Source: Dehalococcoidia bacterium | GTDB taxonomy: Bacteria > Chloroflexota > Dehalococcoidia > SM23-28-2 > RBG-16-64-32 | Assembly: GCA_034432935.1 (NCBI GenBank) | Contig: DAOUBD010000005.1 | Location: 1,054-65,053, forward strand | DNA length: 64,000 bases | Reading direction: 5' to 3' | Shown: one piece after another, positions 1 to 64,000 of the stretch | Numbering within the stretch: position 1 is the first letter of the stretch | Layout of the letters: every line of letters starts with the position of its first letter | Program-made: the position numbers and the translations under genes | Notes under the pieces: generated by a model | The model's input: the letters and a program-made list of their open reading frames with translations, nothing else | Told to the model about the DNA's origin: nothing | The model's database searches: none

Positions 1-1086
1 AGGTAGTTCTCTTCGTTGGAGGCGAAAGGCGAGCCCAGGAAGGCGATGGCCTGCGGGCCATGGGTCTCGCGGATCCGCGCCAGGCTGCTGACGGTGAACT
101 CCATCGCCTCGTCCCAGGCGGCCGCGTGCTGGCCTCCGTTGCGGCGGATAAGGGGTTGCGCGATCCGCTCGTGCTGCTTCACGGCATCGTAGTGGAAGCG
201 GCCGCGGACGCAGATTTGGTCCCGGCTGACGGGGTTGGCGCCGGTGTCGGGCCGGACGATGACCCCGCGGCCGCCCTTGCTGCCGATATAGATGGAGCAA
301 CCGATGGAGCACTGGGTGCAGGTGGTGGCCGTCCAGCGCTCGGTCTGGGTGGCCGCCCACTTGTTGGGATGCTCCATCAGGGTCGCGGTTGGGCAGACGT
401 CGATGCAGGCCCCGCAGAAGTCGCAGTTGGACTCGGTGATAGGGCCGCCAGTCCCGAACTCGATGCGGGTCCTGGGGCCGCGCCCGGCCAAGGTTATGGC
501 GCCTGTGTGACGGATCTCATCGCAGGCCCGCACGCAGCGCGTGCAGATGATGCACATCTGGGGATCGAACTCCAGATATGGGTTCCCGCGGTCCGCCGGG
601 GGGTGCTCCGTTAGATACCAGGTGCGCTCGTCCCCGTCCCAGGGCTCGAAACCCGCCATCTCCAGCATCTCGCAGGTGGTCTGGAGCTCGCACCTGTAGT
701 TCTTGGAGCAGGTCAGACAGCGGTGGGTGACGGTGGCGTCCCGGAGGCAGGTGTCACCCGGCTTGCACTTGACCACGCGGTGGCAAGTGAGGCAGCGGTC
801 AGAGTGGTAGGACATGATGAGGGAGAGGACGGTCTGCCGGCTGCGCTTCGCCTCTTCGGTGTTCGTGCGCACCACCATTCCGTCGGTCACCTTGGCGGTG
901 CACGATAGCTGGAGGCCGCGCATCCCCTCGATCTCCACCAGGCAGGTGCGGCAGCCGGCGTAAGGGGGGGAGCCATCGATGTAGCAGAGGTTGGAGATGA
1001 AGATGCCGGCGTTCTTTATGACCTCTACCAGGGGCGCTCCCTCGGGCGCCTCTATCTCGCGGCCGTCGATGGTGATCTTGGCCACG
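1..1086 (-). CDS. nuoG: NADH-quinone oxidoreductase subunit G (75 kDa subunit), N-terminal part; gene continues beyond window start
   Basis: Manual minus-strand translation from ~1086 gives VAKITIDGREIEAPEGAPLVEVI...CRTCLVEIEG...CLTCHRVVKC... This is the 2Fe-2S ferredoxin N-terminus plus 4Fe-4S Cys clusters, followed by a molybdopterin-oxidoreductase-like domain. It is not in the ORF track because of a probable GTG start. Confidence 0.8.
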
Positions 1087-1089
1087 GCG

Positions 1090-1590
1090 CTACCGAACCC
1101 TGTCTCTCTCCACCGGCTTGCCGGTGTGGAGGGGCACCTCCTCTGGCCGCGGCGCCTTCTTCCCGTTGGGGTAAGTGTAGTCGTGAGACTCCAGGAACTC
1201 CCGCGCCATGCGGGTCAGGGCGTGCTTGTCGCGGTACAACTGATTGAAGTCGTACGCGGCGTCGTTCAAGGGGCCGCCGGGCTGGATCGCCTCGTAGGGG
1301 CAGGCCTCCGTACATAGCCCGCAGTACATGCACAGCCGGAAATCGATCTCGTAGCGGTCGATGTTGAGGCTGCCATCCTCCCGGGGCGACGTTTCCACCA
1401 GGATGCAGCCGTCCGGGCAGGCCTGGGCGCAGGTGGAACAGCCGGTGCAGCGCTCCTCGAACCAGAGGAGGTTGGTGCGAGCGTTGACGGGGATGGGCCG
1501 CGTCTCTTCTGGGTACTGGAGCGTGAAGGGACGCCGCGCCAGGTAGCGCAGCGTAACCGTCAGACCCTTGGCGATCCCCGTTCCGAACAA
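1090..1590 (-). CDS. nuoI: NADH-quinone oxidoreductase subunit I (2x[4Fe-4S] ferredoxin)
   Basis: ORF 1090..1692 carries two CxxCxxCxxxCP motifs (CTGCSTCAQACP, CMYCGLCTEACP) in a NuoI-like context. The probable true start is a TTG at ~1590 preceded by AAGGA; the longer ORF N-terminus looks spurious. Confidence 0.8.
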   Translation of the reverse strand: MFGTGIAKGLTVTLRYLARRPFTLQYPEETRPIPVNARTNLLWFEERCTGCSTCAQACPDGCILVETSPREDGSLNIDRYEIDFRLCMYCGLCTEACPYEAIQPGGPLNDAAYDFNQLYRDKHALTRMAREFLESHDYTYPNGKKAPRPEEVPLHTGKPVERDRVR

Positions 1591-1686
1591 GGGGCAGTCC
1601 TTTCTTGCTCCAGCGGGCGCCTTCCTGGCCCCCGCATGCCAAATTCTACGCTCCTCGCTTCGTTTATAGCAACGGGTCGTGAAACA

Positions 1687-1722
1687 ATTCACCAGCGATA
1701 ACGCGAAGTACCGCTGGTGAAT
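1687..1722. promoter_or_regulatory. perfect 11-bp inverted repeat ATTCACCAGCG-N14-CGCTGGTGAAT between the sodN stop and the nuoI start
   Basis: Read directly from the sequence. There is no T-tract on either strand, so it reads as an operator or attenuator candidate rather than a classic terminator. Confidence 0.3.
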
Positions 1723-1764
1723 ACGGCGGGCTGTCGTCGGCCCGGGTTGTGGGGAAGGGAGTCT

Positions 1765-2265
1765 TTACGCCGGCACCACGAACTCGCCGCCGGCCGTCTG
1801 GTTGGTGGGCGCCCGCTTGGTGGCCACCCCCTTGGCCTTCCAGAATGCCTCGGCGAACTGATTCACCAGGTCGAGGAGCTTCTGGGCGGCTTCCATGTCG
1901 ATGTTCTGGCGGGCCTTGGAGGCCGTCTTCATGATGTTGTCCACCAGGGCATCCAGGCCTTCGGGGCTGTTCTCGGGCTTGAAGAAATCGCCGCGGATGA
2001 TCCGCACTTCGTGCTTAACCAGCTCGGCGTGGTGCTCCTTGGTGGCGATGTAGCGGGCAAGAGAGTTCATGTACTTGTCCCGCGCTGCCTTGTCCATGGC
2101 GGGCGCCTCCAGCGCCTCGATCAACTGGTTCATTCGCACCACTGTGAGGGCCGCGATCTGGGCCAGATGCGGGTCATAGATTCCGCAGGGGATGTCGCAG
2201 TGGGCGGAAGCCTCCCCCTCCGGAAACACGCGGTTGAGAAGGGCAAAAACCTGGCGAATCAACAT
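1765..2265 (-). CDS. sodN: nickel-containing superoxide dismutase precursor
   Basis: A propeptide (MLIRQVFALLNRVFPEGEASA) is followed by the Ni-hook HCDIPCGIYDP and by KEHHAELVKHEV...DFFKP. This matches the Streptomyces Ni-SOD mature N-terminus HCDLPCGVYDP. Confidence 0.9.
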   Translation of the reverse strand: MLIRQVFALLNRVFPEGEASAHCDIPCGIYDPHLAQIAALTVVRMNQLIEALEAPAMDKAARDKYMNSLARYIATKEHHAELVKHEVRIIRGDFFKPENSPEGLDALVDNIMKTASKARQNIDMEAAQKLLDLVNQFAEAFWKAKGVATKRAPTNQTAGGEFVVPA

Positions 2266-2331
2266 GTCTGAGACCTCCTTTTGAAGGGTTTAGGCTTGGG
2301 GCCGGATTCTCTACCATAGCAGACAGGTGTT

Positions 2332-2775
2332 ATGAGATCAACGAAGCGCCTCGTCCGGGTCCTGCTGCGGGTGGCCCGAGCCTTGCCCGGGGTCTACCAG
2401 ATGCTGGCCTTCGCTTTCGCGCGCCGAGTCACCATCCGGGGGCAGAGCATGACGCCCACCTTGGCCCCGCGGGAGAGGGTCGCCTTCGACCGTCTGGCTT
2501 ACGTGCTGCAACCGCCAGCGCCGGGCGATATCGTCCTGGCACGCCACCCGGCGCGGCCGGGGGTGCTGTTCGTCAAGCGGGTTGCCGCTTTCGCCGGCGC
2601 TGGAACGGAAGGCCGCGGCGGCTACATCCTCCTGGGCGACAACCCAGACTTCAGCACGGACTCCCGGGTCCTGGGGCCGTTCCAGCGAGCCGATATCCTG
2701 GGCCGGGCCTGGTTCGTCTACTGGCCGCCGGAGGGAATGCGGCTGTTGGGCGGTCCGGGGCGGCGGGCAAGCTAG
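2332..2775 (+). CDS. sodX: S26-family signal-peptidase-like Ni-SOD maturation protease
   Basis: Carries the S26 catalytic motifs GQSMTPTL (Ser), KRV (Lys) and [11 protein letters not shown]. It is divergent from and adjacent to sodN, as in the Streptomyces sodN-sodX arrangement. Confidence 0.75.
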
Positions 2776-3413
2776 TCGATATCGATGTAAGGCGGGAAGA
2801 GGCGCTCCAGCTCCTCCCGCAGGGGGTCGCCGTCCGGCAAGTACTTGGAGAAGTCGCCGCTGGGCATCTTGCGCTCCCGGTCCCCGGTGAGTTTGGTGCG
2901 CTTGATCTTCTCCTGAAGAAGCATGAGGCCGGTGAGCAAGGACTCCGGCCGCGGCGGGCAGCCGGGGACGTAGACGTCTACGGGGATGATGAGGTTGACC
3001 CCGGGCAGGGTGCTGTAGCCGTAGGCGAAGGGCCCGCCGATGGTGGCGCAAGAGCCCATGGAGATCACGTAGCGAGGTTCCGCCATCTGGAGATAGATGC
3101 GCCTTACCGGCACGGCCATCTTCCAGGTCACGGTGCCCGAGACGATGAGGAGGTCCGACTGGCGAGGCGAGGGCCGGAACACCTCGGCGCCAAAGCGGGC
3201 TATGTCGAAGCGGGGCATCGCCGTGGCGATCATCTCGATGGCGCAGCAGGCGAGGCCGAAGGCCGCTGGCCAGAGGGACGAGCGGCGCGCCCAGTTCACT
3301 ACCGCCTCCACCGATGTGAGGAGGACGTTGCGGCGCAGGGACTCCTCGACGGACTCCGCCTCGGAGATTCGCACCAAGGGCGCTGCGGGGCCGTTTTTAC
3401 GGGTGTCGGTCAT
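2772..3413 (-). CDS. nuoB: NADH-quinone oxidoreductase subunit B (20 kDa, N2 cluster)
   Basis: Contains [19 protein letters not shown] and VPGCPPRPE. It has a C-terminal extension relative to typical NuoB. Confidence 0.9.
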
Positions 3414-3476
3414 CGGCTGCTCCAGTTGCGAATTGTATCACAAGGCCTTCGTCGTGCGGCCAGGGGGGCCGCCGGC

Positions 3477-4691
3477 TCAGGCTGCGTCCGGGCTTCCCCC
3501 CGCGCGGCTGCTCCGGGCCCGCCAGGCGGGGGACAGCGAGCGGATGCGCTCCACGACCTCAGGAAGGGTCGCTAGCACCTCATCTATCTGCTCCACAGTG
3601 TTCTCGCGTCCCACCGTCAGGCGCAGGCTGCCCCGGGCCAGCGCTTCCGGAATGCCCATGGCCGTCAGGACGTGGGACGGCTCCAGGGAGCCAGAGGTGC
3701 AGGCGGAGCCGCTGGAGGCGGCGATGCCCGCCAAATCGAGGGCGATGAGGATGGCTTCCCCCTCTATCAGTTCGAAGCAGAAGGAGGCGTTGTTGGAGGC
3801 CCGGCGGGAAGGGTCCAGAGGGCCCGTAATGTGGGTGAGGGGAATGCGCCGCGGCACCTCTTGGAGGAGCCTATCCCGCAGGGAGCGGTAGTGGGCGTTG
3901 CGGGCCTCGAACTCCTCATATGCCAGGGTCAGCGCCTTGGCCAGCCCGACGGCGCCGGCCACGTTCTCGGTGCCGGCCCGGCGGCCCTTCTCCTGCGAGC
4001 CCCCTAGCTGTTGGGGAAGGAAGGGCGTGCGCGACCGGACGTACAGGACGCCAACCCCCTTCGGTCCGTAGAACTTGTGGGCGGCCAGGCTCAGCATATC
4101 TACCCCGAGCCGCCCCGTGTCGATATCGAGGATCCCGGCGGCCTGAACGGCATCAGTATGGAAGGCGGCTTTGGGGCACCGGGCCTTCACCAGCCGCGCC
4201 GCCTCGGCGATGGGCTCGACGGTGCCCACCTCATTATTGACGTACATGATGCTGACGAGGGCGGTGTCCTCCGTAAGGGCCGCCTCCAGCCCGGCCAGAT
4301 CGATGAAGCCCTCCCTGTCCACCGCCAGATAGGTCACGCGGAAGCCCTCTTGCTCCAGGCGCTCGGCTGCGTGCAAGACGGCGTGGTGCTCTATAGCCGT
4401 GGTGATAATGTGAGTGGCGCCGCGCTGCCGCCGGGCGGCATAGGCGGCGCCGCGGAGGGCCAGGTTGTCGCTCTCAGAGCCGCCGGAGGTGAAGATGATC
4501 TCCTGGGGGCGGCAGCCCAGGACCCTGGCGACATCGCGGCGGGCGTTCTCCAGACCCTTGCGGGCCTCTTGGGCCTCCAGGTAGAGGCTGGACGGGTTTC
4601 CCCAGAGGTCCCGCAGGTAGGGCAGCATGGCATCCAAGACGCGAGGGTCGAGGGGAGTGGTGGCGGCGTGGTCCAAATAGATGCGGGCCAT
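3477..4691 (-). CDS. class I (IscS/NifS-like) cysteine desulfurase
   Basis: Has the PLP-dependent aminotransferase class V fold, SLAAHKFYGPKGVGVLYV and the SSGSACTSGS active-site Cys loop. The start is taken at MARIYLDHAATTP. Confidence 0.8.
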   Translation of the reverse strand: MARIYLDHAATTPLDPRVLDAMLPYLRDLWGNPSSLYLEAQEARKGLENARRDVARVLGCRPQEIIFTSGGSESDNLALRGAAYAARRQRGATHIITTAIEHHAVLHAAERLEQEGFRVTYLAVDREGFIDLAGLEAALTEDTALVSIMYVNNEVGTVEPIAEAARLVKARCPKAAFHTDAVQAAGILDIDTGRLGVDMLSLAAHKFYGPKGVGVLYVRSRTPFLPQQLGGSQEKGRRAGTENVAGAVGLAKALTLAYEEFEARNAHYRSLRDRLLQEVPRRIPLTHITGPLDPSRRASNNASFCFELIEGEAILIALDLAGIAASSGSACTSGSLEPSHVLTAMGIPEALARGSLRLTVGRENTVEQIDEVLATLPEVVERIRSLSPAWRARSSRAGGSPDAA

Positions 4692-4745
4692 GCAAGTCCA
4701 CGCTAGCACCGGCCAGGAAGGGCGTCAACAAGCCGTAAGCGCAGG

Positions 4746-4774
4746 TTGAACCGGCGGCCGGGCTGTGCTACAAT
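4746..4774 (+). promoter_or_regulatory. near-consensus sigma70-type promoter (TTGAAC-17 nt-TACAAT) upstream of sufB
   Basis: Read directly from the sequence. The -10 element lies ~88 nt upstream of the sufB ATG, implying a long leader. Confidence 0.5.
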
Positions 4775-4861
4775 TCAGGCGTACTGGAGATTTAGACAGT
4801 CCAATGTTCGTTTATTGTCCTCGCCAGCCCAGTCGCCGGCGCTCGTAGAGACAGGTACCCC

Positions 4862-6325
4862 ATGCCCAAACAGAAGGTCATCTCCCGGCAGACCGCCGCC
4901 AGCGAACTGGGCGGCGACTATAAGTGGGGCTTCGTCACAGAGATCGAAGAGGACGTGGCCCCCAAGGGGCTGAACGAGGACATCGTCCGCCTCATCTCCC
5001 GCAAGAAGGGCGAGCCGGAGTGGATGACGGAGTGGCGGCTGAAGGCGCTACGCTACTGGATGACGTTGGGGTATGAGGAGCCCCGCTGGGCTAAGGTCTC
5101 CTTCCCCCACATCGACTACCAGGATATCTACTACTACGCCTCCCCCTTCAAGGAGAAGCCTCCCGAGAGCCTGGACGAGGTGGACCCAGAGCTTCTGGCC
5201 GCCTTCAACAAGCTGGGGATCCCCCTGGAGGAGCAGAAGGCCCTGGCCGGAGTAGCGGTGGATGCCGTCTTCGACAGCGTCTCAGTGGCTACCACCCTCC
5301 AGAAGCAGCTCGAGGACCTAGGGATTATCTTCTGCCCCATCAGCGAGGCGATCCAGAAGCATCCGGAGCTGGTGCGGAAGTACATGGGATCCGTCGTCCC
5401 TTACACCGATAACTTCTTCGCCAGCCTGAACTCGGCCGTGTTCAGCGATGGCACCTTCGCCTACATCCCGCCGGGGGTGCGCTGCCCGGTGGAGCTGATG
5501 ACCTACTTCCGGATCAACGTAGAAGGCTCGGGCCAGTTCGAACGGACGCTGATCATCGCCGATAAGGGGTCGTACGTGAGCTACCTGGAGGGTTGCACAG
5601 CCCCCGTGCGCAAGAGCCACCAGCTCCACGCCGCGGTGGTGGAGCTGATCGCTCTGGACAACGCCGAGATCAAGTACTCCACCCTCCAGAACTGGTACCC
5701 GGGCGACAAGGAGGGCAAGGGCGGCGTCTACAACTTCGTCACCAAGCGGGGCAAGTGCGCGGGCGTCAACTCCAAGATCTCCTGGACCCAGGTAGAGACG
5801 GGGTCGGCCATCACCTGGAAGTATCCTTCGTGTATCCTCCAGGGCGATAACTCGGTGGGGGAGTTCTACTCCGTGGCCCTGGTCAACAACTACCAGCAGG
5901 CCGATACCGGCACCAAGATGATCCACATCGGCCGCAACACCCGCAGCACCATCGTGGCCAAGGGCATCTCCGCCGGGCACGGCCAGAACACCTATCGCGG
6001 CCTGGTAAAGATCATGCCCACAGCTATCGGCGCCCGCAACTTCACCCGCTGCGATTCTCTACTCATCGGGGATAAGTGCGGCGCCCATACCGTTCCCTAC
6101 CTCGAGGTCAAGAACCCCACAGCTCGCATCGAACACGAGGCCACCACTTCTCGCATAAGCGACGAGCAGCTCTTCTACTGCATGCAGCGGGGCATCTCAG
6201 AGGAGAACGCCCAGCACATGATCATCAGCGGCTTCTGCCGGGGCGTCTTCCAGGAGCTCCCCTTCGAGTTCGCCATGGAGGCGTCCCAGCTACTGAAGGT
6301 GAGTCTGGAAGGAACCGTAGGTTGA
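4862..6325 (+). CDS. sufB: Fe-S cluster assembly protein SufB
   Basis: 487 aa with a SufB/SufD-family beta-helix core and a conserved C-terminal region. It is followed by sufC. Confidence 0.9.
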
Positions 6326-6326
6326 T

Positions 6327-7118
6327 ATGACGGCAAAGCGCAACAATCACCGCCCACCCCTGCTAGAGGTCCGGGGGCTGCACGCCGGCGCCGGCGACGT
6401 CGAGATCCTGAAGGGCCTCGACCTGACGGTGGACGTAGGGGAGGTGCACGCCATCATGGGCCCCAACGGCAGCGGCAAGAGCACCTTTGCCAGCGTCCTT
6501 GCCGGCCGGCCCGACTACACCGTGACGGCAGGCAGCGTGCTCTTCGAGGGCAAGGACCTCTTGGCCATGCCGGCCGACCAGCGGGCGCTCGAGGGCATCT
6601 TCCTCGCCTTCCAGTATCCGGTCGAACTGCCGGGCGTCCGCACCCGGGAATTCCTGCGGGCTGCCCTGGACGCCGTGCGCGAGCACCGCGGGCTGCCCAA
6701 GCTTAGCGTCCGGGAGTTCAACAAGCTCTTCGAGGAGAAGGCGCGGCAGGTAGAGCTCGCCGCCGATCTCCTCAAGCGTTCCGTTAACGAAGGCTTCTCC
6801 GGCGGCGAGAAGAAGCGCAACGAGATACTGCAGCTGGCCATGCTGGACCCCAAGCTGGCCGTATTGGACGAGACGGACTCTGGCTTGGACATCGATGCTC
6901 TGAAGGTGGTGGCCGAGGGCGTCAACCGCTTTCGCGGGCCGGACAAGGCGATCCTCTTGGTCACCCACTACCAGCGGATACTGAACTACATCACACCAGA
7001 CTTCGTCCACGTCCTCATCGACGGGCGTATAGTACGCTCGGGAGGCAGCGAGCTGGCCCACGAGCTGGAGGCCCGCGGCTACGACTGGCTGCGCGAGGCT
7101 GCTGGCGCGGGCGTGTGA
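6327..7118 (+). CDS. sufC: Fe-S cluster assembly ATPase SufC
   Basis: Walker A GPNGSGKST, ABC signature FSGGEKKR, ~260 aa. Confidence 0.9.
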   Translation: MTAKRNNHRPPLLEVRGLHAGAGDVEILKGLDLTVDVGEVHAIMGPNGSGKSTFASVLAGRPDYTVTAGSVLFEGKDLLAMPADQRALEGIFLAFQYPVELPGVRTREFLRAALDAVREHRGLPKLSVREFNKLFEEKARQVELAADLLKRSVNEGFSGGEKKRNEILQLAMLDPKLAVLDETDSGLDIDALKVVAEGVNRFRGPDKAILLVTHYQRILNYITPDFVHVLIDGRIVRSGGSELAHELEARGYDWLREAAGAGV

Positions 7119-8458
7119 GAGGCCGGGCCATGACAGAAGCGCCTGCCGCCTACCGCCACTTTCTAGAGGACTACCACCGCTGGGAGGGCGTGGCAGCCCG
7201 CGAGCCGGGCTGGCTCAGGGACCTGCGGCTCAGGGCCATCGAGGCCTTCCAGCGCATCGGATTGCCCACCGCCCGTAAGGGCAACGAGCCCTGGAAGTAC
7301 ACCAACATCGCGCCGATCGCGCGCACCGAGTTCCACCGGGACGGAGCCGCCGCCCTGGATCACCAGCGCCTGCGCCGCGCGGCGCCGTGGGATGAATCCT
7401 GGGCCTCGGCCGTCTTCGTCAACGGCAGGTTGAAAGCGGCGCCGCCAGAGGGGTCTGGCATCCTGGTGGCGGATCTGGGCGGCCTTGGGGAGAGCCATAG
7501 CGCCCTGGCCCAGGCCTATCTTGGCCGATACGCCGCCTTCGAAGAAGATGGCTTCTCGGCGCTAAACACCGCCCTCTTCGCGGGTGGCGCCCTCGTGCAC
7601 GTGCCGGGGGGCCTCGAAGCCCCGGCGCCCCTAAACCTGGTCTTCGCCTCCCAGGACAGCCAAGCCGCCCTCGCCTCCTATCCCCGCACCCTCATCGTCG
7701 CCGGAGAGAACAGCCGGCTGACGCTCATAGAGACCTACGTCGGGCTAGGGCGGGGCGCCCGCTATTTCACGGACTCGGTCACGGAGATCGTTGTAGGCGA
7801 GGGCGCCGAGGTGGAGCACTACCGGGTGCTCCTAGAGAGCGATGCTGCCTACCATGTAGGGGTGACCCGGGTATGGCAGGGCAAAGACAGCAGGTTCTCG
7901 TCCACAGCGTTCCAGAGGGGCGCTGCGCTGGCCCGGAATGACCTCCGGGTGGTGCTGGCGGCCCCGGGCGGCTCCTGCCAGTTGCACGGCCTCTACATCA
8001 CAAAGGGCCGCGAGCACATCGACAACTACATCAACATCGACCACGCCGCGCCCCATACGGCTAGCCGGTTGTACTACAAGGGTATTCTGGACGGAAAATC
8101 CCAGGCCATCTTCGGGGGCATCGTCCTCGTGCGCCCCGGCGCCGTCAAGGTCGACGCTCACCAGGCGGACAAGAACCTGATCCTCTCGCCCGATGCGGAG
8201 GTGGACAGCAAGCCGAGCCTCGAGATCTACGCCGATGATGTGAAGTGCGGACACGGGGCCACGGCGGGCGCCATAGCGGAGGACGCCCTCTTCTACCTGC
8301 GCAGCCGGGGCCTGGATCTGGAGACGGCCAGCGCCCTCCTCATCAAGGGCTTTGCCAGCGAGATCCTGGAGTCCGTGGGGCTGCGCAGCCTGAGGCATGA
8401 TTTGGAACAGCGGGTGAAGAGGGCCCTTAGGGGGGCCACCTTCTGGGAGGCTGCGTGA
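7115..8458 (+). CDS. sufD: Fe-S cluster assembly protein SufD
   Basis: SufB/D-family C-terminal region (KCGHGATAG...LFYLRSRG). The start overlaps the sufC stop. Confidence 0.85.
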   Translation: MRGRAMTEAPAAYRHFLEDYHRWEGVAAREPGWLRDLRLRAIEAFQRIGLPTARKGNEPWKYTNIAPIARTEFHRDGAAALDHQRLRRAAPWDESWASAVFVNGRLKAAPPEGSGILVADLGGLGESHSALAQAYLGRYAAFEEDGFSALNTALFAGGALVHVPGGLEAPAPLNLVFASQDSQAALASYPRTLIVAGENSRLTLIETYVGLGRGARYFTDSVTEIVVGEGAEVEHYRVLLESDAAYHVGVTRVWQGKDSRFSSTAFQRGAALARNDLRVVLAAPGGSCQLHGLYITKGREHIDNYINIDHAAPHTASRLYYKGILDGKSQAIFGGIVLVRPGAVKVDAHQADKNLILSPDAEVDSKPSLEIYADDVKCGHGATAGAIAEDALFYLRSRGLDLETASALLIKGFASEILESVGLRSLRHDLEQRVKRALRGATFWEAA

Positions 8459-9735
8459 TGTCCGCCGTAGAGGCGCGTTCGGCCGGCGGGGCCAGCCGCC
8501 CCCTGGATTCAGCCCGGATCCGGGAGGACTTCCCCATCCTGTCGCGCCTCGTATACGGCCGCCCGCTGGTCTACCTGGACAACGCGGCGACCTCTCAGAA
8601 GCCGCGCCAGGTCATCGATGCCCTGGTCCGCTACTACGAGAGCTATAACGCCAACATTCACCGCGCTGTTCACTGCCTGGGCGAAGAGGCCACCAACGCC
8701 TACGAGGAGACCCGTGCCAAGGTGGCGGCCTTCATCAACGCTCCATCTCCCGAATGCGTCATATTCACCCGGAACACCACGGAGTCCATCAACCTGGTGG
8801 CCTACACCTGGGGGAGGGCCAACCTGCGAGAAGGGGACGAGATCCTCCTTACCCAGATGGAGCACCACTCCAACCTTATCCCCTGGCAGCGGCTGGCGGC
8901 GGAGAAAGGGGCCAGGATCCGCTACATCGGTCTGACGGAGACGCAGACCCTGGCGCTGGACGGCTTGGAGGGCCTGCTGGACGCCCGGACCCGCCTGGTG
9001 GCGTTGCCCCACGTCTCCAACTCCTTGGGTACCATCAACCCGGTAGAGCGGGTCGCTGCCGAAGCGCGGCGCAACGGCTCTGTCATCTTGGTGGATGGCG
9101 CCCAGGCGGCACCCCACTTGCCGGTAGACGTGCAGGCCATCGGTTGCGACTTCTACGCCTTCTCGGCCCATAAGATGCTGGGGCCCACGGGCGTCGGCGT
9201 GCTATACGGCCGCCGGGAGCTGCTGGAGGGGATGGAGCCCTTCCTGGGCGGCGGCGAGATGATCCGCCGCGTAACTTTCGAAGGCGCTACCTGGAACGAT
9301 CTGCCCTGGAAGTTCGAGGCCGGCACTCCCAACATCGGCGACGTCATCGCCTTCGGAGCGGCTATCGACTACCTTGAGGCGTTGGGCATGGAGAACGTGA
9401 GGGCGCATGAGGTGGAACTGACGGAGTACGCCCTCGCCCGCCTGCGCACTCTGGATGACATAACGATATACGGCCCGCCAGACGCCCGCGATAGGGGTGG
9501 CGTCATCTCCTTCAACCTCGGCGATCTGCATCCCCACGACGTGGGAACGGTCCTGGACCGGCACGGCATCGCTATCCGCGCCGGGCACCACTGCACCCAG
9601 CCCCTGATGCGGGCCCTGGGCATCGCCGGGACCGCCCGCGCCAGCTTCTACATATACAACACGCCCGAAGAGGTGGACGTTCTGGTGGACGCCCTGCGCT
9701 CGGCCCGCAAGTTCTTCGCCAATGACGCCCGCTGA
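8455..9735 (+). CDS. sufS: class II cysteine desulfurase SufS
   Basis: Contains SAHKMLGPTGVGVLYG (PLP Lys) and HHCTQP (active Cys). The start overlaps the sufD stop. Confidence 0.85.
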   Translation: MMSAVEARSAGGASRPLDSARIREDFPILSRLVYGRPLVYLDNAATSQKPRQVIDALVRYYESYNANIHRAVHCLGEEATNAYEETRAKVAAFINAPSPECVIFTRNTTESINLVAYTWGRANLREGDEILLTQMEHHSNLIPWQRLAAEKGARIRYIGLTETQTLALDGLEGLLDARTRLVALPHVSNSLGTINPVERVAAEARRNGSVILVDGAQAAPHLPVDVQAIGCDFYAFSAHKMLGPTGVGVLYGRRELLEGMEPFLGGGEMIRRVTFEGATWNDLPWKFEAGTPNIGDVIAFGAAIDYLEALGMENVRAHEVELTEYALARLRTLDDITIYGPPDARDRGGVISFNLGDLHPHDVGTVLDRHGIAIRAGHHCTQPLMRALGIAGTARASFYIYNTPEEVDVLVDALRSARKFFANDAR

Positions 9736-10195
9736 GGATGAATACCGCCGCCAAGAGGTAGAGCTGGACGAGCTCTACCGTGATATCATCCTGGATCACT
9801 ACCGGCACCCGCGCCATCGAGGCCGCCTGCCAGCGCCTACGGTGACTCGGGAGGGCTTTAACCCCCTTTGCGGCGACGAGGTGACCATCGACCTGATGGT
9901 GAAGGGGGGAAAGGTGGTGGATGTGGCCTACAGCGGCTCCGGTTGCTCCATCAGCCAGGCCTCCGCCTCCATGATGGCCGAAGCGGTCCTAGGCAAAGAC
10001 CTGGATGAGGTCTTCCGGATCATCCAGTCCTTCACGGCCATGATGCGGGGTTCCGGCGATGTGGACCCCGAGGAGCTGGGCGACCTCGAGGCGATGGCCG
10101 GCGTCCGCAAGTTTCCGGTGCGCGTCAAGTGCGCCACCCTGGTGTGGCACGTGCTGGACGAGGCGTTGGAGGAGATCGAAGGGAAACCCACCTAG
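9722..10195 (+). CDS. sufU: SufU/IscU-like sulfur acceptor scaffold
   Basis: Has NPLCGD, GSGCSISQASASMM and a C-terminal Cys, matching the SufU type with an insertion after the second Cys. Confidence 0.8.
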   Translation: MTPAEDEYRRQEVELDELYRDIILDHYRHPRHRGRLPAPTVTREGFNPLCGDEVTIDLMVKGGKVVDVAYSGSGCSISQASASMMAEAVLGKDLDEVFRIIQSFTAMMRGSGDVDPEELGDLEAMAGVRKFPVRVKCATLVWHVLDEALEEIEGKPT

Positions 10196-10210
10196 GGCCA
10201 CGCGGGGCCG

Positions 10211-11197
10211 CTACTGGCCGGCCGCGCGGAGGAGGAGCCGCAGCATTCTGGCTGGCGGCATCTGTTCAGCTAGCACCGCGTTCAACGCATCGAGAAAAGG
10301 CGCGTTCAGGCTCCGGTTTGTGGCGAGTTGGCGGAGGGCGTCTGCTGCCGCCACCCCTTCCACCGGATGGGTACGCAGGAACTCCCGCCAGTCCGCGCCC
10401 TTGGCCAGCATCTCCCCCAGGGTGCGGTTGCGGCTGTGAGGGCTGTAGCCGGTGGCGAGGAGGTCGCCTAGGCCGGCCAAGCCATAGGCCGTCTCGCCGC
10501 GGCCGCCGAGGGCCTGGCAGAGGGAGGCCATCTCGGCAATGGCAAGGGTGGCCAGAGAGGCCTTGCTGTTGGCCCCATAGCCCAGCCCGTCGCAGATGCC
10601 CAGGGCTATAGCGTAGACGTTCTTCGTGGCTCCGCAGAGCTCGACGCCAGCGAGGTCGCTGGTGGTCTCCACTCGGCAGCTCTCGCCCTGGAAGATCGCC
10701 CGGGCAAGGGCCGCGGCGTGCTCTGTTACCGCGCCTACGACAACGGCCGTCGGCTGTCCCTGGGCCATCTCGATGGCGATGGCCGGGCCGCCGAGGCTGG
10801 CGACGGCCTCGCTGAAGGGCGGTCCCAGCTCCTCGCACAGCACCTGGCTCATGCGCCGCAGGGTGCCGCGCTCCAACCCCTTCGCCGCATTGAGTACGGT
10901 CTGCTGCGGAACCAGGTAGGGAGCCAACTTCTGGGCCACGGCTGCCACGGCCTGAGAGGGAACGGCGATCACCACCAAGGAAGCGCCGCCGACGGCCTCG
11001 GCCAGGTCGCTCTCGGGCCGGATGTTGGGGTGCAGGCGCAGAGCTCCGGTATAGCGGCTGTTGGTGCGCTGGCGGGCGATCTCTTCTAGGACCTCAGCCT
11101 CGATGCTCCAGGCCCGGACCCTGTGGCCGTTGGCGGCAGCTACCTGGGCCAGGGCCGTGCCCATGCTGCCGGCGCCGAGGATGGCAACAGTGTCCAC
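10211..11197 (-). CDS. gpsA: NAD(P)H-dependent glycerol-3-phosphate dehydrogenase
   Basis: N-terminal Rossmann motif ILGAGSMGTALA and a GpsA-like C-terminal domain. Confidence 0.85.
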   Translation of the reverse strand: MDTVAILGAGSMGTALAQVAAANGHRVRAWSIEAEVLEEIARQRTNSRYTGALRLHPNIRPESDLAEAVGGASLVVIAVPSQAVAAVAQKLAPYLVPQQTVLNAAKGLERGTLRRMSQVLCEELGPPFSEAVASLGGPAIAIEMAQGQPTAVVVGAVTEHAAALARAIFQGESCRVETTSDLAGVELCGATKNVYAIALGICDGLGYGANSKASLATLAIAEMASLCQALGGRGETAYGLAGLGDLLATGYSPHSRNRTLGEMLAKGADWREFLRTHPVEGVAAADALRQLATNRSLNAPFLDALNAVLAEQMPPARMLRLLLRAAGQ

Positions 11198-11218
11198 CGC
11201 TAATCCGCCGTCAGTGCG

Positions 11219-11947
11219 TCAACGGAAGCTGAACGTCGCGAAGTCCTGGGCGACTAGTGTGTTCTCCAGGTCGCTGGTGACCGGCGCCCCGTTCAGGTGC
11301 GTAAGGATGATGGTTGTCTGGCGGGAGAGCCGTTTGCGGATGACCTTGGCATCTTCCAGGCCCATGTGTTCGGGGCCGCTTCCCGAGGTGTAGGTGCAGT
11401 CCATAACCAGCACGTCGGCGCCATCGGCCAGCTCGATAATCTCCTCGCAGAACATGGTGTCGCCGGTGTAGGCGAGGACCTTGTCTCCGATCTCCACCCG
11501 GTAGCCCATAGCCTGGGTCCCGTGGGCCTTATGGTTCATGGGCAGGGCCCGGAAGGTGAGAGGCCCCGCCTTCTGATGCCGGCCGGGCGTTGCCTCGATG
11601 TAGCGCCGCTGGTATCCGGCGTCCCGGGTGATGTTCTCGTAGCACTGGTTGGCAAACTCCTCCATCCGTTTTTCCACGCCCGGGGGCCCGACGATGAAGA
11701 GGTCGTCCCGCCGCTGGGTCAGATAGACGTGCTCCAGCATGAGGAAGGGGAGGCCGGCGAAGTGGTCGGCATGAAAGTGGGTGAGAAAGACGACCTGGAG
11801 GTCTGTGAGGGGCACCTTCAGCCGCTTGAGGTGGGGCAACAGCGTGGGCGGAGCATCGAACAGGTACTTGCCATCGGCTATGAAAGAGCTCCAGTACCGT
11901 CCTTCGGAGGCGAAGGCGTTGCTCGAACCAAGAAAGGTCAGCTCCAT
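11219..11947 (-). CDS. MBL-fold metallo-hydrolase
   Basis: HFHADH metal-binding motif, 242 aa. Confidence 0.6.
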   Translation of the reverse strand: MELTFLGSSNAFASEGRYWSSFIADGKYLFDAPPTLLPHLKRLKVPLTDLQVVFLTHFHADHFAGLPFLMLEHVYLTQRRDDLFIVGPPGVEKRMEEFANQCYENITRDAGYQRRYIEATPGRHQKAGPLTFRALPMNHKAHGTQAMGYRVEIGDKVLAYTGDTMFCEEIIELADGADVLVMDCTYTSGSGPEHMGLEDAKVIRKRLSRQTTIILTHLNGAPVTSDLENTLVAQDFATFSFR

Positions 11948-12033
11948 GAAGGGCCCTCTTCGGGCGAAGGGCCGGCCCGCCCAGCGGCGGGTCAGCCCTT
12001 CGCTAGTCTACGCGCTGCTGGCGTCAGCAGCGA

Positions 12034-13182
12034 CTACTTCTTCAGGATATGGATGGTGCAGGCGGAGCCCAGACCGATGACGTGGGCCAGCCCCGCCTTG
12101 GCGTCCTTTACCTGTCGAGCGCCGGCCTCGCCCCGCAGGTGCCAGACGATCTCGACGACGTTGGCGATGCCGGTGGCGCCCAAGGGGTGCCCCTTGGAGA
12201 GGAGTCCTCCGCTGACGTTGACGGGGATCTTGCCGCCGTTCCAGGTCGCCCGCTCGTCGATCAGCTTGCCGGCCTCGCCTTCGCCGCACAGGCCCAAGTT
12301 CTCGTAGTGCAGGAGCTCGGCTGTGGCGAAGCAGTCGTGAAGCTCCACCATGCTCAGGTCCTCCGGGCCGATGCCCGCCTTCTCGTAGGCCTCTTTGGCG
12401 GCGATGCGGGTGACGGTGTTGATGTCGTACATGACGGGGTTGCGTTCCTGCCAGGGGTCCGAGGTGATGACGGAGGCGGCGATCCAGACGGGTTTGCTGG
12501 TGTACTGGCGCGCCTTCTCTGCCGACATGATGACGACGGCGGCGGCGCCATCGCCCGTGGGGCAGCACATGTAGAGGGTGTTGGGCCAGGCGATGGGCCG
12601 GGCGTTCAGCACCTCCTCTAGGGGCGTCTCCTTCTGGTATTGGGCGTAGGGGTTGAGGACGCCGTGCTCGTGGTTCTTGACGGCCACCTTGGCGAACTGC
12701 TCGACGGTCGTCCCGTACTTGCGCATATGCTCGACCCCGGCCTGCCCGAAGACGCCCGGCATCAGCCCGGTGCCCATGACGCCCTCAGTGCTGTAGGCGC
12801 GGTCGCCACCGCTGCCTACACCCAAGAGGCCCATCTTCCCCATCTGCTCGCTGCCGATGGCCATGGCGATGTCGTAGGCGCCGGAAGCCACGGCCATCCA
12901 GGCCTCACGGAGGGCCGTGGACCCAGTGGCGCAGGCGTTGGATACGTTGATGACCGGCACGCCTGTGGCGCCGATCTCCTTCATGATCCGCTGGCCCACC
13001 GTCGCGTTGGACTGGTAAAGGTTGCCGCTGACGACGATCTCTATGTCCTTGATGGTGACGCCGGCGTCCTTCATGGCGCCGATGGCCGCTTCCGCCGCCA
13101 GGGTAATGACATCCTTGTCGGGATACCGCCCGAACTTGATCATGTTGGCGCCGACTATGGCTACATCTCGCATCGTCCTCAC
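12034..13182 (-). CDS. thiolase-like protein (SCP-x/lipid-transfer-protein type)
   Basis: Thiolase fold with the catalytic Cys region VSNACATGS and a C-terminal GHPLGATG loop, 382 aa. Confidence 0.7.
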   Translation of the reverse strand: MRTMRDVAIVGANMIKFGRYPDKDVITLAAEAAIGAMKDAGVTIKDIEIVVSGNLYQSNATVGQRIMKEIGATGVPVINVSNACATGSTALREAWMAVASGAYDIAMAIGSEQMGKMGLLGVGSGGDRAYSTEGVMGTGLMPGVFGQAGVEHMRKYGTTVEQFAKVAVKNHEHGVLNPYAQYQKETPLEEVLNARPIAWPNTLYMCCPTGDGAAAVVIMSAEKARQYTSKPVWIAASVITSDPWQERNPVMYDINTVTRIAAKEAYEKAGIGPEDLSMVELHDCFATAELLHYENLGLCGEGEAGKLIDERATWNGGKIPVNVSGGLLSKGHPLGATGIANVVEIVWHLRGEAGARQVKDAKAGLAHVIGLGSACTIHILKK

Positions 13183-13255
13183 TCCTTACTTCTGTGCCGT
13201 GCCCAGCCTGCGGGCCCGGCGCCCGCTGGCCTTCTGCTGGTGACGTCCTTCCCGG

Positions 13256-13720
13256 TCATACCACCCGGAACTTGGCGGCGATGACATCGTTGCCTTCACG
13301 GTCTGTCGCCACCTTCTCCGTGAACATCTTCACCTTCTTGCCGAACCAATCGGTGCTGGGCTTCAGGGGGTCGAGGCCGTAGACGTTCCCCCGCACGGAG
13401 ACGCCCTCGGGCAGGTCGATGATGGCCGCAACGTAGGGCGCCTCCAGCCCTGGCACCGTCTGGTGTACGACGGAGAAGACGTAGATCTCCCCTTCATCGC
13501 TGAACCGGAGCTCCTCGAAGGGCCCTAGCGAGCCGCACTTGCCGCAGGCGAGGCGCTCTCCCAGGAAGGTGGCCCCGCACTCTTTGCAGCGGGACCCCCA
13601 GAGATAGGCGGGCTCATTGGGGTAGTTGTCCGGTATGCGCAGAAAGGGCACCAAAGGTTTGATCTTCTTCTCGGTGACGGTCTCTTGGGTCAAGGGCGAA
13701 CCTCCTTCTCGCGCTAACAC
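13256..13720 (-). CDS. DUF35 Zn-ribbon/OB-fold protein (thiolase partner)
   Basis: CKECGATFLGERLACGKCGS zinc ribbon followed by an OB fold. This protein type is the usual partner of SCP-x-type thiolases. Confidence 0.65.
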   Translation of the reverse strand: MLAREGGSPLTQETVTEKKIKPLVPFLRIPDNYPNEPAYLWGSRCKECGATFLGERLACGKCGSLGPFEELRFSDEGEIYVFSVVHQTVPGLEAPYVAAIIDLPEGVSVRGNVYGLDPLKPSTDWFGKKVKMFTEKVATDREGNDVIAAKFRVV

Positions 13721-13776
13721 AGGCGCGACTGAGATGTACCACGACTCTTACGTGCACGTCAAGTGCCGGGATGCCA

Positions 13777-14091
13777 TCAGCCCTCCACTACGTGCTGGTC
13801 GTCCCGGTCCAGGGGTGGGATGGATAGGCTCATGACCAGCGCCTCGCCCTTGACGGCGCGCACGCTGTGCACCGTCCCCTGCTCGATGCGCACGGTCTCG
13901 TAAGGGCGAAGGCGCAGGGTGTGGTCGCCTACGGTGGCCTCCACCTCGTGCTCCAGCACTGTGTAGATCTGGGCGCACTTCTCATGGTAGTGGGGCGCCA
14001 CGTGCTCCGTCTCCAGCATACGTATGATGCGTATGCTGCACTCCGGCATGGAGACGTGAGAGAGGATCTCGTACATGCCCATGTCGCTCAT
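13777..14091 (-). CDS. cupin-domain protein
   Basis: A small (104 aa) double-stranded beta-helix protein with His-rich motifs (HVAPHYHEK, GTVHSV). Confidence 0.5.
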   Translation of the reverse strand: MSDMGMYEILSHVSMPECSIRIIRMLETEHVAPHYHEKCAQIYTVLEHEVEATVGDHTLRLRPYETVRIEQGTVHSVRAVKGEALVMSLSIPPLDRDDQHVVEG

Positions 14092-14696
14092 GATTTCACC
14101 TGCTCGAAGTAACTGGCCCTGGCTTTCTCATACTCCTCTGGCCGGTTCATGTCCAGTAGCACCAGGGCAGAGGGGAACTCTATTTCGGTAATCCGGCGCT
14201 CGTGCCGCTGGATAACGGCTCGCAGGCCCTGGGTCTCCTCCCGCACCTGCCGCAGCTCCGGCAGCAGCGAGCCGTCCACGATGAGGGGGTGGCCCCGCTC
14301 GCCCTGGTGCACTGGCAGCGTGATCAGGCTGCGCCGCCGAAAGTGCACCTCCACCAGGCGCTTGCTGACCGAAGCCGGCCGCGGTTGGTCCACGTTCAGG
14401 ATGACGATCGCCTGCGTGTTATCGGGCAGGGCGGCGGCGCCCACACGGACGGACGAGGCCCGGCCCTCGGCGTACAGTTCGTTCACGATGGCCTGGGCGC
14501 CGGCCCGGTGGACGTAGGGTAGCACCTCGTGCGCGCGGTGGCCCAGGACGACGACGATCGGCGACGCTGGAATCTCCGCCAGCTGGGCTAGCTGGTACTC
14601 GATCAAGGTCTGCCCGCCCCATTCCAGCAAGGGCTTGGGGGTTCCCATACGGGTTGACTCGCCGCCGGCCAGCAGGACGGCGGCCACTCCTGCCAC
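14088..14696 (-). CDS. molybdenum cofactor nucleotidyltransferase (MocA/MobA-like)
   Basis: N-terminal LLAGGESTRMGTPKPLL nucleotidyltransferase motif. It lies downstream of the xanthine-dehydrogenase-family operon. Confidence 0.65.
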   Translation of the reverse strand: MAGVAAVLLAGGESTRMGTPKPLLEWGGQTLIEYQLAQLAEIPASPIVVVLGHRAHEVLPYVHRAGAQAIVNELYAEGRASSVRVGAAALPDNTQAIVILNVDQPRPASVSKRLVEVHFRRRSLITLPVHQGERGHPLIVDGSLLPELRQVREETQGLRAVIQRHERRITEIEFPSALVLLDMNRPEEYEKARASYFEQVKS

Positions 14697-14705
14697 GGCC
14701 GCCCC

Positions 14706-15551
14706 TCACTCCACGGAGAACAGGGAGTCCAACTTCATGGCCAAGGCCACGTTGCCCGCCAGGTGCACCTTGCGCATGGTGATGGCGAACACGGGGTTCA
14801 GGTCGCCCGTCGAGAGGTCCATCCAGATCTCGGGCTTGGTTTTCAGCTCTAGGTCGAACTTCTCGGGTGCGCCGTCGGCAGAATCGGCGCGGCCATCGTG
14901 GGTATAGACGGTCCACTGACCGCCGCCGGGGCCCTCCATCGTGAACAGGTAGGTGGTGTTCTGGTCTGCGCCGCGGCTGCTCCAGTAGATCAGGGGCATG
15001 TAATGGAAGACGCGGTCCAGGTGGTAATGAACCTGCTCAGGGGTGCTTGCCTCTATCCAGTGGGGCAGCTTCTTCTTGGCGACTTTGCGGATCTGCTGGT
15101 ACTGCGATGGGAGGAACAGGTAGCTGGCGTGGAAGAGATCGCGGATGGTGCCCGCACGGTCCCAGCCGGGGCTGTTGGCCGGGCGGTCCAGGTCGGCTTC
15201 GCTGAGTCCTTCCAGCATCTGGAGGTGCTCCTCGAAGGCGGCCTTCATGCGCGCCAGGAGCTCGGACACGGGGAGGTCGCGCCGCCTGGCCACGCAGGCC
15301 TCGTGAAAGGCCGTTGCGTCCTCCCGCTTCTCGAAGCCGGGGATGCTGGCCGGCTCTCCGGCGATGGCCTGGCGGGTGAGCGGCAGCGCCTGGTCCTCCT
15401 GGGCGCCGACGGTGTTGGCCAGGTGCTCCTTGGCCGTCCACTTGTCCACCTTCTTCTTCCAGTCGGCATCGTCGAGGCGGCCGAAGCCGTCCAGGCAGCG
15501 CTTTAGGGCGCTACTGTAGAACTCTCTTATCTGCTCCTTGCTAGGCTTCAC
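14706..15551 (-). CDS. maleylpyruvate-isomerase-family (DinB_2-like N-domain) protein with SCP2-like C-terminal domain
   Basis: N-terminal WTAKEHLANTV-type motif and an SCP2-like C-terminus. Assigned by weak similarity. Confidence 0.45.
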   Translation of the reverse strand: MKPSKEQIREFYSSALKRCLDGFGRLDDADWKKKVDKWTAKEHLANTVGAQEDQALPLTRQAIAGEPASIPGFEKREDATAFHEACVARRRDLPVSELLARMKAAFEEHLQMLEGLSEADLDRPANSPGWDRAGTIRDLFHASYLFLPSQYQQIRKVAKKKLPHWIEASTPEQVHYHLDRVFHYMPLIYWSSRGADQNTTYLFTMEGPGGGQWTVYTHDGRADSADGAPEKFDLELKTKPEIWMDLSTGDLNPVFAITMRKVHLAGNVALAMKLDSLFSVE

Positions 15552-15580
15552 TGGCGGCTAAACCTCCGATCATAGGGTGA

Positions 15581-17896
15581 CTATATATTACCGAGAGCCC
15601 GCAATACGCGCTCCGGCGTCAGGGGGAGCTCATGGACGCGGGCGCCACAGGCATCGGCGACGGCGTTGGCTACGGCAGCGGGGGTGGCGACGATGGAGGG
15701 CTCGCCCACGATGCGCGCGCCGTAGGGCCCCTCCTCTGACGGCACCTCCACGATGATGGCTTCTATGGGTGGCACATCGGCTGGCGTCGGCAGACGATAG
15801 TCCAAGAGGTCGCCGTTGACCAGGCGGCCGCTGCCGTCGAAGAGGAGCTCTTCCCAGAGGGCGATGCCCAGGCCCTGGCTGGCGCCACCCTGGATCTGTC
15901 CCTCTACGGAGAGAGGGTTGATGGCGAATCCGGCGTCCTGGGCCACGGCCAGACCCAAGACCCTGACCTGGCCTGTCTCGGTGTCGACCTCCACCTCCGC
16001 GGCCTGCGCGGCGAAGCCCGGGGCCCACTTCCGCGTGGCCACCGCCGCCCGCCCGACGACGGCGGGGTAGGGTGCGCCGAAGTTGGTGCTCAGACGCCCC
16101 AGCTTCTGGAAGCTGACCGATCGCTGGGGGTCGCCCTTCACCCTGATCTCGCCATCCCTCATCTCTAGCTCGTCCTCCGCCGCCGACAGCCTGTCTCTGG
16201 CCAGGGCCAGGAGCTGGCGCTTGGCGTCCTCCGCGGCCTCCTTGACGGCCCGGCCGACGGTGTAGGTGGTCTTGCTGCCGGCGCTCATCCCAGCGTAGGG
16301 CGCCGTCTTCGTGTCGCCCGAGGTGACGGAGACCATGGACAGGGGGACGCCCAAGACCTCGGCCGCGATCTGGCGAAAGGAGGTGTTGGTGCCGGTGATG
16401 TCCGAGGAGCCCACCGTAATGTTGATGGTGCCGTCGCTGTTGAGGCAGACGATGGCGCTGGCCGGCTGGAGGCCGCCCATCCAGCCGCCGACGGCCAGGC
16501 CCACGCCGCGCCGCTTCGCTCCTTCCTCTTGCCGGGTGCTGGCGCGGCGGCGCCAGACGCTGCTCTGGGCGATGGCCTCCAAGCACTCCCGCAGGCCGAT
16601 GGCAGGGTAGGCCTGGCCTGTGGGAAGGGGATCGCCCGCCGCGACGGCGTTCTTGAGCCGTACCTCCAGGGGGTCCAGGCCCAGCTCTTTGGCCATCATA
16701 TCCATATGGCTTTCGATGGCAAAGGTGGCGTTGTGGGCTCCGGGTGCTCGCAGAGCCCCCACGCTCACCTTGTTGGTCAAGACCTCGTAGCCTTGGATCT
16801 CCAGGTTGGGGCAACGGTAGTAGCCACCGACGGCGATGCATCCCGGCAGCATGGGCGCGCCGGGAAACGCTCCGGAGTCGTAGATCAGGCGGGCCTTGAG
16901 GGCCACGAGGGTGCCGTCACGCTTCATCCCAGTCTTCAGCTCGACCCGGGCGAAGGGGGCTGGCGTGCCTGCCACCATGTCCTCGCGCCGCCCCATAACG
17001 TACTTCACGGGCCGCTGCACGGCCATGGCCAGGGCAGCGGTCATGAGCTCCGTCAGAAAGATCTTGCCGCCGAACCCCCCGCCGACCTCCGTGGCGGTGA
17101 CCCGGATGCGGTTCTCGGGAACCCCGAGTGTCTGGGCCAGCTCGTCCCGCACGTAGAAGGGGGCCTGCGTGCTAGTCCAGACCGAGAGCTCCCCGTTGGG
17201 GCTGTAGTCTGCCACCGTGGAGTGGGTCTCAATGTAGGCCTGGTGCACCATGCTGGACGTCCACACGCCCTCCACGACACAATCGGCCTCGGCGAAGCCG
17301 GCCTCGACATCTCCGCGGCGGAAGGACAGCTGCGACGCGATGTTGGTGGGCTTGCCCCCCTGCTCCTCTTCGGCCGCTTCCACCGTGACGTGGCCTCGCT
17401 CCTCAGAGCGGTCGATCTGGCTGAGGGGAGAACGCACCAAAGGCGCTCCTTCCTCCATGGCTGCTAGGGGGTCCAGCACGGCCGGCAGCGGCTCGTACTC
17501 CACTTGTATGAGGTCCAGCGCTTCCTCGGCCACGTGAGGATCCTCGGCCAGCACCGCCGCCACGGGTTGGCCGCAGAATAGCACCTCATCTTGAGCGAAG
17601 ATGATCCCTCGCCGGTTGGACGGGTTCACCTTACAGGGTGGGAGATCGCCCGCGGCCAGGACGGCGAACACACCAGGCTTGGCGCGGGCCCGCGAGAGGT
17701 CGATGGCCTTGATGCGAGCGTGGGCATAGGGGCTGCCCAGTACTTTAGCATGGAGCATCCCGGGCAGCTTCATGTCTCCCGCGTAGACCGTGCGCCCCGT
17801 GACCTTGCCCACGGCATCCTCCCGGGGCACCCGTTGGCCTATCGCCCGATGCCGGGCAGGCTGGTCCTGTTGCCGGCTCGCGGTAGCTTGCGCCAT
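15581..17896 (-). CDS. xanthine dehydrogenase family molybdopterin-binding large subunit (CoxL-like)
   Basis: 771 aa with GGGFGGK and aldehyde oxidase/xanthine dehydrogenase a/b hammerhead and MoCo-binding domains. Confidence 0.85.
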   Translation of the reverse strand: MAQATASRQQDQPARHRAIGQRVPREDAVGKVTGRTVYAGDMKLPGMLHAKVLGSPYAHARIKAIDLSRARAKPGVFAVLAAGDLPPCKVNPSNRRGIIFAQDEVLFCGQPVAAVLAEDPHVAEEALDLIQVEYEPLPAVLDPLAAMEEGAPLVRSPLSQIDRSEERGHVTVEAAEEEQGGKPTNIASQLSFRRGDVEAGFAEADCVVEGVWTSSMVHQAYIETHSTVADYSPNGELSVWTSTQAPFYVRDELAQTLGVPENRIRVTATEVGGGFGGKIFLTELMTAALAMAVQRPVKYVMGRREDMVAGTPAPFARVELKTGMKRDGTLVALKARLIYDSGAFPGAPMLPGCIAVGGYYRCPNLEIQGYEVLTNKVSVGALRAPGAHNATFAIESHMDMMAKELGLDPLEVRLKNAVAAGDPLPTGQAYPAIGLRECLEAIAQSSVWRRRASTRQEEGAKRRGVGLAVGGWMGGLQPASAIVCLNSDGTINITVGSSDITGTNTSFRQIAAEVLGVPLSMVSVTSGDTKTAPYAGMSAGSKTTYTVGRAVKEAAEDAKRQLLALARDRLSAAEDELEMRDGEIRVKGDPQRSVSFQKLGRLSTNFGAPYPAVVGRAAVATRKWAPGFAAQAAEVEVDTETGQVRVLGLAVAQDAGFAINPLSVEGQIQGGASQGLGIALWEELLFDGSGRLVNGDLLDYRLPTPADVPPIEAIIVEVPSEEGPYGARIVGEPSIVATPAAVANAVADACGARVHELPLTPERVLRALGNI

Positions 17897-17921
17897 AGCG
17901 GTCTCCTTCTAGGGCTGACGC

Positions 17922-18395
17922 CTAATCGAGCTTATTCCATGCCGCCTGGACTATGGCCTCGTAGATTTTGGCGTAGCCGGTGCAGCGGCACAGGTTGCCG
18001 GCTAGCGCCTCCCGAACGTCGTCCACCGATGGAGACGGCTTCTGCTGCAGAAGCCACCCCGCCATCACGATCATCCCCGGGGTGCAGAAGCCGCATTGCA
18101 CGGCGCCGGCATCGACGAAGGCCCGCTGCACGGGGTGGAGGGCGCCTCCAGCGGCCATGCCCTCGACGGTGGTGACGGAGCAGCCGTCAGCCTGGGGCGC
18201 CAGCACGAGGCACGAGGTGATAGGGCGCCCGTCCAGCAGCACTGTGCATGCTCCGCAGTCGCCCGTCCCGCAGCCCTCTTTCGGCCCGGTAAGGCCGAGG
18301 TGGTCCCGCAGGGTCTCCAGCAAGCTCCAGCGTGGTTCCACCAGCAGCTCGCGGGGCTGGCTGTTGAGGGTGATGCTGATAGGGTATCTGGCCAT
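17922..18395 (-). CDS. (2Fe-2S)-binding small subunit (CoxS-like)
   Basis: CGTGDCGACTV and CGFCTPG motifs, 157 aa. Confidence 0.85.
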   Translation of the reverse strand: MARYPISITLNSQPRELLVEPRWSLLETLRDHLGLTGPKEGCGTGDCGACTVLLDGRPITSCLVLAPQADGCSVTTVEGMAAGGALHPVQRAFVDAGAVQCGFCTPGMIVMAGWLLQQKPSPSVDDVREALAGNLCRCTGYAKIYEAIVQAAWNKLD

Positions 18396-18397
18396 TC

Positions 18398-19273
18398 CTA
18401 ACTCCTCGCTGAGGCCCTGGCCAACGACTCCCGCAGCAGGCGCTCCGTGAGCACCCGGACGAGGTGGCGGCGATAGGTGGCGGAACCGCGCTGGTCATCT
18501 ATGGGGGCGCACTCGCCGGCGGCCGTGGCGGCCGCCCGAGCGAAGGTCTCGTCCGAGGCCTTCTGGCCCTCCAGTGCCGCCTCGGCCCCATGGGCCCGCA
18601 TCGGCACCGGGCCCACGGCGCCGAGGGCCACCCGTGCGCGGGCGATGCGCGTGCCTTCTACCGTGAGGGCGATGGCGACGCCGGCCACGGCGATGTCCAT
18701 TCGGGCCCGCGGGGTCTGGCGCCGGTAGGCCGTGCCGGTGCCCGGCGGCAGCGGCGGAATGCGCAGCTCTAGCAGGATCTCGCCGTGCTGGAGGGCCGTG
18801 AGGCCGGGCCCTTTGAAGAACTCCTGTAAGGGCAGCCTCCGTGTACCCGTAGGGCCAGCGATTACGGCCTCGGCGTCCAACGCCAATAGGGGCGGCGCCG
18901 TGTCCGCTGAGGGGGCGGCGTTGCATAGGTTGCCGCCCACCGTCGCCATGTGCATCGTCTGTATCGAGCCGACCAGGGAGGCGCCCTCTGCCAGGGCTGC
19001 GTAGCCGCGGCTGACGCTCTCGGTATGGGCGATCTCCCACATGGGGGTAGTAGCACCGACACGGAGGCCGCCATCAACCTCGATGCCCCGGAGATCGGGG
19101 ATACGGTGCAGGCTCACCAGACGCGAGGGGATGGGAAACCGGGTGGAACCCTCCTTCATCTGTGGCACCAGATCCGTGCCGCCCGCCAGCGGCCGCGCCG
19201 CTGACGCTGGGTCCGAGAGGAGTTCGATGGCCTCCTTCAGGGAGCCCGGGGCGAAGTATTCGAAGTTGCGCAC
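18398..19273 (-). CDS. FAD-binding medium subunit (CoxM-like)
   Basis: FAD-binding PCMH-type domain (LAGGTDL..) and a CO-dehydrogenase flavoprotein C-terminal domain. Gene order is M-S-L. Confidence 0.8.
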   Translation of the reverse strand: MRNFEYFAPGSLKEAIELLSDPASAARPLAGGTDLVPQMKEGSTRFPIPSRLVSLHRIPDLRGIEVDGGLRVGATTPMWEIAHTESVSRGYAALAEGASLVGSIQTMHMATVGGNLCNAAPSADTAPPLLALDAEAVIAGPTGTRRLPLQEFFKGPGLTALQHGEILLELRIPPLPPGTGTAYRRQTPRARMDIAVAGVAIALTVEGTRIARARVALGAVGPVPMRAHGAEAALEGQKASDETFARAAATAAGECAPIDDQRGSATYRRHLVRVLTERLLRESLARASARS

Positions 19274-19288
19274 AGAGGGTCCTCGAGT

Positions 19289-20482
19289 CTAGCCAGGCAG
19301 ACCGCCGTCCGGTGTGCCCATTGTAGCCGTACGCGCCCTAGGCGGCCAGAGCCCTATCACCCGCGCTTCCTCCAGGCCCCTGTATTGGATGAGAACCTTG
19401 ATGCGGCCTAGGCCAGCGGGGTCTATGAGCTCCAACGCCTGCCGCCTGCGGGCGTAATAGCCCTCCAGGCCGGCGTCGTCTTCTCCGGGCGGAGCCATGG
19501 CCTCACGAATACCCAGGTGGAGCAGGAACTCGCACTGGGTGAGGAGGCCTAGGGTGCTGAGGCCCGCTTCCTCGCCGGCCCTGCGGATACTGGTGAAGTC
19601 CACGTGGGCGGTGATATCCTGGCGCCCCAGGCGGACGTAGGGGTCTGTCGAAGGGTTGTGGCGGTAGAAGCACATCAGGGTGCCGCTCTTGCGCCAGGGC
19701 GCATACAGCTCTGGCGCCACGTAGCCATAGTCCATGGTGAGGAGGAAGCCGCGGCGTAAGGCCGCCGCCGCCTGGCGCACCCAGCGGACCGCGTCCAGGT
19801 TAACCTCGACGCAGCAGCCATCCTGGGGCCGGAGTCCCAGCCCTTGGAAGTAGGCTTCGATCTCGGGGGTCGAAGGCTCCCGCAGCTCTTCCTGGAAGCT
19901 GGAGCCGTCCCAGGTGACAAATATCTCGTAGAGGCGACCGCCCCTGGCGGCTACCCGGTGCACTGGCATAGAGTCCAGCAGCTCGTTGCTGAAGATGCAG
20001 CCGTCAACGTCCGAGGGCACGCTGTCTTGCCAGCGGACGTAGGGGCCGAGTCCGGCGGTTTCCAGCGTCTCCTTCTGGCGTTCCCGGAGGGCGGGGCTGG
20101 CCTCCACGATGGTGTAGGTGAGGGCATCTGCGAAGCCGGGGGCAGCCCGCCTGGCCCAGCGCAGGATGTCCAGACAGAGGGCGCCCGTGCCTGCGCCGGC
20201 CTCCACTGCCTGAAAGCGGGCCGGACGATCCAGGGCCGTCCACATGCCTAGGAGCTGACGGCCGAGCATGGCGCCGAAGAGGGGCCCGACCTCTGGACTC
20301 GTCAGATAGTCGCCCTGGCGGCCCATCTTCTCGCGGCGGGCGCAGTAGTAGCCCAGGCCCGGCTCGTAAAGGGCCATGGCCATGAACTCTCGGAAGGGGA
20401 TTCCATCCTCAGCCCGGATGCGCTGGATGATGCGTTCCTTCAGCACGGCGTTTTCGCCAGGGGGTTCAAACTCAGCGGCCAT
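19289..20482 (-). CDS. class I SAM-dependent methyltransferase, DUF185/NDUFAF7 (MidA)-like
   Basis: EAGAGTGALCLDIL SAM motif within a DUF185-like architecture, 397 aa. Confidence 0.6.
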   Translation of the reverse strand: MAAEFEPPGENAVLKERIIQRIRAEDGIPFREFMAMALYEPGLGYYCARREKMGRQGDYLTSPEVGPLFGAMLGRQLLGMWTALDRPARFQAVEAGAGTGALCLDILRWARRAAPGFADALTYTIVEASPALRERQKETLETAGLGPYVRWQDSVPSDVDGCIFSNELLDSMPVHRVAARGGRLYEIFVTWDGSSFQEELREPSTPEIEAYFQGLGLRPQDGCCVEVNLDAVRWVRQAAAALRRGFLLTMDYGYVAPELYAPWRKSGTLMCFYRHNPSTDPYVRLGRQDITAHVDFTSIRRAGEEAGLSTLGLLTQCEFLLHLGIREAMAPPGEDDAGLEGYYARRRQALELIDPAGLGRIKVLIQYRGLEEARVIGLWPPRARTATMGTPDGGLPG

Positions 20483-20565
20483 CGCCCATTATGGTATCAC
20501 CGGCCGCTGGCGCTGGGGCCGAGAGGGGTGGTAAGATGTTAGCATCGACGCAATAGTTGTAATGA

Positions 20566-21054
20566 GTGCAATCAATGTCCCAGGACGCAGAGCTGCGTAA
20601 CGAAGCCTTCCAGCTCTTTGGACGTCTCGTCGTCCGGTCCGACCCGTCACGCCTGGAGGCCTGGGTGGGGCTCGGCCTAACGCTAACGCAACTGCGGGTG
20701 CTTTTCATCCTGCGCATGGAGGACGGTCTCTCGGCGCGGGCGCTGGCGGAGCGCCTTGGGGTAACTCCTCCCACGCTAACCCGGATCATGGATCGTCTGG
20801 TGAGGCACCGGCTGGTGCGGCGGCAGGAGGACGGCGACGACCGGCGGCTGGTGCGCCACTACCTCTCGGAGTACGGGCGGCAGGCGGTGGAGGAGATGGA
20901 ACGGACGGGGCGGGCCAGGATGGACAGGGTGTTCGCCCGGCTGAACGATGATCAGGTCCGCCGGATTGTGGAGGCGTTGCGCGACCTGACGGCGGCGCAA
21001 GAGGCGCTGGAGCAGGAAGAGGCCGGGTGCTTGCGCCAGGAGACGAGGGCGTAG
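20566..21054 (+). CDS. MarR family transcriptional regulator
   Basis: Winged HTH (LTLTQLRVLFIL...LGVTPPTLTRIMDRLVRHRLVRR). Confidence 0.8.
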   Translation: MQSMSQDAELRNEAFQLFGRLVVRSDPSRLEAWVGLGLTLTQLRVLFILRMEDGLSARALAERLGVTPPTLTRIMDRLVRHRLVRRQEDGDDRRLVRHYLSEYGRQAVEEMERTGRARMDRVFARLNDDQVRRIVEALRDLTAAQEALEQEEAGCLRQETRA

Positions 21055-21055
21055 G

Positions 21056-22861
21056 ATGGCCGCCGGCAGTCAAACGATAGCTCCCATCTCGGACATGGGC
21101 ACCCGCACCAAGGTGGTGGTCATGGCCGGGACCCTCCTTGGCCTCTTCACGGCGGCGATGGACCAGACGGTGGTCGGCACCTCCATGCCACGGATCATCG
21201 CAGACCTCGGAGGCTTCGGTCTGTTCAGTTGGGTGGGTACCGGCTTCATGTTGGCCTCCACGACCACAGTGCCGGTAGTCGGCAAGCTGACGGACCTCTA
21301 CGGGCGAAAACCCTTTTACATGCTGGGGATTGCCGTACTCATCGGTGGGTCGGCGCTGGCTGGCTCGTCCCAGAACGTAGAACAGCTCATCGCCTTTCGT
21401 GTCGTCCAGGGGCTGGGCGCCGGGATGATCATGGGCATCGCCTTCGCCATCGTGGGGGACGTCTTCCCCCCGGCGGAGCGTGGCCGCTGGGCCGGCCTGA
21501 TGTCCGGCACCTTCGCCTCCGCCAGCGTCATCGGGCCGCTGCTCGGCGGCACCCTGACGGACCACGTGCACTGGCGCTGGGTGTTCTACGTGAACCTGCC
21601 TTTGGGCTCGCTGGCGCTGCTGGTGCTCCTCCTGGGGATGCCGAATATCCGCCCTGCGACGCGGCCGCAACTCGACTATCGGGGCATCCTCTGTCTAGTG
21701 GCCACGGTGGTGCCGCTCCTTCTTGCCCTGTCGTGGGCGGGCAGCCGGTATCCCTGGATCTCGCCGCAGGTGATCGGATTCTTGGCGTGGGCGGCCTTGG
21801 GGCTGGTGTTGTTCACCTGGGCGGAGCTGCGGACGTCGGATCCCGTGCTGCCCATGTCGTTCTTCCGCAACCGGGTTTTTGCCGTCTCGGCCCTGGTGAC
21901 GTTGATCAGCGGGTTTGGGATGTTCGGCAGCCTATTCTACATCCCGCTTTTCGTACAAGGCGTGATCGGCAAATCGGCCACCAACTCGGGCATCGTCACC
22001 ATGCCCATGATGATCGCCATGGCGATATCCAGCGCCATCGCAGGTCAGATCATGTCGCGCTCCGGACGCTACAGAATACTGGGCGTCCTTGGCATGGCAG
22101 TGATCGTGGCCGGCTTCGTTGTGCTTTCGCGGTTGGATGTGCACTCCACGAGCCGGGACGCGACGATGGGCATGGTGATCCTGGGGGCTGGATTCGGTAC
22201 CTCGATACCCATCTTCATGCTAGCCGTGCAGAACGCTGTGCCCTACAGGTACATGGGGATATCGACATCCAGCATCCAGTTCCTGCGCTCCGTAGGCGGC
22301 ACCATGGGGGTTGCCGTAATGTTTTCCCTCATCCAGGCGCAGTACCACGATGGCCTGCGGGCCAACGTGCCTGCCGTCGTGCAGGAGCAGCCACAGCTCA
22401 GCAAGGCCTTGAACGACCCTCAGTTCCTGCTGAACGCCGAGGCTTACGGCAGGGTGCAGCAGGCGTTCCAGGGCTTCGGGGCCCAGGGCCAGGCGATATT
22501 CGACCAGACGATCAACGCCGTCAAGGTGTCGCTATCTTCGGCCATCACGGAGGCTTTCTTCGCCTCCGTCTTCATCATGGCTGCTGCGGCAGTGGTCGCC
22601 GCCTTCATGAAGGAGATCCCCCTCCGCAAGTTCCATTACCTGGAGGCGGAGGGCGGCGTGCGGGACGAACTCGCCCCACAGGCGCCGCAGGTGGCAGCCG
22701 GGCCCGTGGCCAGCCTGCCGGATGCGGCCAAGATGCAGCCGTCGGGGCGCGAGGGCCCTGGTGGCCTCCTGGCCGGTGGCCCCGGCGTCCGGCTGCTGGC
22801 GTTAGGCGCGGCCGTTAGCCTGCTGGCGGTGCTGGTCGTGCGGCTTGTCCGTCGCCTCTAG
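21056..22861 (+). CDS. MFS transporter, DHA2 (14-TMS drug:H+ antiporter) type
   Basis: 601 aa, multiple TM segments and MFS motifs. Starts 2 bp after the marR stop. Confidence 0.8.
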   Translation: MAAGSQTIAPISDMGTRTKVVVMAGTLLGLFTAAMDQTVVGTSMPRIIADLGGFGLFSWVGTGFMLASTTTVPVVGKLTDLYGRKPFYMLGIAVLIGGSALAGSSQNVEQLIAFRVVQGLGAGMIMGIAFAIVGDVFPPAERGRWAGLMSGTFASASVIGPLLGGTLTDHVHWRWVFYVNLPLGSLALLVLLLGMPNIRPATRPQLDYRGILCLVATVVPLLLALSWAGSRYPWISPQVIGFLAWAALGLVLFTWAELRTSDPVLPMSFFRNRVFAVSALVTLISGFGMFGSLFYIPLFVQGVIGKSATNSGIVTMPMMIAMAISSAIAGQIMSRSGRYRILGVLGMAVIVAGFVVLSRLDVHSTSRDATMGMVILGAGFGTSIPIFMLAVQNAVPYRYMGISTSSIQFLRSVGGTMGVAVMFSLIQAQYHDGLRANVPAVVQEQPQLSKALNDPQFLLNAEAYGRVQQAFQGFGAQGQAIFDQTINAVKVSLSSAITEAFFASVFIMAAAAVVAAFMKEIPLRKFHYLEAEGGVRDELAPQAPQVAAGPVASLPDAAKMQPSGREGPGGLLAGGPGVRLLALGAAVSLLAVLVVRLVRRL

Positions 22862-22949
22862 TCGCTCCGACCTGTTCGGGCGGCGTTGGAAGGCCGGCCC
22901 GTTTGCCGGAGGCCCGGTCTTGATGGTTTGATGGTCTCTGAAGCGTGCC

Positions 22950-23648
22950 ATGGACCTTATCTGGGATGGCGTCAAGGAGGCCGTCCGCCTCGTCTTTACC
23001 GGCAACGGTTACGTTTACGAGGTGACCTTCACGTCGCTCCTCGTCTCGGGAGCGGCCACGGGCATCGCCGTGGTGGTGGGCCTGGGGCTAGCGTCGCTCC
23101 TCGCCTTCTCGTCGCCGCCGGGGCGCACGGCAGCGATAGGGGTGCTGAATACAGGCATGGCCCTGCCCCCGGTGGTCGTGGGCCTCTTCGTCGCGGTGAT
23201 GTTATGGCGGACGGGGCCCTTCGGACAGCTGCACCTCCTGTACACCCGCTGGGCCATCATCATCGCCCAGGCCATCATCGCCACGCCTGTGGTCACGGCC
23301 CTGGCCGTCGCCGCCCTTCAGAGCCTGCACCCGCGCCTGCGGTTGCAAGTCCTCGCCCTGGGGGCGTCCCGCTGGCAGGCGGCCTGGCTTCTGTTTAGAG
23401 AGGCGCGCCAGTCTCTCATGGCCGCCGTTATCGCCGGCTTCGGGGCCGCCATCTCAGAGGTAGGGGCCACCATCATGGTAGGCGGCAACATAAAGGGGGA
23501 GACTCGCACCCTGACATCGGCTGCCGTCCTGGAGGTGTCGCAGGGGCATCTGGAGACGGCGATGGCGCTATCGTTCATCCTCCTGGCGGTCATCTTTCTC
23601 GTGATCCTCTCCTTCACCCTGGTGCAGCAACGGAGGCCCCGTCCTTGA
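22950..23648 (+). CDS. ABC transporter permease, molybdate/tungstate (ModB/TupB-like)
   Basis: ~6-TM permease of 232 aa, assigned by similarity to tungstate/molybdate permeases. Overlaps the downstream ATPase. Confidence 0.6.
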   Translation: MDLIWDGVKEAVRLVFTGNGYVYEVTFTSLLVSGAATGIAVVVGLGLASLLAFSSPPGRTAAIGVLNTGMALPPVVVGLFVAVMLWRTGPFGQLHLLYTRWAIIIAQAIIATPVVTALAVAALQSLHPRLRLQVLALGASRWQAAWLLFREARQSLMAAVIAGFGAAISEVGATIMVGGNIKGETRTLTSAAVLEVSQGHLETAMALSFILLAVIFLVILSFTLVQQRRPRP

Positions 23649-24751
23649 TGGCGCCTCGTTTGGGTCTGAGGGGCGTGCGGGTGTCCTGGAGCGGGCGCAG
23701 CATCCTCGAGGTGGATTCCCTGGACGTCTTTCCAGGCGAGGTTTTGGCTGTGGTGGGTCCCAACGGGGCCGGCAAGAGCACCCTCTTGCAAGTCATGGCA
23801 CTGCTGCAACGCCCAGGCCAAGGGCAGGTGCTGTTCGATGGCCAGCCGGCCAGGCCGGGTTCGCTGGGGCTCCGCCGGCGGATGGCGATGGTTTTCCAGG
23901 AGCCTTTGTTGCTGGGGGGAACAGTCGGATACAACGTCTGCTGCGGGCTGGCGATGCGGGGGGTGCCGCGGGGTGAGCAGGAGCGGCGGGCGGCGCTCTG
24001 GCTGGAGCGCTTCGGTGTGGCCCACCTGGCCGGCCGGTCTGTGCGGTCGCTCTCCGGTGGCGAGGCGCAGCGGGTAAGCCTGGCCCGGGCCCTGGCGCTG
24101 GAGCCGGAGGTGTTGCTCCTGGACGAGCCCTTCGCGGCCCTGGACGCGCCCACCCGCGGTCTCCTGATGGACGACCTGGACCAGGTGCTGGCGGAGCGCG
24201 GGACGACCACCGTGTTCGTGACCCACGACCGCAACGAGGCGCTGCGCCTGGGGGACAGGGTGGCGGTGCTCATGGGCGGCCGCGTCAGGCAGTGCGGGAC
24301 GCCCTCGGACGTTTTCGCCGCCCCGGCGGACGCCGAGGTGGCGGCTTTCGTGGGTGTCGAGACCATCGTCTCGGGGCAGGTGCGGGAGGTCAGCCAGGGG
24401 CTGGCGCTGGTGGACGTCTGCGGCAGAACAGTGGAGGCGCCGGCAGCCAGCGGGCCCGGGTCCGGCGTCCTGGTCTGCTTGCGGCCTGAGGATGTGGTGT
24501 TGGAAGCGCCGGCGGAGGGCGTAGCTCACAGCAGCGCCCGCAACCGCTTGCCGGCGGTGGTGCGCCGGGCCCTGCCCGCCGGACCCCTCGTCCGGGTGGA
24601 GCTGGACGCGGGTTTTCCGCTGGTGGCCCTGGTCACGAGACAATCAGCTGGCGAGCTGGCCTTGGCCCCTGGCGCGTCTGTGGTGGCATCCTTCAAGGCG
24701 ACGGCGGTGCACCTCATACCGCGGCGCCGGGAAGGCGCCCGCGGTGGCTAA
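23645..24751 (+). CDS. ABC transporter ATP-binding protein with C-terminal TOBE domain (ModC-like)
   Basis: Walker A GPNGAGKST, LSGGEAQR signature and a C-terminal TOBE-like domain. Confidence 0.75.
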   Translation: MMAPRLGLRGVRVSWSGRSILEVDSLDVFPGEVLAVVGPNGAGKSTLLQVMALLQRPGQGQVLFDGQPARPGSLGLRRRMAMVFQEPLLLGGTVGYNVCCGLAMRGVPRGEQERRAALWLERFGVAHLAGRSVRSLSGGEAQRVSLARALALEPEVLLLDEPFAALDAPTRGLLMDDLDQVLAERGTTTVFVTHDRNEALRLGDRVAVLMGGRVRQCGTPSDVFAAPADAEVAAFVGVETIVSGQVREVSQGLALVDVCGRTVEAPAASGPGSGVLVCLRPEDVVLEAPAEGVAHSSARNRLPAVVRRALPAGPLVRVELDAGFPLVALVTRQSAGELALAPGASVVASFKATAVHLIPRRREGARGG

Positions 24752-25479
24752 GGCGACGGCGACGGGAGCTTGGCCAGGAGCCTCAGGTCGTTGCTGATGA
24801 TCCCTTCGGCCCCCAGCTCTAGGAGACGCCGGGCCTCGTCGAGGTCGTCAACCGTCCAACAGTAGGCGCCGATGCGCCGCTCCGCCAGGAAGCGAAGCCT
24901 CTTCTCCGTGGCCAAGCGATGGTGCATGCAGAGCCCTCTTGTGGCCCTGTTGCCCTCGATCATGCGCCTGACTATCGCCCATTGGCTCCGGTGCTCGACT
25001 GAGTAGCGGACCTCGAGGCGTGGCGCCACCTCTCGCACACGGTCCAACACGCCGTATACCTGTCCGCAGACGGCCACCCACGTCTGAGCCCCATACTCCG
25101 TGATGCGGGCGGCAAGCGTGCTGGCGAAAGCGGCGGTCTGCCGCCCGTTATAGTGGCCCTTCACGTCCAGTAACAGCCGTTTCTTGCCCGCCGTGGCCCG
25201 CAGGAGGCCGGCCAGCTTCAAGGGCGGGAATTCCGGCCTCAGGTAGTAGCCCCGCCACAGCGCCAGGCTGAGGGGGAGCAAACGGTGCCCGGCCATCTGC
25301 TTGTCCATCAGCAGCGGCAGGAAGCCCAGCCGGCGCTCGTGCCGCACCCAGATGTCCCCAGCGCGATACCAGATGTCGGCCTCGATGACGTCAATGTCAG
25401 CGGCCAGGGCGCGCCTAAGGAGCCCCGGGTTGTTGCCATAGGCGTGGGCGATGCGCACAGGGCGGAGGGTCTCTCCCAT
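24748..25479 (-). CDS. glycerophosphodiester phosphodiesterase family protein
   Basis: N-terminal IAHAYG...EADIW motif typical of GDPD, 243 aa. Confidence 0.5.
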   Translation of the reverse strand: MGETLRPVRIAHAYGNNPGLLRRALAADIDVIEADIWYRAGDIWVRHERRLGFLPLLMDKQMAGHRLLPLSLALWRGYYLRPEFPPLKLAGLLRATAGKKRLLLDVKGHYNGRQTAAFASTLAARITEYGAQTWVAVCGQVYGVLDRVREVAPRLEVRYSVEHRSQWAIVRRMIEGNRATRGLCMHHRLATEKRLRFLAERRIGAYCWTVDDLDEARRLLELGAEGIISNDLRLLAKLPSPSP

Positions 25480-25496
25480 CTCCCGAGGCGTTGGTG

Positions 25497-25970
25497 CTAG
25501 CGGGCCCGGGCAGCCTCCGAGGCGATGCGCTGAAGCTGCTGGGCGCGGAGCCGGTATTGGGCCGCCGCCATCGCCAATATCTGGCGAAGCGTGTAGGTGG
25601 TGCCATCCTCCGCTGTAGCGGTGCGCTCCAGGTCGGCGGGGACGAGGTCGTGCAGCAGGTTAGTGAAGCGCCGGTGGGCAACTTGCAGCGATATCTTGGC
25701 CTCTCGCAAGGAGAGGAAGTCCGCCTTCTCCAAGCACGGGGGCTGGGGCAGCTTCAGGGCCCGGGCCGCCAGGCGCCCGTAGTAGAAGTTGACCTCATCG
25801 GAGGTGCGTTCCAGAATGCTGCGCACGGAGTCGCCGTTCGCCGCCGCCCGGTCATAGACCGCGGGGTCGCAGACCTCCAGCGCCTCCATGAGGGCGTCCC
25901 TGGAGTCCTCCAGACGGCGGAGGAGCTCTTCGAGTTCGAAGGCCGGCTCGGAGTTTCCCTCGGTGCTCAT
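25497..25970 (-). CDS. DinB/DUF664-family four-helix-bundle protein
   Basis: Weak similarity only, 157 aa. Confidence 0.4.
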   Translation of the reverse strand: MSTEGNSEPAFELEELLRRLEDSRDALMEALEVCDPAVYDRAAANGDSVRSILERTSDEVNFYYGRLAARALKLPQPPCLEKADFLSLREAKISLQVAHRRFTNLLHDLVPADLERTATAEDGTTYTLRQILAMAAAQYRLRAQQLQRIASEAARAR

Positions 25971-26098
25971 CGGAATACTACCTCCAGGGGCTAGGAGCGC
26001 TACAAGGCCATCCCTCTCGCAAGGAACTGAGGGCGCATCAGGTCCGTCCCGTGACGGCTACCAGTATATGAGCGCCTCCAAAGGGCGGCAAGCCAGCG

Positions 26099-26623
26099 TC
26101 AGGGCGGCGTTGGCGCAGACCGGATGCGGGTGCCCTGCTTCTTGAGGATGCGGGTGCTGAACAGGACATCGTGGGGAAGGCCTTCCAGGCCGGCCTCGCG
26201 GTTGATCTCCTGGACCTTGTGCAGCACCTCCTCCTGGGACATGCCGTGGACCATGGCGAACAAGTTGTAGGGCCAGCCAGGCCGGCGTGGCCGCCGGTAA
26301 CAGTGGGTGATCTCCGTCCGTTGCCCCAACCTCGCTCCAACCTCTGATACCCGCTCGTCGGGCACGTCCCACACGGCCATGCCGTTATACCTGACGCCCA
26401 GGGCATAGTGGTTGGGCACCGCCGCCAGGCGCTTGATGATGCGGCGATCCAGGAGAGAGCGCAGCATCGCCAGGACCTCCCCCTCGCCAGTACCCAGTTG
26501 TTCAGCGATCTCCTTCCAGGGCTCGGGGACCAGGGGTATCCCCTCCTGGACGATAAGGAGGAGCTGTCGCTCCAACGGGCTGATGGCAGCCTCCGTACCC
26601 ACGCCTTCCCCCTGTTCCGTCAT
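26099..26623 (-). CDS. Lrp/AsnC-like siroheme decarboxylase subunit (AhbB/NirDLGH-like)
   Basis: Lrp/AsnC-like N-terminal HTH plus a C-terminal domain with ITHCYRRP...YNLFAMVH. It is tandem with, and overlaps, its paralog. Confidence 0.5.
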   Translation of the reverse strand: MTEQGEGVGTEAAISPLERQLLLIVQEGIPLVPEPWKEIAEQLGTGEGEVLAMLRSLLDRRIIKRLAAVPNHYALGVRYNGMAVWDVPDERVSEVGARLGQRTEITHCYRRPRRPGWPYNLFAMVHGMSQEEVLHKVQEINREAGLEGLPHDVLFSTRILKKQGTRIRSAPTPP

Positions 26624-27130
26624 CCCTGGTGTCCCGTAGCGCCGTTCTCGTCAGCGTCCGGCAGCTCGTAGTAGAACTCGACGCGGTATTCCTCCAGGGT
26701 CGGGAGGTTGAGGACCTCGAGGCCAGTCTCCCTCTCGATCTCGCTGATGACGCGCTGCACCGCCTGTGGGTCTTCCGAGGATACGACGAACCACAGGTTG
26801 TAGTGGTGGGTGCGCTCGTAGTTGTGAGAGATCTCCGGGTGGCGGTTGATGGCGGCGATGACCTCGTCCAGCCGTTCGGGGGGTGCGGCCACGGCGGCCA
26901 GGGTGCGCTCTCCCCCCAACTGGGGCGCGTTGAGGATGGCGCCCAGGCGTGTCAGGCCCCCTTCGTCCAGCAGGCGGCGCAGGCGGCGTATCACATCTTC
27001 CTCGGTCGTCCCGACGGCGCGGGCGGCCTCCAGATACGGGCGCGGCGTGAGGGGTATGCCCCTCTGGAGCAGGTTTATGAGGCGCCGGTCGCTGCTATCC
27101 AGATACACCGCGTCATCGATCCTCTGGCGC
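26620..27130 (-). CDS. Lrp/AsnC-like siroheme decarboxylase subunit (AhbA/NirDLGH-like)
   Basis: Contains ISHNYERTHHYNLWFVV. The longest ORF (to 27219) overlaps the acyl-CoA dehydrogenase stop, so the true start is probably internal with a non-ATG codon. Confidence 0.5.
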
Positions 27131-27136
27131 GTGTTG

Positions 27137-28911
27137 TCATACCGAGGCGGGCAGGGCCTCTGGCGGCAGCGGCTGATAGCGGGTGATGGGGGCGAAGAGG
27201 TCCAGCACGGAACGGTCATCGCTGATGGCCCGCATGGGGCCGCTGCGGGCTGCCAGGAGCCGGTCCCGAATGAAGAAGCGGGCGACGGCGGCCTTGCGGG
27301 CTGAGCCTGTCTTCCGCATCTCCTCCTGGGCGGCTTCCAAGAGGAGCGACGCCTGCGTGAGGTCCGAGAGGAAGGATGTCACGCGCCGGGCGTGGAGCTG
27401 CCGCAGGTCGGCGTCTGCTCTAGCCAGGAAGAGGATCATCTCTTGGGCATCGCGCCGGGCCTGGAGCACAGCGTCCTTGAGTTGGGCCAGCGCCGGGTGC
27501 TCGACGCCTGCGAGCGCCCGGTCTACGCGGTCCAGGAGGGCGTCGTGGGCGTTCTCCTTGGCCATGGAGCGCAGGACGTCCAGGCAGATGATGTTCTCGG
27601 TGCCCTCCCAGATGGTGTGGCATTGGGCGTCCCGCAGTTGGCGGGCCGTGGGCCAGGTCTCGACGTAGCCGTTGCCGCCGAGGATTTCCACGGCCTGGCT
27701 GGCCAGCTCCAGGCCGCCGCGGGCGCCCCGGAACTTGGCCAGGGGCACCAGGATGCGGTAGAGGCGGCGGCCCTTTTCGTCTCCGGTGGCCCCGGCTAGG
27801 GAGGCGGCCTCGAAGACCATGGCGGAGGCGCCCTCCAAGGCCACCACCATCTGAACCAGCGTCTCCTGAACCATCGGCAGCTCATCCAGGCGCCGGCCGA
27901 AGGCCGTGCGGTGGGCCGCGTAGATGGCGGCTTCCAGGAAGGAGCGCCGCATGATGCCCAGCCCCATGGTGGCCACCCCCAGGCGCGACCCGTTCACCAT
28001 GCTCATCATGCGGTTGAGGCCCCGTGCCTCGGAGCCGGCGTCGCGGTTAGGGTTGCTCAGGATGTAGGCCTCTGCATCGATGAAATCGACCTCGGCCGTG
28101 GGCACCGAGCGCGTCCCCAGCTTGTCCTTCAGCCGCTTGATGCGGATGCCGTTGCGGGTGCCGTCGGCGCGCTCCGCGGGCACCAGGAAGAGGGCCAGGC
28201 CCCGCACTCCCGCCTCGGCCCCCTCGGGGCGCGCCAGGGTGGCGATGGCCTTGGCGTCAACGTTGGAGCAGAACCACTTGGACCCGTTGAGCAACCAGCG
28301 GTCGCCGTCCCGGCGGGCCACCGTCTCGCTGGTGCCGAGATCAGAACCGCCGCGGATCTCCGTCATGAACATGGCTCCATCCCAGGAGCCGTCGAAGGTG
28401 GGCGATTGGAGGTGTGGCAGCACCCTCTCCTTGATCTCCGGCGAGCCCCAGCGCGAGACCAGGAGCTCGACGCCGCTAGTCATCCCCGTAGCGCACACCA
28501 TGCCGGTGTCGCATTGACTGAGAAGGTAAGTGAAGGCCGAGCCTAGTACTGTGGGGATGGGCTTGCCCCGGCGCGCCGATAGCCCCTGGGGCCCTTCGTT
28601 CCATATGTCGCGCTTGCTCTCGATGGCGTCAGGGTGGTGAACGATGGTGCAGACCTCGTTGCCCCAGGCGTCGTAGCGCTCCAGGCGCGGCGGGTTGCGG
28701 TCGATCACCTCCGCCCGGCGCGCCAGGGGCCCGCCACAGAGTTCGCCCCAGCGCACCAGCGTCTCCTCGGCCCACTCTCTGTCTTCGGCCCCGATGTACC
28801 GGTCCGCTATGTCCCGCAGGTTGGGGTCGATGAGGTACCAGTTGAGTCCTATGGCGGACTCAAAGCTGCTATAGTCGATGCCCTCGCCGTTGCTCCTAAG
28901 CCTATCCATTG
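27137..28911 (-). CDS. acyl-CoA dehydrogenase family protein (AidB-like, long N-terminal domain)
   Basis: ACAD middle and C-terminal domains (GTSETV..., GGNGYVETWP). The start is taken at MDRLRSNG. Confidence 0.7.
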
Positions 28912-29003
28912 TGGCTCTCCTCTCTCTCTCTGCTGCCAGGTTGGTGGTGCGTCCCCTTCCGACTAGTATAGCGCCTGCGATGCCGGGACGCCGGCGCCCG
29001 CCG

Positions 29004-30089
29004 CTACTCCGCTCCAAGAAGCTCCACGTCGAAAATGAGCGTAGCGTTCGGAGGGATCGCCGGAGGGCTGCCAGAGGCCCCGTACGCCAGCTCCGGCGGT
29101 ATGATAAGCCGCCGCTTGCCGCCCACCTTCATGGAGGCGACGCCCTCGTCCCAGCCGGCGATCACCTGGCCCCGGCTCAAGAGGAACGAGAGCGGGCTGG
29201 CCCTGTCGATGGAAGAATCGAATTTGGTCTGGCTGCCGGCGAGCCAACCGGTATACTCCACCGTCACCTTCTGTCCTGGCTGCGGGGCGGGCCCCGTGCC
29301 CTCCTGGATATCGATGTACTGGAGGCCGCTAGGGGTGGTAACGGGCGTGCCGCTCACGGGCGGGGGCGACTCTGGCGCTGGCTCACGCACGTCCACCAAC
29401 TGCACATCCATCACCAGTGTGGCGTTGGGGGGGATGGCCGGCGGCGAGCCCTGCTCACCATACCCCAGGCTGGGTGGTATGAGGAGCTTGCGCCGGCCGC
29501 CGACCCTCATAGTGGCCACACCCTCCTCCCAGCCTTTGATGACCTGGCCGCTGCCCAATCGGAAGCCGAAGGGGCGCCCCCGGGCGACGGTGCTGTCGAA
29601 GACATCGCCCCCTTTGACCTTGCCCACGTAATGCACGACCACCACCTGGCCCTCCTGGGGGGCTGGGCCATCGCCCGTCACGACGTCCACGTACTTCAGG
29701 CCGCTGGGAGTCGTGACGGCCCCGGAGAACTCGTCGCTGCCCCGCAGGGCGGCTGCCAGGACCAGGGCGCCGCCTACCGCCGATGCTAGTCCGCCGGCCA
29801 TCAGGAGCCACGGCAGCCAGGATGGGATGCGGGCCCAGCGGGCCGCCCGCCTCTCCCGCGCCTGCGCCAGGGCCAGGGCCCGCGCCTGGTCGTACGCTGC
29901 CCTCCGGCGCGGGTCGTCGAGCGTATCGAAGGCCTCGTTGATCTCGCGCATCATCGCCGGGTCCCTCGGCGCCTTGTCAGGGTCCGGCTGGTATCGCCGG
30001 GCTAGGCGCTCGTAGGCCTGGGCGATCTGCTCACGGGTGGCCTGGGGTCCAACCCCCAGGACGGCGTAGTAGTCCTTGTGGCTCGTCAC
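29004..30089 (-). CDS. membrane protein: N-terminal J-domain, one TM helix, two FKBP-type PPIase domains
   Basis: J-domain DYYAVLGV...[12 protein letters not shown], a TM helix [25 protein letters not shown], and two FKBP12-like domains ([21 protein letters not shown]...; [21 protein letters not shown]...IFDVELL). Confidence 0.75.
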
Positions 30090-30976
30090 GGCGATGGGCT
30101 GGCTGGAGGCTGCGAGGGAGCACTGGCCGTTGGTACCGGTGTGGCCTTCCTGAAGATATCGACTAATTCGACGTCAAAGATCAACGTGGCGTTGGGCGGT
30201 ATCTTGGGCGGCGAGCCGGTAACCCCGTAGCCTAGCTCGGGCGGGATGATGAGGCGGCGCTTGCCACCCTTCTGCATCGTCGCTAGGCCCTCGTCCCAGC
30301 CCTTGATTACGCTTCCGGTTCCCAGGACGAAGCTGAAGGGGGCGGCGCGCTCCACCGAGCTATCGAACTTCGTGCCGTCGGACTGGAGCCAACCCGTGTA
30401 GTTGACCACGACGGTGTCGCCCGGCGATGGCGGGTCGCCCGTGCCGGGCTGGATATCGATGTACTGGAGGCCAGAGGGGGTGGTGACGGCTTCGCCCGTG
30501 ACCTCTGGCGGGTTGGCCGGCGCCACTCCCGGCGTCTGGGCCGGCAGCGTCGGCGTGGGGCTGGCCGGGGCGACGCTGGCGCTGACCGTGGGCTGGCTGA
30601 CGGCGTTCTGGCCGCCGCCACCGCCGGTGAGGGATGCCACTATGACGGCGATGATGATGAGGACGGCTATGCCGAGGCCGATGCCGCCCAAGAACTCGGG
30701 CCGCGCTAGGAAGTCGGAGAACGCCGACTCCTGCGCCTCGACGGCGGCGCCCGGTTTGCGGCGGGAGCGGCGCCGGTCGTACTCTGCCCGGCGTTTCGGG
30801 TCCTTGAGGACGGCGTAGGCTGCCTGAAGCTCCTCCCAGCGCTGCCGCGCCTTGGGTTTGCGGCTCGTGGCGGGATCGTAAAGGCGCGCCAGCCGCTCGT
30901 ACGCCCGCTCGATCTCCGCCTGGCTGGCCGAGCGGCTCACTTGCAGCACGGAGTAATAGTCTCGCTGTTTCTCCAC
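30086..30976 (-). CDS. membrane protein: N-terminal J-domain, one TM helix, Pro/Thr/Ala-rich linker, one FKBP-type PPIase domain
   Basis: J-domain DYYSVLQV...[13 protein letters not shown] helix [20 protein letters not shown], and an FKBP domain [19 protein letters not shown]...GWDEGLATM...[12 protein letters not shown]. Its start overlaps the upstream paralog's stop. Confidence 0.75.
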
Positions 30977-31097
30977 GTACTGGTACCTCGGAGTTGATCA
31001 GGATCGCCCAACGTGCGGCGTGAGAACATTGTACAGGAACGGCCGTTGAGCGCCACCGTCTGGCTCGCCCGCTGCGGTTGCCTCTTGATCCAGACTG

Positions 31098-32702
31098 ATG
31101 CACCCTATAGCCGTGCCTGCCGCCGATCTGCCAGCCGTGGTCCGGGCGCTCTTGCGCCCTGATGCCTACCTCCACCCGGTGCAGCGCGTGGAGCTCCGCC
31201 AGACTCACATCTCTTTCGTCCTTTTGGCTGGGGAGTACGCCTATAAGGTGAAGAAGGCGGTGAACTTCGGCTTCCTGGACTACTCCACCCTTGCCAAACG
31301 CCGTTTCTACTGCCAGCAGGAGGTATCGCTGAACTCCCGCCTTTGCTCGGGGACCTACCTGGGCGTCGTGGCCGTACGGGAGGAGGCTGGGCGTGTGAGG
31401 ATGGGCGGTTCCGGCAGAACGATAGAGTACGCCGTACAGATGCGGCGCCTTCCGGCCGAGCGCATGATGGACCGTCTGTTGGCCGAAGGCAAGGTGACGG
31501 AAGAGATGGTCCGCAATCTGGCCCGCGTGCTTGCTGATTTCCACGGCCGGGCCGAGACGAACGCCCGAATAGCGGCCACCGGCCTGAAGGGGATCCGCTA
31601 CGCTTGGGAAGAGAACTTCCGCCAGTGGCAGCCCTTCATCGGCCAGACGATCTCGCCGGAGCAGGACGCCGCCCTGCGGGCGTTTGGCCGGCGCTTCTTC
31701 GCGCGCAAGGGGGCCTTCCTGGCGGCCCGCGCGGACGGCGGCCGGGTGCGCGATTGCCACGGGGACCTGCGCTCCGACAGCGTCTGCTTCGTGGACGGCC
31801 TCTGCATCTACGATTGCATAGAGTTCAACCGCCGCTTTCGCTACACGGACGTGGCGGGCGACGTCGGCTTTCTGGCTATGGATCTGGACTACCGGGGCCA
31901 CCCAGAGCTGGCCAGGGCGTTCGTAGATGAATACGTGCGAACCTCGGGCGATGCCGGGCTCCTGGAGGTAATCGATTTCTTCAAGTGTTACCGGGCGGCG
32001 GTCCGCGGCAAGGTGGAGGGCTTCCTTCTGGCGCAGGCGGAGGTGCCGGCCGCGGAGAAGCGCCGCGCCCGGGCTGCGGCCAAGCGCTATTTCGATCTGG
32101 CCTGCCAGTACGCGCGGGCTCACGCTCCTCCCCTCTTGCTCATCACCTGCGGCCTCTCTGCCACCGGCAAGTCCACGCTGGCCCGGGCCCTGGGCCAGAA
32201 GATCGGCGCAGAGGTGATCTCGTCCGACGTCGTACGCAAGCGCTTGGCCGGCCTGGAGCCAACGCAGAGGCGGGAGGAGCCCTTCGGCCGCGGAATCTAC
32301 GGCCCGGAGTTCACGGAGCGCACCTACGCTGCCCTGCTGGATGCCGCGCGGCGCGCCCTGGACGCTGGCCGGCCGGCCATTCTCGACGCCACGTACCTGC
32401 GGCGGACGCACCGGCGCCAGGCGCGGCGGCTGGCGGAGGAGCTGGGCGCTGAGTTCGCCTGCGTCTACCTGCGGGCGGAGGATGCCCTGGTCCGGCGCCG
32501 CATCGAGAAGCGGCTTCGGGAGGGGGCGGACCCTTCGGATGCGGGCTGGAGCGTCTACGTGCGGCAGAAGCGGCGCTTCCAGAGGCCGAGCGAGGTGCCA
32601 GCGGAGCGTCTCATCACGGTGGACGCTGCCCGTCCTGTGGCCGCGCAGGTGCGGGCTGTGCTGGACGCTTTGCGCAGGCTGTCGCCCCACTCGTTGCCCT
32701 AG
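31098..32702 (+). CDS. bifunctional aminoglycoside-phosphotransferase-like kinase / P-loop ATP-binding (AAA_33-like) protein
   Basis: N-terminal half has the APH-like Brenner motif HGDLRSDSV plus DCIEF. C-terminal half has Walker A GLSATGKST and a zeta-toxin/PNK-like fold. Confidence 0.65.
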   Translation: MHPIAVPAADLPAVVRALLRPDAYLHPVQRVELRQTHISFVLLAGEYAYKVKKAVNFGFLDYSTLAKRRFYCQQEVSLNSRLCSGTYLGVVAVREEAGRVRMGGSGRTIEYAVQMRRLPAERMMDRLLAEGKVTEEMVRNLARVLADFHGRAETNARIAATGLKGIRYAWEENFRQWQPFIGQTISPEQDAALRAFGRRFFARKGAFLAARADGGRVRDCHGDLRSDSVCFVDGLCIYDCIEFNRRFRYTDVAGDVGFLAMDLDYRGHPELARAFVDEYVRTSGDAGLLEVIDFFKCYRAAVRGKVEGFLLAQAEVPAAEKRRARAAAKRYFDLACQYARAHAPPLLLITCGLSATGKSTLARALGQKIGAEVISSDVVRKRLAGLEPTQRREEPFGRGIYGPEFTERTYAALLDAARRALDAGRPAILDATYLRRTHRRQARRLAEELGAEFACVYLRAEDALVRRRIEKRLREGADPSDAGWSVYVRQKRRFQRPSEVPAERLITVDAARPVAAQVRAVLDALRRLSPHSLP

Positions 32703-32770
32703 GCCCAGCCCTTCGCCTTGGAGATGCTGGGCGGCGCTCCCCTGGGCATGCGCCCCGTGGGCCGCGGCCC

Positions 32771-32798
32771 TTGACGTGCTGCGGGCACGATGTAAGAT
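32771..32798 (+). promoter_or_regulatory. sigma70-like promoter TTGACG-16 nt-TAAGAT upstream of the GYD gene
   Basis: Read from the sequence. A strong SD (AAAGGAGG) sits 6 nt before the ATG at 32875. Confidence 0.4.
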
Positions 32799-32874
32799 GG
32801 TGCGAGAAGGCTGGAGCGCCGGCCGGCGGAGGGGGAGTGACTGCCGTCCGGCCTAGGCCCAAAGGAGGTAGCCC

Positions 32875-33174
32875 ATGGCCACGTACATCATGCTCAGCAC
32901 CCTGACCGACGAGGGGCGCAAGACGCTGAAGGAGCGCCCAGAGCGCCTCCAGGAGGTAAACCGGGAGATCGAGGCCATGGGGGCCCGCGTAGTGCAGCAG
33001 TACGCCGTCCTGGGCGGCTACGACTTCGTGAACATCATCGAGGCGCCGGACAACGAAACCATCGCCCGCGTCTCGGTGGAGCTGGGCGCCCGGGGCACCG
33101 TGCAGTTGACGACCCTGGCGGCGATCCCCGTCGACACCTTCACCCAGATGCTCAAGGGGCACGCATCGGCCTGA
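32875..33174 (+). CDS. GYD domain-containing protein
   Basis: 99 aa with the GYDF motif (LGGYDFVNIIEAPDNET). Confidence 0.7.
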   Translation: MATYIMLSTLTDEGRKTLKERPERLQEVNREIEAMGARVVQQYAVLGGYDFVNIIEAPDNETIARVSVELGARGTVQLTTLAAIPVDTFTQMLKGHASA

Positions 33175-33182
33175 GGCGCGCC

Positions 33183-34196
33183 GTGGCGGGTTACATCGTC
33201 TTCACGAGGCTGACGCCGGCCGGCCAGAAATCCCTTCGCAACAACCCCAACCGTCTGGCCGAGGTGGCGGCCCAGGTGCGCAGCCTGGGGGTCAAGATCA
33301 CTAGGCAGTACGCCACCCTGGGAGACTACGACTTCATCACCTTCATAGAGGCGCCGGACAACGTGACGGTGGCCAAGGCGGCGGCCGAGATCAGCGCGCT
33401 GGGTACTATGCGCCTGGAGGTCTTCCCCGTCCTGTCCATGGACAGATTCGCCCACCTGCTGCGCCTTCAGCCCTATCGAACGGAGCCCCACCGCTGGCAG
33501 ACGGCCCTTTGGGCGCGGGCCATTCGCCGCGTGTTCCGCTACGTGGCCGCCACCCAGTACGTGCGCCGCTTCTGCCGTCCGCTGACCGTAGAGGGGCGGG
33601 AGAACCTGGAGGGCCTGAAGGGCCCCGCCGTCATCATCGCCAATCACAGCTCGCATCTGGACACTCCCGTGGTGCTCAGCGCGCTGCCAGGACGTATCAG
33701 CAGCCGTCTGGCCATCGCTGCGGCGGCCGATAAGTTCTACGCCTCGCGCCGCAAGTTGGCGTGGCGCTACTCCCTCTTCCTCAACACCTTCCCGGTGCAC
33801 CGCGGCGGCGGGGTCAAGCAGTTGGAGTACCCGCTGTCGCTCTTGGAGCGGGGCTGGTCCATCCTTATCTTTCCTGAGGGTGGCCGGTCCAAGACGGGGC
33901 AGATCGGCCGCTTCAAGGCGGGGCCGGCCATCATGGCCATGGAGGCTGGGGTGCCGGTGGTCCCCATCTACATGGAAGGTTTGCGGGAGATCCTCCCCAA
34001 GGGCTCGCGGCAGCCGCGGCCGGGGCCGGCGGTGGCCCGGATAGGCAGGCCCGTCTCCCTTGCTGGAGCGGCCTCCGTGGCCGAGGCCACGGTCTTGCTG
34101 GAGAACGCCATGCGCTCCCTGGCGGGCTTGCCCCCACGGCAGGCGGCGTCCCCGGCGGCCCAGCCGGGCGGCCTGGGGCAACCTACGGCTGGCTGA
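33183..34196 (+). CDS. fusion protein: N-terminal GYD domain + lysophospholipid (1-acyl-sn-glycerol-3-phosphate) acyltransferase PlsC-like domain
   Basis: Residues 1-95 are paralogous to the upstream GYD protein (LGDYDFITFIEAPDNVT). The C-terminal part has the acyltransferase HX4D motif NHSSHLDTPV and FPEGGRS. Confidence 0.7.
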   Translation: MAGYIVFTRLTPAGQKSLRNNPNRLAEVAAQVRSLGVKITRQYATLGDYDFITFIEAPDNVTVAKAAAEISALGTMRLEVFPVLSMDRFAHLLRLQPYRTEPHRWQTALWARAIRRVFRYVAATQYVRRFCRPLTVEGRENLEGLKGPAVIIANHSSHLDTPVVLSALPGRISSRLAIAAAADKFYASRRKLAWRYSLFLNTFPVHRGGGVKQLEYPLSLLERGWSILIFPEGGRSKTGQIGRFKAGPAIMAMEAGVPVVPIYMEGLREILPKGSRQPRPGPAVARIGRPVSLAGAASVAEATVLLENAMRSLAGLPPRQAASPAAQPGGLGQPTAG

Positions 34197-34899
34197 CGGC
34201 GGCCTGGACCTTGGCCGCCAAGGCGTCCAGGCTCAGGCCTTCGACGGCGCTCGCGAAGGGATTCTGCGGCAGGGCAGACACCTTCCCGCCGTCGCCAATC
34301 CGGTAGTGTCCGGTCCAGGGCTGCGCTTCGTAGGTCCCGGTGACGGCGCCGGCCTTGAGGAAGAGGAGGGCGCGGTCGCCCGGGAGGAGGAGGGGGTCAG
34401 CGTCCGCCACGGCGAGAACGGCGCTGGTCCAGTCGAGATATGGTTGGGGGCCGCCGCCCTGGCGCAAGGTTATGGTAGCGGGAGGGGCGCCTTTGAGGAC
34501 CTGCTGGACTGAGATGGTGACGGAAGCCTGCCACTGGGGCTCGAAGGACACCCCCTGGGCGGTGCCCACCACGATAGCGTCAGCAGCCTGCGCGGCCTCG
34601 GCCAGGGTCGGGTAGGGCGGCGGGTAGTCCGCGCTGAGGGGGACCCTGGGCAGGGAGCTGAGGCCGGCGTCCGGAGAGTTGAACTGGGCCAGCCACTGGG
34701 AGAGCCTGGACTCGAACTCCTTCTGGGAGCTCGCGATGAGGGTCTGGCACTCGGCGCTGGAGAGGCCCTGGCAGGGGTCTTGGGCCTTCGGCTCGCCGCT
34801 CTGGCCGCCAGAGGCGATGGCGTAGACCCCAGCCGCCAGGGCCAGGCCGGCCAGCACGCTGACTATGGCCCCTGCCGTTCGGAGACGCGTAAGCCTCAT
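34183..34899 (-). CDS. secreted/membrane-anchored hypothetical protein
   Basis: Signal peptide or anchor MRLTRLRTAGAIVSVLAGLALAAGVYA. No recognisable domain. Confidence 0.4.
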   Translation of the reverse strand: MRLTRLRTAGAIVSVLAGLALAAGVYAIASGGQSGEPKAQDPCQGLSSAECQTLIASSQKEFESRLSQWLAQFNSPDAGLSSLPRVPLSADYPPPYPTLAEAAQAADAIVVGTAQGVSFEPQWQASVTISVQQVLKGAPPATITLRQGGGPQPYLDWTSAVLAVADADPLLLPGDRALLFLKAGAVTGTYEAQPWTGHYRIGDGGKVSALPQNPFASAVEGLSLDALAAKVQAAVSQP

Positions 34900-35038
34900 G
34901 ATGCCTGCCTCCTTCAGTAAGGCCAGCGGTAGATACAGCGGATGCCCCAGAATAGTGTAGCTGAGCTTGGGCAATCCCAGACGCCTATGTCCACGGCCTG
35001 AGGCCCAACTCGGGGCGGGGTTGTTACTGCCCAGTACA

Positions 35039-35572
35039 TCAGCGCCGTTGGGTTGTCATGGTGGGCGAGACCAAGAGCGTGGCCGTACTCGCGCGCAAAC
35101 AGCCATTGCTGTTGGTCGAAGTAAAGCGGAAAATCCCCCTGTCGATATCTATGTTAGAGTACCATATGTTGATCGCGACCATGTAGCTGAAGCAGACTCC
35201 GGCCGTGTTGCAGTTACTGGTTATGGCCCACCCCGGCGTGGAGGCTTGATCCCTGACGTAAACCCAGGTGTCGTTGGTCTGCGGGGCCCAGTGCAGCATT
35301 TGCGGGCCGTCCGCGTCATTCCGCGCCCACATCGCATTATTGAACGCATCCCACCACCACGCGCGTTGGTCCGAGAACTCGTCGATCAGCCGGACAGGCA
35401 ACCATTGGTCCAGAACCCAGTTACTCCGGCAGAGCCTCGGGGTGCCTGCCTTCCAGCACGTGCCGTAACCCATCGCGTGCCCCGCCTCAGCCGGGCCTGG
35501 GCTGAATACCAATAACCATATTAAGGCGCTTGCTGTCGAAACTGCGCCGTGCCACGCGAGAACCCGCCGCAT
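35039..35572 (-). CDS. small secreted Trp/Cys-rich hypothetical protein
   Basis: Signal peptide ending ...PAEA, with 10 Trp and 7 Cys in the remaining ~150 aa. It lies in a local low-GC stretch. Confidence 0.4.
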   Translation of the reverse strand: MRRVLAWHGAVSTASALIWLLVFSPGPAEAGHAMGYGTCWKAGTPRLCRSNWVLDQWLPVRLIDEFSDQRAWWWDAFNNAMWARNDADGPQMLHWAPQTNDTWVYVRDQASTPGWAITSNCNTAGVCFSYMVAINIWYSNIDIDRGIFRFTSTNSNGCLRASTATLLVSPTMTTQRR

Positions 35573-35709
35573 GGCTATACTGTGTGTGTGTCAAGTGCTG
35601 TCAGTGGCAGAGAAAGGCGATACGAGGACATTGTCGGTTGCACGGGGCAAGAAACGTTTGAAATCGCACTCGGAGACGTACCAAGCGGCTCGGAAGGGCC
35701 AGCGGTTGG

Positions 35710-36903
35710 CTAGCTGCGCCGGGCCGCTCGCCCGGGCCGCTGGGGGGATGGCGCAGGGGCCAGTGCGATGATCTCGCTGGCGCTGCCCTCCGCTAGCTGG
35801 CCCAGGCCGCGCCTCTCGGCTATCACCCTCTGCCCTTCCTCCAGCAAAGCGCTGAGGAACTCCGCCTCCGGCACGACCCTCACCACTTGCCCCTTGCGGA
35901 AGATGGCGCCCCGGCCCTTCCCGGCCGCCAGCCCGACATCGGCATCCCTCGATTCGCCCGGCCCGTTGACGACGCAGCCCATGACGGCCACGGTGATGGG
36001 TTCGCCCAGGGCCTGGAAGTGCGCCTCCACCTGTTTGGCCAGGGGGATCAGGTCCACTTCGATGCGGCCGCAAGTGGGGCAGGCCACGATGGTGGGGCCG
36101 CGCTGGCGCAGGTTGAGCGACTTCAGGATCTCCCAGCAGACGGGCAGCTCCTCGACGGGGTCCGCCGCCAGCGACACGCGGATGGTATCGCCGATGCCCT
36201 CCGCCAGGAGGATGCCGATGCCTACAGCCGAACGCACGCTGCCGGCGCCGGGCGTCCCGGCTTCGGTGACGCCCAGGTGCAGGGGATACGGCACCCGGCG
36301 GGCGATCTCCCGGTAGGCGGCGACCATGGTGGGGACATCGAAGGCCTTAAGGGAGACCTTGATGTCCTCGAAGCCCATCTCCTCCAATATGCCGATCTCC
36401 CAGAGGGCGGCGTCCACCATCCGCCGGGCCTTGCTGGGAGGCATCTCGCCCTCGGCCAGGGGCGGCAAGGGCGGCAGAGAGCCCTCGTTGACGCCCACCC
36501 GGATGGGGATGCCCCGCTCCTTGGCCGCCCTCACCACCTGCCGCACCTTCCCAGGATCCCGGATGTTGCCCGGGTTCAGCCTCAGGCCGTGGACGCCGGC
36601 TTGGATGGAGGCCAGGGCCAGGCGATGGTCGAAGTGGATGTCCGCTATGATGGGCACCGGAGTCCGGCGCACGATCTCCGGCAGCGCCTCCGCCGCTTGG
36701 CGGTCCGGCACGGCCACCCGCACGATCTCGGCGCCAGCGTCTGCCAGGCGGGCGATCTGCTCGACGGTGGCCTTGGCGTCGGCGGTATCGGTGTTGGTCA
36801 TCGTTTGCACCACGATGGGTGCGCCGCCTCCCACCTGTACGCCGCCCACGAAGACGGGCCGTGAGGGCCTGCGGGGCGCCAGGGGCGTGGTTCCCTCCGT
36901 CAT
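35710..36903 (-). CDS. ispG: 4-hydroxy-3-methylbut-2-en-1-yl diphosphate synthase (flavodoxin)
   Basis: VQSMTNTDT and CPTCGR motifs. The true start is MTEGTTP at 36903 (ATGA overlap with the rseP stop), and the in-frame upstream ORF extension is spurious. Confidence 0.9.
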   Translation of the reverse strand: MTEGTTPLAPRRPSRPVFVGGVQVGGGAPIVVQTMTNTDTADAKATVEQIARLADAGAEIVRVAVPDRQAAEALPEIVRRTPVPIIADIHFDHRLALASIQAGVHGLRLNPGNIRDPGKVRQVVRAAKERGIPIRVGVNEGSLPPLPPLAEGEMPPSKARRMVDAALWEIGILEEMGFEDIKVSLKAFDVPTMVAAYREIARRVPYPLHLGVTEAGTPGAGSVRSAVGIGILLAEGIGDTIRVSLAADPVEELPVCWEILKSLNLRQRGPTIVACPTCGRIEVDLIPLAKQVEAHFQALGEPITVAVMGCVVNGPGESRDADVGLAAGKGRGAIFRKGQVVRVVPEAEFLSALLEEGQRVIAERRGLGQLAEGSASEIIALAPAPSPQRPGRAARRS

Positions 36904-37992
36904 TCGAATAGGCTCCGGCCGCTGATGATGCGGATGATATCGAAGTAGGTGACGACAACGGCCATGGTGATGATGATAGCCAGGCCGATGAGGTGGACGA
37001 TGGCCTCCTTCTCTGGCGCGATGCGCTTGCCGCCCCGGGCGATCTCTATGAGCACGAAGGCGATTCGCCCGCCGTCCAGCATGGGCAGCGGGAGGATGTT
37101 GATGATGGCCAGGTTGATGGAGAGGAGGGCTGCGAAGTCCAGCAAGGTCTGCCAGCCTGACTCCTGAACCACCTCGCCGGTGGCCTGGGCGATGCCGACG
37201 GGGCCGGCTACATCCGGCCCAGAACCGCCGTGGAACATGGCCACGATCTGGTTTCGAGCCAGGATCAGGGAGTCCCAGGTGGCTGTCCACCCCTTGGGCA
37301 GGGCCTTCCAGAGCGGGTAGCTCTCAGTATCGTGGAACTGGGGGTACTTGTTGGCGATGATAATCCCCGTGGGGCCCTGCCCCGAAGGCGGCGCCCAGCG
37401 GGCTTTGACCGGGACCTCCAGGACCTGCGTCTGTCCGCCGCTGCCCAGGACCTGGCGTTTCACGGTGAATTTGACGGTCTCCCCCATGTTCAGGCGGATA
37501 AGGCGCCCCACCTCTTGCGTGTTCTTCACGGACTCCCCGTTCAGGGCCAGGATGGTGTCTCCGGGTTGCAGGCCGGCCTCCGCCGCCGGCGAACCCTGGG
37601 CCACGGCCTCGATGACAGCCGGTCCCACGGGCACCTGACGCGGGATCATGAAGGCGATGGCGAAAAGGATCACCGGCAGGATGAAGTTCATGCCGGACCC
37701 CGCGCCCAAGACGATGAGACGCTTCCAGGCCGCCTGGGCCGCCAGGCTCTGAGGGTCGGACGGGTCTTCTTCCCCCAGGAGCCTCACGAAGCCGCCCAGG
37801 GGCAGCCAGTTGATGGAGTAGAGGGTGCCTTTCCAGTTGAAGCCCCAGATGCGAGGCGGATACCCGAGCCCCGCTTCCAGCACCTTCACCTTGAACAGCT
37901 TGGCGGTGATGTAATGGCCCAGCTCGTGGAAGACGATGAGGCCCACCAGCATGGCCAGGAAGGGCAAGACGGAGTAAATCACACCCGCCATA
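36900..37992 (-). CDS. rseP: RIP metalloprotease RseP (site-2 protease, M50)
   Basis: HELGHYITAKLF zinc motif, a PDZ domain and the LDGGR motif. The start is taken at MAGVIYSVLPF. Confidence 0.8.
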
Positions 37993-37998
37993 GCGGCC

Positions 37999-39147
37999 TC
38001 ACGCCTTTGCTCGCACCCAGTCCTCGGCCCACTCCCTGGCCCAGGCATCGGCCGCCAGCACCTGGTCCAGCGATGGGTTCGGGGTGCTGCGATGGTTGCT
38101 GAGGGCGTCATCGATGAGGTGGGCTATATCCGGGAAGGGGATGTGTCCTGCCAGGAAGTGCTGCACCGCCACCTCATCGGCGGCCGCCAGGACCGCCGGG
38201 TAGGTGCCCCCCTGGCGGCCGGCCTCCAGGGCCAGGCGCAGGCAGGGGAAGCGTTTGGTGTCTGGCATGCCGAAGTTCAGGGTTCCTATCATCTCCAATT
38301 CGAGCCGTGGCACCGCCGCCCCCGGCAGCCTCTCCGGATAGGTCAGCGCGCACTGAATAGGTAGACGCATATCCGGCACCCCCAGTTGCGCCTTCACGGA
38401 GCCGTCGCGGAACTCCACCAACGAGTGGACGATGCTCTCCCGGTGGAGGAGGACGTCGATGCGCTCCAGGGGGACATCGAAGAGCCAGCGGGCCTCGATG
38501 CACTCCAGGCCCTTGTTCAAGAGGGTGGCGCTGTCCACGGTGATCTTTCGGCCCATCTGCCAGTTGGGGTGGCGCAGCGCCTCTTCCGCCGTGACCCTGG
38601 CCAGCTCTTCCGGACGCAGGTCCCGGAAGGGCCCGCCCGAGGCCGTGAGGACGATGCGCTCGACGCAGGCCGGGTCTTCACCCCAGAGGCACTGCCAGAT
38701 GGCTGAATGCTCGGAATCGATGGGCCTGATCTCGGCCTTGGCCCTCCGCGCCTCGGCGGTGACGATGTGGCCCGCCACCACCAGCACCTCTTTGTTAGCT
38801 ATGGCCACGTTCTTCCCCGCCCGCACGGCGGCCAGCGTTGGGCCGATCCCGGCGGCCCCCGCAGTGGCCACCACGACGATGTCCACCGAGGGGTGCGTCG
38901 CCATCTCTTCCATCTCCGCCCAGCGGGATGGCAGGTGGCCAGCCGCCGCCCTCTGCCGAAGGTACTGTCCCTCCCGGCTGGCGTACACGAAGGCCGGACG
39001 GAACTCGCGGGCCTGCTCTTCGAGGAGGGTGACGTTGTCGCCCGCCGCCAGGGCCACCACCCGGAACCGATCGGGCAGCGAACGCACCACGTCCAGCGTC
39101 TGGCGGCCGATGGAACCCGTGGAGCCCAGGATGGCCAGGCCCGTCAT
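37999..39147 (-). CDS. dxr: 1-deoxy-D-xylulose 5-phosphate reductoisomerase
   Basis: ILGSTGSIG NADPH motif within a Dxr architecture. Confidence 0.9.
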   Translation of the reverse strand: MTGLAILGSTGSIGRQTLDVVRSLPDRFRVVALAAGDNVTLLEEQAREFRPAFVYASREGQYLRQRAAAGHLPSRWAEMEEMATHPSVDIVVVATAGAAGIGPTLAAVRAGKNVAIANKEVLVVAGHIVTAEARRAKAEIRPIDSEHSAIWQCLWGEDPACVERIVLTASGGPFRDLRPEELARVTAEEALRHPNWQMGRKITVDSATLLNKGLECIEARWLFDVPLERIDVLLHRESIVHSLVEFRDGSVKAQLGVPDMRLPIQCALTYPERLPGAAVPRLELEMIGTLNFGMPDTKRFPCLRLALEAGRQGGTYPAVLAAADEVAVQHFLAGHIPFPDIAHLIDDALSNHRSTPNPSLDQVLAADAWAREWAEDWVRAKA

Positions 39148-39253
39148 CGGCGCGGGCTCCAAGGGCCAAGGCGCGGCCTGGCGAGGCAAGCCCTTTGCTT
39201 TCCTTGTGCGGGGGAGAGCCGCTTTGGGGAAGGCCAGCGGATGAGCACGGGCG

Positions 39254-40096
39254 CTAGCGGACGGCCCATATCACAAAATAGTATACCAAAGGGGCCGTGA
39301 AGAGGACGGCATCGATGCGGTCCAGGAAGCCGCCGTGTCCAGGGATGAGGTCGCTGGTGTCTTTTACGCCGGCGCCGCGCTTTATGAGGGACTCCGCCAG
39401 GTCTCCCAGGACGGCCGTAATGGGCAGCAGAATGCCCAGAGGGACGATGTGCCGCCAGGCGGCATCCAGGCCGGTAACCTGGTTGAGGGCGATGACGGAG
39501 GCGAAGCCGCCGATGAGGCCGGCGGCGGTTCCCTCCAGCGTCTTGCCGGGGCTGATGGCCGGCGCGATGCGCACGCGGCCCACGGCCCTCCCCACCAGAT
39601 AAGCTGCCGTATCGGCCCCGAAGGTGCTGAACACCGCCAGTAGGGCCCAGCGCCCATCGTCATCCAAAGCCCGCAGGAAGACCAGGTGCGACCCCAAGTA
39701 GCCGACGTAGGCCAGGCCGCTGACCGCCCACAGCCAGTCGCGGAGTCCGGTGAGGGGCTGCGCCTGGGCGACTTGGTAGAGGAAGATCAGCCCCACGGCG
39801 GCGGCGAAGGCCCCGGCCCATTCGTCGGCGCCCCGATCAGCGGCCACGGCGAGGCCCAGCACGGCGCCGGCGCCCAGTAGCGCCGGGGCGCGCTGGCGAT
39901 ACAAAGGGGGGGCGGGCCGCTGCATGCCGGGCGACGTGAGGGGCCGGGAAACGGGGTCGGTCACGGCGTAGAACTCGAGCACGGCCAACACCAGGATGAC
40001 AGCGACGGCAGCGGTATAGAGGGCGCCCCCAAGGAGGATCAGGGCCACGATGATGGGCACGCCCAGGACCGTTGTCAGAAGCCGCTGGGCGAGCAT
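39254..40096 (-). CDS. cdsA: phosphatidate cytidylyltransferase
   Basis: C-terminal signature KRGAGVKDTSDLIPGHGGFLDRID. Confidence 0.8.
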   Translation of the reverse strand: MLAQRLLTTVLGVPIIVALILLGGALYTAAVAVILVLAVLEFYAVTDPVSRPLTSPGMQRPAPPLYRQRAPALLGAGAVLGLAVAADRGADEWAGAFAAAVGLIFLYQVAQAQPLTGLRDWLWAVSGLAYVGYLGSHLVFLRALDDDGRWALLAVFSTFGADTAAYLVGRAVGRVRIAPAISPGKTLEGTAAGLIGGFASVIALNQVTGLDAAWRHIVPLGILLPITAVLGDLAESLIKRGAGVKDTSDLIPGHGGFLDRIDAVLFTAPLVYYFVIWAVR

Positions 40097-40102
40097 GCGG
40101 GG

Positions 40103-40948
40103 CTAGCCCGCACGGCCGTGGAGGCCGTTAGAGGGCGCTCGGCGGCTGCCGTTCTGGCGGCCGTCTGGGTCGCATGGCGGCCCGTCCACCTCGCCCGGCA
40201 AGAGGCCGCCGAACCTCCGGGCCCGCCGGCTGTAGGCCAAGAGGGCCTCGTCAACGTCCGGGATGTCGAAGTCCGGCCAGTACACAGGCGTGAAGTAGAA
40301 CTCCGCGTAAGCTCCCTGCCACAGGAGGAAGTTGGAGATGCGCATTTCGCCGGCGGTGCGGATAACCAGGTCCGGGTCCGGCAGGCCAGCGGTGGAGAGG
40401 TACGAGGCCACCAACGCCTCGTCGATCCGTTCGGCCGGGACGCCATCGCGGACGATACGGCGCACCGCCTCGACTATCTCAGCGCGGCCACCGTAGTTCC
40501 AGGCCAGAGCCAGGGTCATGCGCTGGTTGTCCTTGGTCAGCTCGATGGCCTCTCGCACCTGCTGCTGGAGCTTCGGCTTCAGGGGCGAGAGGTCGCCCAG
40601 GTGGACGAGACGTATCCCCTCGCGGTGCAGGTTCTCCAGCTCGCGCCTGAGAAATAACGAGAGGAGGCGCATTAAGCCCCGGACCTCATAGTCGGGGCGC
40701 TCCCAGTTCTCGGTGGAGAAGGCGTAGAGGGTCAGGCAGGGGATGCCGTAGTCGGCGAAGCGCTGGATGACCCGGCGGATGTTCTCCGTGCCGGCCCGGT
40801 GGCCGAAGAGGCGGGGCCGGCCCCGGGCACGCGCCCAGCGTCCGTTGCCGTCCATGATGATGGCGACGTGGTCTGGTATCGGCGATATCGGAAGGGGCGG
40901 GGCATGGGATGCCCTTCGCTTCCGGCTAAAGGAGATTGCTGTGGCCAT
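40103..40948 (-). CDS. uppS: isoprenyl transferase (undecaprenyl diphosphate synthase)
   Basis: Contains HVAIIMDGNGRWA, FSTENWERP and LLWQGAYAE. Confidence 0.9.
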   Translation of the reverse strand: MATAISFSRKRRASHAPPLPISPIPDHVAIIMDGNGRWARARGRPRLFGHRAGTENIRRVIQRFADYGIPCLTLYAFSTENWERPDYEVRGLMRLLSLFLRRELENLHREGIRLVHLGDLSPLKPKLQQQVREAIELTKDNQRMTLALAWNYGGRAEIVEAVRRIVRDGVPAERIDEALVASYLSTAGLPDPDLVIRTAGEMRISNFLLWQGAYAEFYFTPVYWPDFDIPDVDEALLAYSRRARRFGGLLPGEVDGPPCDPDGRQNGSRRAPSNGLHGRAG

Positions 40949-40999
40949 CTTTGTTCACAAGTATAACGTTGCAGGCGGGGCATGGGTGGCGCGCCGCGT

Positions 41000-41557
41000 T
41001 TAGACTGTAAGGAGTTCCTTCTCCTTCTCCTCGCCGATCTTATCGATCTCCTTGATCTGCTCGTCCGTCAGCTTCTGGAGCTCGGCCTCTGCGCGATGGA
41101 GCTCGTCTTGGGAGATCTCGTGATCATGTTCCAGGCGGCGCAGGTGCTCGTGCACATCCCGGCGGATGTTGCGCACCGCCACCCGTGCTTCCTCCACCCG
41201 TTTGCGCACGTGGCGCACCAGCTCCCGCCGCCTTTCCTCCGTAAGGGGCGGGATGGACAGACGTATCACGGTGCCGTCGTTGTTGGGGGTTAGCCCCAGG
41301 TCCGACTTGAGGATGGCCTTCTCGATGGCCCCGATGCTGGTGCGGTCGTAGGGCTGGATGACTAGCAGGCGGGCGTCGGGGGCGGTGATAGTGGCCAGTT
41401 GGTTGAGGGGGGTGGGCGTCCCATAGTAGTCCACCCGCAGGTGCTCGACGATGCCAGGGCTGGCCCGGCCCGTGCGGACAGCGGCCAGCTCGTGGACTAG
41501 GGCCTCGACGGCCTTATGCATGCGGGCCTTGGCCTCGCTAAGCTGCTGCTGTTCCAT
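41000..41557 (-). CDS. frr: ribosome recycling factor
   Basis: 185 aa with a typical RRF sequence ([20 protein letters not shown]). Confidence 0.9.
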
Positions 41558-41573
41558 GGCTTCTGCTCCTGCC

Positions 41574-42341
41574 TCAGCGGCTGCGGCGGGCTACCGGCGC
41601 CTCCTCCAGCACGGTCTCCAGGTCGCCCACCCTGGTGCCGGCATGGGCCCCCGCAGCGACCCGCTCGATGGAGTGAGGTATGCGGAGGTCGAACACCACC
41701 ACCGGCAAGTGGTTCTCCATACACAGGGAGAGGGCGGTGGAGTCCATGACGGCCACCCGGCGGTTGAGGGCGTCTAGGTACGACAGGGTGCGGAACTTGC
41801 GGGCGCTGGGGTCCTTGAAGGGGTCGTTCTCGTAGACGCCATCGACGTTCTTCTTGGCCATAAGCAGGACATCGGCGTCGATCTCGATGGCCCTCAGGGC
41901 GGCTGCTGTGTCCGTCGTCATGTACGGATTGCCGGTTCCGGCGGCAAAGATGACCACCCGGCCCTTCTCCAGGTGGCGGATGGCCCGTCGGCGGATGTAG
42001 GGCTCGGCCAGGGCTGTGACAGTGATGGCCGACTGGGTTCGCACGGTGATGCCGTGGCGCTCGAGCGCGTCCTGGAGGGCGAGGGCGTTGATGATTGTGG
42101 CCAGCATGCCGGCGTAGTCCCCTGTAGCCCGGTCCATCCCGGCCGCCGAGGCTGTGGCGCCCCGGAAGATGTTGCCGCCACCCACCACGATGGCCACCTG
42201 GGTGCCCTGCTCCTGGACCTTCTTTATCTGTTGGGCGATGTTGTCCAGGGTGGCCGGGTCGATACCGTAGGGTAGGTCCCCCTGTAGCGCCTCGCCACTG
42301 AGCTTGAGGAGGATCCGTTTGTAGGGAGGATCAGCGCTCAT
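41574..42341 (-). CDS. pyrH: UMP kinase
   Basis: Contains [10 protein letters not shown] and [10 protein letters not shown]. Confidence 0.9.
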
Positions 42342-42359
42342 GCCGGCCTCACCGGAACC

Positions 42360-42863
42360 TTAGCGGCCCAGTTCGAACCGGGCGAAGCGGCGGATGCGGA
42401 TGTTCTCGCCTGTCTTGGCTATGACTTCCCGGACCAGGTCCTCGACGGTGCGGGACTCGTCCTGAAGAAGGGGCTGCTCCATAAGGCAGACCTGCTTTGG
42501 GTCGTCAGTGCTGTCGGGTGGCATCTCGTCGCGGGAAACGAAGAGGGGCGCCGCGCCGGCCACCTGGAGGGCGATCTGCTGCACCAGGGTCTTGAAGTCG
42601 TCCGTGCGGGCCACAAAGTCGGACTCGCAGTTCACCTCCACCAGGGCGCCCAGCCGGCCGTTGTGGTGGAGATAGGCGTGGACGAGGCCCTCGGCGGTCA
42701 CCCTCTCGGCCCGCTTGGCGGCCAGGGCAAAGCCCTTCTCCCGCAAGATGGCCTTGGCCTTCTCGATGTCGCCGTTGCTGTCCTCCAAGGCTTTCTTGCA
42801 GTCCAGCATGCCGGCGCCTGTCAGATCGCGCAGTTCCTTAACAGTAGAAGCGGATATCGCCAT
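42360..42863 (-). CDS. tsf: translation elongation factor Ts (short form)
   Basis: N-terminal UBA-like VKELRDLTGAGMLDCKKAL, 167 aa. Confidence 0.8.
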   Translation of the reverse strand: MAISASTVKELRDLTGAGMLDCKKALEDSNGDIEKAKAILREKGFALAAKRAERVTAEGLVHAYLHHNGRLGALVEVNCESDFVARTDDFKTLVQQIALQVAGAAPLFVSRDEMPPDSTDDPKQVCLMEQPLLQDESRTVEDLVREVIAKTGENIRIRRFARFELGR

Positions 42864-42881
42864 GATACAAAGCTCCAGGAA

Positions 42882-43715
42882 TCAGCCGGCGGCGCTGCCG
42901 GGCTCGGTTTCTTCTTGAGAGGCTGCTTCGGGCTCCGGCTCCGCCTCGCTGGGGAACGGCTCATCGGGGGTGGCCAGGTACCCAGTCTCGGTGTAGGCGC
43001 TGACCTCCACCTCCTCGGCCTCCAGGGCGGCCTGCTGGGCGTACTCCCGGGCCGTCAGCCCCTCCAGGACGGAGTCGGCGATGCGGGCGGTGATGAGCTT
43101 TATGGCCCTGATGGCATCATCGTTGGATGGGATGGGGTAGTCGATGACGTCAGGGTCGCAGTTGGTGTCCACCAGGGCGATGATGGGGATGCCCATGCGC
43201 ACTGCCTCGGCGACGGCGATGTCCTCCTTCGTGGTGTCGATGATGAAGACCGCCGCGGGCAGCGAGGTCATCTCCTTGATCCCGCCCAGGTAGCGGTTGA
43301 GCCGTTGGATCTCCTCTTCCTTCTGGAGACGGTCCTTCTTGCTGAGGTGGTCCAGTTCGCCCCTGGCCTTGGCGTCCTCGAGGCGCACCAGATAGTCGAT
43401 GCGCCCCTGAATGGTGTTGAAGTTGGTGAGGGTGCCCCCCAGCCAACGGGTGGTGACGTAGGGCATCCCGCACCGTTTGGCCTCGGACTCGATGGTGTCC
43501 TGGGCCTGGCGCTTGGTGCCCACAAAGAGGACGGTGCCGCCGTTGGCCACCACGTCGCGCACGAAGTTGCAGGCCGCCTCCAGGCGTTCGACGGTCTGCT
43601 GAAGATCGATGATATGGATGCCGTTGCGCTCAGAGAAGATGAACTTGCGCATCTTGGGGTTCCAGCGCCTGGTCTGGTGCCCAAAATGCACACCTGCTTC
43701 CAGCAGGGCTTTCAT
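42882..43715 (-). CDS. rpsB: 30S ribosomal protein S2
   Basis: Contains [22 protein letters not shown]. Has an acidic C-terminal tail. The longest-ORF N-terminal extension was rejected. Confidence 0.9.
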
Positions 43716-43939
43716 AGATATCGGTGCAGGCAAATAGAGTCTCCCTTCGCAGTGTCCAACCGCGTAGTATATCAGGAGCGCCCTCGTGGCCACAAGGCGG
43801 CCAGCGTGGCGCCGGCGCTCTGCCCGACCCGGCCTGGCGCCGCCGCCTGCGCCTTGCGGCTCTATCTTAGCCTCTGCTATATTTGAGGCGAGGGCTGCCC
43901 GCACGGGCGGTCTTTATTACACCCAGGTGCAGGAGGTCG

Positions 43940-44227
43940 ATGGCGTTGCCTGTCTACGAGTACCGGTGCAATGGCGGTCACGAGTACGAGAAGACTGAGG
44001 GCTTTGACGCGCCGTCCGTCCAGACGTGCCCGGATTGCGGCGCCGAGGCCCGCCGTCTCCTCAGTGTGCCCGCCGTGATCTTCAAGGGCTCTGGCTTTTA
44101 CAGCACCGATAACCGTAAGTCTTGGAGCGGCGGCAACGGCTCCCGCTCCGGCGGGTCCGAGGACGGCCACGGACACGAAAGCGCCAACGGCTCCGACGCT
44201 AAGTCCGGGGCGATTACTGCGGAGTAA
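43940..44227 (+). CDS. FmdB-family zinc-ribbon protein
   Basis: YEYRCNGGHEYEK...CPDCG CxxC pairs followed by a Gly/Ser-rich tail. Confidence 0.6.
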   Translation: MALPVYEYRCNGGHEYEKTEGFDAPSVQTCPDCGAEARRLLSVPAVIFKGSGFYSTDNRKSWSGGNGSRSGGSEDGHGHESANGSDAKSGAITAE

Positions 44228-44249
44228 CAGCCCCTTTTCTGCCACCAAC

Positions 44250-44275
44250 GCCGCCCCTGCCAGGGGCGGTTTTCC
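44250..44275 (+). terminator. rho-independent terminator candidate (GC hairpin CCGCCCCTG/CAGGGGCGG + TTTT)
   Basis: Read from the sequence, immediately downstream of the FmdB-like gene. Confidence 0.45.
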
Positions 44276-44327
44276 GTTTCTCCCCTGACCCCTTCCCCCT
44301 AGAGCCGGAGAGGGGCATGATCCAGAC

Positions 44328-44792
44328 ATGCGCGTCGTGCTACAGCGGGTCAGCCGGGCTTCGGTGCGAGCCGGGGGCGACACCCTGGCCTCCATCGGCC
44401 GGGGGCTTCTTCTCCTGGTAGGGGTCGAGACTGGGGACGCCGAGGCCGAAGCGTTACGTTTGGCGGAGAAGTGCGCTGGCCTGCGGGTGTTCCCTGACGC
44501 CGAGGGCAGGTTCAGCCTGTCTTTGCAGGATGTAGGTGGCGAGGCCCTCGTGGTGAGCCAGTTCACCCTCTTGGCTGATGTCCGCCGGGGCCGCCGACCC
44601 AGCTTCGCCCAAGCGGCCCAGCCGGAGCTGGCGGAGCCCCTGGTGGAGGCCTTCGCGCGAGCCATGCGGGAGGCCGGAGTGGCGGTGCAGACGGGCCGTT
44701 TCGGCGCCATGATGGAGGTGGAACTGGTGAACGATGGCCCCGTAACCATCGTGCTGGACAGCCGCGAACTCCAGCGGCCCCGTAGGCAGTAA
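44328..44792 (+). CDS. dtd: D-aminoacyl-tRNA deacylase
   Basis: Contains MRVVLQRV and SQFTLLAD. Confidence 0.85.
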
Positions 44793-44825
44793 CGGCTGGG
44801 TAGGCCGATGGTCCGCGCCTCGCTC

Positions 44826-45755
44826 CTATAGGGGCTCTACCTCCAAGCTCAGGTCCAGCGCCTTAGCCGAGTGGGTGACGGCCCCCATCGAAATGTAGTC
44901 CACGCCCGTCTCCGCTACCGTCCGGGCGTTGGCGAGGGTGATCCCCCCCGATGCCTCGAGGGCGGGCCGGTGCTCCAGCCGCCCCATGAGGACTACCACC
45001 TCTCGCATCTGGGAGGGCGTCATGTTGTCCAAGAGAAGTTCGTTCGCGCCGGCCTTGGCCGCCCGCTGGGCCTCCTCCACCGTGGTGACCTCTACCTCGA
45101 TCCGCATGTTGGGTTGGGCCCGGCGCAACAGTCGCACGGCGTCCTCGATGTACAACCCACGGGCCCGCAGGGCAGCCAGGTGGTTGTCCTTCACTAGTAT
45201 GCCGTCGGCCAGGCTCATCCGGTGGTTAAGGCCGCCGCCCATGCGCACAGCGTACTTCTGGAGGGAGCGCAGCCCAGGGATCGTCTTGCGGGTATCTCGG
45301 AGACGGCACTTGGTGCCCCTCAGTTCGCGCACGACAGCCGCCGTGGCGGTGGCGATGCCGCTGAGGTGGCAGAGGAAGTTGAGGGCCACTCGCTCAGCTC
45401 GCAAGATGGAGGCTAAGCACCCCTCCACCATAGCGACGTGCTGGCCCTCGGTCACAACCTGGCCGTCCTCCACCGGTGCTGACCAGCGGAGCCTGGGGTC
45501 GGCGGCTGCAAAGGTGGCCCGGGCTAAGGGCAGTCCGGCGATGACGCCGGGCGCCTTGGCTACGATGACCCCGCGGCCCTCTTGGTCCTCGGGCACCAGG
45601 GCATCGGAGGTGATATCCTGCCAGGCGCGGTCCTCCATGAGGGCGCTTTCCGCCAGCCGGCGCAGGTGGGTCTCATCGAGCAACACCTCCCTGTCCTGGC
45701 TGACGGTGTGGATAAGGGAGCGGTCGATGCTGCGCCGCTCTCCCTGGCGTTCCAT
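44826..45755 (-). CDS. nadC: nicotinate-nucleotide diphosphorylase (carboxylating)
   Basis: Quinolinate phosphoribosyltransferase (QAPRTase) fold. The start is taken at MERQGERR. Confidence 0.85.
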   Translation of the reverse strand: MERQGERRSIDRSLIHTVSQDREVLLDETHLRRLAESALMEDRAWQDITSDALVPEDQEGRGVIVAKAPGVIAGLPLARATFAAADPRLRWSAPVEDGQVVTEGQHVAMVEGCLASILRAERVALNFLCHLSGIATATAAVVRELRGTKCRLRDTRKTIPGLRSLQKYAVRMGGGLNHRMSLADGILVKDNHLAALRARGLYIEDAVRLLRRAQPNMRIEVEVTTVEEAQRAAKAGANELLLDNMTPSQMREVVVLMGRLEHRPALEASGGITLANARTVAETGVDYISMGAVTHSAKALDLSLEVEPL

Positions 45756-46072
45756 GGTGGGGCCCTCCTCTTGGGATTGTCCGGCCAAAGGGCGAAGGGG
45801 TCAAGGGGATCGGCGGCGCTAGGGGTTTCGTCCAGCCCGCCCGCCATGATAACCCGGGAGAAAGAAAAGCTTCCCGGGGATTAGGCGGGCGCTTGGGGAG
45901 TTCTAGGTCTCGACTGGGCGTCTGGTCGCCCATCCGCTCCCTCGAGTCCCTTCCTCCGTCGCGCCTGCCCGGTCGGGAAGCTGAGGCCATTGTCGGCCGG
46001 CGTACTGAAGGGGGTCAACCGCTTTTTCCACACCCTCCACAAATCCACAGGAGAACCGTAGCCCCGGGGTGT

Positions 46073-47632
46073 TTAGAGACGGCGCCGGAAGACGATGTGC
46101 CGGTGCCATTCCTCTCGCGGCTCCGGAAAGTCGCTGCGATAGTGGGCGCCGCGCGATTCCCGCCGCATGAGCGCGGCCTCCGCGACCAGCCGGGCGCATG
46201 TCAGGAGGTCGGCCACTTCCTGCGAGGGTCGGTCTCTTGGCTCGGGGAGGACGGCTTGCCAGGCTGCCAGCGTGGCCTTGGCCCGGGAGAGGGACGCTGC
46301 GTCCCGCACGATCCCTACGTCGCGCCACATCAGCTCTTGTATATCCTCGCGGCCCGGCGGGCCCGCCACCTGGCTGGCCATCTCTCCTGCCGCCTCCAAG
46401 GGATCGCTCAGGTCGGTGGCGTCCTGGGTCTCCGGGGTCTTGCCGCCGGGCGCCTCTTGCGTGCGCCGCACCACGCGTTTGGCAAAGACCACCGTCTCCA
46501 GAAGGGAGTTGGAAGCGAGCCGGTTGGCGCCGTGCACGCCGGTGCAGGCGCACTCACCGCAGGCATAGAGCCCTCGAACGGTGGTCTCGCCCCAGGTGTT
46601 GGTCCGGATGCCGCCCATGGTGTAGTGGGCGGCGGGCGACACCGGAATCGGCTGGCGGGTGATGTCCAGGCCCGCGTCCTTGCAGAAGCGGTAGATCTGG
46701 GGGAAGCGGGCCATCACCAGGTTGGGGTCCAAGTGGGTGACATCTAGGAGCACGTAGTCGGCGCCCGTTTTGCGCATGCGGTCCAGGATGGCCCTGGCCA
46801 CAATGTCCCTGGGGGCCAGCTCTGCCTTGGGGTGGTAGGAGGGCATGAATCGTTCGCCGTTGATGTCGCGCAAGATCCCGCCTTCCCCCCGCACCGCCTC
46901 CGAGATGAGGAAGGGTTGCACGCCGGGCAGGCGCAGGGCGGTGGGGTGGAACTGGAAGAACTCCATATCCATCACCTCCGCCCCAGCGCGGTAGGCCAGA
47001 GCGATGCCGTCGCCGGTGGCCACCTGTGGGTTGGTGGAGACTCGGTATAGCTGGCCGGCCCCGCCTGTGGCCAGGACCAGGTGGCGGCAGGTGTAGGCCC
47101 GCCGTTCGCCGGTCCGGGTGTCCAGGGCCCGGATGCCAACAGCGTCATCGCCCTCGCCCCGCAGGAGCTCCGTTGCGATGGTGTACTCCAGGACCGTGAT
47201 CCCCTCCTGGCGGGCGACGGAGGAGAGGGTGAGCTCGATGTACTGGCCAGTGGAATCGCCGCCGGCATGGAGGACTCGCGGCAGCGAGTGGGCGCCCTCG
47301 CGGGCCAGGGCGATCTCCCCGTGAACGGTGTCGAAGGGCACGCCGAAGTGGACGAGATCGCGTATACGGTCGGCGGCCTCGTTGACCAGGACGCGGGCCG
47401 CCTCCAGGTCTACCAGGCCCGCGCCGGCCTCCACCGTATCGCGCAGGTGGATCTCCGGCGAATCGCCGGGGCCGATGGGCGCAGCTATACCCCCCTGCGC
47501 CCAGCGCGTGTTGCAGTCGTCGATACTCCCCTTAGTCAGCACCAGGACGGAGCCGTGCTCCCGCGCCAGCAAGGCGGCGTAGAGGCCGGCGATGCCTGAG
47601 CCGACGATGATGTAATCGTAATCGGGGTACAC
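46073..47632 (-). CDS. nadB: L-aspartate oxidase
   Basis: FAD motif DYIIVGSGIAGL and HYTMGG. Confidence 0.9.
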   Translation of the reverse strand: MYPDYDYIIVGSGIAGLYAALLAREHGSVLVLTKGSIDDCNTRWAQGGIAAPIGPGDSPEIHLRDTVEAGAGLVDLEAARVLVNEAADRIRDLVHFGVPFDTVHGEIALAREGAHSLPRVLHAGGDSTGQYIELTLSSVARQEGITVLEYTIATELLRGEGDDAVGIRALDTRTGERRAYTCRHLVLATGGAGQLYRVSTNPQVATGDGIALAYRAGAEVMDMEFFQFHPTALRLPGVQPFLISEAVRGEGGILRDINGERFMPSYHPKAELAPRDIVARAILDRMRKTGADYVLLDVTHLDPNLVMARFPQIYRFCKDAGLDITRQPIPVSPAAHYTMGGIRTNTWGETTVRGLYACGECACTGVHGANRLASNSLLETVVFAKRVVRRTQEAPGGKTPETQDATDLSDPLEAAGEMASQVAGPPGREDIQELMWRDVGIVRDAASLSRAKATLAAWQAVLPEPRDRPSQEVADLLTCARLVAEAALMRRESRGAHYRSDFPEPREEWHRHIVFRRRL

Positions 47633-47699
47633 AGCTCACCCCCTAGGACGAGAAAGCCCCAGCCCGAGGGCTGGGGCGCCTGCTCGCTTCCATCTCCGC

Positions 47700-48923
47700 C
47701 TACCGCACCGCCAGCATCCGCTCCAAGGCGATGCGAGCGTATCTGGCCGTCTCTTCGTCAACCTTTACCTGGTTCACGATGCGGCCTTCGACCAGCTCGT
47801 CGAGCACCCAGGCCAGGTATGCCGGGTGGATCCGGTACATCGTGGCGCAGGGGCAGACCACCGGATCCAGGCAGAAGACCAGCTTGTCCGGGTTCTCGCG
47901 GGCCAGGCGGGAGACTAGGTTGATCTCGGTGCCCACCGCGAACTTGGAGCCGGGCGGAGCGTTGGTTATCGTCTTGGCGATGAACTCCGTTGAGCCGTCG
48001 AGGTCCGCCGCCTGCACGACCTCCATGCGGCACTCAGGGTGCACTATAACCGTGATGCCGGGGTGCTCGCGGCGCGCCTTCTCTATCTGCTGGACGGTAA
48101 ACCGCATGTGGACCGAGCAGTGGCCCTTCCAGAGGATGACCCTGGCCCGCTCCAACCGCTCGCGGGTGTTCCCGCCTAGGGACCCATAGGGGAGGGTGTA
48201 GTCCCAGACCACCATCTCTTCCAGGGGGATGCCGTGTTTGAGGCCGGTGTTACGGCCGAGGTGCTGGTCTGGGAAGAAGAGGAGCTTTTCGCCCCGCTGG
48301 AAGGCCCATTCGTAGACCTTGGTGGCGTTGGAAGAGGTGCAGACGATGCCGCCGTTCTTGCCGCAGAAGGCCTTGAGGGCAGCGGCCGAATTCATGTAGG
48401 TGATGGGGACGATGCCCTCGATCCCGGCCTCGTTCAGCTCCTCCCAGCAGGCGTAGACATCCTCGGGGTCCGCCATGTCGGCCATGGAGCACCCGGCGGA
48501 CATGTTGGGCAGGATCACTTTCTGGTGTGGCGCCGACAGTATGTCGGCCGATTCGGCCATGAAGTGGACCCCACAGAAGACGATAAACTCCGCCTCCGGC
48601 CGCTCCGCCGCCCAGCGGGAGAGGTTGAAGGAGTCGCCCCGGAAGTCGGCAAACTGGATGATGTCCTCCCGCTGGTAGTGATGGCCCAGCACGACGCAGC
48701 GGGTGCCCAGTTTGCGGCGGGCTTCAGCGATGCGGGCCTTGAGGGCGGCGCCGTCCAGGTGCCAGTAGGTTTGTGGGATGTCCTTCTGCCAGAAGGCGAA
48801 GGCGCGCTCCTCGGCCAGCGGCCGCGTCTCGATGGGACGGTCGATGACGCACTCGTTGGCCTCGTTGAGGAGGGCCTCCTCGGTGACTAAGGTGATGGGT
48901 TCTGTCTCTGTCCTGGTTACCAT
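47700..48923 (-). CDS. nadA: quinolinate synthase (long N-terminal form)
   Basis: Contains VLGHHYQ and VHPEC. The start is uncertain: the ORF begins at 48974, with MVTRTETE at 48923. Confidence 0.8.
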   Translation of the reverse strand: MVTRTETEPITLVTEEALLNEANECVIDRPIETRPLAEERAFAFWQKDIPQTYWHLDGAALKARIAEARRKLGTRCVVLGHHYQREDIIQFADFRGDSFNLSRWAAERPEAEFIVFCGVHFMAESADILSAPHQKVILPNMSAGCSMADMADPEDVYACWEELNEAGIEGIVPITYMNSAAALKAFCGKNGGIVCTSSNATKVYEWAFQRGEKLLFFPDQHLGRNTGLKHGIPLEEMVVWDYTLPYGSLGGNTRERLERARVILWKGHCSVHMRFTVQQIEKARREHPGITVIVHPECRMEVVQAADLDGSTEFIAKTITNAPPGSKFAVGTEINLVSRLARENPDKLVFCLDPVVCPCATMYRIHPAYLAWVLDELVEGRIVNQVKVDEETARYARIALERMLAVR

Positions 48924-49078
48924 GGGGCGCCTCTCTAGGGAGTTAGTGTCTTCTGTACACTTACTCCGCCGCAACTAGGCTATCACGTTAACGTAAGGGT
49001 GTCAAGCGAAACCGCCGCGAGATACGGCTATCCCCGGGTGTCGGATCTGCCCCGCCCATGCTGGGGCCCCGTAAAGAC

Positions 49079-49158
49079 CCGCTCATGCTGAGGTTCTCGA
49101 AGCATGAGCGGCCCAGGCCACCCGCTCGCCCTTCGACAGGCTCAGGCCGGGCGGGAGA
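49079..49158. repeat. double-hairpin interspersed repeat, locus 1 (hairpin A intact, hairpin B degenerate)
   Basis: The sequence CCGCTCATGCTGAGGTTCTCGAAGCATGAGCGG is followed by CCGCTCGCCCTTCGACAGGCTCAGGCCGGGCGGG. Near-identical copies occur at three further loci. Confidence 0.8.
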
Positions 49159-49183
49159 GGAGATGCATGAGCCCGCGGGGCGC

Positions 49184-49621
49184 CTACCGGCCGGTAGACC
49201 CGTGGCCGCCGGAATCGCGCAACGTGGCGCTGAGCTGATCGGCCTCCTCCAGTTCCGCCTCGGCGATACGGCTAACGACGAGTTGGGCGATGCGGTCGCC
49301 GTGATGCACGATGTGAGGGCCCCGATAAGGAAGCACGTACATCGTCACCAGGAGCTCGCCTCGGTAGTCGCTATCGATGGTCCCGAAGGTGACCATCACT
49401 CCCTGGGCTGATAGACCGGAACGCGGCCGCACCTGGAGGTCGTAGCCCTTCGGCGCCTCCACGGAGATGCCGGTGGGGACGCGCACCGGCTGCTGGCCTA
49501 TCTCCAGCGACGGCGACTCCAGACAGGCGTACAGGTCGAAGCCGGTGGAGCCCTCGGTGGCCTTCTGGGGCATGCGGGCGCCGGGCCGCAGCAGCTTCAC
49601 CCTAACCGCCACCTCAGCCAC
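49184..49621 (-). CDS. dut: dUTP diphosphatase
   Basis: Contains GSTGFDL and GTIDSDYRGEL. Confidence 0.85.
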   Translation of the reverse strand: MAEVAVRVKLLRPGARMPQKATEGSTGFDLYACLESPSLEIGQQPVRVPTGISVEAPKGYDLQVRPRSGLSAQGVMVTFGTIDSDYRGELLVTMYVLPYRGPHIVHHGDRIAQLVVSRIAEAELEEADQLSATLRDSGGHGSTGR

Positions 49622-50507
49622 GGCGGCTGGCCTCCCCGGCCAAACCGTCTTGCCGGATGGTTTGCAAGAAGCGCCAGATCTCCTCCGCTACCGTCTCGGG
49701 CTCCTCCATCGGCGCCAGATGCCCTGCGTTGGGGATGGTGACCAGGAGGGCTCCCGGGATGCGTTCGGCCACCCGCTGGAACATAGACGACATGAAAGGG
49801 TCGGTGGCCTCTCCCCGCATGACCAGCGTGGGGCAACGGATGGCCGGTACGAGGCTCCAGATGTCCAACGAGGCGCTGTTTTCGAAGACCTGGGCCTCTA
49901 CCTCGCCGGAGCACTTTAACTGATAGTGGCCGTCTTCGCGCCGGAAGAGACCGTGCTCGGCGTAGAGCCGCAGGACGTCCTCTCGCCAGCGGGCAAAGGT
50001 CGGCCGGCGGCGATAGGTTTCCACGAGGGCGTGGGGGCTGTCCCAGACCTGGCGCCGCTTGCGGGCAGCCGCGGCCATCGCCTCCCTGGGGCCAGGGGAA
50101 GCGGCGAACTCCGGCGGCTGGATGATGGGTTCGATGAGGCACAGGGCGGACGCGTACTCGGGCCGCTCCGCCGCCAGGCAAGCGGCGGCTGCTCCTCCCG
50201 AGGAGTGGCCGATCAGGGGGACGCCGCGGAGAGCGAAGGCGTCCAGCAGTCCCCGCAGGTCTTCCACCAGAGACCGCCAGTGGTAGCCGTTGGGTGGCTT
50301 ATCGCTATCGCCCTGGCCGCGCAGATCGTAGGCGATGACCCGGTAGCCGTCTGCCAGGCGCAGGGCAACCGGCTCCCAAAGGCGGGCCAAGAATCCGTTG
50401 GCATGGGCCATCACCAGCGGGGGCGCCGCGTCGTTCCCCCACTCGACGTAGTGCAGCCTTATGCCGTTGGCCTTCACGAACCCTTCCCTCAGGTCAACCG
50501 CCGCCAT
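49614..50507 (-). CDS. alpha/beta hydrolase
   Basis: Nucleophile elbow GHSSGG inside an a/b fold. The start is taken at MAAVDLREG. Confidence 0.65.
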   Translation of the reverse strand: MAAVDLREGFVKANGIRLHYVEWGNDAAPPLVMAHANGFLARLWEPVALRLADGYRVIAYDLRGQGDSDKPPNGYHWRSLVEDLRGLLDAFALRGVPLIGHSSGGAAAACLAAERPEYASALCLIEPIIQPPEFAASPGPREAMAAAARKRRQVWDSPHALVETYRRRPTFARWREDVLRLYAEHGLFRREDGHYQLKCSGEVEAQVFENSASLDIWSLVPAIRCPTLVMRGEATDPFMSSMFQRVAERIPGALLVTIPNAGHLAPMEEPETVAEEIWRFLQTIRQDGLAGEASRRG

Positions 50508-50958
50508 CTGTGTCTCCTTGCGCGAACTCAGCGGCGGGCCCGACGGTAGCCGGGCCCCGGGATGCAAGGTGGATGCGCGGGATCAGGGCCCGGTCAAGCT
50601 CTGTGGGGCGCTGGGGTCCCAGCTCCCGGACCCGGGCCAGGCATGCCCCGGCCTCCTGCACCAGGCGCTGCACGTCGATGCCCTGGCAAGATGGCCTGTG
50701 GGGAGCGAGGAGATCGATCCCGCTGCCGAGGAGGGATACGGCGCCCGCGTGGTTGCCGCGCAACAGGTGGTGGAACCCAGCGGCCAGCTTGATCAACCCC
50801 TGGTAGAAGCCGGCCGCCGCTGGGGCGCCGGGCGCCTTGCCCCCGCTCTCCCGCCAGATGTCCTCCAGCGTCTCGTGGCAGTCGTAGAACCGCCACTGGT
50901 TGAACTGGCGGATGGCTTCCGTCAGGATTTCCGGGGCGCTGGCGCTACTACCCATCAC
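50494..50958 (-). CDS. DUF309 domain protein
   Basis: FNQWRFYDCHETLEDIW...QGLIKLAAGFHHLLRGN pattern. Confidence 0.5.
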   Translation of the reverse strand: MMGSSASAPEILTEAIRQFNQWRFYDCHETLEDIWRESGGKAPGAPAAAGFYQGLIKLAAGFHHLLRGNHAGAVSLLGSGIDLLAPHRPSCQGIDVQRLVQEAGACLARVRELGPQRPTELDRALIPRIHLASRGPATVGPAAEFAQGDTDGGG

Positions 50959-51045
50959 CGGCCAGTATAGGGGAGCCGGGGCCCATGAGGAACCGGCGCC
51001 TGAACCGTGCTAATCTACGCCCAGACTAGTGGCAGGAGGTGAGCC

Positions 51046-52038
51046 ATGAAGCTATGTACCTTCCGGGCTGGCAGCCGCTTCGGCGCCATGGAGCGCATCG
51101 GCGCCGTGACGCCTCGGGGGCGCATCGTGGACCTCAATTTCGCTTACGCCCTCGCTCTCACGGAGCGGGAAGGCCATCCCGCGGCCTACGAATTGGCCGA
51201 CGCGCTGATGCCGCCCGACATGATCGCTTTCCTGGCCAATGGCCGGTGGGCGCGCCAGGCGGCCGATGAGGCCTTGGCCCACCTGGGGGACCGGGCCGAT
51301 GACCCATCGACCTCCGGGCCGGAGGGCGAGCGCATCGTCTTCGACCCTGGTGAGGTGCGCCTCCTGGCGCCTTTGCCCCGCCCCAACTCCATTCGCGACT
51401 GTTTGGCCTTCGAGGAGCACGTCAAGAACTCGATGCCGGACCGGCCGATCCCGCCCGCCTGGTACGAGATCCCCATCTACTACAAGGGCAACCCGGATAC
51501 GGTGGCTGCCAGCGGCGACGACGTGGTCTGGCCATCTTATACCAATGTCCTGGACTACGAGCTCGAATTCGCCGCCGTCATCGGGCGGGAGGGGGTCGAT
51601 ATCCCAAAGGAGGAGGCCTGGAACTACATCGCCGGTTATATGGTCTTCAACGATGTCTCGGCCCGGGACATCCAGATGAAGGAGATGTCCTGTATGCTGG
51701 GGCCGGCCAAGGGCAAGGATATGGACGGCGGGAACATCCTTGGCCCCTATCTGGTGACGGCAGACGAGTGGGACCCCCGGGACGGGCATGTGATGACCGC
51801 CCGGGTCAACGGCGAGGAGTGGAGCCGGGGCTTGACCAGCGCCATGTACCACGACTTCGCCACCATCGTCAGCTACATCTCCCAGGGCGAGACCCTGCAC
51901 GTGGGCGATGTCATAGGTTCCGGCACCGTTGGCACAGGCTGTGGCCTGGAGCTGCGGCGTTTCCCCAAGCCTGGCGACGTCATCGAGCTGGAGGTGGAAG
52001 GCCTCGGCGTGTTGCGCAACCGGTTCGTGAAGTTGTAA
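51046..52038 (+). CDS. fumarylacetoacetate hydrolase (FAH) family protein
   Basis: FAH fold with metal-binding motifs (ELE...D) in the C-terminal half, 330 aa. Confidence 0.75.
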   Translation: MKLCTFRAGSRFGAMERIGAVTPRGRIVDLNFAYALALTEREGHPAAYELADALMPPDMIAFLANGRWARQAADEALAHLGDRADDPSTSGPEGERIVFDPGEVRLLAPLPRPNSIRDCLAFEEHVKNSMPDRPIPPAWYEIPIYYKGNPDTVAASGDDVVWPSYTNVLDYELEFAAVIGREGVDIPKEEAWNYIAGYMVFNDVSARDIQMKEMSCMLGPAKGKDMDGGNILGPYLVTADEWDPRDGHVMTARVNGEEWSRGLTSAMYHDFATIVSYISQGETLHVGDVIGSGTVGTGCGLELRRFPKPGDVIELEVEGLGVLRNRFVKL

Positions 52039-52068
52039 GGGCGCTAGGCCCAGGACGGGAGGTCTGAT

Positions 52069-53010
52069 ATGAGCACTGCACATGTCGAAGAGCACGCGGA
52101 CGTGCCCCCGCCGAAGGTGGAAGAGGTGAGCCCTGGCCTCTTCGCCTACGTCCAACTCGACGGCTCCTGGGGGCTGAACAACACCGGCTTCATCGTGGGC
52201 AGCGATGGCGTCCTGGTCATCGACACCTGCTTCACCGAGCGGCGCTCGCGCTGGTTCCAGGAGGCTATCCGTCGCACGGCAGGAGACCGGCCCTTGCGGA
52301 CCCTGGTGAACACCCATCACCACGGGGACCACACTCACGGCAACTGGCTTTTCCTGCCTGTGGCCACCATCATCGGACACGAGCGTTGCCGGGCGGAGGT
52401 GTTGGCGGCCGGAACCACCACCACGGGCCTGTTCCCCGGCGTGGAGTGGGGAGAGATTCGGGTGGCGCCCCCCTTCGTAACCTTCGAGGACCGGCTGAAC
52501 GTGTACATCGATGACCTGAGGGTCGAGCTGATTTTCGTCGGGCCGGCGCACACCACTAACGATATCGTGGCCTGGGTTCCGGAGCGAAGGGTCCTCTACG
52601 CCGGCGACATCATCTTCCACCAAGGCACGCCCTTCGCCATGATGGGCTCCATCGCCGGTTGGCTGAAGGCCCTGGAGCGTCTCCAGGCCCTGGACATCGA
52701 GACCATCGTACCGGGCCACGGCCCCGTCTGCGGTCCGGAGGTCATCACTGCCGTGGCAGACTACCTGCGCTTCGTGCAGGACGTTGCGAGGCGAGGGTTC
52801 GAGGCTGGCCTGCCGCCCCTGGAGGTGGCCCGTCAGACAGACCTCGGCCGATTCGCCTCCCTGCTGGACAGCGAGCGCCTGGTAGGCAATCTGCACAGGG
52901 CCTACAGCGAACTGCGAGGGGAGCCTCTCGGCACGCCTCTGCCCCTGCCAGGGGTGGTAGCAGAGATGGTGGCCTATAACGGAGGCAGGATGCCCCGCTG
53001 CCTCGCCTAG
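52069..53010 (+). CDS. MBL-fold metallo-hydrolase
   Basis: HHHGDHTHGN motif. Confidence 0.65.
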   Translation: MSTAHVEEHADVPPPKVEEVSPGLFAYVQLDGSWGLNNTGFIVGSDGVLVIDTCFTERRSRWFQEAIRRTAGDRPLRTLVNTHHHGDHTHGNWLFLPVATIIGHERCRAEVLAAGTTTTGLFPGVEWGEIRVAPPFVTFEDRLNVYIDDLRVELIFVGPAHTTNDIVAWVPERRVLYAGDIIFHQGTPFAMMGSIAGWLKALERLQALDIETIVPGHGPVCGPEVITAVADYLRFVQDVARRGFEAGLPPLEVARQTDLGRFASLLDSERLVGNLHRAYSELRGEPLGTPLPLPGVVAEMVAYNGGRMPRCLA

Positions 53011-53726
53011 CGGGGCACGAGGCGACGGCGACTCCTGCCCCCCAGCTCGTAGGAGCGCACGACGCGTAGGTGGGGCGTGCCCACGGAGATCCGGGCCGCC
53101 ACCAAGTCGACGCGGCCTACTTGAAACGTTGGCCCTGTTAGCGCCCTGTCCCGCAGCTCGGCTACCACCGTCTTCAACTGGGCTAGAGCCTCGCCGGAAG
53201 CAAAGCGGGCGATGCTGATGTGCGGCAGGAAATCGGGGCCATCGAAAGGCTGACGGGGGAGTCCGGGTATCTCCTCCAAGAGGCGGATGTTCATCTCTCG
53301 CACCGGCAGCCCATCCAGCACCTCCACGAAGGCGACCTCCGGGAAGCAGTTCACCCGGCCCAGACGGACGGTGAAAGGGGGCTGGCAACTGAACAGGCTA
53401 GCGGCGGACTGAGAGATGCGCTCCAGATCCGCTTGGCAGACGGCGTCAGGGCCACCTGGTCCCTCTGCCAGAAACCCCAAGCCCTTTACCGTGACGTGCC
53501 AGTAGTCCTCTGAGTACGGTTCGATGCCGGGCAAGGAAGCCAGGCGAGCGGCGAGGGGGCGCAGGTAGGCCCTGGCCCCAGGGTCATCGATGCGGATCAG
53601 AAAGGCGGCGTACTCCTGGCCGCCGTGGGCCGAGGGCGACTCCAGCGTGTCGGGCACGAGGGTGAGGCGCTGCAACGCCAGGAAGCGCGACCAGGCCACT
53701 TCGAACTCGGCGTCGATGTTCTTCAC
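53007..53726 (-). CDS. 2H-phosphoesterase (LigT/2'-5' RNA ligase-like) family protein
   Basis: Two HxT/S motifs (HVTVKG and HISIARF). Confidence 0.55.
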   Translation of the reverse strand: MKNIDAEFEVAWSRFLALQRLTLVPDTLESPSAHGGQEYAAFLIRIDDPGARAYLRPLAARLASLPGIEPYSEDYWHVTVKGLGFLAEGPGGPDAVCQADLERISQSAASLFSCQPPFTVRLGRVNCFPEVAFVEVLDGLPVREMNIRLLEEIPGLPRQPFDGPDFLPHISIARFASGEALAQLKTVVAELRDRALTGPTFQVGRVDLVAARISVGTPHLRVVRSYELGGRSRRRLVPR

Positions 53727-53808
53727 GGCTTAAGGTTAGCCTGGCCGGTCGTCCCAGAACAGGGCCATTGCGTTCGGGCGTCCTTGGCCTAGGCGGATTG
53801 CGCGTATC

Positions 53809-54035
53809 TCATGCTTCGAGAGCCTCAGCATGAGCGGGGGTGTGCTCGCGGTACCGCGCGTCTTCCCGCTCGCCCTGAGCCCTGTCGAAGGGCGAGCGGG
53901 GTGTACGGCTCATGCTTCGAGAACCTCAGCATGAGCGGGTCCAAGACGCCGAAGCACCCCTTCCCGCTCGTCCTGAGGCACTCGAAGGGCGAGCGGAGTA
54001 TGCGGCTCATGCTTCGAGAACCTCAGCATGAGCGG
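53809..54035. repeat. double-hairpin interspersed repeat, locus 2: tandem array A-B-A-B-A with ~100-bp period
   Basis: Three copies of CTCATGCTTCGAGARCCTCAGCATGAGCGG alternate with two copies of CCCGCTCG(C/T)CCTGAG(C/G)C(C/A)(C/T)(T/-)(G/-)(T/-)CGAAGGGCGAGCGG. Confidence 0.85.
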
Positions 54036-54058
54036 GGTGTGCAGGTTGGGAGACCCCT

Positions 54059-55642
54059 TTACGGATGTCCCCATGCGCCGCCGCCGGGAGTCTCCAGCGT
54101 CAGGCGGTCTCCGGGCTGCACCTTCAGTTGGACCTTGGAAGGGAGCATCTCCAGCCCATCGGCGCCTGCCCTCCTCAGGGTGTTCCGTCCGGGGGCGCCA
54201 GGGCCGCCGCCGGCCAGGCCCCAGGGCGCGAGGCGACGGCGCTCCGTGAGGAGGGTCACAGTGGCCGGGGCCAGAAACTCCCATGTGCGTACGATGCCGT
54301 CGCCGCCCTTGTGGCGCCCCTGACCCCCGGAACCGCGGCGGATGCCGTACTCGACGATGCGCAGGGGGTAGGCCATCTCCAAGGCCTCGATGGGGGTGTT
54401 CATGGTGTTGGTCATGTGCGTCTGGACGGCGTCCAGCCCGGGCGCCGTGGGGCTCCCGCCGGCGCCGCCGCCCACTGTCTCGTAATAGGCGTAGACGGTC
54501 CCGCTTGCCGGGTCGCGTCCGCCCATGGCGACGTTGTTCATGGTACCTGCGCTGGCGGCAGGGATCAGGCCCGGCAGCGCCTGGGCCAGGGCCCCAAGGA
54601 CGCAATCGACGATGCGTTGAGACGTCTCGACGTTCCCGCCAGCCACCGCCCGGGGCGGGCTGGCGTTCACGACGCTGGCTGGCGGCAGCGCGATGGTGAT
54701 GGGCCGGAAGCACCCCTCGTTGGCCGGCACCAGCTCGCCGCCCCGGGCGGCCTCCAACAGGCAGCGGGCGGCGTAGTACACCGCCGAGCGGGTGACGGAG
54801 GCGACGGCGTTAACGGAGGACGGTCGCTCAGGGGCGGAGCCATCGAAGTCGCAGTGCAGCGTGCCATCCCGGGCTACGATGCGCACCCGGATGGGCACCG
54901 GCTCGGCAGCGACGCCATCGTCGTCGAGGAAGTCCTCGAAGCGGTACTCGCCGTCTGGGATCGTCTGCAGGGCTGCCCGCATCATGCGCTCGGCGTAGTC
55001 CATGAGGTCGGCGCTGAGGCGGCGCCAGCGGGTAGGGCCGATGCGCCGGACGATCTCCCCCAGGCGCCGCACGCCCGTATGCTGGGCGGCCAGTTGGGCG
55101 TCCAGATCACCCTGCCTTTCCCAGGGGGCCCGCATGTTGCGCAACATAAGCTCCAGGACCGCCCGGTTCAGCCTCCCGCGCTCGTAGAGCTTGACGGGCG
55201 GGATGACCAACCCCTCCTGGAGGAGTTCTTCCGCGAGGGGCATCGAACCGGGACTCATGCCGCCAACATCGGCGTGGTGGGCTCTCGACGCCACGAAGCC
55301 CACCAGACTTTTGCCCGAGAAGACCGGCGAGACCATAGTGATGTCCGGCAGATGGGTGCCCCCAAGATAGGGGTCGTTCAGGATCACGGTGTCGCCCGGC
55401 GCGAAGGGCGCGAGGGGGAGGGCGGCCTGGACGGCGGCAGGCATCGCCCCAAGGTGCACCGGGATGTGGGCGGCCTGGGCCACCAGGCGCCCGGCGGGGT
55501 CGAAGACGGCGCACGAGTAGTCGTGCCGCTCCTTGATGTTAGGCGAATGCGCCGTGCGGCCCAGGGTCACCCCCATCTCCTCGGCCACGGAGGAGAAGAG
55601 CGCCGCGGCGATGCTGAGCTCGGCGGGGTCCCATTTAGGCAT
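54059..55642 (-). CDS. hyuB: hydantoinase B/oxoprolinase family protein
   Basis: HyuB-like sequence (ILNDPYLGGTHLPDIT). The true start MPKWDP overlaps the hyuA stop by a few bp. The longest-ORF N-terminal extension was rejected. Confidence 0.8.
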   Translation of the reverse strand: MPKWDPAELSIAAALFSSVAEEMGVTLGRTAHSPNIKERHDYSCAVFDPAGRLVAQAAHIPVHLGAMPAAVQAALPLAPFAPGDTVILNDPYLGGTHLPDITMVSPVFSGKSLVGFVASRAHHADVGGMSPGSMPLAEELLQEGLVIPPVKLYERGRLNRAVLELMLRNMRAPWERQGDLDAQLAAQHTGVRRLGEIVRRIGPTRWRRLSADLMDYAERMMRAALQTIPDGEYRFEDFLDDDGVAAEPVPIRVRIVARDGTLHCDFDGSAPERPSSVNAVASVTRSAVYYAARCLLEAARGGELVPANEGCFRPITIALPPASVVNASPPRAVAGGNVETSQRIVDCVLGALAQALPGLIPAASAGTMNNVAMGGRDPASGTVYAYYETVGGGAGGSPTAPGLDAVQTHMTNTMNTPIEALEMAYPLRIVEYGIRRGSGGQGRHKGGDGIVRTWEFLAPATVTLLTERRRLAPWGLAGGGPGAPGRNTLRRAGADGLEMLPSKVQLKVQPGDRLTLETPGGGAWGHP

Positions 55643-57665
55643 AGGCGCCTCGGCTAAGTACGAGGTTGCCCCGCGGGTCGACTGTTCCGCGCCACCCTGG
55701 CGGGATGACCGTCGTGGAGTCCATCTGCACGACGATGGCCGGTCCGCCCACTTCGGCGCCCGCCGGTAGCGAATCTCGGGGGTAGATGGGCGTAAGGACG
55801 GGCCTCCTGTCGAACCAAACGTCCCGGCGGGCCGCCGGCGCCACGCGGGCAGACAGACGGCGGGCGGGGGCAGGGGAGGATGGCAGGGCGGGACCGGGCA
55901 ACACCAGCCGCAGCCGCAGGTCCACCACCTCGACGGGCCGCTCCGGATCAGCGTGGCCATAGCGCTCCCGATGGGCGGCGTGGAAGGCTGGCAGGAACGA
56001 CGTGGGGGCCAGGGAATCGGCAGGCACCGGGAGTTCATAGGACTGCCCGGCGTAGCGCATCTCCAGGATCGGTTGGGCCGAAAGCCCCTCCGTCTCGAAG
56101 CCTTCCCTTTCCAGCTCTGACCGGCCGCGGGCTAGAAGGGCCGAACGTAGCCGCGCCAACTGAGCGATCTCCCCCTCGTCGCGCGGTGCGTCGAGCCGCA
56201 GGTGGACGGCCGCCCGCAGGTCCTTGACGATGGGCGCCGCTGCCATGCCGAGGGCCGAGAGCACGCCGGGGTGCGGCGGAACGATGACCTGCGGGATGCC
56301 CAAGGCCTCTGCCAACTCGCAGGCGTGCAGGGGGCCAGCACCGCCGAAGGCTACCAGGGTGAAGAGGCGTGGATCGTGGCCCCGCTCTACCGAGACCATA
56401 CGCAAGGCACGCTCCATGTTGGCGTTGGCCACCTTCAAGACCGCCGCTGCTGCCCGCCGCGGGTCCCCCCCGAACGGCCCGGCTAGGCGGCGCAGGGCCT
56501 GCTCCGAGGCCTGGGGGAGCAACGGCATGCGCCCGCCCAGGAAGTGCTCCGGTTGGATGCGGCCCAGGAGGACGTGAGCGTCCGTTACGGTGGCATCGAG
56601 GCCCTTGCCGTAGCAGGCGGGGCCAGGGTCGGCTCCGGCGCTTTCCGGACCCACCCGCAGGGCGCCTCCAGCGTCGATAGAGGCGATCGAACCGCCGCCC
56701 GCGCCCACGCTCACCACGTCCAGCGCCGGGCCGCGGAGGGGCAGTCCTCCCACCAGCGCCTCCTCCCGTTCGAGAAGGCGCCCTGGGCAGAGGCCGACGT
56801 CTGTGGACGTGCCGCCCATATCGAGGGTGATGACGTTCTCATAGCCAGCCTGGCGGGCTAGAGCGTAGGCCCCGGCCACGCCCCCGGCCGGTCCGGAAAG
56901 GACCGTGCGAACGGCCAGGCGAGCCGCCTCTTGGGCGCTCATACTGCCGCCGTTGGAGGCCATCACCCGCAGGCGGCGGATGCCGCGGCGCCGTAGCCCA
57001 TCGGCGAGGTGCGAGAGGTAGCGGGCCATCACCGGCGCTACGTAGGCGTTAGCCACCGTAGTGCTGGCCCGCTCATACTCGCGGTGTTCCGGCAGCACCT
57101 CGTAGGAGGCGGAGACCGAAAGTCCCCTTCGCCGGGCAGCCTCGGCCACCATGCGTTCGTGGGTAGGGTTGAGGAAGGAGAAGAGAAAGCAGACCGCCAA
57201 GGACTCCGCGCCGGCGTCCAGCACACGCTCCAACAGTCGCTCCACCTCCGCCGGGTCCAACGGGCGTAGGGCTTCTCCGCGCCGGTCCAGGCGCTCGCTT
57301 GCCTCCAGGCGTAGCTCCTCGGGTACGAGCGGCGGCTCGCGCCGCGGGGCGAGGTCGTACAGCCGGGGCCGGGTCTGACGGCCTATGGCCAGGACGTCCC
57401 GGAACCCCTCGGTGGTGATGAGGGCGGTGCGGGCGCCCCGCCGCTCGATTATGGCGTTGGTGGCCACGGTGGATCCGTGGACGACCTCGATCTGCGGGGC
57501 GCGAAGGGCGCGCCGGGCCTCCCGGAGCATCCTGGAGAGCCCTTCCAGAACGGCACGGGCCGGGTCGCCCGGCGTCGATGGGCACTTGTAGACGGCGGCT
57601 GTGCCGTCTCCCAATACGAGATAGAAGTCCGTAAACGTGCCGCCGGTGTCAACGCCCAGGATCAC
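55635..57665 (-). CDS. hyuA: hydantoinase A/oxoprolinase family protein
   Basis: MILGVDTGGTFTDF N-terminal ASKHA fold, 676 aa. Confidence 0.8.
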   Translation of the reverse strand: MILGVDTGGTFTDFYLVLGDGTAAVYKCPSTPGDPARAVLEGLSRMLREARRALRAPQIEVVHGSTVATNAIIERRGARTALITTEGFRDVLAIGRQTRPRLYDLAPRREPPLVPEELRLEASERLDRRGEALRPLDPAEVERLLERVLDAGAESLAVCFLFSFLNPTHERMVAEAARRRGLSVSASYEVLPEHREYERASTTVANAYVAPVMARYLSHLADGLRRRGIRRLRVMASNGGSMSAQEAARLAVRTVLSGPAGGVAGAYALARQAGYENVITLDMGGTSTDVGLCPGRLLEREEALVGGLPLRGPALDVVSVGAGGGSIASIDAGGALRVGPESAGADPGPACYGKGLDATVTDAHVLLGRIQPEHFLGGRMPLLPQASEQALRRLAGPFGGDPRRAAAAVLKVANANMERALRMVSVERGHDPRLFTLVAFGGAGPLHACELAEALGIPQVIVPPHPGVLSALGMAAAPIVKDLRAAVHLRLDAPRDEGEIAQLARLRSALLARGRSELEREGFETEGLSAQPILEMRYAGQSYELPVPADSLAPTSFLPAFHAAHRERYGHADPERPVEVVDLRLRLVLPGPALPSSPAPARRLSARVAPAARRDVWFDRRPVLTPIYPRDSLPAGAEVGGPAIVVQMDSTTVIPPGWRGTVDPRGNLVLSRGAYA

Positions 57666-57802
57666 AGCAAGAGTGTACGACAGATGCGGCCCGCCGGCAG
57701 GTGCCCGTGCGACAGCAGTCGAAGCGAGCGGCGGCAGGACGCCCGCGGTCCGCGTGAAACCTGCCCTCCGGTATCTCGCGGTCAGCGGTAGGCAGGTGCG
57801 AT

Positions 57803-57937
57803 CCGCTCATGCTGAGGTTCTCGAAGCATGGGGCCGCAGGCAGCGCCGCTCGCCCTTCGAGTGCCTCAGAGCGAGCGGGAAGAAGCACGCTATGGCAAAC
57901 AGACCCCCGCTCATGCTGAGGCTCTCGAAGCATGGGG
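57803..57937. repeat. double-hairpin interspersed repeat, locus 3 (A-B-A; A copies carry a CATGGGG variant)
   Basis: The array reads CCGCTCATGCTGAGGTTCTCGAAGCATGGGG, then CCGCTCGCCCTTCGAGTGCCTCAGAGCGAGCGG, then a second A copy. Confidence 0.85.
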
Positions 57938-58020
57938 CCGCAGGCCTCAGCGTTCCGTTAACGTGAAGGTTATGGTATCCTGCGGGCAACCCCAGCGCGC
58001 AAAAGCACGAAAGAAGGCCT

Positions 58021-58716
58021 ATGGGCACGATAATCGACATGCATGTCCATACGATGGTGGGCTCCATGGACAGCGACATCTCGCCGAAGCGTCTGGCCGA
58101 GGCCGCCAACGGCGCCGGCCTGCGGGGCCTGGCCCTCACGGAGCACGTCAACCAGTGGCGGCCCGATGAGATCCAGCGGCTCCGCGAGGAGACGGGGCTA
58201 CTTCTCATCAACGCTCGCGAGTGGTCTACAGACATGGGCCACATCGGCGTCTTCGGGCTGCCCTCGGAGGTGCGCGACATCCGGCGAGCGCGGGACCTCC
58301 GGGCCGCCTGTGACGAGTATGGGGCCTTCATGGTTTTGTGCCATCCGTTCCGCTACTACCCCGGGCCCTCCAGCATCCTCTTTGGCCATCGCCGCGACGC
58401 CCAGCCCGTAGCCATCGATGAGCTGGCGGAGCACCCAGTCTTCACGCTGGCCGACGCCATCGAGGTGCTGAACGGGGGTTGCATCGAACGCGAGAACCGG
58501 CTGGCCCAGGAGGTGGCGCGGCACCTTGGGCTCCCCATGACGGGCGGCAGCGACGCCCATATGCCCCTCGAGATCGGCCGTTACGCTACGATGTTCGAGA
58601 AGGAGTTACGGGACCCCGATGACCTGCTGGCCGAGCTGCGAGCCGGCCGTTTCCATCCTGTAGCCCTGGACAAGACGACCGGTAGGTATCTCCCCTTGGC
58701 GGGCGTGTCCGGCTAG
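58021..58716 (+). CDS. PHP (polymerase/histidinol-phosphatase) domain protein
   Basis: N-terminal IDMHVHT and C-terminal GGSDAH motifs. Confidence 0.6.
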   Translation: MGTIIDMHVHTMVGSMDSDISPKRLAEAANGAGLRGLALTEHVNQWRPDEIQRLREETGLLLINAREWSTDMGHIGVFGLPSEVRDIRRARDLRAACDEYGAFMVLCHPFRYYPGPSSILFGHRRDAQPVAIDELAEHPVFTLADAIEVLNGGCIERENRLAQEVARHLGLPMTGGSDAHMPLEIGRYATMFEKELRDPDDLLAELRAGRFHPVALDKTTGRYLPLAGVSG

Positions 58717-58884
58717 CGACCTCGCCCCGAGGCCCCGGGCGCCGCCGGGAGCGGGGCGATACGGTGTTCCGGAGCGCACCGGATTCCAATCCTTTCCCAA
58801 TCTGTGCTCGCTAACATGCTGCCCAGCGGGAGGTGATCCAGTGAATCAAGGGCGGCAGGGGCGGGTTCTCTTGCGAGGGCCAAA

Positions 58885-59397
58885 GTGAGTCTGTTTCTTG
58901 TGACGTTCGACCCGCGGCTAGAGCTCCACCCTATGCTGGTGCACTTTCCCATCGTGCTCCTCTTGGGCAGCTTTGTCTTCGATGCCGCCGGCTGGGCCCT
59001 CCGGCGGGACTGGCTGCACCGGGCCGGCCTGGCCTGTCTCGCCGTTGGGGTCTTAGGTACGGCGGCCGCTGTGGTGACGGGGTTCGTCACCCCCGAGGCC
59101 GGCGAGGTGGGCATCGGTTTCCACACTAGCGGGGGCCTCCGGGGGTTCTTTTCCGGCAGCAAGGTGGACGTCCACCAGAACCTGGCGCTGCTCCTCATGG
59201 CCGCAACGGCTATGTGGCTGATCATACGGCTGGCCCTCTGGGGACGGTCGGCAGCCTGGAAGCGAGCGTATCTCGGCTTTGGCTTGGTGGTAGTGGCGCT
59301 GGTGGTGCTCACCGGCTACTACGGCGGCGAGATCGTATACGGCCCGAAGGTGACCATCAGCCGCTTGAGTGACACCCAGTTCCAAAAAGGCAACTAG
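58885..59397 (+). CDS. DUF2231-like integral membrane protein
   Basis: HPMLVHFPI motif and 4 predicted TM helices. Confidence 0.5.
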   Translation: MSLFLVTFDPRLELHPMLVHFPIVLLLGSFVFDAAGWALRRDWLHRAGLACLAVGVLGTAAAVVTGFVTPEAGEVGIGFHTSGGLRGFFSGSKVDVHQNLALLLMAATAMWLIIRLALWGRSAAWKRAYLGFGLVVVALVVLTGYYGGEIVYGPKVTISRLSDTQFQKGN

Positions 59398-59400
59398 CCC

Positions 59401-59967
59401 GTGGTGAAGGGCAGGAAAGCAGAAAGGAGAGAGGCATTGAGCAAGTGGTGGGTCGTTCTGGCGCTAAGCGCTGCTATCCTGCTGACCGCGGCAGCCTGTT
59501 CCAGCGGTGGCTCCAACGGCAGCCCGGGCGCCTCTAGGGCTGCGAACGGCGGAGCTGCGGGAGGGCAGCAGGCCAGCGAGAACTCCGGCTCCGCGCCCGG
59601 CCAGCCACCGGGTGTGAAGCTGTGCGAGGTGGGCGAGTCAGGAGAGCAGAGCGAAAGCGGCGAGTCCGCCGGACAAGAGGCGGCCGAGACCAAGATCCCC
59701 TGTATCACCATCGATGTCAGCGACCAGGCCGTTACCTTGGGCGCGCCCTTGGTGAATCAGGGCCCCCTAGAGCTCATCATCAACAACCTGGGCTCCACTG
59801 AGCACACCATCGTGATATCAGGGCCCATTCAGGGGAACACCGGGCCCATCAAGCCGGGGCAGACAGCGCGCTTGAGGGGCCGGATAGCCACCGGCGACTA
59901 TGACATCTATAGCGTGAAGGGCGATCAGAAGGAGGCTGGCCTGGAGGCCACGCTGAAGGTGCAGTAG
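59401..59967 (+). CDS. lipoprotein with cupredoxin-like C-terminal domain (hypothetical)
   Basis: Lipobox LTAAAC, a Gly/Ser/Glu-rich linker and a ~100-aa beta-rich C-terminal domain. Both the start and the function are uncertain. Confidence 0.35.
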   Translation: MVKGRKAERREALSKWWVVLALSAAILLTAAACSSGGSNGSPGASRAANGGAAGGQQASENSGSAPGQPPGVKLCEVGESGEQSESGESAGQEAAETKIPCITIDVSDQAVTLGAPLVNQGPLELIINNLGSTEHTIVISGPIQGNTGPIKPGQTARLRGRIATGDYDIYSVKGDQKEAGLEATLKVQ

Positions 59968-59977
59968 CCCGCCGGCC

Positions 59978-60784
59978 CTAAGGGGCCGGCGAGGCGGCGG
60001 GTGCTAGTCTTATGGGCAGGGGCCCGGAGTTCAGTTCGGCCGCCAGGATTCGGGCCTCCTCTAGACCGATGCCGCTGATGACGGCGCTGCCGTTGGTGAT
60101 GGCCCGCATGATGCGAGGCGCCGCAATGAGCCTACCGTCAAGGAAGACCCCGAAGGGGTAGCCGGTAAGGGCCCTCGTCAGCGCCTCCAGAATACGGCTG
60201 CCATCGTCGCCAAAGCGCACGACCAGCGATACCGACGGGTCCTCTCGCACGCTCCAGCCGCTTGGCTGGATGAGGTCCGGGGTCAGGGCCCGCGGCACCC
60301 CGTCGTCGTCGATGGCTGCGGGCTGCCACTCCGCCTGGCCCGGGTACGTCCCGCCGAAGCAGCGGGCCAACTGCCGGCTGGCCGGGTCGGGGTTGACCAA
60401 CTGGGGAGGCACGCCGAAGAGGTCGCCCTCAGCTGTCCGGCAGACGATGTAGCCGTTGGCATCGATAACGGGGCGGCGGAACTCCAGCATCGCCACCTCC
60501 GTCGCCAGGCGCTCAACCACCGCCTGGTCCACGCCCCGAACCCTCACCGAAATCCCATCGCTGGACTGCACTTCGACGCCGATCTCGGAGGCTCCGTAGG
60601 AGACCAAGCGATCGTTGATAACGCGGGCGGCCTGCTCCAAAACGCCCTGAGGATCTTGGTCAGGTGGCAGGTCTGAAGGGTTGGCCTGAACTGCAATCTG
60701 GACAGCCGGCAACCCGCTGCCGCAGGCCGCTGTGAGGGCGGCCAGAGCCAGGGCCAGGGCCAAGAAGACGAAACGCCGGCTCAC
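59978..60784 (-). CDS. lipoprotein, SecD-P1-head-like periplasmic domain (hypothetical)
   Basis: Signal peptide plus lipobox LTAAC. ISVRVRGVDQAVVERLATEVAMLEFR resembles the SecD periplasmic head. Confidence 0.4.
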   Translation of the reverse strand: MSRRFVFLALALALAALTAACGSGLPAVQIAVQANPSDLPPDQDPQGVLEQAARVINDRLVSYGASEIGVEVQSSDGISVRVRGVDQAVVERLATEVAMLEFRRPVIDANGYIVCRTAEGDLFGVPPQLVNPDPASRQLARCFGGTYPGQAEWQPAAIDDDGVPRALTPDLIQPSGWSVREDPSVSLVVRFGDDGSRILEALTRALTGYPFGVFLDGRLIAAPRIMRAITNGSAVISGIGLEEARILAAELNSGPLPIRLAPAASPAP

Positions 60785-61620
60785 CGGGTGGCGCGCCGGA
60801 GCGCCTCGTTGAGGGACCCGGTACGGTAGCCCGCTAGGTCCAGGGTGACATAAAGGTAGCCGATCTCCTTGAGACGCTCGGCCACCTCGCGTCGCCTGGA
60901 CATGACGACGCCAGCTCCGTCATCGTCGACTTCGATGCGGGCCACGGCGTCGCCGGCGGGAAGGACGTGGTGCCTGACCCTCACCTGCCGCACACCGAGG
61001 GAGCGCAGGTACTCCTCGGCCCGGCCGATCCGGTCGAGGCTCTCCACCGTCACGGGGGTCCCGTAGGGGATGCGAGAGGCGAGGCAGGCCATGGCCGGCT
61101 TGTCCCACGTCGGCAGGCCCCGCTGCCGCGAGAGTTCCCGGATTTCGCTCTTGGTTAGGCCTGCCTCTAGCAGCGGGCTGCGGACGTTGTGCTTCTCCGC
61201 TGCGCGCCGCCCCGGCCGGTAGTCCCCCGCATCGTCCAGGTTGCAGCCGTCCAACACACAGGCGTAGCCCCTCTGGCGGGCGATACGGCCAAGCAGCCCG
61301 TACAGGCCATCCTTGCAGTGGTAACAGCGGTCCGGGCCGTTCTTCACGTACTCGGGATTGTCCATCTCCGGGGTCTCGATGACCTCGTGGGGGATGCCGA
61401 TGCGGCGCGCTAGATCCCGAGCCTCTTGGACTTCCCGCTCTGGGACCGATGGCGAGACGCCGGTGATGGCCAGGGAACGCTGCCCCAGCACCTCTTGGGC
61501 GACGGATGCCAGAAAGGCGGAATCGCTGCCCCCAGAGAAGGCCACGATGGCCGATGGCATCTCGCCTAGGAGGGTGCGCAGGCGCCGCAGCTTGTCTTGG
61601 GCAGATGGTTCGGCGGTCAC
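60781..61620 (-). CDS. PP-loop ATP-dependent sulfur transferase, LarE/TIGR00268 family
   Basis: PP-loop SGGSDS and a Cys-containing motif. The longest ORF runs into repeat locus 4, so the start is probably internal. Confidence 0.6.
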   Translation of the reverse strand: MTAEPSAQDKLRRLRTLLGEMPSAIVAFSGGSDSAFLASVAQEVLGQRSLAITGVSPSVPEREVQEARDLARRIGIPHEVIETPEMDNPEYVKNGPDRCYHCKDGLYGLLGRIARQRGYACVLDGCNLDDAGDYRPGRRAAEKHNVRSPLLEAGLTKSEIRELSRQRGLPTWDKPAMACLASRIPYGTPVTVESLDRIGRAEEYLRSLGVRQVRVRHHVLPAGDAVARIEVDDDGAGVVMSRRREVAERLKEIGYLYVTLDLAGYRTGSLNEALRRATR

Positions 61621-61687
61621 AGCGCTAATGATAGCACCTGCAGGCGCGCGGCGGCTGGCCGGCTCATGCCAAGGCCCCCGTAAGCCC

Positions 61688-61769
61688 CCGCTCATGCTGA
61701 GGCTCTCGAAGCATGAGCCGTCGTGGCCTTAGGCTCCGCTCGCCCTTCGAGTGCCTCAGGGCGAGCGGG
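61688..61769. repeat. double-hairpin interspersed repeat, locus 4 (A + B)
   Basis: CCGCTCATGCTGAGGCTCTCGAAGCATGAGCCG, then a 15-nt spacer, then CCGCTCGCCCTTCGAGTGCCTCAGGGCGAGCGGG. Confidence 0.85.
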
Positions 61770-61861
61770 AAGGGATGTTGCGCCTGATGCCCGCCGCCGG
61801 GGCGGCGGATACAATAGGAGGGCGCGATCTGGTTTCGCCGGGCCACTGGAAGGAGAGACGG

Positions 61862-63082
61862 ATGAGGGATGTAGCTATCGTCGGGGCAGCCATGACCCGT
61901 TTCGGGAAGTACCCGGACCGGGGGCTCAAGGACCTGAGCCGGGAGGCTGTTGAGCAGGCGCTCGCCGCCGCCGGAATGGACAAGCGGGCCCTGGAGGTGG
62001 CCATCGTAGGCAACGCTGCCGCGGGGATCATCACCGGCCAAGAGTGCATCCGCGCCGAGGTGATCCTGCGGGAGATGGGGATCGACAAGATCCCCATGGT
62101 CAACACTGAGAACGCCTGTGCCAGCTCATCAACGGCCCTTCAGTTGGGCTGGCTGTACGTCGCCTCTGGCATGTATGACGTGGCCCTGGTCTTGGGCGTC
62201 GAGAAGATGTACATCGAGGACAAGGCCAAGTCCATGGCGGCCTTCAGCGCTGGCGTCGACGTGGAGCAACTGCGGCTCATCATGCAGCAGGTCAAGCCGC
62301 CATCGGAGCAGGCGGCGGGAGCGGAGAGCGGCGCTGGAAAGTCCCGCAGCCTCTTTATGGACCTGTACGCCGCCGGCGCCCGCGCCCACATGGCGCGCTA
62401 TGGGACGACAAAGGAGCAGTTCGCCCGCATCGCCGTGAAGAACCACTTCAACGGCAGCTTGAATCCCCACGCCCAGTACCGCGAGCGCTACACTCTCGAG
62501 GATATCCTGGCTTCCCCCCTGGTGGCGGAGCCGCTGACCCGCCTCATGTGCGCTCCCATCGGCGATGGCGCGGCAGCCGCAGTGCTGGCGTGTGCGGAGA
62601 AGGCCCGGCAGTTCACCAGCAAGCCGGTCTGGATCCGCGGCTCGGCCCTCGTCTCAGGCTCCGATAACCCGGCGGCGGATGGAAAGATCAGCGCCCGGGC
62701 GGCCCAGAGGGCCTTCGACATGGCCGGCATGACACCGCGGGACGTCAACGTCATCGAGCTGCACGACGCCTCGGCGCCGGCGGAGCTCATGCTGTATGAG
62801 GAGCTTGGCCTGTGCCCGGAGGGCGAAGGCGGCAGGCTCATCGAGGAGGGGATCACGGAGCTGGGAGGGACCCTGCCTGTGAACACCAGCGGCGGGCTCA
62901 TCGCCAAGGGCCACCCCGTCGGCGCCACCGGCGTCGCCCAGGCCTTCGAGATCTGGCTCCAGTTGCGCGGCGAGGCAGGCGACCGCCAGGTGCCCGGCGC
63001 CAAGGTGGGGATGACCCACAATGGCGGCGGCATGGTGCGCGGCGAGGCGGCCGCCACGGCTGTGCACATCTTCAGTGTGTAG
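61862..63082 (+). CDS. thiolase-like protein (SCP-x/lipid-transfer-protein type), second copy
   Basis: Paralog of the 12034..13182 product (MRDVAIVGAAMTRFGKYPD..., NACASSSTAL, C-terminal GHPVGATG). The start is taken downstream of the repeat. Confidence 0.7.
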   Translation: MRDVAIVGAAMTRFGKYPDRGLKDLSREAVEQALAAAGMDKRALEVAIVGNAAAGIITGQECIRAEVILREMGIDKIPMVNTENACASSSTALQLGWLYVASGMYDVALVLGVEKMYIEDKAKSMAAFSAGVDVEQLRLIMQQVKPPSEQAAGAESGAGKSRSLFMDLYAAGARAHMARYGTTKEQFARIAVKNHFNGSLNPHAQYRERYTLEDILASPLVAEPLTRLMCAPIGDGAAAAVLACAEKARQFTSKPVWIRGSALVSGSDNPAADGKISARAAQRAFDMAGMTPRDVNVIELHDASAPAELMLYEELGLCPEGEGGRLIEEGITELGGTLPVNTSGGLIAKGHPVGATGVAQAFEIWLQLRGEAGDRQVPGAKVGMTHNGGGMVRGEAAATAVHIFSV

Positions 63083-63133
63083 CGGGAGCCCCGGTCCCGC
63101 GACCGCTGGCCCGCCAGCAGCGGGCGTGGCGCC

Positions 63134-64000
63134 CTATGGGGTTATCGCGATCTTGAGGACCCCTTCCGCCTTGCTGCGGAAGAGTTCGTAGCCCTTGGCG
63201 ATCTCCTCCAACTTCAGGCGGTGGGTGAAGAGGGGGCTCAGGTCTACGTTCCCATAGCGGATGATGTTCATTAGGTGCTCCAGCCGGTCATGGCCGGATG
63301 GGCAAAGGGTGGTGACTATCTGCCTGTGCAGGAAGGAGGGCGCCAGGGTGGGCATCGATAGGGCCGGAGTCAGGCCATAGACGCCAACGGAGGACACCGT
63401 GCCGCCCTTCCGTACGACGCGGGTACAGGCCTCGAAGGTGGCCTGGGTCCCGACGGCCTCGACGGCAACGTCGACGCCGGCGCCGTCGGTCAGGGCCATG
63501 ATCTCGGTTACGGGGTCCTTCTCCTTGGGGTTGATGGTGACGTTGGCCCCAAAACGCTTGGCCATCTCCAGACGCTCCGGCAAGGCGTCGACGGCGATGA
63601 TGAGGCCGCAGCCCCTGGCCCTGGCACCGGCCGTGGCGCAGAGGCCGACGGGCCCCTGCGCGAAGATGGCCACCGAGTCCCCGATGCCAGCGCCGCCCCG
63701 CTCGATGGCGCCGAAGCCGGTAGACATGATGTCCGTAACCAACACGGCATGCTCGTCGCTGACGCCTTCCGGCACCTTGGCGGCGTTGACCTCCGCCCAT
63801 GGGATTACGTAGTACTCCGCCTGGCAGCCGAACATCACCCGGCCGCCGCCCGTGCAACTGCTTACATCCACCCTCATGCACTCATGGCAGGTGCCGCAGC
63901 CCGGCATGCAGGAGCCGACAACGCGGTCGCCGGGCTTGAAGCGCGTGACCCCGGGGCCGACTTCGTGGACGATGCCCACACCCTCGTGTCCCATGGGAAG
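63134..64000 (-). CDS. zinc-dependent alcohol dehydrogenase (MDR family), C-terminal ~290 aa; N-terminus beyond window end
   Basis: Contains GHEGVGIV, a structural-zinc Cys cluster CGTCHEC and the Rossmann motif GPVG. Confidence 0.75.
   Translation of the reverse strand, partial: LPMGHEGVGIVHEVGPGVTRFKPGDRVVGSCMPGCGTCHECMRVDVSSCTGGGRVMFGCQAEYYVIPWAEVNAAKVPEGVSDEHAVLVTDIMSTGFGAIERGGAGIGDSVAIFAQGPVGLCATAGARARGCGLIIAVDALPERLEMAKRFGANVTINPKEKDPVTEIMALTDGAGVDVAVEAVGTQATFEACTRVVRKGGTVSSVGVYGLTPALSMPTLAPSFLHRQIVTTLCPSGHDRLEHLMNIIRYGNVDLSPLFTHRLKLEEIAKGYELFRSKAEGVLKIAITP

Follow-up and report, generated by a model that had tools for sequence, protein, structure and literature searches.

Two small overlapping genes on the minus strand of the window, the whole 64-kb stretch of DNA from an uncultured Dehalococcoidia bacterium analysed here, resemble those of transcription factors but almost certainly specify both subunits of a siroheme decarboxylase of the AhbA/AhbB (NirDL/GH) type, an established enzyme of alternative heme synthesis. 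The identification relies on family HMMs, matches to solved structures, a conserved motif, the predicted fold and the complementarity of an A-type with a B-type subunit, and bears out the likeness to AhbA/AhbB (NirDL/GH) noted in a preliminary description of this DNA. Considered as a whole, the locus can with good probability be read as encoding a heterodimeric siroheme decarboxylase, most likely feeding a siroheme-dependent route to heme b. An ordinary member of a known family, slightly rearranged, is indicated, with neither a new mechanism nor a new family. The finding suggests that a group of Dehalococcoidia with an apparently aerobic lifestyle uses a siroheme-dependent heme route.

The gene pair and its surroundings

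The gene for the beta-type subunit (ahbB-type, NirH/NirL-like; 174 aa), delineated from the ORF list and by profile matches, occupies positions 26099–26623 of the minus strand. Upstream of it, at 26620–27108 on the same strand, lies the gene for the alpha-type subunit (ahbA-type, NirD/NirG-like), which encodes 162 aa from a probable GTG start. The two are, as first described, arranged head-to-tail with an overlap of four bases (26620–26623, minus strand); there, the TGA stop codon of the upstream gene runs into the ATG start codon of the downstream gene in the sequence ATGA. Translation of the two genes is coupled by this overlap, and AhbA and AhbB should accordingly be produced in roughly equal amounts. 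Overlap or near-abutment of the two genes is repeated in relatives (L001–L006 and L009).

Protein sizes of about 170–200 aa had been proposed. The lower value holds for the AhbB-type protein, with its 174 aa, but the upper one derives from the longest ahbA-type ORF in the ORF list (26620–27219, 199 aa), which is over-extended. Public gene calls give the AhbA-type protein 162 aa, the 37-residue N-terminal extension of the 199-aa version is broken by in-frame stops in five relatives (L007, L010, L006, L175 and L173), and this version would overrun the 3′ end of the neighbouring AidB-like gene by 83 nt. On these grounds, translation most likely starts at the GTG at 27108 and not at 27219. The neighbour, a public gene call at 27137–28909 of the minus strand, encodes an AidB-like acyl-CoA dehydrogenase of 590 aa with the Pfam domains AidB_N, Acyl-CoA_dh_M and Acyl-CoA_dh_1. 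Its stop codon (27137–27139) is separated from the GTG start of ahbA by a gap of 28 nt, in which a promoter/terminator scan detected no terminator; past the end of ahbB, that scan gave its sole match, a promoter-like site of weak score. A DinB_2 protein (Pfam) is encoded downstream of the pair, so that both flanks agree with the preliminary description. An Rfam scan of the 64-kb window returned no riboswitch or other RNA. Values of dN/dS between 0.12 and 0.21 for both genes, a range that includes comparisons inside the clade without an adjacent radical-SAM (rSAM) gene, indicate that both are under purifying selection.

Family membership, motif and fold

Both siroheme-decarboxylase-specific Pfam domains exceed their cutoff in each subunit. 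The C-terminal AsnC_trans_reg2 domain (PF17805) is matched with E-values of 1e-28 and 6e-19 by the two proteins, and the N-terminal NirDL-like HTH domain (PF22451) with 7e-19 and 6e-17; in bits, PF22451 and PF17805 score 67.6 and 99.5 in one protein and 61.3 and 68.4 in the other, the gathering cutoff being 27. The AsnC-type HTH N-terminus reported earlier is recovered in both proteins as PF22451 and, in the AhbA-type protein, also as PF13404 (36 bits). An HMM comparison, proposed as a check in the preliminary description, placed decarboxylase models best and regulator models far under their cutoffs. On the NCBIfam model for AhbB (NF040707), the AhbB-type protein clears the cutoff of 125 with 174.6 bits. 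The top model of the AhbA-type protein is that for AhbA (NF040708), with 118.3 bits, under the cutoff of 140; this equivalog cutoff is a naming threshold and no biochemical criterion. The scores are reciprocal, the A model exceeding the B model for the AhbA-type protein and the converse holding for the AhbB-type protein. Together with their adjacency and ATGA overlap, the genes therefore present one alpha-type and one beta-type subunit.

Comparison with solved structures leads to the same family. The AhbB-type protein matches the C-terminal half of NirDL (4ch7) with an E-value of 2e-37 and AhbB (4czd_B) with 2e-24, and the AhbA-type protein matches AhbA (4czd_A) with 1.7e-31. Between them, the two proteins match both halves of NirDL, and the resemblance lies well beyond chance. 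An AF2 model of the AhbB-type subunit (mean pLDDT 79.8) finds chains D and B of 4czd as its best Foldseek matches, and the top six matches in the PDB are 4czd chains, 4ch7 and 4czc (E-values from 9e-12 to 7e-9), ahead of any regulator. TM-scores against the solved decarboxylases are only about 0.5, because domain orientation differs. For the AhbB-type subunit, the model thus predicts an Lrp/AsnC-like two-domain fold nearest to that of the solved decarboxylases. In each subunit, a winged helix-turn-helix at the N-terminus is followed by a RAM-like beta-sheet domain at the C-terminus.

The conserved His/Tyr-rich stretch of the preliminary description is present in both proteins, as EITHCYRR...PYNLF in the AhbB-type and EISHNYER...HYNLW in the AhbA-type. 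Each contains an HXYXR motif, aligned at 26291–26305 of the minus strand in the AhbB-type gene (His107-Cys-Tyr109-Arg-Arg111) and at 26812–26826 of the same strand in the AhbA-type gene (His95-Asn-Tyr97-Glu-Arg99 in the 162-aa numbering). Residues H107, C108, Y109 and R111 of the AhbB-type protein are invariant in an alignment of 24 homologues, and SHNYER is kept in all aligned Chloroflexota AhbA-type proteins as well as in NirD/NirG. The HCYRR of the AhbB-type protein corresponds to His98/Tyr100/Arg102 of Desulfovibrio desulfuricans AhbB, where the motif faces the inter-subunit cavity and holds catalytic residues, and where the R102A variant is inactive (PMC4145669).

Among characterized systems, AhbA–AhbB of D. 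desulfuricans and D. vulgaris (4CZD, 4UN1) likewise consist of two separate subunits of about 160–180 aa with an Lrp/AsnC-like fold and HXYXR in both, but share only about 30–35% identity with the pair; Desulfovibrio is a sulfate reducer, whereas the host of the window is an aerobic-looking Dehalococcoidia MAG without ahbC or ahbD nearby. In Methanosarcina barkeri, AhbAB (Mbar_A1459/A1460) are also encoded by separate adjacent genes, and their products form a heterodimer (PMC3942049). The NirD/NirL/NirG/NirH proteins of denitrifiers (e.g. Hydrogenobacter thermophilus NirDL, 4CH7) share reaction and domains with the AhbA/AhbB family, but come as four genes or fusions, whereas the window holds two paralogues without nirJ, nirS, nirF or nirN. 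The motif histidine, replaced by leucine in NirL, is kept in the B-type protein of the window, as in NirH.

Gene order in relatives and the absent partners

The absence of an ahbC, ahbD or nirJ radical-SAM gene from the window, already stated in the preliminary description, was confirmed in three ways. Pfam and NCBIfam searches of every plausible ORF in the 64 kb detected no radical-SAM, ahbC, ahbD, chdC, nirJ, siroheme-synthesis or other tetrapyrrole gene; a six-frame scan of the window for CxxxCxxC gave three instances of the motif, none within a radical-SAM ORF; and tblastn of the window with a TIGR04053 rSAM and NirJ gave a best E-value of 0.45. Nor was ahbC seen in any Chloroflexota neighbourhood of the pair that was examined.

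Sister lineages offer a simple explanation for this isolation. In three of them (L005, L006 and L175), a TIGR04053-family rSAM gene lies directly upstream of ahbA–ahbB. In L005 and L006, its product passes the TIGR04053 cutoff of 395 with 457–465 bits, and the model ranked second is AhbD (353–382 bits). P0130, in another MAG, is one case of this rSAM–ahbA–ahbB order, and the contig of P0124, likewise in another MAG, stops just after the rSAM; on L176, the pair is not visible because the contig ends 183 nt past the rSAM. This is also the order of M. barkeri, where ahbD (A1458), ahbA (A1459) and ahbB (A1460) stand together and ahbC (A1793) is unlinked (PMC3942049). Unlike M. barkeri, the window has no ahbD-like gene at the locus, and the rSAM of the relatives belongs to TIGR04053 and not to the AhbD equivalog.

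A synteny comparison of L006 with L001, L007, L009 and L010 shows what stands in the place of the rSAM. The outer flanks are common to the window and L006: an AAA_33 kinase lies on the upstream side, and the downstream side carries DinB, GDPD and a TOBE-type ABC transporter. The rSAM position is filled in the clade of the window by two DnaJ-FKBP genes and the AidB-like acyl-CoA dehydrogenase. Linkage of the latter with the pair occurs in L007, L009 and L010, and putatively also at P0009/P0262, P0029/P0261 and P0030/P0267. A further apparent match, P0003/P0154 (3574 nt), was set aside as a probable coincidence, since its two members stem from different sources. Across Chloroflexota, AidB-like genes are far commoner than their linkage with the pair; among the best 120 matches, no AidB orthologue fell on contigs of L006-type genomes, a result which, the contig assignment being indirect, speaks neither for nor against the AidB-like gene as a functional substitute for the rSAM. 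Since sister Dehalococcoidia keep an AhbD-like rSAM directly upstream, gene order indicates that the isolation of the pair is a local rearrangement and not the sign of a new role: the sister lineages have an ahbD-like rSAM–ahbA–ahbB arrangement as in Methanosarcina, and in this clade it has been rearranged.

One candidate partner was considered and rejected. A TIGR04053 homologue (P0135) stems from the same sequencing run as the AhbB of the window (SRR11582147), but its contig (L090) belongs to GCA_964582925.1. The tetranucleotide correlation of this contig with the window is r=0.82, against 0.96–0.99 for the true relatives L005, L006 and L009, and it is therefore not taken as evidence for a partner in this genome. 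The rSAM of L090/L091, the only one of TIGR04053 found in that run, probably comes from another organism.

Proposed function and competing explanations

With the Desulfovibrio AhbA/B structure as a guide, the C-terminal domains of both subunits would form one cleft, lined by the HXYXR motif of each. There, the arginine would grip an acetate carboxylate and His/Tyr would act as acid/base, CO2 being lost stepwise from the C12 and C18 acetate chains of siroheme to give 12,18-didecarboxysiroheme. Siroheme decarboxylase activity has been shown in published work by co-expression with CysG and HPLC-MS (PMC3942049), and siroheme-pathway enzymes are reported in Chloroflexota (PMC10991733). Didecarboxysiroheme would most likely be converted to heme b by an AhbC-type deacetylase and then by an AhbD-like radical-SAM enzyme or a ChdC-type coproheme decarboxylase, all presumably encoded elsewhere in the genome. 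The preliminary description had left the choice between Ahb genes located elsewhere and a different, possibly regulatory role. The former appears to fit better, given the AhbD-like rSAM of the sister lineages and the scattered ahb genes of M. barkeri and of Haloferax volcanii, in which all four are dispersed; a purely regulatory role is without support.

That the two proteins are Lrp/AsnC-type transcription regulators, by origin or conversion, and do not decarboxylate siroheme is extremely unlikely. Lrp/AsnC (feast/famine) regulators do share the two-domain fold of HTH and RAM-like domains, and provide the usual automatic annotation; both proteins keep the N-terminal HTH, with PF13404 passed by the AhbA-type one, their homologues are publicly annotated mostly as ‘Lrp/AsnC family transcriptional regulator’, DNA or heme binding by AhbAB has been the subject of speculation (PMC4145669, PMC3942049), and the window holds no pathway partner. 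However, such regulators are without HXYXR and only 13–21% identical to the pair, whereas both subunits have kept the catalytic motif, which does not vary among their homologues. Regulator models stay far under their cutoffs (LysM 31 versus 180 bits, LrpA 21 versus 250; LysM, LrpA and ChrS spanning 19–31 versus 180–250), and the canonical RAM domain (PF01037) reaches 21.2 bits in the AhbA-type protein, below its cutoff of 25, and is absent from the AhbB-type. In the PDB, solved regulators are matched with E-values of 1e-4 to 1e-8, compared with 1e-24 to 1e-37 for decarboxylases, and the pairing of an A-type with a B-type subunit under translational coupling is a decarboxylase signature. A secondary regulatory role may exist alongside the enzyme. 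It is also very unlikely that the pair is a two-gene counterpart of NirDLGH and contributes to heme d1, destined for a cd1 nitrite reductase, and not to heme b. Outside Chloroflexota, the AhbB-type protein is most similar to NirH (50–59% identity), which denitrifying Proteobacteria encode as the fourth gene of their nirD-L-G-H-J clusters; the AhbA-type protein is nearest to NirG and NirD (up to 50% identity), and the H. thermophilus NirDL structure outscores Desulfovibrio AhbB with the AhbB-type query. This similarity cannot separate heme b from heme d1, because decarboxylation is identical in both pathways. Proteobacterial loci, by contrast, have four decarboxylase paralogues plus nirJ, and a heme d1 system is characterized by four such genes, or fused versions of them, in linkage with nirJ, nirF, nirN and nirS; tblastn finds two paralogues only in the window, none of the other nir genes was found there or noticed in the Chloroflexota neighbourhoods examined, and the pair-linked rSAM of the relatives passes TIGR04053, with AhbD next-best, while reaching only 163–167 bits on the NirJ model (cutoff 515).

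A working decarboxylase could also stand in a non-canonical context, on a route without canonical AhbC and/or with another enzyme replacing the AhbD-like rSAM, or with another fate of didecarboxysiroheme in Dehalococcoidia that look aerobic. No ahbC-like second rSAM accompanies the pair in any Chloroflexota locus examined, the partner rSAM of the relatives lies in TIGR04053 and outside the AhbD equivalog proper, and an AidB-like flavoprotein takes the rSAM position in several lineages, on the same strand, 28 nt upstream and with no terminator-like site between. Gaps in the heme pathway are moreover frequent in Chloroflexota, and the existence of unknown pathways has been proposed (Kim et al. 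preprint). On the other hand, M. barkeri and H. volcanii show that a separate location of ahbC is nothing unusual, AhbD-type enzymes also occur where the AHB pathway is not complete (PMC13564367), and AidB-like genes are so widespread beyond the linkage that their synteny with the pair may reflect descent alone; such a context is accordingly considered unlikely. A more specific version, which is decidedly unlikely, proposes that the clade lost the linked AhbD-like rSAM, gained a stable AidB-like linkage and finishes heme by a possibly oxygen-tolerant non-canonical route, which would either manage without AhbC at one step or replace AhbD by an enzyme other than an rSAM. If true, it could explain part of the seeming gaps in heme synthesis described in Chloroflexota.

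The siroheme decarboxylase assignment has consequences for annotation. The ‘Lrp/AsnC family transcriptional regulator’ label carried by homologues in public MAGs hides a tetrapyrrole enzyme, and mislabelled ahbAB can make heme-pathway reconstructions in Chloroflexota look less complete than they are. A literature search on TIGR04053 and on siroheme decarboxylase in Dehalococcoidia found nothing. An AhbB-type protein identical to that of the window is present in GCA_964428025.1 and in three Logan assemblies. In species-representative genomes, the closest match (69%) is on a 4-kb contig of a Dehalococcoidia MAG, and a metagenome scan returned mostly short contigs with matches of 47–57% identity, a range typical of proteobacterial nir clusters.

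The decarboxylase pair and its boundaries

As the preliminary description had claimed, two ORFs overlapping head to tail lie on the minus strand of the window, with an AidB-like acyl-CoA dehydrogenase gene upstream and a DinB_2 gene downstream (Pfam). The ahbB-type gene (26099..26623, 174 aa) shares four bases, ATGA, with the ahbA-type gene before it. The extent first given, 26099-27219, is right at its ahbB end, but ahbA does not start at 27219. The longest version of the upstream ORF in the ORF listing (26620..27219, 199 aa) is over-extended. Public gene calls on identical DNA give 162 aa, the TGA of the AidB-like gene (corrected to 27137..28909, minus strand, 590 aa; longest ORF, 626 aa) occupies 27139-27137 with a GTG following 28 nt later at 27108, and in five homologous contigs (L007, L010, L006, L175 and L173) the conserved LDxxD(R/K) N-terminus is preceded at a distance of 2-29 codons by in-frame stops, which rule out conservation of the 37-residue N-terminal extension. 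Therefore, the ahbA-type gene most likely spans 26620..27108, with a GTG start. A promoter and terminator scan found no terminator-like site between the AidB-like gene and ahbA, and a weak promoter-like site just past ahbB, upstream of the DinB gene.

Homology predicts that this pair encodes a genuine siroheme decarboxylase of the AhbA/AhbB type in a Dehalococcoidia MAG. Both proteins carry PF22451 (NirDL-like HTH) and PF17805 (AsnC_trans_reg2), two Pfam domains built on siroheme decarboxylases. Among NCBIfam models, the AhbB-type protein scores best with the AhbB equivalog (174.6 bits, cutoff 125; 63.9 bits with AhbA) and the AhbA-type protein with the AhbA equivalog (118.3 bits, cutoff 140; 77 bits with AhbB). 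The top PDB match of the former is the C-terminal half of H. thermophilus NirDL (4ch7, 2e-37 for the whole chain), with D. desulfuricans AhbB (4czd_B) at 2e-24; the latter best matches AhbA (4czd_A, 1.7e-31), and the N-terminal half of NirDL is the stretch scoring best against it. Collectively, the reciprocal model scores and chain matches indicate that one protein is an A-type and the other a B-type subunit. Among PDB entries, true Lrp/AsnC regulators match both proteins only at 1e-4 to 1e-8, and regulator equivalog models reach 19-31 bits against cutoffs of 180-250, far too low to compete with the AhbA/AhbB resemblance initially proposed, which the HMM comparison upholds.

In the AhbA/B structure, a conserved HXYXR motif lines the inter-subunit cavity; His98, Tyr100 and Arg102 of AhbB are proposed to be catalytic, and R102A is inactive (PMC4145669). 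The motifs quoted in the preliminary description are present in both proteins, HXYXR being HCYRR in the AhbB-type protein (residues 107-111) and HNYER in the AhbA-type protein (residues 95-99). H107, C108, Y109 and R111 of the AhbB-type protein are invariant across 24 homologues, down to 55% identity. For the B-type subunit as modelled with AlphaFold (mean pLDDT 79.8), the top six PDB matches are 4czd chains, 4ch7 and 4czc, with regulators ranking below. Nei-Gojobori dN/dS ratios, in comparisons that took in L009 and L007, whose gene order is that of the window, are 0.12-0.19 for the A-type and 0.15-0.21 for the B-type gene; thus, selection maintains both. The pair belongs to an already known kind of siroheme decarboxylase, and is of use chiefly in correcting the frequent annotation 'Lrp/AsnC regulator'.

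A radical-SAM neighbour in relatives

All plausible ORFs of the 64 kb, each covered by a Pfam or NCBIfam scan or a precomputed Pfam call, yielded no radical-SAM gene and none for siroheme or other tetrapyrroles. None of the three CxxxCxxC instances in six frames lies inside a radical-SAM ORF, and tblastn of the window with a TIGR04053 radical-SAM protein and proteobacterial NirJ gave a best E of 0.45; therefore no radical-SAM pseudogene remnant is present. The reported absence of ahbC, ahbD and nirJ from the window thus holds. Only two decarboxylase paralogues were detected by tblastn, and an Rfam scan of the window returned no family at threshold.

In the Dehalococcoidia contigs L005 (8247-9476), L006 (8246-9538) and L175 (53-1405), ahbA-ahbB is immediately preceded, on its own strand, by a gene for a radical SAM/SPASM protein of the TIGR04053 family (409-450 aa), and five further lineages are likely, judging from contig-length matches, to share this linkage. 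Contig L176 carries such a gene at 1374-2690 and stops 183 nt past it, leaving the downstream genes unseen. The L005 and L006 proteins score 457-465 bits on the TIGR04053 model (cutoff 395), 353-382 on AhbD (cutoff 500), 224-249 on NirJ2 (cutoff 500), 173-174 on AhbC (cutoff 650) and 163-167 on NirJ (cutoff 515), by which they are AhbD-like, neither AhbC nor NirJ. A literature search on TIGR04053 found nothing.

L006 and the window have common outer flanks, an AAA_33 kinase gene upstream on the opposite strand and DinB, GDPD and TOBE-type ABC transporter genes downstream. The place of the L006 radical-SAM gene is taken, in the window, L007, L009 and L010 (AhbB identity 69-85%), by two DnaJ-FKBP genes together with the AidB-like gene. 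A lineage-specific rearrangement has parted the window's pair from its usual AhbD-like neighbour. In the more distant L173 (57%), the pair has neither neighbour. Within one clade the AidB-like gene and the pair are tightly linked, but genes of this kind are far commoner in Chloroflexota than the linkage is; a functional connection is possible, and unsupported. The DnaJ-FKBP genes (29004-30089 and 30086-30976, both minus strand) overlap by 4 bp and each encode an N-terminal J-domain, a Pro/Ala-rich, apparently membrane-spanning linker and FKBP-type peptidyl-prolyl isomerase domain(s); this tandem upstream of the AidB-like gene is kept in L007 and L009.

Heme b or heme d1

Outside Chloroflexota, the B-type protein is closest to NirH proteins (50-59% identity) from nirD-L-G-H-J clusters of denitrifying Proteobacteria, and the A-type protein is similar to NirG and NirD. 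This similarity cannot discriminate between heme b and heme d1, because the decarboxylation is identical in both pathways. Proteobacterial nir clusters have four decarboxylase paralogues, whereas Chloroflexota loci have two, and no nirJ, nirS, nirF or nirN was noticed in the Chloroflexota loci examined. Together with the AhbD-like linked radical-SAM protein, this favours a role of the Chloroflexota pairs in the heme b route, as judged from gene content. In NirL of nirDLGH clusters, Leu replaces the motif His (S/T-L-C-Y-R/Q-R; L012:9001-9504, L067:9058-9513, L026:6348-6797); NirD, NirG and NirH keep it, as does the window's B-type subunit, which is in this respect like NirH and unlike NirL.

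The order ahbD-like, ahbA, ahbB in the relatives is that of Methanosarcina barkeri (Mbar_A1458, A1459 and A1460), where ahbC is distant (A1793; PMC3942049), and in Haloferax volcanii all four ahb genes are scattered (PMC8305020). With these precedents, a pair without pathway neighbours is unremarkable. No AhbC-like second radical-SAM gene occurs in any Chloroflexota neighbourhood examined, as expected from M. barkeri. Reviews also point to AhbD-type enzymes in Gram-positive bacteria that otherwise lack the AHB pathway (PMC13564367), and to a mix of PPD, CPD and siroheme-route enzymes in Chloroflexota (PMC10991733). The ahbAB identification informs reconstruction of their heme pathways. TIGR04053 genes adjoining a GAF-domain gene, without ahbAB linkage, are found in L090 (10001-11296; GCA_964582925.1) and L091. 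L090 and the window share a sequencing run; L090 was dropped as a source of the window genome's own radical-SAM gene, being a contig of a different Dehalococcoidia MAG with a tetranucleotide profile unlike that of the window (r=0.82).

Host lineage and other genes of the window

An exact copy of the AhbB-type protein is encoded in MAG GCA_964428025.1, on a contig of 50.7 kb, and others occur in the Logan assemblies for SRR11582145, SRR11582147 and SRR11582148. Named relatives are Dehalococcoidia MAGs, and GC content is ∼67% throughout the window. Genes for Ni-superoxide dismutase, the SUF system, a CoxLMS/xanthine-dehydrogenase-type molybdoenzyme and a Nuo subunit suggest an oxygen-exposed lifestyle. 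The Ni-superoxide dismutase gene and an S26-family signal-peptidase-like gene adjoin (1765-2265, minus strand; 2332-2775, plus strand); the product of the latter may be the maturation protease, and the locus hints at oxygen exposure in this lineage.

The molybdoenzyme locus (14088-19273, minus strand) encodes a 771-aa large subunit, Fer2 and FAD subunits, a MobA-like nucleotidyltransferase and a DinB_2-SCP2 fusion protein. At 22950-24751 (plus strand) lie the permease and TOBE-domain ATPase of a molybdate/tungstate-like ABC transporter, without the two periplasmic binding-protein genes and LysR-type regulator gene that adjoin it in relatives (L006:12255-16370, L007:13172-17394, L174:3479-8929); in their place, an MFS/MarR pair directly neighbours the permease, and L009 is arranged alike. 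A 337-aa protein with GYD and acyltransferase domains is encoded at 33183-34196 (plus strand), beside a separate 99-aa GYD gene called in the public assembly, and the two are kept together in L002 and L009. Finally, de novo NAD synthesis is represented by a complete nadC-nadB-nadA cluster at 44826-48974 (minus strand). The Pfam alignment of the 424-aa NadA ORF begins only at residue 81, and its start is therefore probably over-called.

Follow-up and report, generated by a model that had tools for sequence, protein, structure and literature searches.

The two adjacent genes considered here lie in a 64,000-nucleotide stretch of a Dehalococcoidia bacterium contig (DAOUBD010000005.1, positions 1,054 to 65,053; referred to below as the window) and raise the question of whether an Hsp70-recruiting J-domain in the cytoplasm is joined, across the membrane, to a prolyl isomerase acting outside, as had been proposed in a preliminary description of the sequence. 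Both open reading frames were found where that description had placed them, and the fusion of a J-domain fold, a hydrophobic helix and FKBP domains was confirmed by the ORF list, by Pfam and, for A, by AlphaFold2. Gene A encodes a product of 296 aa and gene B a product of 361 aa, each from a GTG start. Their features are as follows, with the supporting evidence in brackets.

30086..30976, minus strand: gene A, J-like domain, transmembrane helix, linker and one FKBP domain (ORF list, Pfam, AlphaFold2, orthologues)
30776..30961, minus strand: predicted cytoplasmic J-like domain of A with four-helix J fold, aa 6-67 (Pfam DnaJ, model, solved relative)
30869..30877, minus strand: DPA tripeptide of A at the HPD position, aa 34-36 (alignments)
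30626..30694, minus strand: predicted single transmembrane helix of A, aa 95-117 (hydropathy, model helix 99-117, positive-inside statistics)
30488..30625, minus strand: linker of A, Gly-rich then Pro/Thr/Ala-rich, predicted disordered, aa 118-163 (sequence, model)
30152..30487, minus strand: predicted extracytoplasmic FKBP-type PPIase domain of A, aa 164-275 (Pfam FKBP_C, pocket residues, model, Foldseek)
30086..30089, minus strand: GTGA overlap formed by the TGA stop of A and the GTG start of B (sequence)
29004..30089, minus strand: gene B, J-like domain, transmembrane helix and two FKBP domains (ORF list, Pfam)
29889..30074, minus strand: predicted cytoplasmic J-like domain of B, aa 6-67 (Pfam DnaJ, 59 bits)
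29982..29990, minus strand: QPD tripeptide of B at the HPD position, aa 34-36, equivalent to the H33Q null mutation (alignment)
29745..29819, minus strand: predicted single transmembrane helix of B, about aa 91-115 (hydropathy, K+R counts)
29385..29717, minus strand: first FKBP domain of B, aa 125-235 (Pfam, HMM domain coordinates, pocket residues)
29010..29342, minus strand: second FKBP domain of B, aa 250-360 (Pfam, BLASTP, pocket residues)

The concern raised at the outset, that a frameshift or assembly artefact might lie between the J and FKBP parts, was ruled out, since independent assemblies gave 98 distinct proteins with the fused architecture and since a near-identical independent contig carries the same two gene calls as the window. 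Orthologues of A (P0001-P0004) share 79-97% identity with it, and a protein identical to B (P0095) is present in public assemblies. In the AlphaFold2 model of A (mean pLDDT 83), a J fold is followed by a transmembrane helix, then by a disordered linker and finally by the FKBP domain. The two genes are paralogous, as had been noted, and BLASTP gave 70% identity between the second FKBP domain of B and the FKBP domain of A. As for co-translation, suggested earlier from the shared stop and start, the 4-base overlap is indeed present, recurs in 5 of 8 tandem pairs and is compatible with translational coupling. Scanning of positions 28700-31300 gave no promoter-like sites and a single terminator-like site, inside gene B and at chance level.

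The C-terminal halves of both proteins were assigned to the FKBP family by Pfam FKBP_C (PF00254), which matched A with 126 bits at aa 183-272 and B with 234 bits over its two domains. The FKBP domain of A was modelled with a pLDDT of 95-98 and was matched to FKBPs by Foldseek with a probability of 1.00, the matches including a Burkholderia Mip-like PPIase (about 60% identity, rmsd about 1 Å), FkpA (52-53% identity) and FKBP12. When numbered on FKBP12, the pocket residues Y26, F36, D37, R42, V55, I56, W59 and Y82 are kept in all three domains; H87 is replaced by S in all three, F99 by M in the first domain of B and F46 by L in the second, so that the near-complete FKBP12-type signature described previously holds with few substitutions. 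Over the FKBP region, identity to the nearest relatives devoid of a J-like domain, among them Chloroflexota multi-FKBP lipoproteins, is 58-71%. Membership in the FkpA/Mip group was ruled out, the helical dimerisation domain FKBP_N having no Pfam match in A or B; the FkpA-type NCBIfam profile PRK10902 was matched over the FKBP part only (profile positions 142-252) with a score below its cutoff. BamJ (NCBIfam NF053689) was rejected as well, as neither protein matches its 184-position profile over the full length: A reaches 69 bits, below the cutoff of 100, and B 122 bits over positions 80-184 only, a score above the cutoff because its two FKBP domains add up on the C-terminal half of the profile. 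Rotamase/parvulin domains had no Pfam matches in A and B.

The topology of the two proteins was assigned from hydropathy combined with positive-inside charge counts. Only one segment of each protein is strongly hydrophobic (mean Kyte-Doolittle value over 19 residues, 2.94 in A and 1.98 in B), and an Arg/Lys-rich stretch lies on its N-terminal side; in B, four K+R are found in the 15 residues preceding the helix and one after it. In A the segment is followed by the linker, whose pLDDT falls below 50 for aa 118-135. All of the 84 family members examined have one transmembrane segment, and the 20 residues flanking it contain on average 1.89 K+R on the N-terminal side and 0.19 on the C-terminal side, the N-terminal count exceeding the C-terminal one in 74 members, matching it in 9 and falling below it in 1. 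Furthermore, among the 59 J-less matches of the first homologue search, a lipobox-like motif was present in 39 and the rest mostly have signal peptides or are truncated. The earlier placement of the J fold in the cytoplasm and of the FKBP domains outside is thus supported, as a prediction, by the charge bias and by these J-less relatives, and A and B are predicted to be bitopic, N-in/C-out, type II signal-anchor proteins. The opposite arrangement, either N-out/C-in or with no membrane span at all, would leave the FKBP domains in the cytoplasm, where both halves would work with cytoplasmic chaperones; the only moderate hydrophobicity of the segment in B could be taken in its favour, but we consider it highly improbable, given that no signal peptide precedes the folded, basic domain of 70 residues, that the charge bias runs N-in in 74 of 84 members and the other way in a single one, and that the other members of the FKBP lineage are lipoproteins or secreted proteins. 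It is also at odds with the Pro/Thr/Ala-rich linkers, of a kind common in exported proteins, and with the similar J-like and transmembrane modules of Roseiflexaceae, which carry ResA/CcmG-like thioredoxin and CcmH-like TPR domains, both of which work outside the membrane.

The N-terminal domains were recognised by Pfam DnaJ (PF00226) with 64 bits in A and 59 bits in B, for a cutoff of 27.8. In the model of A, helices are formed by residues 7-11, 19-33, 43-58 and 60-73 with pLDDT above 90, and the closest solved structure is the J-domain of Thermus DnaJ2 (E=2e-17). The tripeptide His-Pro-Asp, which is invariant in J-domain proteins and separates helix II from helix III, is absent from both proteins, A having DPA and B QPD at this position. 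Replacement of this histidine by glutamine (H33Q) made all the J-domain chimeras that were tested non-functional and prevented ATP-dependent binding of BiP (PMC1906734), and Pam16, a J-like domain without HPD, is unable to stimulate Hsp70 but acts as a binding partner and regulator of Pam18 (PMC12953747). Therefore, the part of the preliminary description that the analysis did not uphold is the Hsp70-recruiting nature of the J-domain: because the catalytic histidine is lost, the domains of A and B are better termed J-like and, judging from sequence, should not stimulate the ATPase activity of DnaK. As B retains the proline and aspartate of HPD and its helix II still has four basic residues, this protein may bind DnaK weakly or without stimulating it; helix II of A contains three K+R compared with five in Thermus DnaJ2. 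The same departure prevails in the family, whose 98 distinct J+FKBP proteins comprise 81 with DPx at the HPD position, 12 B-type proteins that keep QPD, 2 with both HPD and QPD, 2 with HPD only and 1 unclear, so that any HPD is seen in 4 and none in 94. In the unrelated J proteins found by the same scan, HPD is retained in most.

Were these J-domains nevertheless functional, they would bring DnaK to the membrane and activate it there, making of A and B a true trans-membrane co-chaperone that links Hsp70 to the outside prolyl isomerase. The Pfam scores well over threshold, the confidently modelled fold and the P-D and basic helix II of B would agree with this, as would the B-slot orthologues with a canonical HPD, which in one (L084) belongs to the only J domain and in two others (L082 and L086) to an extra N-terminal J domain, each having two. 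Given these three relatives, some coupling to Hsp70 may be ancestral to the system. For the proteins of the window, however, such a function appears distinctly unlikely, since the histidine is missing from both, the equivalent substitution is null elsewhere, A has lost the aspartate also and carries fewer basic residues in helix II, and HPD is so infrequent in the family; moreover, no gene for DnaK or for a further J-protein was found in the window. A different explanation is that the J-like domain has no partner and is a compact, basic and fast-folding N-terminal cap that enforces the N-in orientation and tethers the FKBP foldase, replacing the lipid anchor of the sister proteins. Close FKBP relatives do manage with a lipoprotein anchor alone, and anchors of the J-like type hold extracytoplasmic domains as varied as FKBP, thioredoxin and TPR. 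Conservation, expressed as the fraction of 33 A-type sequences with the commonest residue, is low in the transmembrane and juxtamembrane regions (0.44-0.46), as a mere anchor would allow, but reaches 0.72 in the J-like domain and 0.78 in its loop region, compared with 0.69 in the FKBP domain. No part of the A-type protein is better conserved than the altered loop (D-P-x-x-S-x-K...R), with D34, P35, S38, K40, A43 and R46 invariant across the 33 sequences, and such a loop would not be needed for topogenesis alone; nor is it expected of a cap that DPx and QPD types, separately conserved, should be maintained side by side. We regard the cap as a minor possibility, rather unlikely on these grounds.

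The reading that we hold to be the probable one, on balance, is that of a coupled N-in/C-out pair in which FKBP foldases outside are combined with a J-like docking or assembly module that does not stimulate DnaK. Secretion and the building of the envelope depend in part on anchored extracytoplasmic PPIases such as PrsA and PpiD, and A and B would represent an uncharacterised variant of them, analogous to PpiD, PrsA and FkpA and provided with a conserved J-like cytoplasmic domain; no other anchored extracytoplasmic PPIase is known to have a folded cytoplasmic domain of chaperone type. The FKBP domains of both proteins would stand on the outside of the cytoplasmic membrane and would most likely serve as prolyl isomerase/chaperone foldases for proteins leaving the Sec translocon. 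Sister Chloroflexota have lipoprotein-anchored multi-FKBP proteins for this job, and elsewhere it falls to PrsA, PpiD and FkpA. Since it is conserved to the same degree as the catalytic domain and nothing in A is more conserved than its altered loop, the J-like domain is probably a module for specific docking or assembly on the cytoplasmic side. One conceivable partner, which we infer purely by analogy, would be the other member of the pair, A and B associating in the manner of Pam16 and Pam18; alternatively, the J-like domain could contact the translocon or the targeting machinery.

Comparison with known systems supports this placement only in part. PpiD and YfgM of E. coli likewise have a type II N-in/C-out anchor with a PPIase-fold chaperone at the outer face, and in PrsA of Firmicutes a PPIase-fold chaperone is held outside by a lipid anchor. 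The single N-terminal anchor with a chaperone domain outside is thus shared by A and B, as a prediction. PpiD and YfgM, both of them N-terminally anchored (type II) chaperones, associate at SecYEG as a heterodimer (PMC9643414), to which the tandem A/B pair could be a parallel by analogy, and the Roseiflexaceae protein made of a J-like domain, a transmembrane helix and TPR is reminiscent of YfgM. However, PpiD and PrsA have parvulin domains, and their cytoplasmic part is a short tail instead of a folded J-like domain; as the domain of A and B is an FKBP and parvulin is absent, they are analogues and not members of the PpiD/PrsA group. PpiD and PrsA act at the Sec translocon, where association of A and B is proposed by analogy. 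FkpA, Mip, Mip-like proteins and Chloroflexota multi-FKBP lipoproteins, all extracytoplasmic, have the same catalytic domain as A and B, but FkpA and Mip dimerise through the N-terminal helical FKBP_N that A and B do not have, and FkpA, Mip and the FKBP lipoproteins are soluble or lipid-anchored, none with the cytoplasmic J-like domain seen here. A J fold is tethered to the inner membrane on its cytoplasmic side in the canonical class C J-domain proteins DjlA, DjlB and DjlC of E. coli (PMC8215388), but these keep HPD or HPE, work with DnaK or HscC and, unlike A and B, have no extracytoplasmic enzyme domain. Pam16/Pam18 (Tim16/Tim14) of the mitochondrial import motor are likewise membrane-associated and make up a J-like/J pair, in which one of the partners has HPD whereas neither does in the window; the relatives L082, L084 and L086 pair an A protein (DPx) with an HPD-bearing B. 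In addition, the J folds of Pam16/18 face the importing compartment and those of A and B would face the compartment that proteins leave, homology is limited to the J fold and a heterodimer of A and B is hypothetical.

A more ambitious form of this analogy is that the paired J-like domains come together at the translocon in the fashion of Pam16 and Pam18 and constitute a trans-membrane relay, which would couple or gate cytoplasmic chaperone or targeting events to folding outside, as part of a Chloroflexota family combining J-like or, in some genomes, HPD-bearing J domains, a transmembrane helix and a maturation factor (FKBP, ResA-like thioredoxin or TPR). We consider this extension speculative and unlikely. 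If true, it would be a bacterial counterpart of the organellar J/J-like import-motor modules, of which the window would hold the version that has lost the Hsp70-activating member.

The preliminary description had further stated that a J-domain-FKBP fusion is not a standard described architecture. This stands as far as the publications searched are concerned: a literature search for J-FKBP fusions or for Chloroflexota anchored PPIases with DnaJ, which did not extend to the survey of bacterial J-protein architectures by Barriot et al. 2020 (J Mol Biol), gave nothing relevant. On the other hand, the architecture is not rare, as J+FKBP proteins are common in Chloroflexota metagenome-assembled genomes, to which all genome matches belong, usually under the automatic annotation 'peptidylprolyl isomerase'. 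The family was missed by the large J-protein census of 2023 because sequences without HPD were left out by design (PMC10410713). A conserved J-like domain is therein repeatedly joined to folding catalysts predicted to act outside, across a phylum in which envelope biology is still poorly understood, and it departs from a working J-domain at the very residue that decides Hsp70 activation. Genes of the A and B types should accordingly not be annotated as DnaJ-type co-chaperones or as BamJ, and the natural HPD, QPD and DPx variants of one orthologous slot offer a series with which bacterial J-like function can be probed.

Eight genomic contexts show A followed by B; in most genomes A occurs alone. 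The pair is bordered in the window by two genes, given here for context only.

27137..28911, minus strand: AidB-like acyl-CoA dehydrogenase (ACAD), downstream neighbour (Pfam; gene call in L001)
31098..32702, plus strand: 534-aa protein with C-terminal AAA_33 kinase-like domain, divergent upstream neighbour (Pfam)

No link of these conserved neighbours to protein folding is evident. Synteny counts were based on real gene products, as high-GC DNA gives antisense shadow ORFs. Of 23 loci, 16 have a homologue of the ACAD gene downstream, 9 of them with the same orientation and 73-80% identity, and the AAA_33 neighbour is likewise present in 16 of the 23, being found also in L082 and L084.

The preliminary description of this locus as two tandem paralogous genes, each joining a DnaJ domain, a hydrophobic helix and FKBP domains, agrees with the open reading frames and Pfam matches recovered, which together with the neighbouring genes are positioned in the window as follows.

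30086..30976, minus strand: gene A, GTG start, 296 aa; Pfam DnaJ at aa 6-67 (64 bits) and FKBP_C at aa 183-272 (126 bits)
29004..30089, minus strand: gene B, GTG start, 361 aa; Pfam DnaJ at aa 6-67 (59 bits) and two FKBP_C domains (234 bits)
31098..32702, plus strand: AAA_33 kinase-like gene, 534 aa, divergent and upstream of A; present in 16 of 23 loci
27137..28911, minus strand: AidB-like acyl-CoA dehydrogenase, downstream of B; 16 of 23 loci have it downstream, 9 of them on the same strand
about 26100..27110, minus strand: two adjacent AsnC-type/NirD-L-like HTH genes, mapped from genome locus L001 (7840-8849)

The bases GTGA at 30086-30089 are common to the TGA stop of A and the GTG start of B. 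A stretch containing GAGG lies ~9 nt upstream of the start of A and no Shine-Dalgarno-like sequence was found ahead of that of B, which, together with the overlap, fits the translational coupling proposed earlier for the pair. Judged by sequence, A and B are paralogues, with 39% identity over their full lengths and 70% between the second FKBP domain of B and the FKBP domain of A. The AAA_33 and acyl-CoA dehydrogenase neighbours were treated as inherited gene order with no evident link to folding. The HTH pair follows the dehydrogenase on the same strand, and its domain content reads as siroheme-decarboxylase-like AhbA/AhbB. A 776-aa ORF (30360..32690, minus strand), overlapping A and antisense to the AAA_33 gene, was rejected as a shadow ORF typical of 67% GC DNA; its apparent conservation across loci arises because the real gene on the opposite strand is conserved.

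By sequence and modelled fold, A and B are FKBP-type PPIases whose catalytic part is ordinary. Alignment of the three FKBP domains (A, B1 and B2) with human FKBP12 found Y26, F36, D37, R42, V55, I56, W59 and Y82 kept in all three, with Ser at H87 throughout, Met at F99 in B1 and Leu at F46 in B2, so that the FKBP12-type pocket signature claimed at the outset is nearly intact. A was modelled in AlphaFold2 from 33 aligned sequences (mean pLDDT 83), and the model shows, in order, a J fold of four helices (7-11, 19-33, 43-58 and 60-73; pLDDT above 90), a further helix at 99-117, a disordered linker and an FKBP domain (pLDDT 95-98). In Foldseek, the nearest structure to this last domain was a Burkholderia Mip-like PPIase (about 60% identity, rmsd about 1 A), followed by FkpA and FKBP12. 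Membership of FkpA/Mip was nevertheless ruled out by the lack of an FKBP_N domain, and PpiD/PrsA homology by the lack of a parvulin domain in either protein. B passed the NCBIfam equivalog cutoff for BamJ (122 versus 100 bits) only through summed FKBP hits and this identity was rejected; automated pipelines could misname such two-FKBP proteins as BamJ.

The sole strongly hydrophobic segment spans aa 95-117 in A and about aa 91-115 in B (19-residue Kyte-Doolittle means of 2.94 and 1.98). Topology was judged by the positive-inside rule, from hydropathy and K+R counts in the 20 flanking residues, in 84 distinct members, all of which have one TM segment with a 19-residue mean >=1.98. K+R averaged 1.89 on the N-terminal side versus 0.19 on the C-terminal side, the balance favouring the N-side in 74 members, neither side in 9 and the C-side in 1. 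Of the 59 nearest J-less FKBP relatives (58-71% identity across the FKBP region), 39 have a signal peptide together with a lipobox-like motif, and the remainder mostly have ordinary signal peptides or are truncated; this FKBP lineage is therefore extracytoplasmic. A comparable N-terminal J-like+TM module occurs in tandem pairs at two Roseiflexaceae loci (L051, 5993-6991 and 7021-7869; L068, 2037-3035 and 2932-3912), the first protein having NPD at the HPD position and a weak CcmH/CycH-like TPR match, the second DPS and an AhpC-TSA/Redoxin thioredoxin domain with WCEPC. About 60 full-length members of this thioredoxin family are known from the searches, and its J-less relatives are ResA/TlpA/CcmG, membrane-anchored oxidoreductases acting outside the membrane, which lends independent support to an N-in/C-out arrangement. 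The proposed placement of the J fold in the cytoplasm and the FKBP domains outside is thus a well-supported prediction.

The preliminary description further read A and B as a possible trans-membrane co-chaperone with an Hsp70-recruiting J-domain, and on this point the sequences argue otherwise. Both were aligned with E. coli DnaJ and CbpA, and the HPD position was rechecked independently against solved Thermus DnaJ2 J-domains, the two aligned stretches being ARQYHPDVNKSP and one of 12 residues. At this position A carries D-P-A and B carries Q-P-D, so that neither retains the histidine of HPD, and helix II of A is less basic (3 K+R versus 5 in Thermus DnaJ2). The null mutation normally used for J-domains is H33Q. 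In an E. coli dnaJ cbpA strain this substitution disrupted all the J-domain chimeras that were tested, and it also eliminated the ATP-dependent binding of BiP (PMC1906734). Pam16, a J-like protein without HPD, is unable to stimulate mtHsp70 (PMC12953747). A scan of the window found no DnaK motif and no additional J or FKBP gene. Both proteins have the J fold, and strict J-domain protein identity was ruled out by the absence of HPD; their cytoplasmic domains are best termed J-like, and DnaK activation is not expected of them. The co-chaperone reading is unlikely at this locus; it could apply to those few relatives in which an HPD domain is kept.

Homologue searches and a genome scan with the J-like-region alignment gave 98 distinct J+FKBP proteins, of which 81 have DPx (A-type; one FKBP domain in 29, two in 51 and three in 1), 12 QPD (B-type), two HPD followed by QPD in two J domains, two HPD only, and one an ambiguous motif, while unrelated J-proteins from the same scan, serving as an internal control, mostly retain HPD. 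D34, P35, S38, K40, A43 and R46 are invariant among 33 aligned A-type sequences. Measured as the fraction of sequences with the commonest residue, conservation in A is 0.78 in the loop region (aa 33-46), versus 0.72 in the J-like domain, 0.69 in the FKBP domain, 0.53 in the linker and 0.44 in the TM helix. The altered loop is thus the most constrained part of A, which points to a conserved interaction surface other than the Hsp70-activating one, and the DPx and QPD states are conserved rather than products of decay.

All 23 genome loci encoding J+FKBP proteins belong to Chloroflexota MAGs, the closest being a 'Dehalococcoidia bacterium' MAG (93% identity over the J-like region). The A-then-B order recurs in eight contexts (window/L001, L006, L022, L026, L082, L084, L086 and L088), five with the 4-base overlap and all with DPx in the A slot. 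The B slot holds a single QPD domain in this window, L006, L022 and L088, and a single HPD domain in L084 (P0090). In L082 (P0133, 2944-4341) and L086 (P0069, 5001-6344), a canonical HPD domain precedes a membrane-proximal QPD domain, the TM helix and two FKBP domains. Between its QPD and HPD forms, the J-domain of B is about 52% identical, compared with about 38-42% to A-type domains; within one lineage the histidine has thus been kept in some members and lost in others.

On the evidence A and B are best read as type II anchored FKBP foldases, with FKBP domains predicted to act outside the cytoplasmic membrane as functional analogues of PpiD, PrsA, FkpA and the Chloroflexota FKBP lipoproteins. 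Their J-like domains seem conserved enough to require a partner; A might pair with B in the manner of Pam16/Pam18, or the domains might dock to translocon or targeting machinery, both being plausible inferences. At SecYEG, PpiD and the TM+TPR protein YfgM work together in a heterodimer (PMC9643414). Regarding novelty, no paper on a J-like+TM+FKBP architecture was found in the literature that could be searched, in keeping with its initial presentation as not a standard described one, but it is not rare. Their public annotation is 'peptidylprolyl isomerase' only, and the 2023 J-domain protein census removed all sequences without the full HPD motif (PMC10410713). This conserved, uncharacterised locus is real, and it supplies HPD, QPD and DPx as natural variants for experimental work. 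It seems to belong to a broader use of J-like+TM anchors in Chloroflexota that is so far undescribed.

Other J-like proteins were also seen. The Roseiflexaceae pair resembles factors for cytochrome c maturation that have been placed on J-like anchors. Chloroflexota MAGs encode a ~940-aa polytopic DUF2298 membrane protein (L034, 5278-8112; L043, 5278-8097) with an internal J-like domain bearing RPA at the HPD position. A gammaproteobacterial MAG (L081, 5233-7490) has three tandem genes of ~250 aa each, in which a J-like domain accompanies a single TM helix, with ESG, DGH and TSR, none being HPD. In Anaerolineae MAGs (L019, L023, L024 and L025, about 5983-6711), a protein of 241-248 aa combines a canonical HPD J-domain, in which LQV replaces LGV, with two C-terminal TM helices.

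Follow-up and report, generated by a model that had tools for sequence, protein, structure and literature searches.

A stand-alone GYD-domain gene and the gene directly behind it, in which a second GYD domain is fused to a PlsC/AGPAT-family acyltransferase, form a real two-gene unit that is conserved in two bacterial phyla. Both genes are present in the 64,000-nucleotide stretch of a Dehalococcoidia contig analysed here (the window), and a literature search found no published description of such a pair. Two features are the most informative, namely that the free GYD domain is extremely conserved relative to the fused one and that carrier-domain fusions exist as a sister architecture. We assign a probability of about one half to the reading that the pair encodes a lysophosphatidate-type acyltransferase of two subunits, whose GYD domains would form a heterodimeric head acting as a regulator or adaptor, the two genes then being a single bicistronic unit for one glycerolipid-acylating enzyme.

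The first gene (positions 32,875 to 33,174, ATG start) encodes a 99-amino-acid GYD protein, here called GYD1, and the second (33,183 to 34,196, GTG start) a fusion protein of 337 amino acids; both lie on the forward strand, as do the other parts of the unit. Open reading frames and Pfam matches bear out the original prediction of these two genes, with both a GYD domain at the N-terminus of the fusion and an acyltransferase domain (PF01553) scoring above cut-off, and the sigma-70 promoter-like site and Shine-Dalgarno sequence that it had placed before the pair were recovered as well. Eight bases (33,175 to 33,182) separate the TGA stop codon of GYD1 from the GTG, the second start falling 9 nt after the stop. 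At this gene junction (33,173 to 33,182), a GAGG overlaps the TGA and stands 6 nt 5' of the GTG, and translation of the two genes is likely coupled through it. The intergenic gap is short in all loci (about 5 to 80 nt).

Upstream of GYD1, the sequence TTGACG-16 nt-TAAGAT (32,771 to 32,798) resembles a sigma-70 promoter and is the only promoter-like site between positions 32,500 and 34,500, where shuffling gave an expectation of 0.1. The loci L005 and L001, in which the fusion is 97% and 82% identical, respectively, retain the form TTGAC[GC]-16-TAAGAT between diverging flanks; with such spacing, it is limited to the window, L005, and L001/L002 and is absent from more distant loci. A sigma-70 promoter common to all loci was rejected, as the other loci carry TTGACA-N8-TAC[GA]AT, the spacing of which is unfit for sigma-70, and their conserved upstream stretch reads TTGACAC…GTAC[GA]AT. 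The Shine-Dalgarno sequence AAAGGAGGT (32,861 to 32,869) lies 5 nt 5' of the GYD1 ATG. Its AGGAGG core is invariant across 8 aligned upstream regions, and 23 of 37 loci have [AG]GGAGG no more than 20 nt from the start codon. No Rfam match that would point to an RNA element in the 5' leader was obtained anywhere in the window, and no terminator-like site was found near the pair.

The acyltransferase (AT) part of the fusion spans amino acids 133 to 320 (33,579 to 34,142) and was assigned to the PlsC/AGPAT family by its Pfam and 5kym matches and by four motifs. Residues 134 to 264 match the Pfam Acyltransferase model with E 2.4e-23 and 82.9 bits (cut-off 23). The intact HX4D motif I (NHSSHLD, amino acids 154 to 160, 33,642 to 33,662) and motif III (FPEGGRS, 230 to 236, 33,870 to 33,890) that had been claimed for this protein can be read directly from the sequence, together with motif II (FPVHRGGG, 203 to 210) and motif IV (VPVVPI, 257 to 262). 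All four are kept in a 25-sequence alignment, in which H155, D160, R207, P231, E232, G233, and R235 are invariant, whereas the Pro/Ala/Gly-rich C-terminal tail (34,143 to 34,196, stop codon included) is poorly conserved and varies in length. Among PDB sequences, the fusion matched Thermotoga maritima PlsC (5kym, E 2e-15), and Foldseek aligned the predicted structure of a three-domain homologue, discussed below, to the same entry (E 4e-11, 214 columns, TM (target) 0.64).

The likeness to T. maritima PlsC covers PF01553, HX4D, an arginine-containing motif II, FPEG[GT]RS, VPV[VI]P, the predicted fold, and an N-terminal helix that would bind at the membrane interface, with no transmembrane segment. 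However, the two proteins are only 26% identical, and the fusion differs in its N-terminal GYD domain, its obligately linked free GYD partner, its invariant junction motif, and its one long basic helix where the T. maritima enzyme has a two-helix motif. The canonical PlsC models were not reached (TIGR00530, 58.5 against a cut-off of 102.95; PRK15018, 21.5 against 501), and the acyl acceptor is uncertain because the fusion scores below the curated TIGR00530 cut-off. No AMP-binding domain was matched by Pfam in the 337-amino-acid protein, and the Aas-type models PRK08633, PRK06814, and PRK08043 scored far under their cut-offs and covered the AT part only. Most likely, the catalytic part would use an acyl thioester to acylate lysophosphatidate or another lysophospholipid related to it.

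Between the GYD and catalytic domains lies a basic amphipathic helix (amino acids 104 to 131, 33,492 to 33,575) with a hydrophobic moment of 0.65 and a net charge of +8 (amino acids 103 to 132); a long helix is also predicted at the equivalent site in the homologue model. The fusion has no hydrophobic window of transmembrane grade, its maximum Kyte-Doolittle value being 1.28. By analogy with T. maritima PlsC, this helix is probably an interfacial anchor that would hold the enzyme at the membrane surface. It overlaps the junction motif QPYRTEPHRWQT (amino acids 96 to 107, 33,468 to 33,503), which is invariant from P97 to T107 except for R104 in the 25 aligned sequences and forms the best-conserved stretch of the fusion protein; in the AF2 model of the homologue, pLDDT is low at the corresponding positions. 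The core P-H-x-W-Q of this motif recurs in gammaproteobacterial fusions and in paralogues that lack GYD; its PYRTE part is confined to fusions from Chloroflexota.

GYD1 matches the Pfam GYD family (PF08734) over profile positions 1 to 90 of 91 with E 3.7e-32 and 110.6 bits (cut-off 31.4). The same profile positions are matched by the GYD domain of the fusion, GYD2 (amino acids 1 to 94, 33,183 to 33,464), with E 8.9e-23 and 80.6 bits over residues 4 to 92. The two are clear paralogues, as originally predicted, but the identity of about 50% given there was too high: BLASTP aligns GYD1 to the fusion N-terminus with 39 of 94 residues identical (41%), 66% positives, and E 2e-28. The G-Y-D motif lies in the b2-b3 hairpin, as GGYDF in GYD1 and GDYDF in GYD2, and G47 and D50 are invariant in both paralogue sets. 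A ferredoxin-like b-a-a-b-b-a-b fold with a C-terminal helix is predicted for GYD1, and the GYD model (pLDDT 89) has a b-a-b-b-a-b fold, which might pair sheet to sheet as in the dimeric alpha/beta barrel superfamily; the ACT and RAM ligand-sensing domains are its fold neighbours.

The relation of GYD to ACT and RAM is one of resemblance and not of family membership. GYD1 scores 18.5 bits against AsnC_trans_reg, under the cut-off of 25, and scores over homologues range from 21.0 to 29.0 bits, straddling that cut-off with no single stretch that passes. GYD is a separate Pfam family from the ACT/RAM (Lrp/AsnC) domains, which include a separate ACT subunit in the small subunit of acetohydroxyacid synthase, and the arrangement proposed here differs from theirs in that a free and a tethered copy would form a heterodimer. 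The GYD family counts thousands of members, and the paper library searched yielded only two incidental mentions of it. Under the preferred reading, GYD2 would pair with GYD1 into an ACT/RAM-type head, a dimeric alpha/beta barrel, and this head would make the acyltransferase responsive to a small-molecule signal or a conserved partner, the latter recognised through the invariant helical face of GYD1.

The closest relatives of the AT module that lack GYD are 43% to 50% identical to it over query amino acids ~96 to 315, basic helix included, and combine AMP-binding, PP-binding, and Acyltransferase domains (~820 to 895 amino acids) or PP-binding and Acyltransferase domains (~320 to 330 amino acids); at least one cluster of these carrier-domain acyltransferases is from Chloroflexota. 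They share with the fusion the pre-catalytic helix, CRPxxVEGREHL, ANHSSHLDTP, and AAAAD[KY]FY. In these uncharacterised, metagenomic proteins, which have no GYD partner gene, an acyl-carrier domain takes the place of GYD, either alone or accompanied by an adenylation domain. The carrier domain takes the very position of GYD2, directly before the conserved P/W-rich helix, which indicates that this AT clade accepts different N-terminal heads. In function, the carrier-fused proteins recall Aas (acyl-ACP synthetase / 2-acyl-GPE acyltransferase); the Escherichia coli Aas has the reversed domain order and is not known to have a carrier domain in cis.

This sister architecture raises the alternative that the GYD1:GYD2 head is not a sensor and replaces the acyl carrier, recruiting acyl-ACP or acyl-CoA, binding the fatty chain, or docking a partner enzyme. 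Such a role would parallel the handing over of the acyl group in cis by the carrier domain, often with an adenylation domain, and the invariant charged helices of GYD1 resemble a protein-protein interface. However, GYD has neither a phosphopantetheine site nor a known acyl-binding feature, its fold neighbours are sensor domains and not lipid carriers, and GYD-less paralogues with the same helix exist, which argues that the AT can work without any head. We regard a carrier-like or docking head as unlikely.

Searching the databases for GYD-PlsC fusions returned hundreds of homologues with this architecture. Every complete Dehalococcoidia locus that was examined (about 28 species) has GYD1 ahead of the fusion, and so do divergent lineages and Gammaproteobacteria. 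A scan of genome contigs had suggested a distribution limited to Chloroflexota, and this was rejected as an artefact of the search patterns (AAAADKFY and QPYRTEPH), as a large gammaproteobacterial clade exists. Further, a single chain of 417 to 432 amino acids joins GYD1-like, GYD2-like, and AT regions in the same order in some relatives, and no separate GYD gene was found upstream of these three-domain proteins. As Rosetta-stone evidence, the single-chain form argues that the free and tethered GYD domains associate. In the AF2 model of one such homologue (P0100; pLDDT 86.5, pTM 0.59), ~210 to 230 residues superpose with TM ~0.5 on tandem two-ferredoxin-domain barrels, including coproheme decarboxylase, chlorite dismutase, and 2pgc (E 5e-07 to 4e-05 among the matches listed). 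With a pTM of only 0.59 and a TM of ~0.5, the model is suggestive, and no more, of GYD1:GYD2 packing.

The three domains are under uneven constraint. Mean pairwise identity among Dehalococcoidia species is 89.5% for GYD1, 56% for GYD2, and 76% for the AT, and between Chloroflexota and Gammaproteobacteria the corresponding ranges are 68% to 74%, 27% to 29%, and 38% to 41%; GYD1 evolves at about one third of the rate of GYD2 and the AT. Divergence at third codon positions is about even, which places the constraint at the level of the protein. Helices a1/a1' are 98% to 99% invariant in GYD1 and are the least conserved part of GYD2. The far better conservation of GYD1 hints at additional GYD1 partners and is unlike that of a simple obligate heterodimer. 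GYD1 also has the highest GC3 in the window, suggesting that it is highly expressed.

The slow evolution and top GC3 of GYD1, as well as the abundance of stand-alone GYD proteins (4796 matches), would also fit GYD1 as an independent small protein, e.g. a PII-like hub, that is merely co-transcribed, with GYD2 only homodimerising the acyltransferase; the Thermus thermophilus GYD protein TTHA1554 is reportedly a binding partner of glutamine synthetase and cystathionine beta-lyase. However, GYD1 stands immediately 5' of the fusion in every complete locus of both phyla, although the flanking genes are rearranged and vary by lineage, and one clade has GYD1 covalently fused in the same order, leaving an independent GYD1 distinctly improbable. 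An artefactual origin, by a sequencing or assembly frameshift that merged two separate genes (a second GYD and a plsC), was an a priori possibility only and is refuted: frameshifts do occur in long-read MAG loci (L031, L037, L038, and L040) but break the gene instead of creating the fusion, and because both domains share one open reading frame in all 120 best homologues, from independent projects, and in 117 of 120 of the gammaproteobacterial type, with the junction the most conserved part, the fusion is genuine and a check of read coverage is unnecessary.

In Gammaproteobacteria, the pair often adjoins genes for wax-ester/triacylglycerol synthase (WS/DGAT), PHA synthase, and HAD phosphatase. 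Genes flanking it in L047, L045, L040, and the P0390 contig encode WS/DGAT, PhaC, phasin, PhaR, alpha/beta hydrolases, and HAD phosphatase. A Kennedy-pathway TAG cluster composed of WS/DGAT, AGPAT, and HAD has been described (PMC10351704). TAG clusters of Actinomycetota and Proteobacteria (PMC10351704; Rhodococcus jostii atf9-plsB-plsC-like) likewise place a PF01553 acyltransferase beside WS/DGAT and HAD, but there the HAD is fused to the AGPAT, whereas in the GYD-AT loci the HAD is a separate neighbour and the fused domain is GYD. The occurrence of the same module among storage-lipid genes suggests that its pathway is probably the supply of phosphatidate for neutral or storage lipids, or lipid remodelling, and not that of a housekeeping PlsC. 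Neither homologues of WS/DGAT, PhaC, and HAD nor TAG-cluster genes of this type occur within the whole window, and for this genome we infer the storage-lipid link from distant relatives only.

Near-identical L005 excepted, only the pair itself is common to the window neighbourhood and other loci. In most other Dehalococcoidia, the pair is flanked by HD-GYP, desaturase-like, VWA, and AAA_5 genes. None of these occurs anywhere in the window, and the synteny among the other loci may reflect only the relatedness of those genomes. An apparently recurring APH-type kinase neighbour (31,098 to 32,702 in the window, and in L042 and L048) was rejected, as the three proteins have no detectable homology (blastp E ≥ 0.05); the N-terminal 340 amino acids of the protein at 31,098 to 32,702 have no Pfam match. 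The gene context of the GYD-less paralogues (L034 to L036) was uninformative.

The ACT/RAM-like fold, the single-chain GYD-GYD-AT proteins, and the proteobacterial storage-lipid clusters agree with the regulatory or lipid-related role first proposed for this fusion. In this organism, we infer the physical GYD1:GYD2 heterodimer, allosteric control, the substrate, and the pathway. More tentatively, GYD domains might be an unrecognised class of signal-sensing or adaptor domains, in which GYD1, as a PII-like hub, would dock on a tethered GYD receiver and switch carbon into phosphatidate or storage lipids according to nutritional state.

The pair is the first clear link of the uncharacterised GYD domain to lipid metabolism, and its strict pairing, single-chain form, and proteobacterial storage-lipid neighbourhood provide a concrete hypothesis for GYD function. 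Dedicated regulatory domains are known from very few bacterial enzymes of the PlsC family. An AGPAT under the control of a ligand or partner, if true, would be a new control point in membrane or neutral-lipid synthesis, and a PII-like hub, if true, would mean that bacterial lipid synthesis is controlled post-translationally in a new way. Such control would be relevant to uncultured soil and groundwater Dehalococcoidia and to the engineering of triacylglycerol or wax-ester production in Gammaproteobacteria.

Two adjacent genes on the forward strand encode a stand-alone GYD-domain protein (GYD1; 32875-33174, 99 aa, ATG start; Pfam GYD PF08734, E 3.7e-32) and a 337-aa protein (33183-34196, GTG start) in which a second GYD domain (GYD2; aa 4-92, E 8.9e-23) is joined to a PlsC-family acyltransferase (PF01553, aa 134-264, E 2.4e-23). 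Positions and the domain composition of the fusion are as in the original prediction, and the two GYD domains are indeed paralogous (E 2e-28), but at 41% identity over 94 residues rather than the ~50% it proposed. The catalytic motifs NHSSHLD and FPEGGRS were correctly described as intact, and FPVHRGGG and VPVVPI are present as well. A gap of 8 bases, read from the sequence, separates the genes, with a GAGG overlapping the TGA stop of GYD1. Ahead of GYD1 are the predicted promoter and strong Shine-Dalgarno sequence reported earlier; the promoter-like TTGACG-16-TAAGAT (32771-32798, forward strand) has no second occurrence within 2 kb, where 0.1 would be expected, and is kept in the two closest relatives despite diverging flanks. 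An Rfam scan of the whole window returned no RNA family. The best-supported reading of the pair is a two-subunit acyltransferase of the PlsC/AGPAT type.

The acyltransferase part matches Thermotoga maritima PlsC in sequence and scores under the curated cut-offs of canonical PlsC models. It lacks transmembrane segments. Ahead of the catalytic domain, aa 104-131 form an amphipathic, basic helix (moment 0.65, net charge +8) that probably anchors the protein at the membrane interface, by analogy with the anchor helix described for PlsC. In an exhaustive search covering 1.84 billion representatives, the nearest relatives without GYD share 43-50% identity over aa ~96-315, helix included, and have three architectures: AMP-binding, PP-binding, and acyltransferase domains (about 820-895 aa; for example P0252, P0255, and P0266, about 840-880 aa), PP-binding plus acyltransferase (about 320-330 aa; for example P0267, P0285, and P0291), and acyltransferase only (230-260 aa). 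The sister clade consists of metagenomic proteins with an acyl-carrier (PP-binding) domain, often together with an AMP-binding adenylation domain, giving a self-loading A-T-AT arrangement; our literature search found no paper describing it. The acyl-carrier domain of these sister proteins sits exactly where GYD2 sits in the fusion, and the weightiest alternative to the best-supported reading is that the GYD head serves as a docking device for a donor or partner in place of the carrier domain. Some metagenome-assembled genomes (MAGs) hold GYD-less acyltransferase paralogues beside the fusion. Within the junction motif, the core P-H-x-W-Q ... W-A-K/R is part of the acyltransferase module, and the PYRTE part is confined to Chloroflexota fusions.

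Support for a two-subunit enzyme comes from relatives of 417-432 aa in which two GYD domains and the acyltransferase form a single chain. Their first domain is clearly GYD1-like and their second GYD2-like, in the order of the separate genes, and their upstream regions lack a separate GYD gene. These single-chain proteins are a classical Rosetta-stone sign that GYD1 and the fusion physically associate. An AlphaFold2 model of one such homologue (P0100; pLDDT 86.5, pTM 0.59) has T. maritima PlsC as its best match in the PDB (E 4e-11, 214 columns), followed by coproheme decarboxylase, chlorite dismutase, and 2pgc over about 210-230 residues (TM about 0.5). The latter three consist of two ferredoxin-like domains packed as a barrel, and the matches fit a pseudo-dimeric GYD-GYD barrel, although the modeled packing is suggestive only. 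Sequence and profile searches detected no solved GYD structure. Weak Pfam matches to the Lrp/AsnC ligand-binding (RAM) domain recur across the GYD family, with homologues scoring 21.0-29.0 bits on either side of the cut-off and GYD1 of the window below it; GYD therefore resembles small-molecule-sensing regulatory domains but is not a member of those families. The window also contains tandem NirDL/AhbAB-like siroheme decarboxylase genes (26099-26623 and 26620-27219, reverse strand; NirdL-like HTH plus AsnC_trans_reg2), one of which is weakly cross-matched by the GYD HMM (E 4e-04), illustrating the relationship between the GYD and RAM folds. In the best-supported reading, the tethered GYD2 and the free GYD1 would pair into a head resembling ACT or RAM domains, which could regulate the acyltransferase or link it to a partner.

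Conservation of the free GYD1 greatly exceeds that of the fused GYD2 and of the enzyme, both within Dehalococcoidia and between phyla. Mean pairwise identity across 25 species is 89.5% for GYD1 (minimum 83%), 56% for GYD2, 70% for the linker, and 76% for the acyltransferase; between the window and gammaproteobacterial loci, GYD1 retains 68-74%, GYD2 27-29%, and the acyltransferase 38-41%. Since third-codon-position divergence is about equal in all parts of the module (0.54-0.62) and the first and second positions of GYD1 are nearly fixed, codon comparison indicates that the constraint acts on the protein. The N-terminal helices a1/a1' of GYD1 (TDEGRKTLKERPERLQEVNREIEAMG) are 98-99% invariant, while in GYD2 conservation is lowest in the equivalent helices. 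As these helices would face outward in a sheet-to-sheet dimer, a conserved face of GYD1 is probably turned toward the acyltransferase domain, a ligand, or some other partner. At 0.95, the GC3 of GYD1 exceeds that of every other ORF among the 58 picked in the window (0.81-0.90). The alternative second in weight takes GYD1 as an independent hub protein that is merely co-transcribed, with GYD2 as a homodimerization module.

That the fusion is an artefact is refuted: the 120 best matches to the fusion protein all have both domains, stem from independent metagenome projects, and include many named Dehalococcoidia or Chloroflexota MAGs, and the junction QPYRTEPHRWQT is among the most conserved stretches of a 25-sequence alignment, which excludes an assembly frameshift. 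The GYD-PlsC architecture recurs in hundreds of homologues in the databases. A species scan with one genome per species gave 35 loci, whose ORFs were searched with HMMs built from that alignment; in each of the about 28 complete Dehalococcoidia loci, GYD1 (~96-99 aa) precedes GYD2-linker-acyltransferase. Broken copies occur in a few long-read MAGs. Frameshifts split the GYD genes or the fusion in L031, L037, and L038, all 'MFD' Chloroflexia MAGs, and in the metagenome contig L040, where the GYD1 call falls into two pieces and the fusion runs on into garbage sequence. Homopolymer errors, not pseudogenes, are the most likely cause.

The Chloroflexota-only range suggested by the species scan was rejected, its search patterns being clade-specific. 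A search with P0247, a divergent member 38% identical to the window protein, gave 2537 matches; among the best-scoring 120, 117 have both domains, and almost all of those named by organism belong to Pseudomonadales or Gammaproteobacteria. Contigs of 1.6-5.2 Mb carry some of the matches. In the gammaproteobacterial-type loci, too, the fusion is directly preceded by a free GYD gene, and several of these loci lie in a carbon-storage island. The order at L047 is alpha/beta hydrolase, PhaR, hydrolase, wax-ester/triacylglycerol synthase (WS/DGAT), phasin, PhaC, alcohol dehydrogenase, GYD1, GYD-acyltransferase, hydrolase, and HAD phosphatase; L045, L040, and the P0390 contig have related, rearranged arrangements, and the HAD phosphatase is common to L040, L044, and L045. 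An arrangement of WS/DGAT, AGPAT, and HAD genes has been described as a Kennedy-pathway triacylglycerol cluster (PMC10351704). For the proteobacterial lineages at least, the pair probably supplies phosphatidate for storage lipid. In one gammaproteobacterial lineage (L048/L049), an APH-family phosphotransferase gene (10023-11075, forward strand) overlaps the end of the fusion gene on the same strand, making a three-gene operon probable; Band_7/NfeD and a hydrolase-HAD pair come next.

Most Dehalococcoidia loci have a tandem HD-GYP protein upstream of the pair and desaturase-like, VWA, and AAA_5 genes downstream. At 24 of 37 related loci (L006, L008, L011-L024, L027, L030-L032, L038, and L041-L043), GYD1 is closely preceded, on the same strand, by the gene for a ~450-aa protein containing two HD_5 domains (HD-GYP-type), with the FA_desaturase_2-like, VWA, and AAA_5 genes downstream on the opposite strand; these flanks may be a matter of shared synteny and not of function. 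L016 and L022 share the motif TTGACA-N8-TAC[GA]AT, about 20-60 nt ahead of GYD1 and within a conserved stretch, TTGACAC…GTAC[GA]AT; its spacing misfits sigma-70, and it may represent an operator or another kind of promoter. The window contains no homologue of the HD-GYP, desaturase-like, VWA, or AAA_5 genes, nor of WS/DGAT, PhaC, or HAD. Here a kinase-like gene borders the pair on one side and the ispG-rseP-dxr-cdsA-uppS-frr-pyrH-tsf-rpsB cluster lies on the other, and the pair behaves as a self-contained unit moving between contexts. The kinase-like gene (31098-32702, forward strand; 534 aa), directly upstream and common only to the near-identical locus L005, encodes a kinase-type P-loop domain, AAA_33, toward the C-terminus (aa 347-497); the first ~340 aa have no Pfam match and include an HGDLRSD motif reminiscent of APH/protein-kinase catalytic loops. 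Two reverse-strand hypothetical proteins (34183-34974, 263 aa; 35039-35572, 177 aa), which begin with hydrophobic, signal-like segments and match neither Pfam nor NCBIfam, separate the pair from ispG and thereby from the classical conserved cluster (35710-43904, reverse strand), in which ispG, rseP, and dxr were identified from translations. The phospholipid gene cdsA (39254-40096) lies ~5 kb from the pair, a proximity not kept in other loci. Housekeeping genes include gpsA (glycerol-3-phosphate dehydrogenase; 10211-11197, reverse), sufBCDS (4862-9735, forward), and nadC-nadB-nadA (44826-48974, reverse); the 64-kb window showed neither plsX nor plsY, nor a further PF01553 gene. Two adjacent reverse-strand genes (29004-30089, from Pfam; 30086-30976, from its translation) each encode a DnaJ (J) domain at the N-terminus that is connected, via an apparent hydrophobic segment and Pro-rich linker, to one or more FKBP-type peptidyl-prolyl isomerase domains, an unusual combination that is here tandemly duplicated.

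From the observed architecture, conservation, fold resemblance, and gene associations, we infer for the window organism a GYD1:GYD2 heterodimer and its allosteric action, together with the substrate and pathway in this genome. Our literature search on GYD returned incidental mentions only, and the pair is a first concrete functional handle on this widespread domain of unknown function. The GYD-acyltransferase does not constitute a new class of enzyme; it points to what may be a novel means of controlling lipid synthesis in bacteria.
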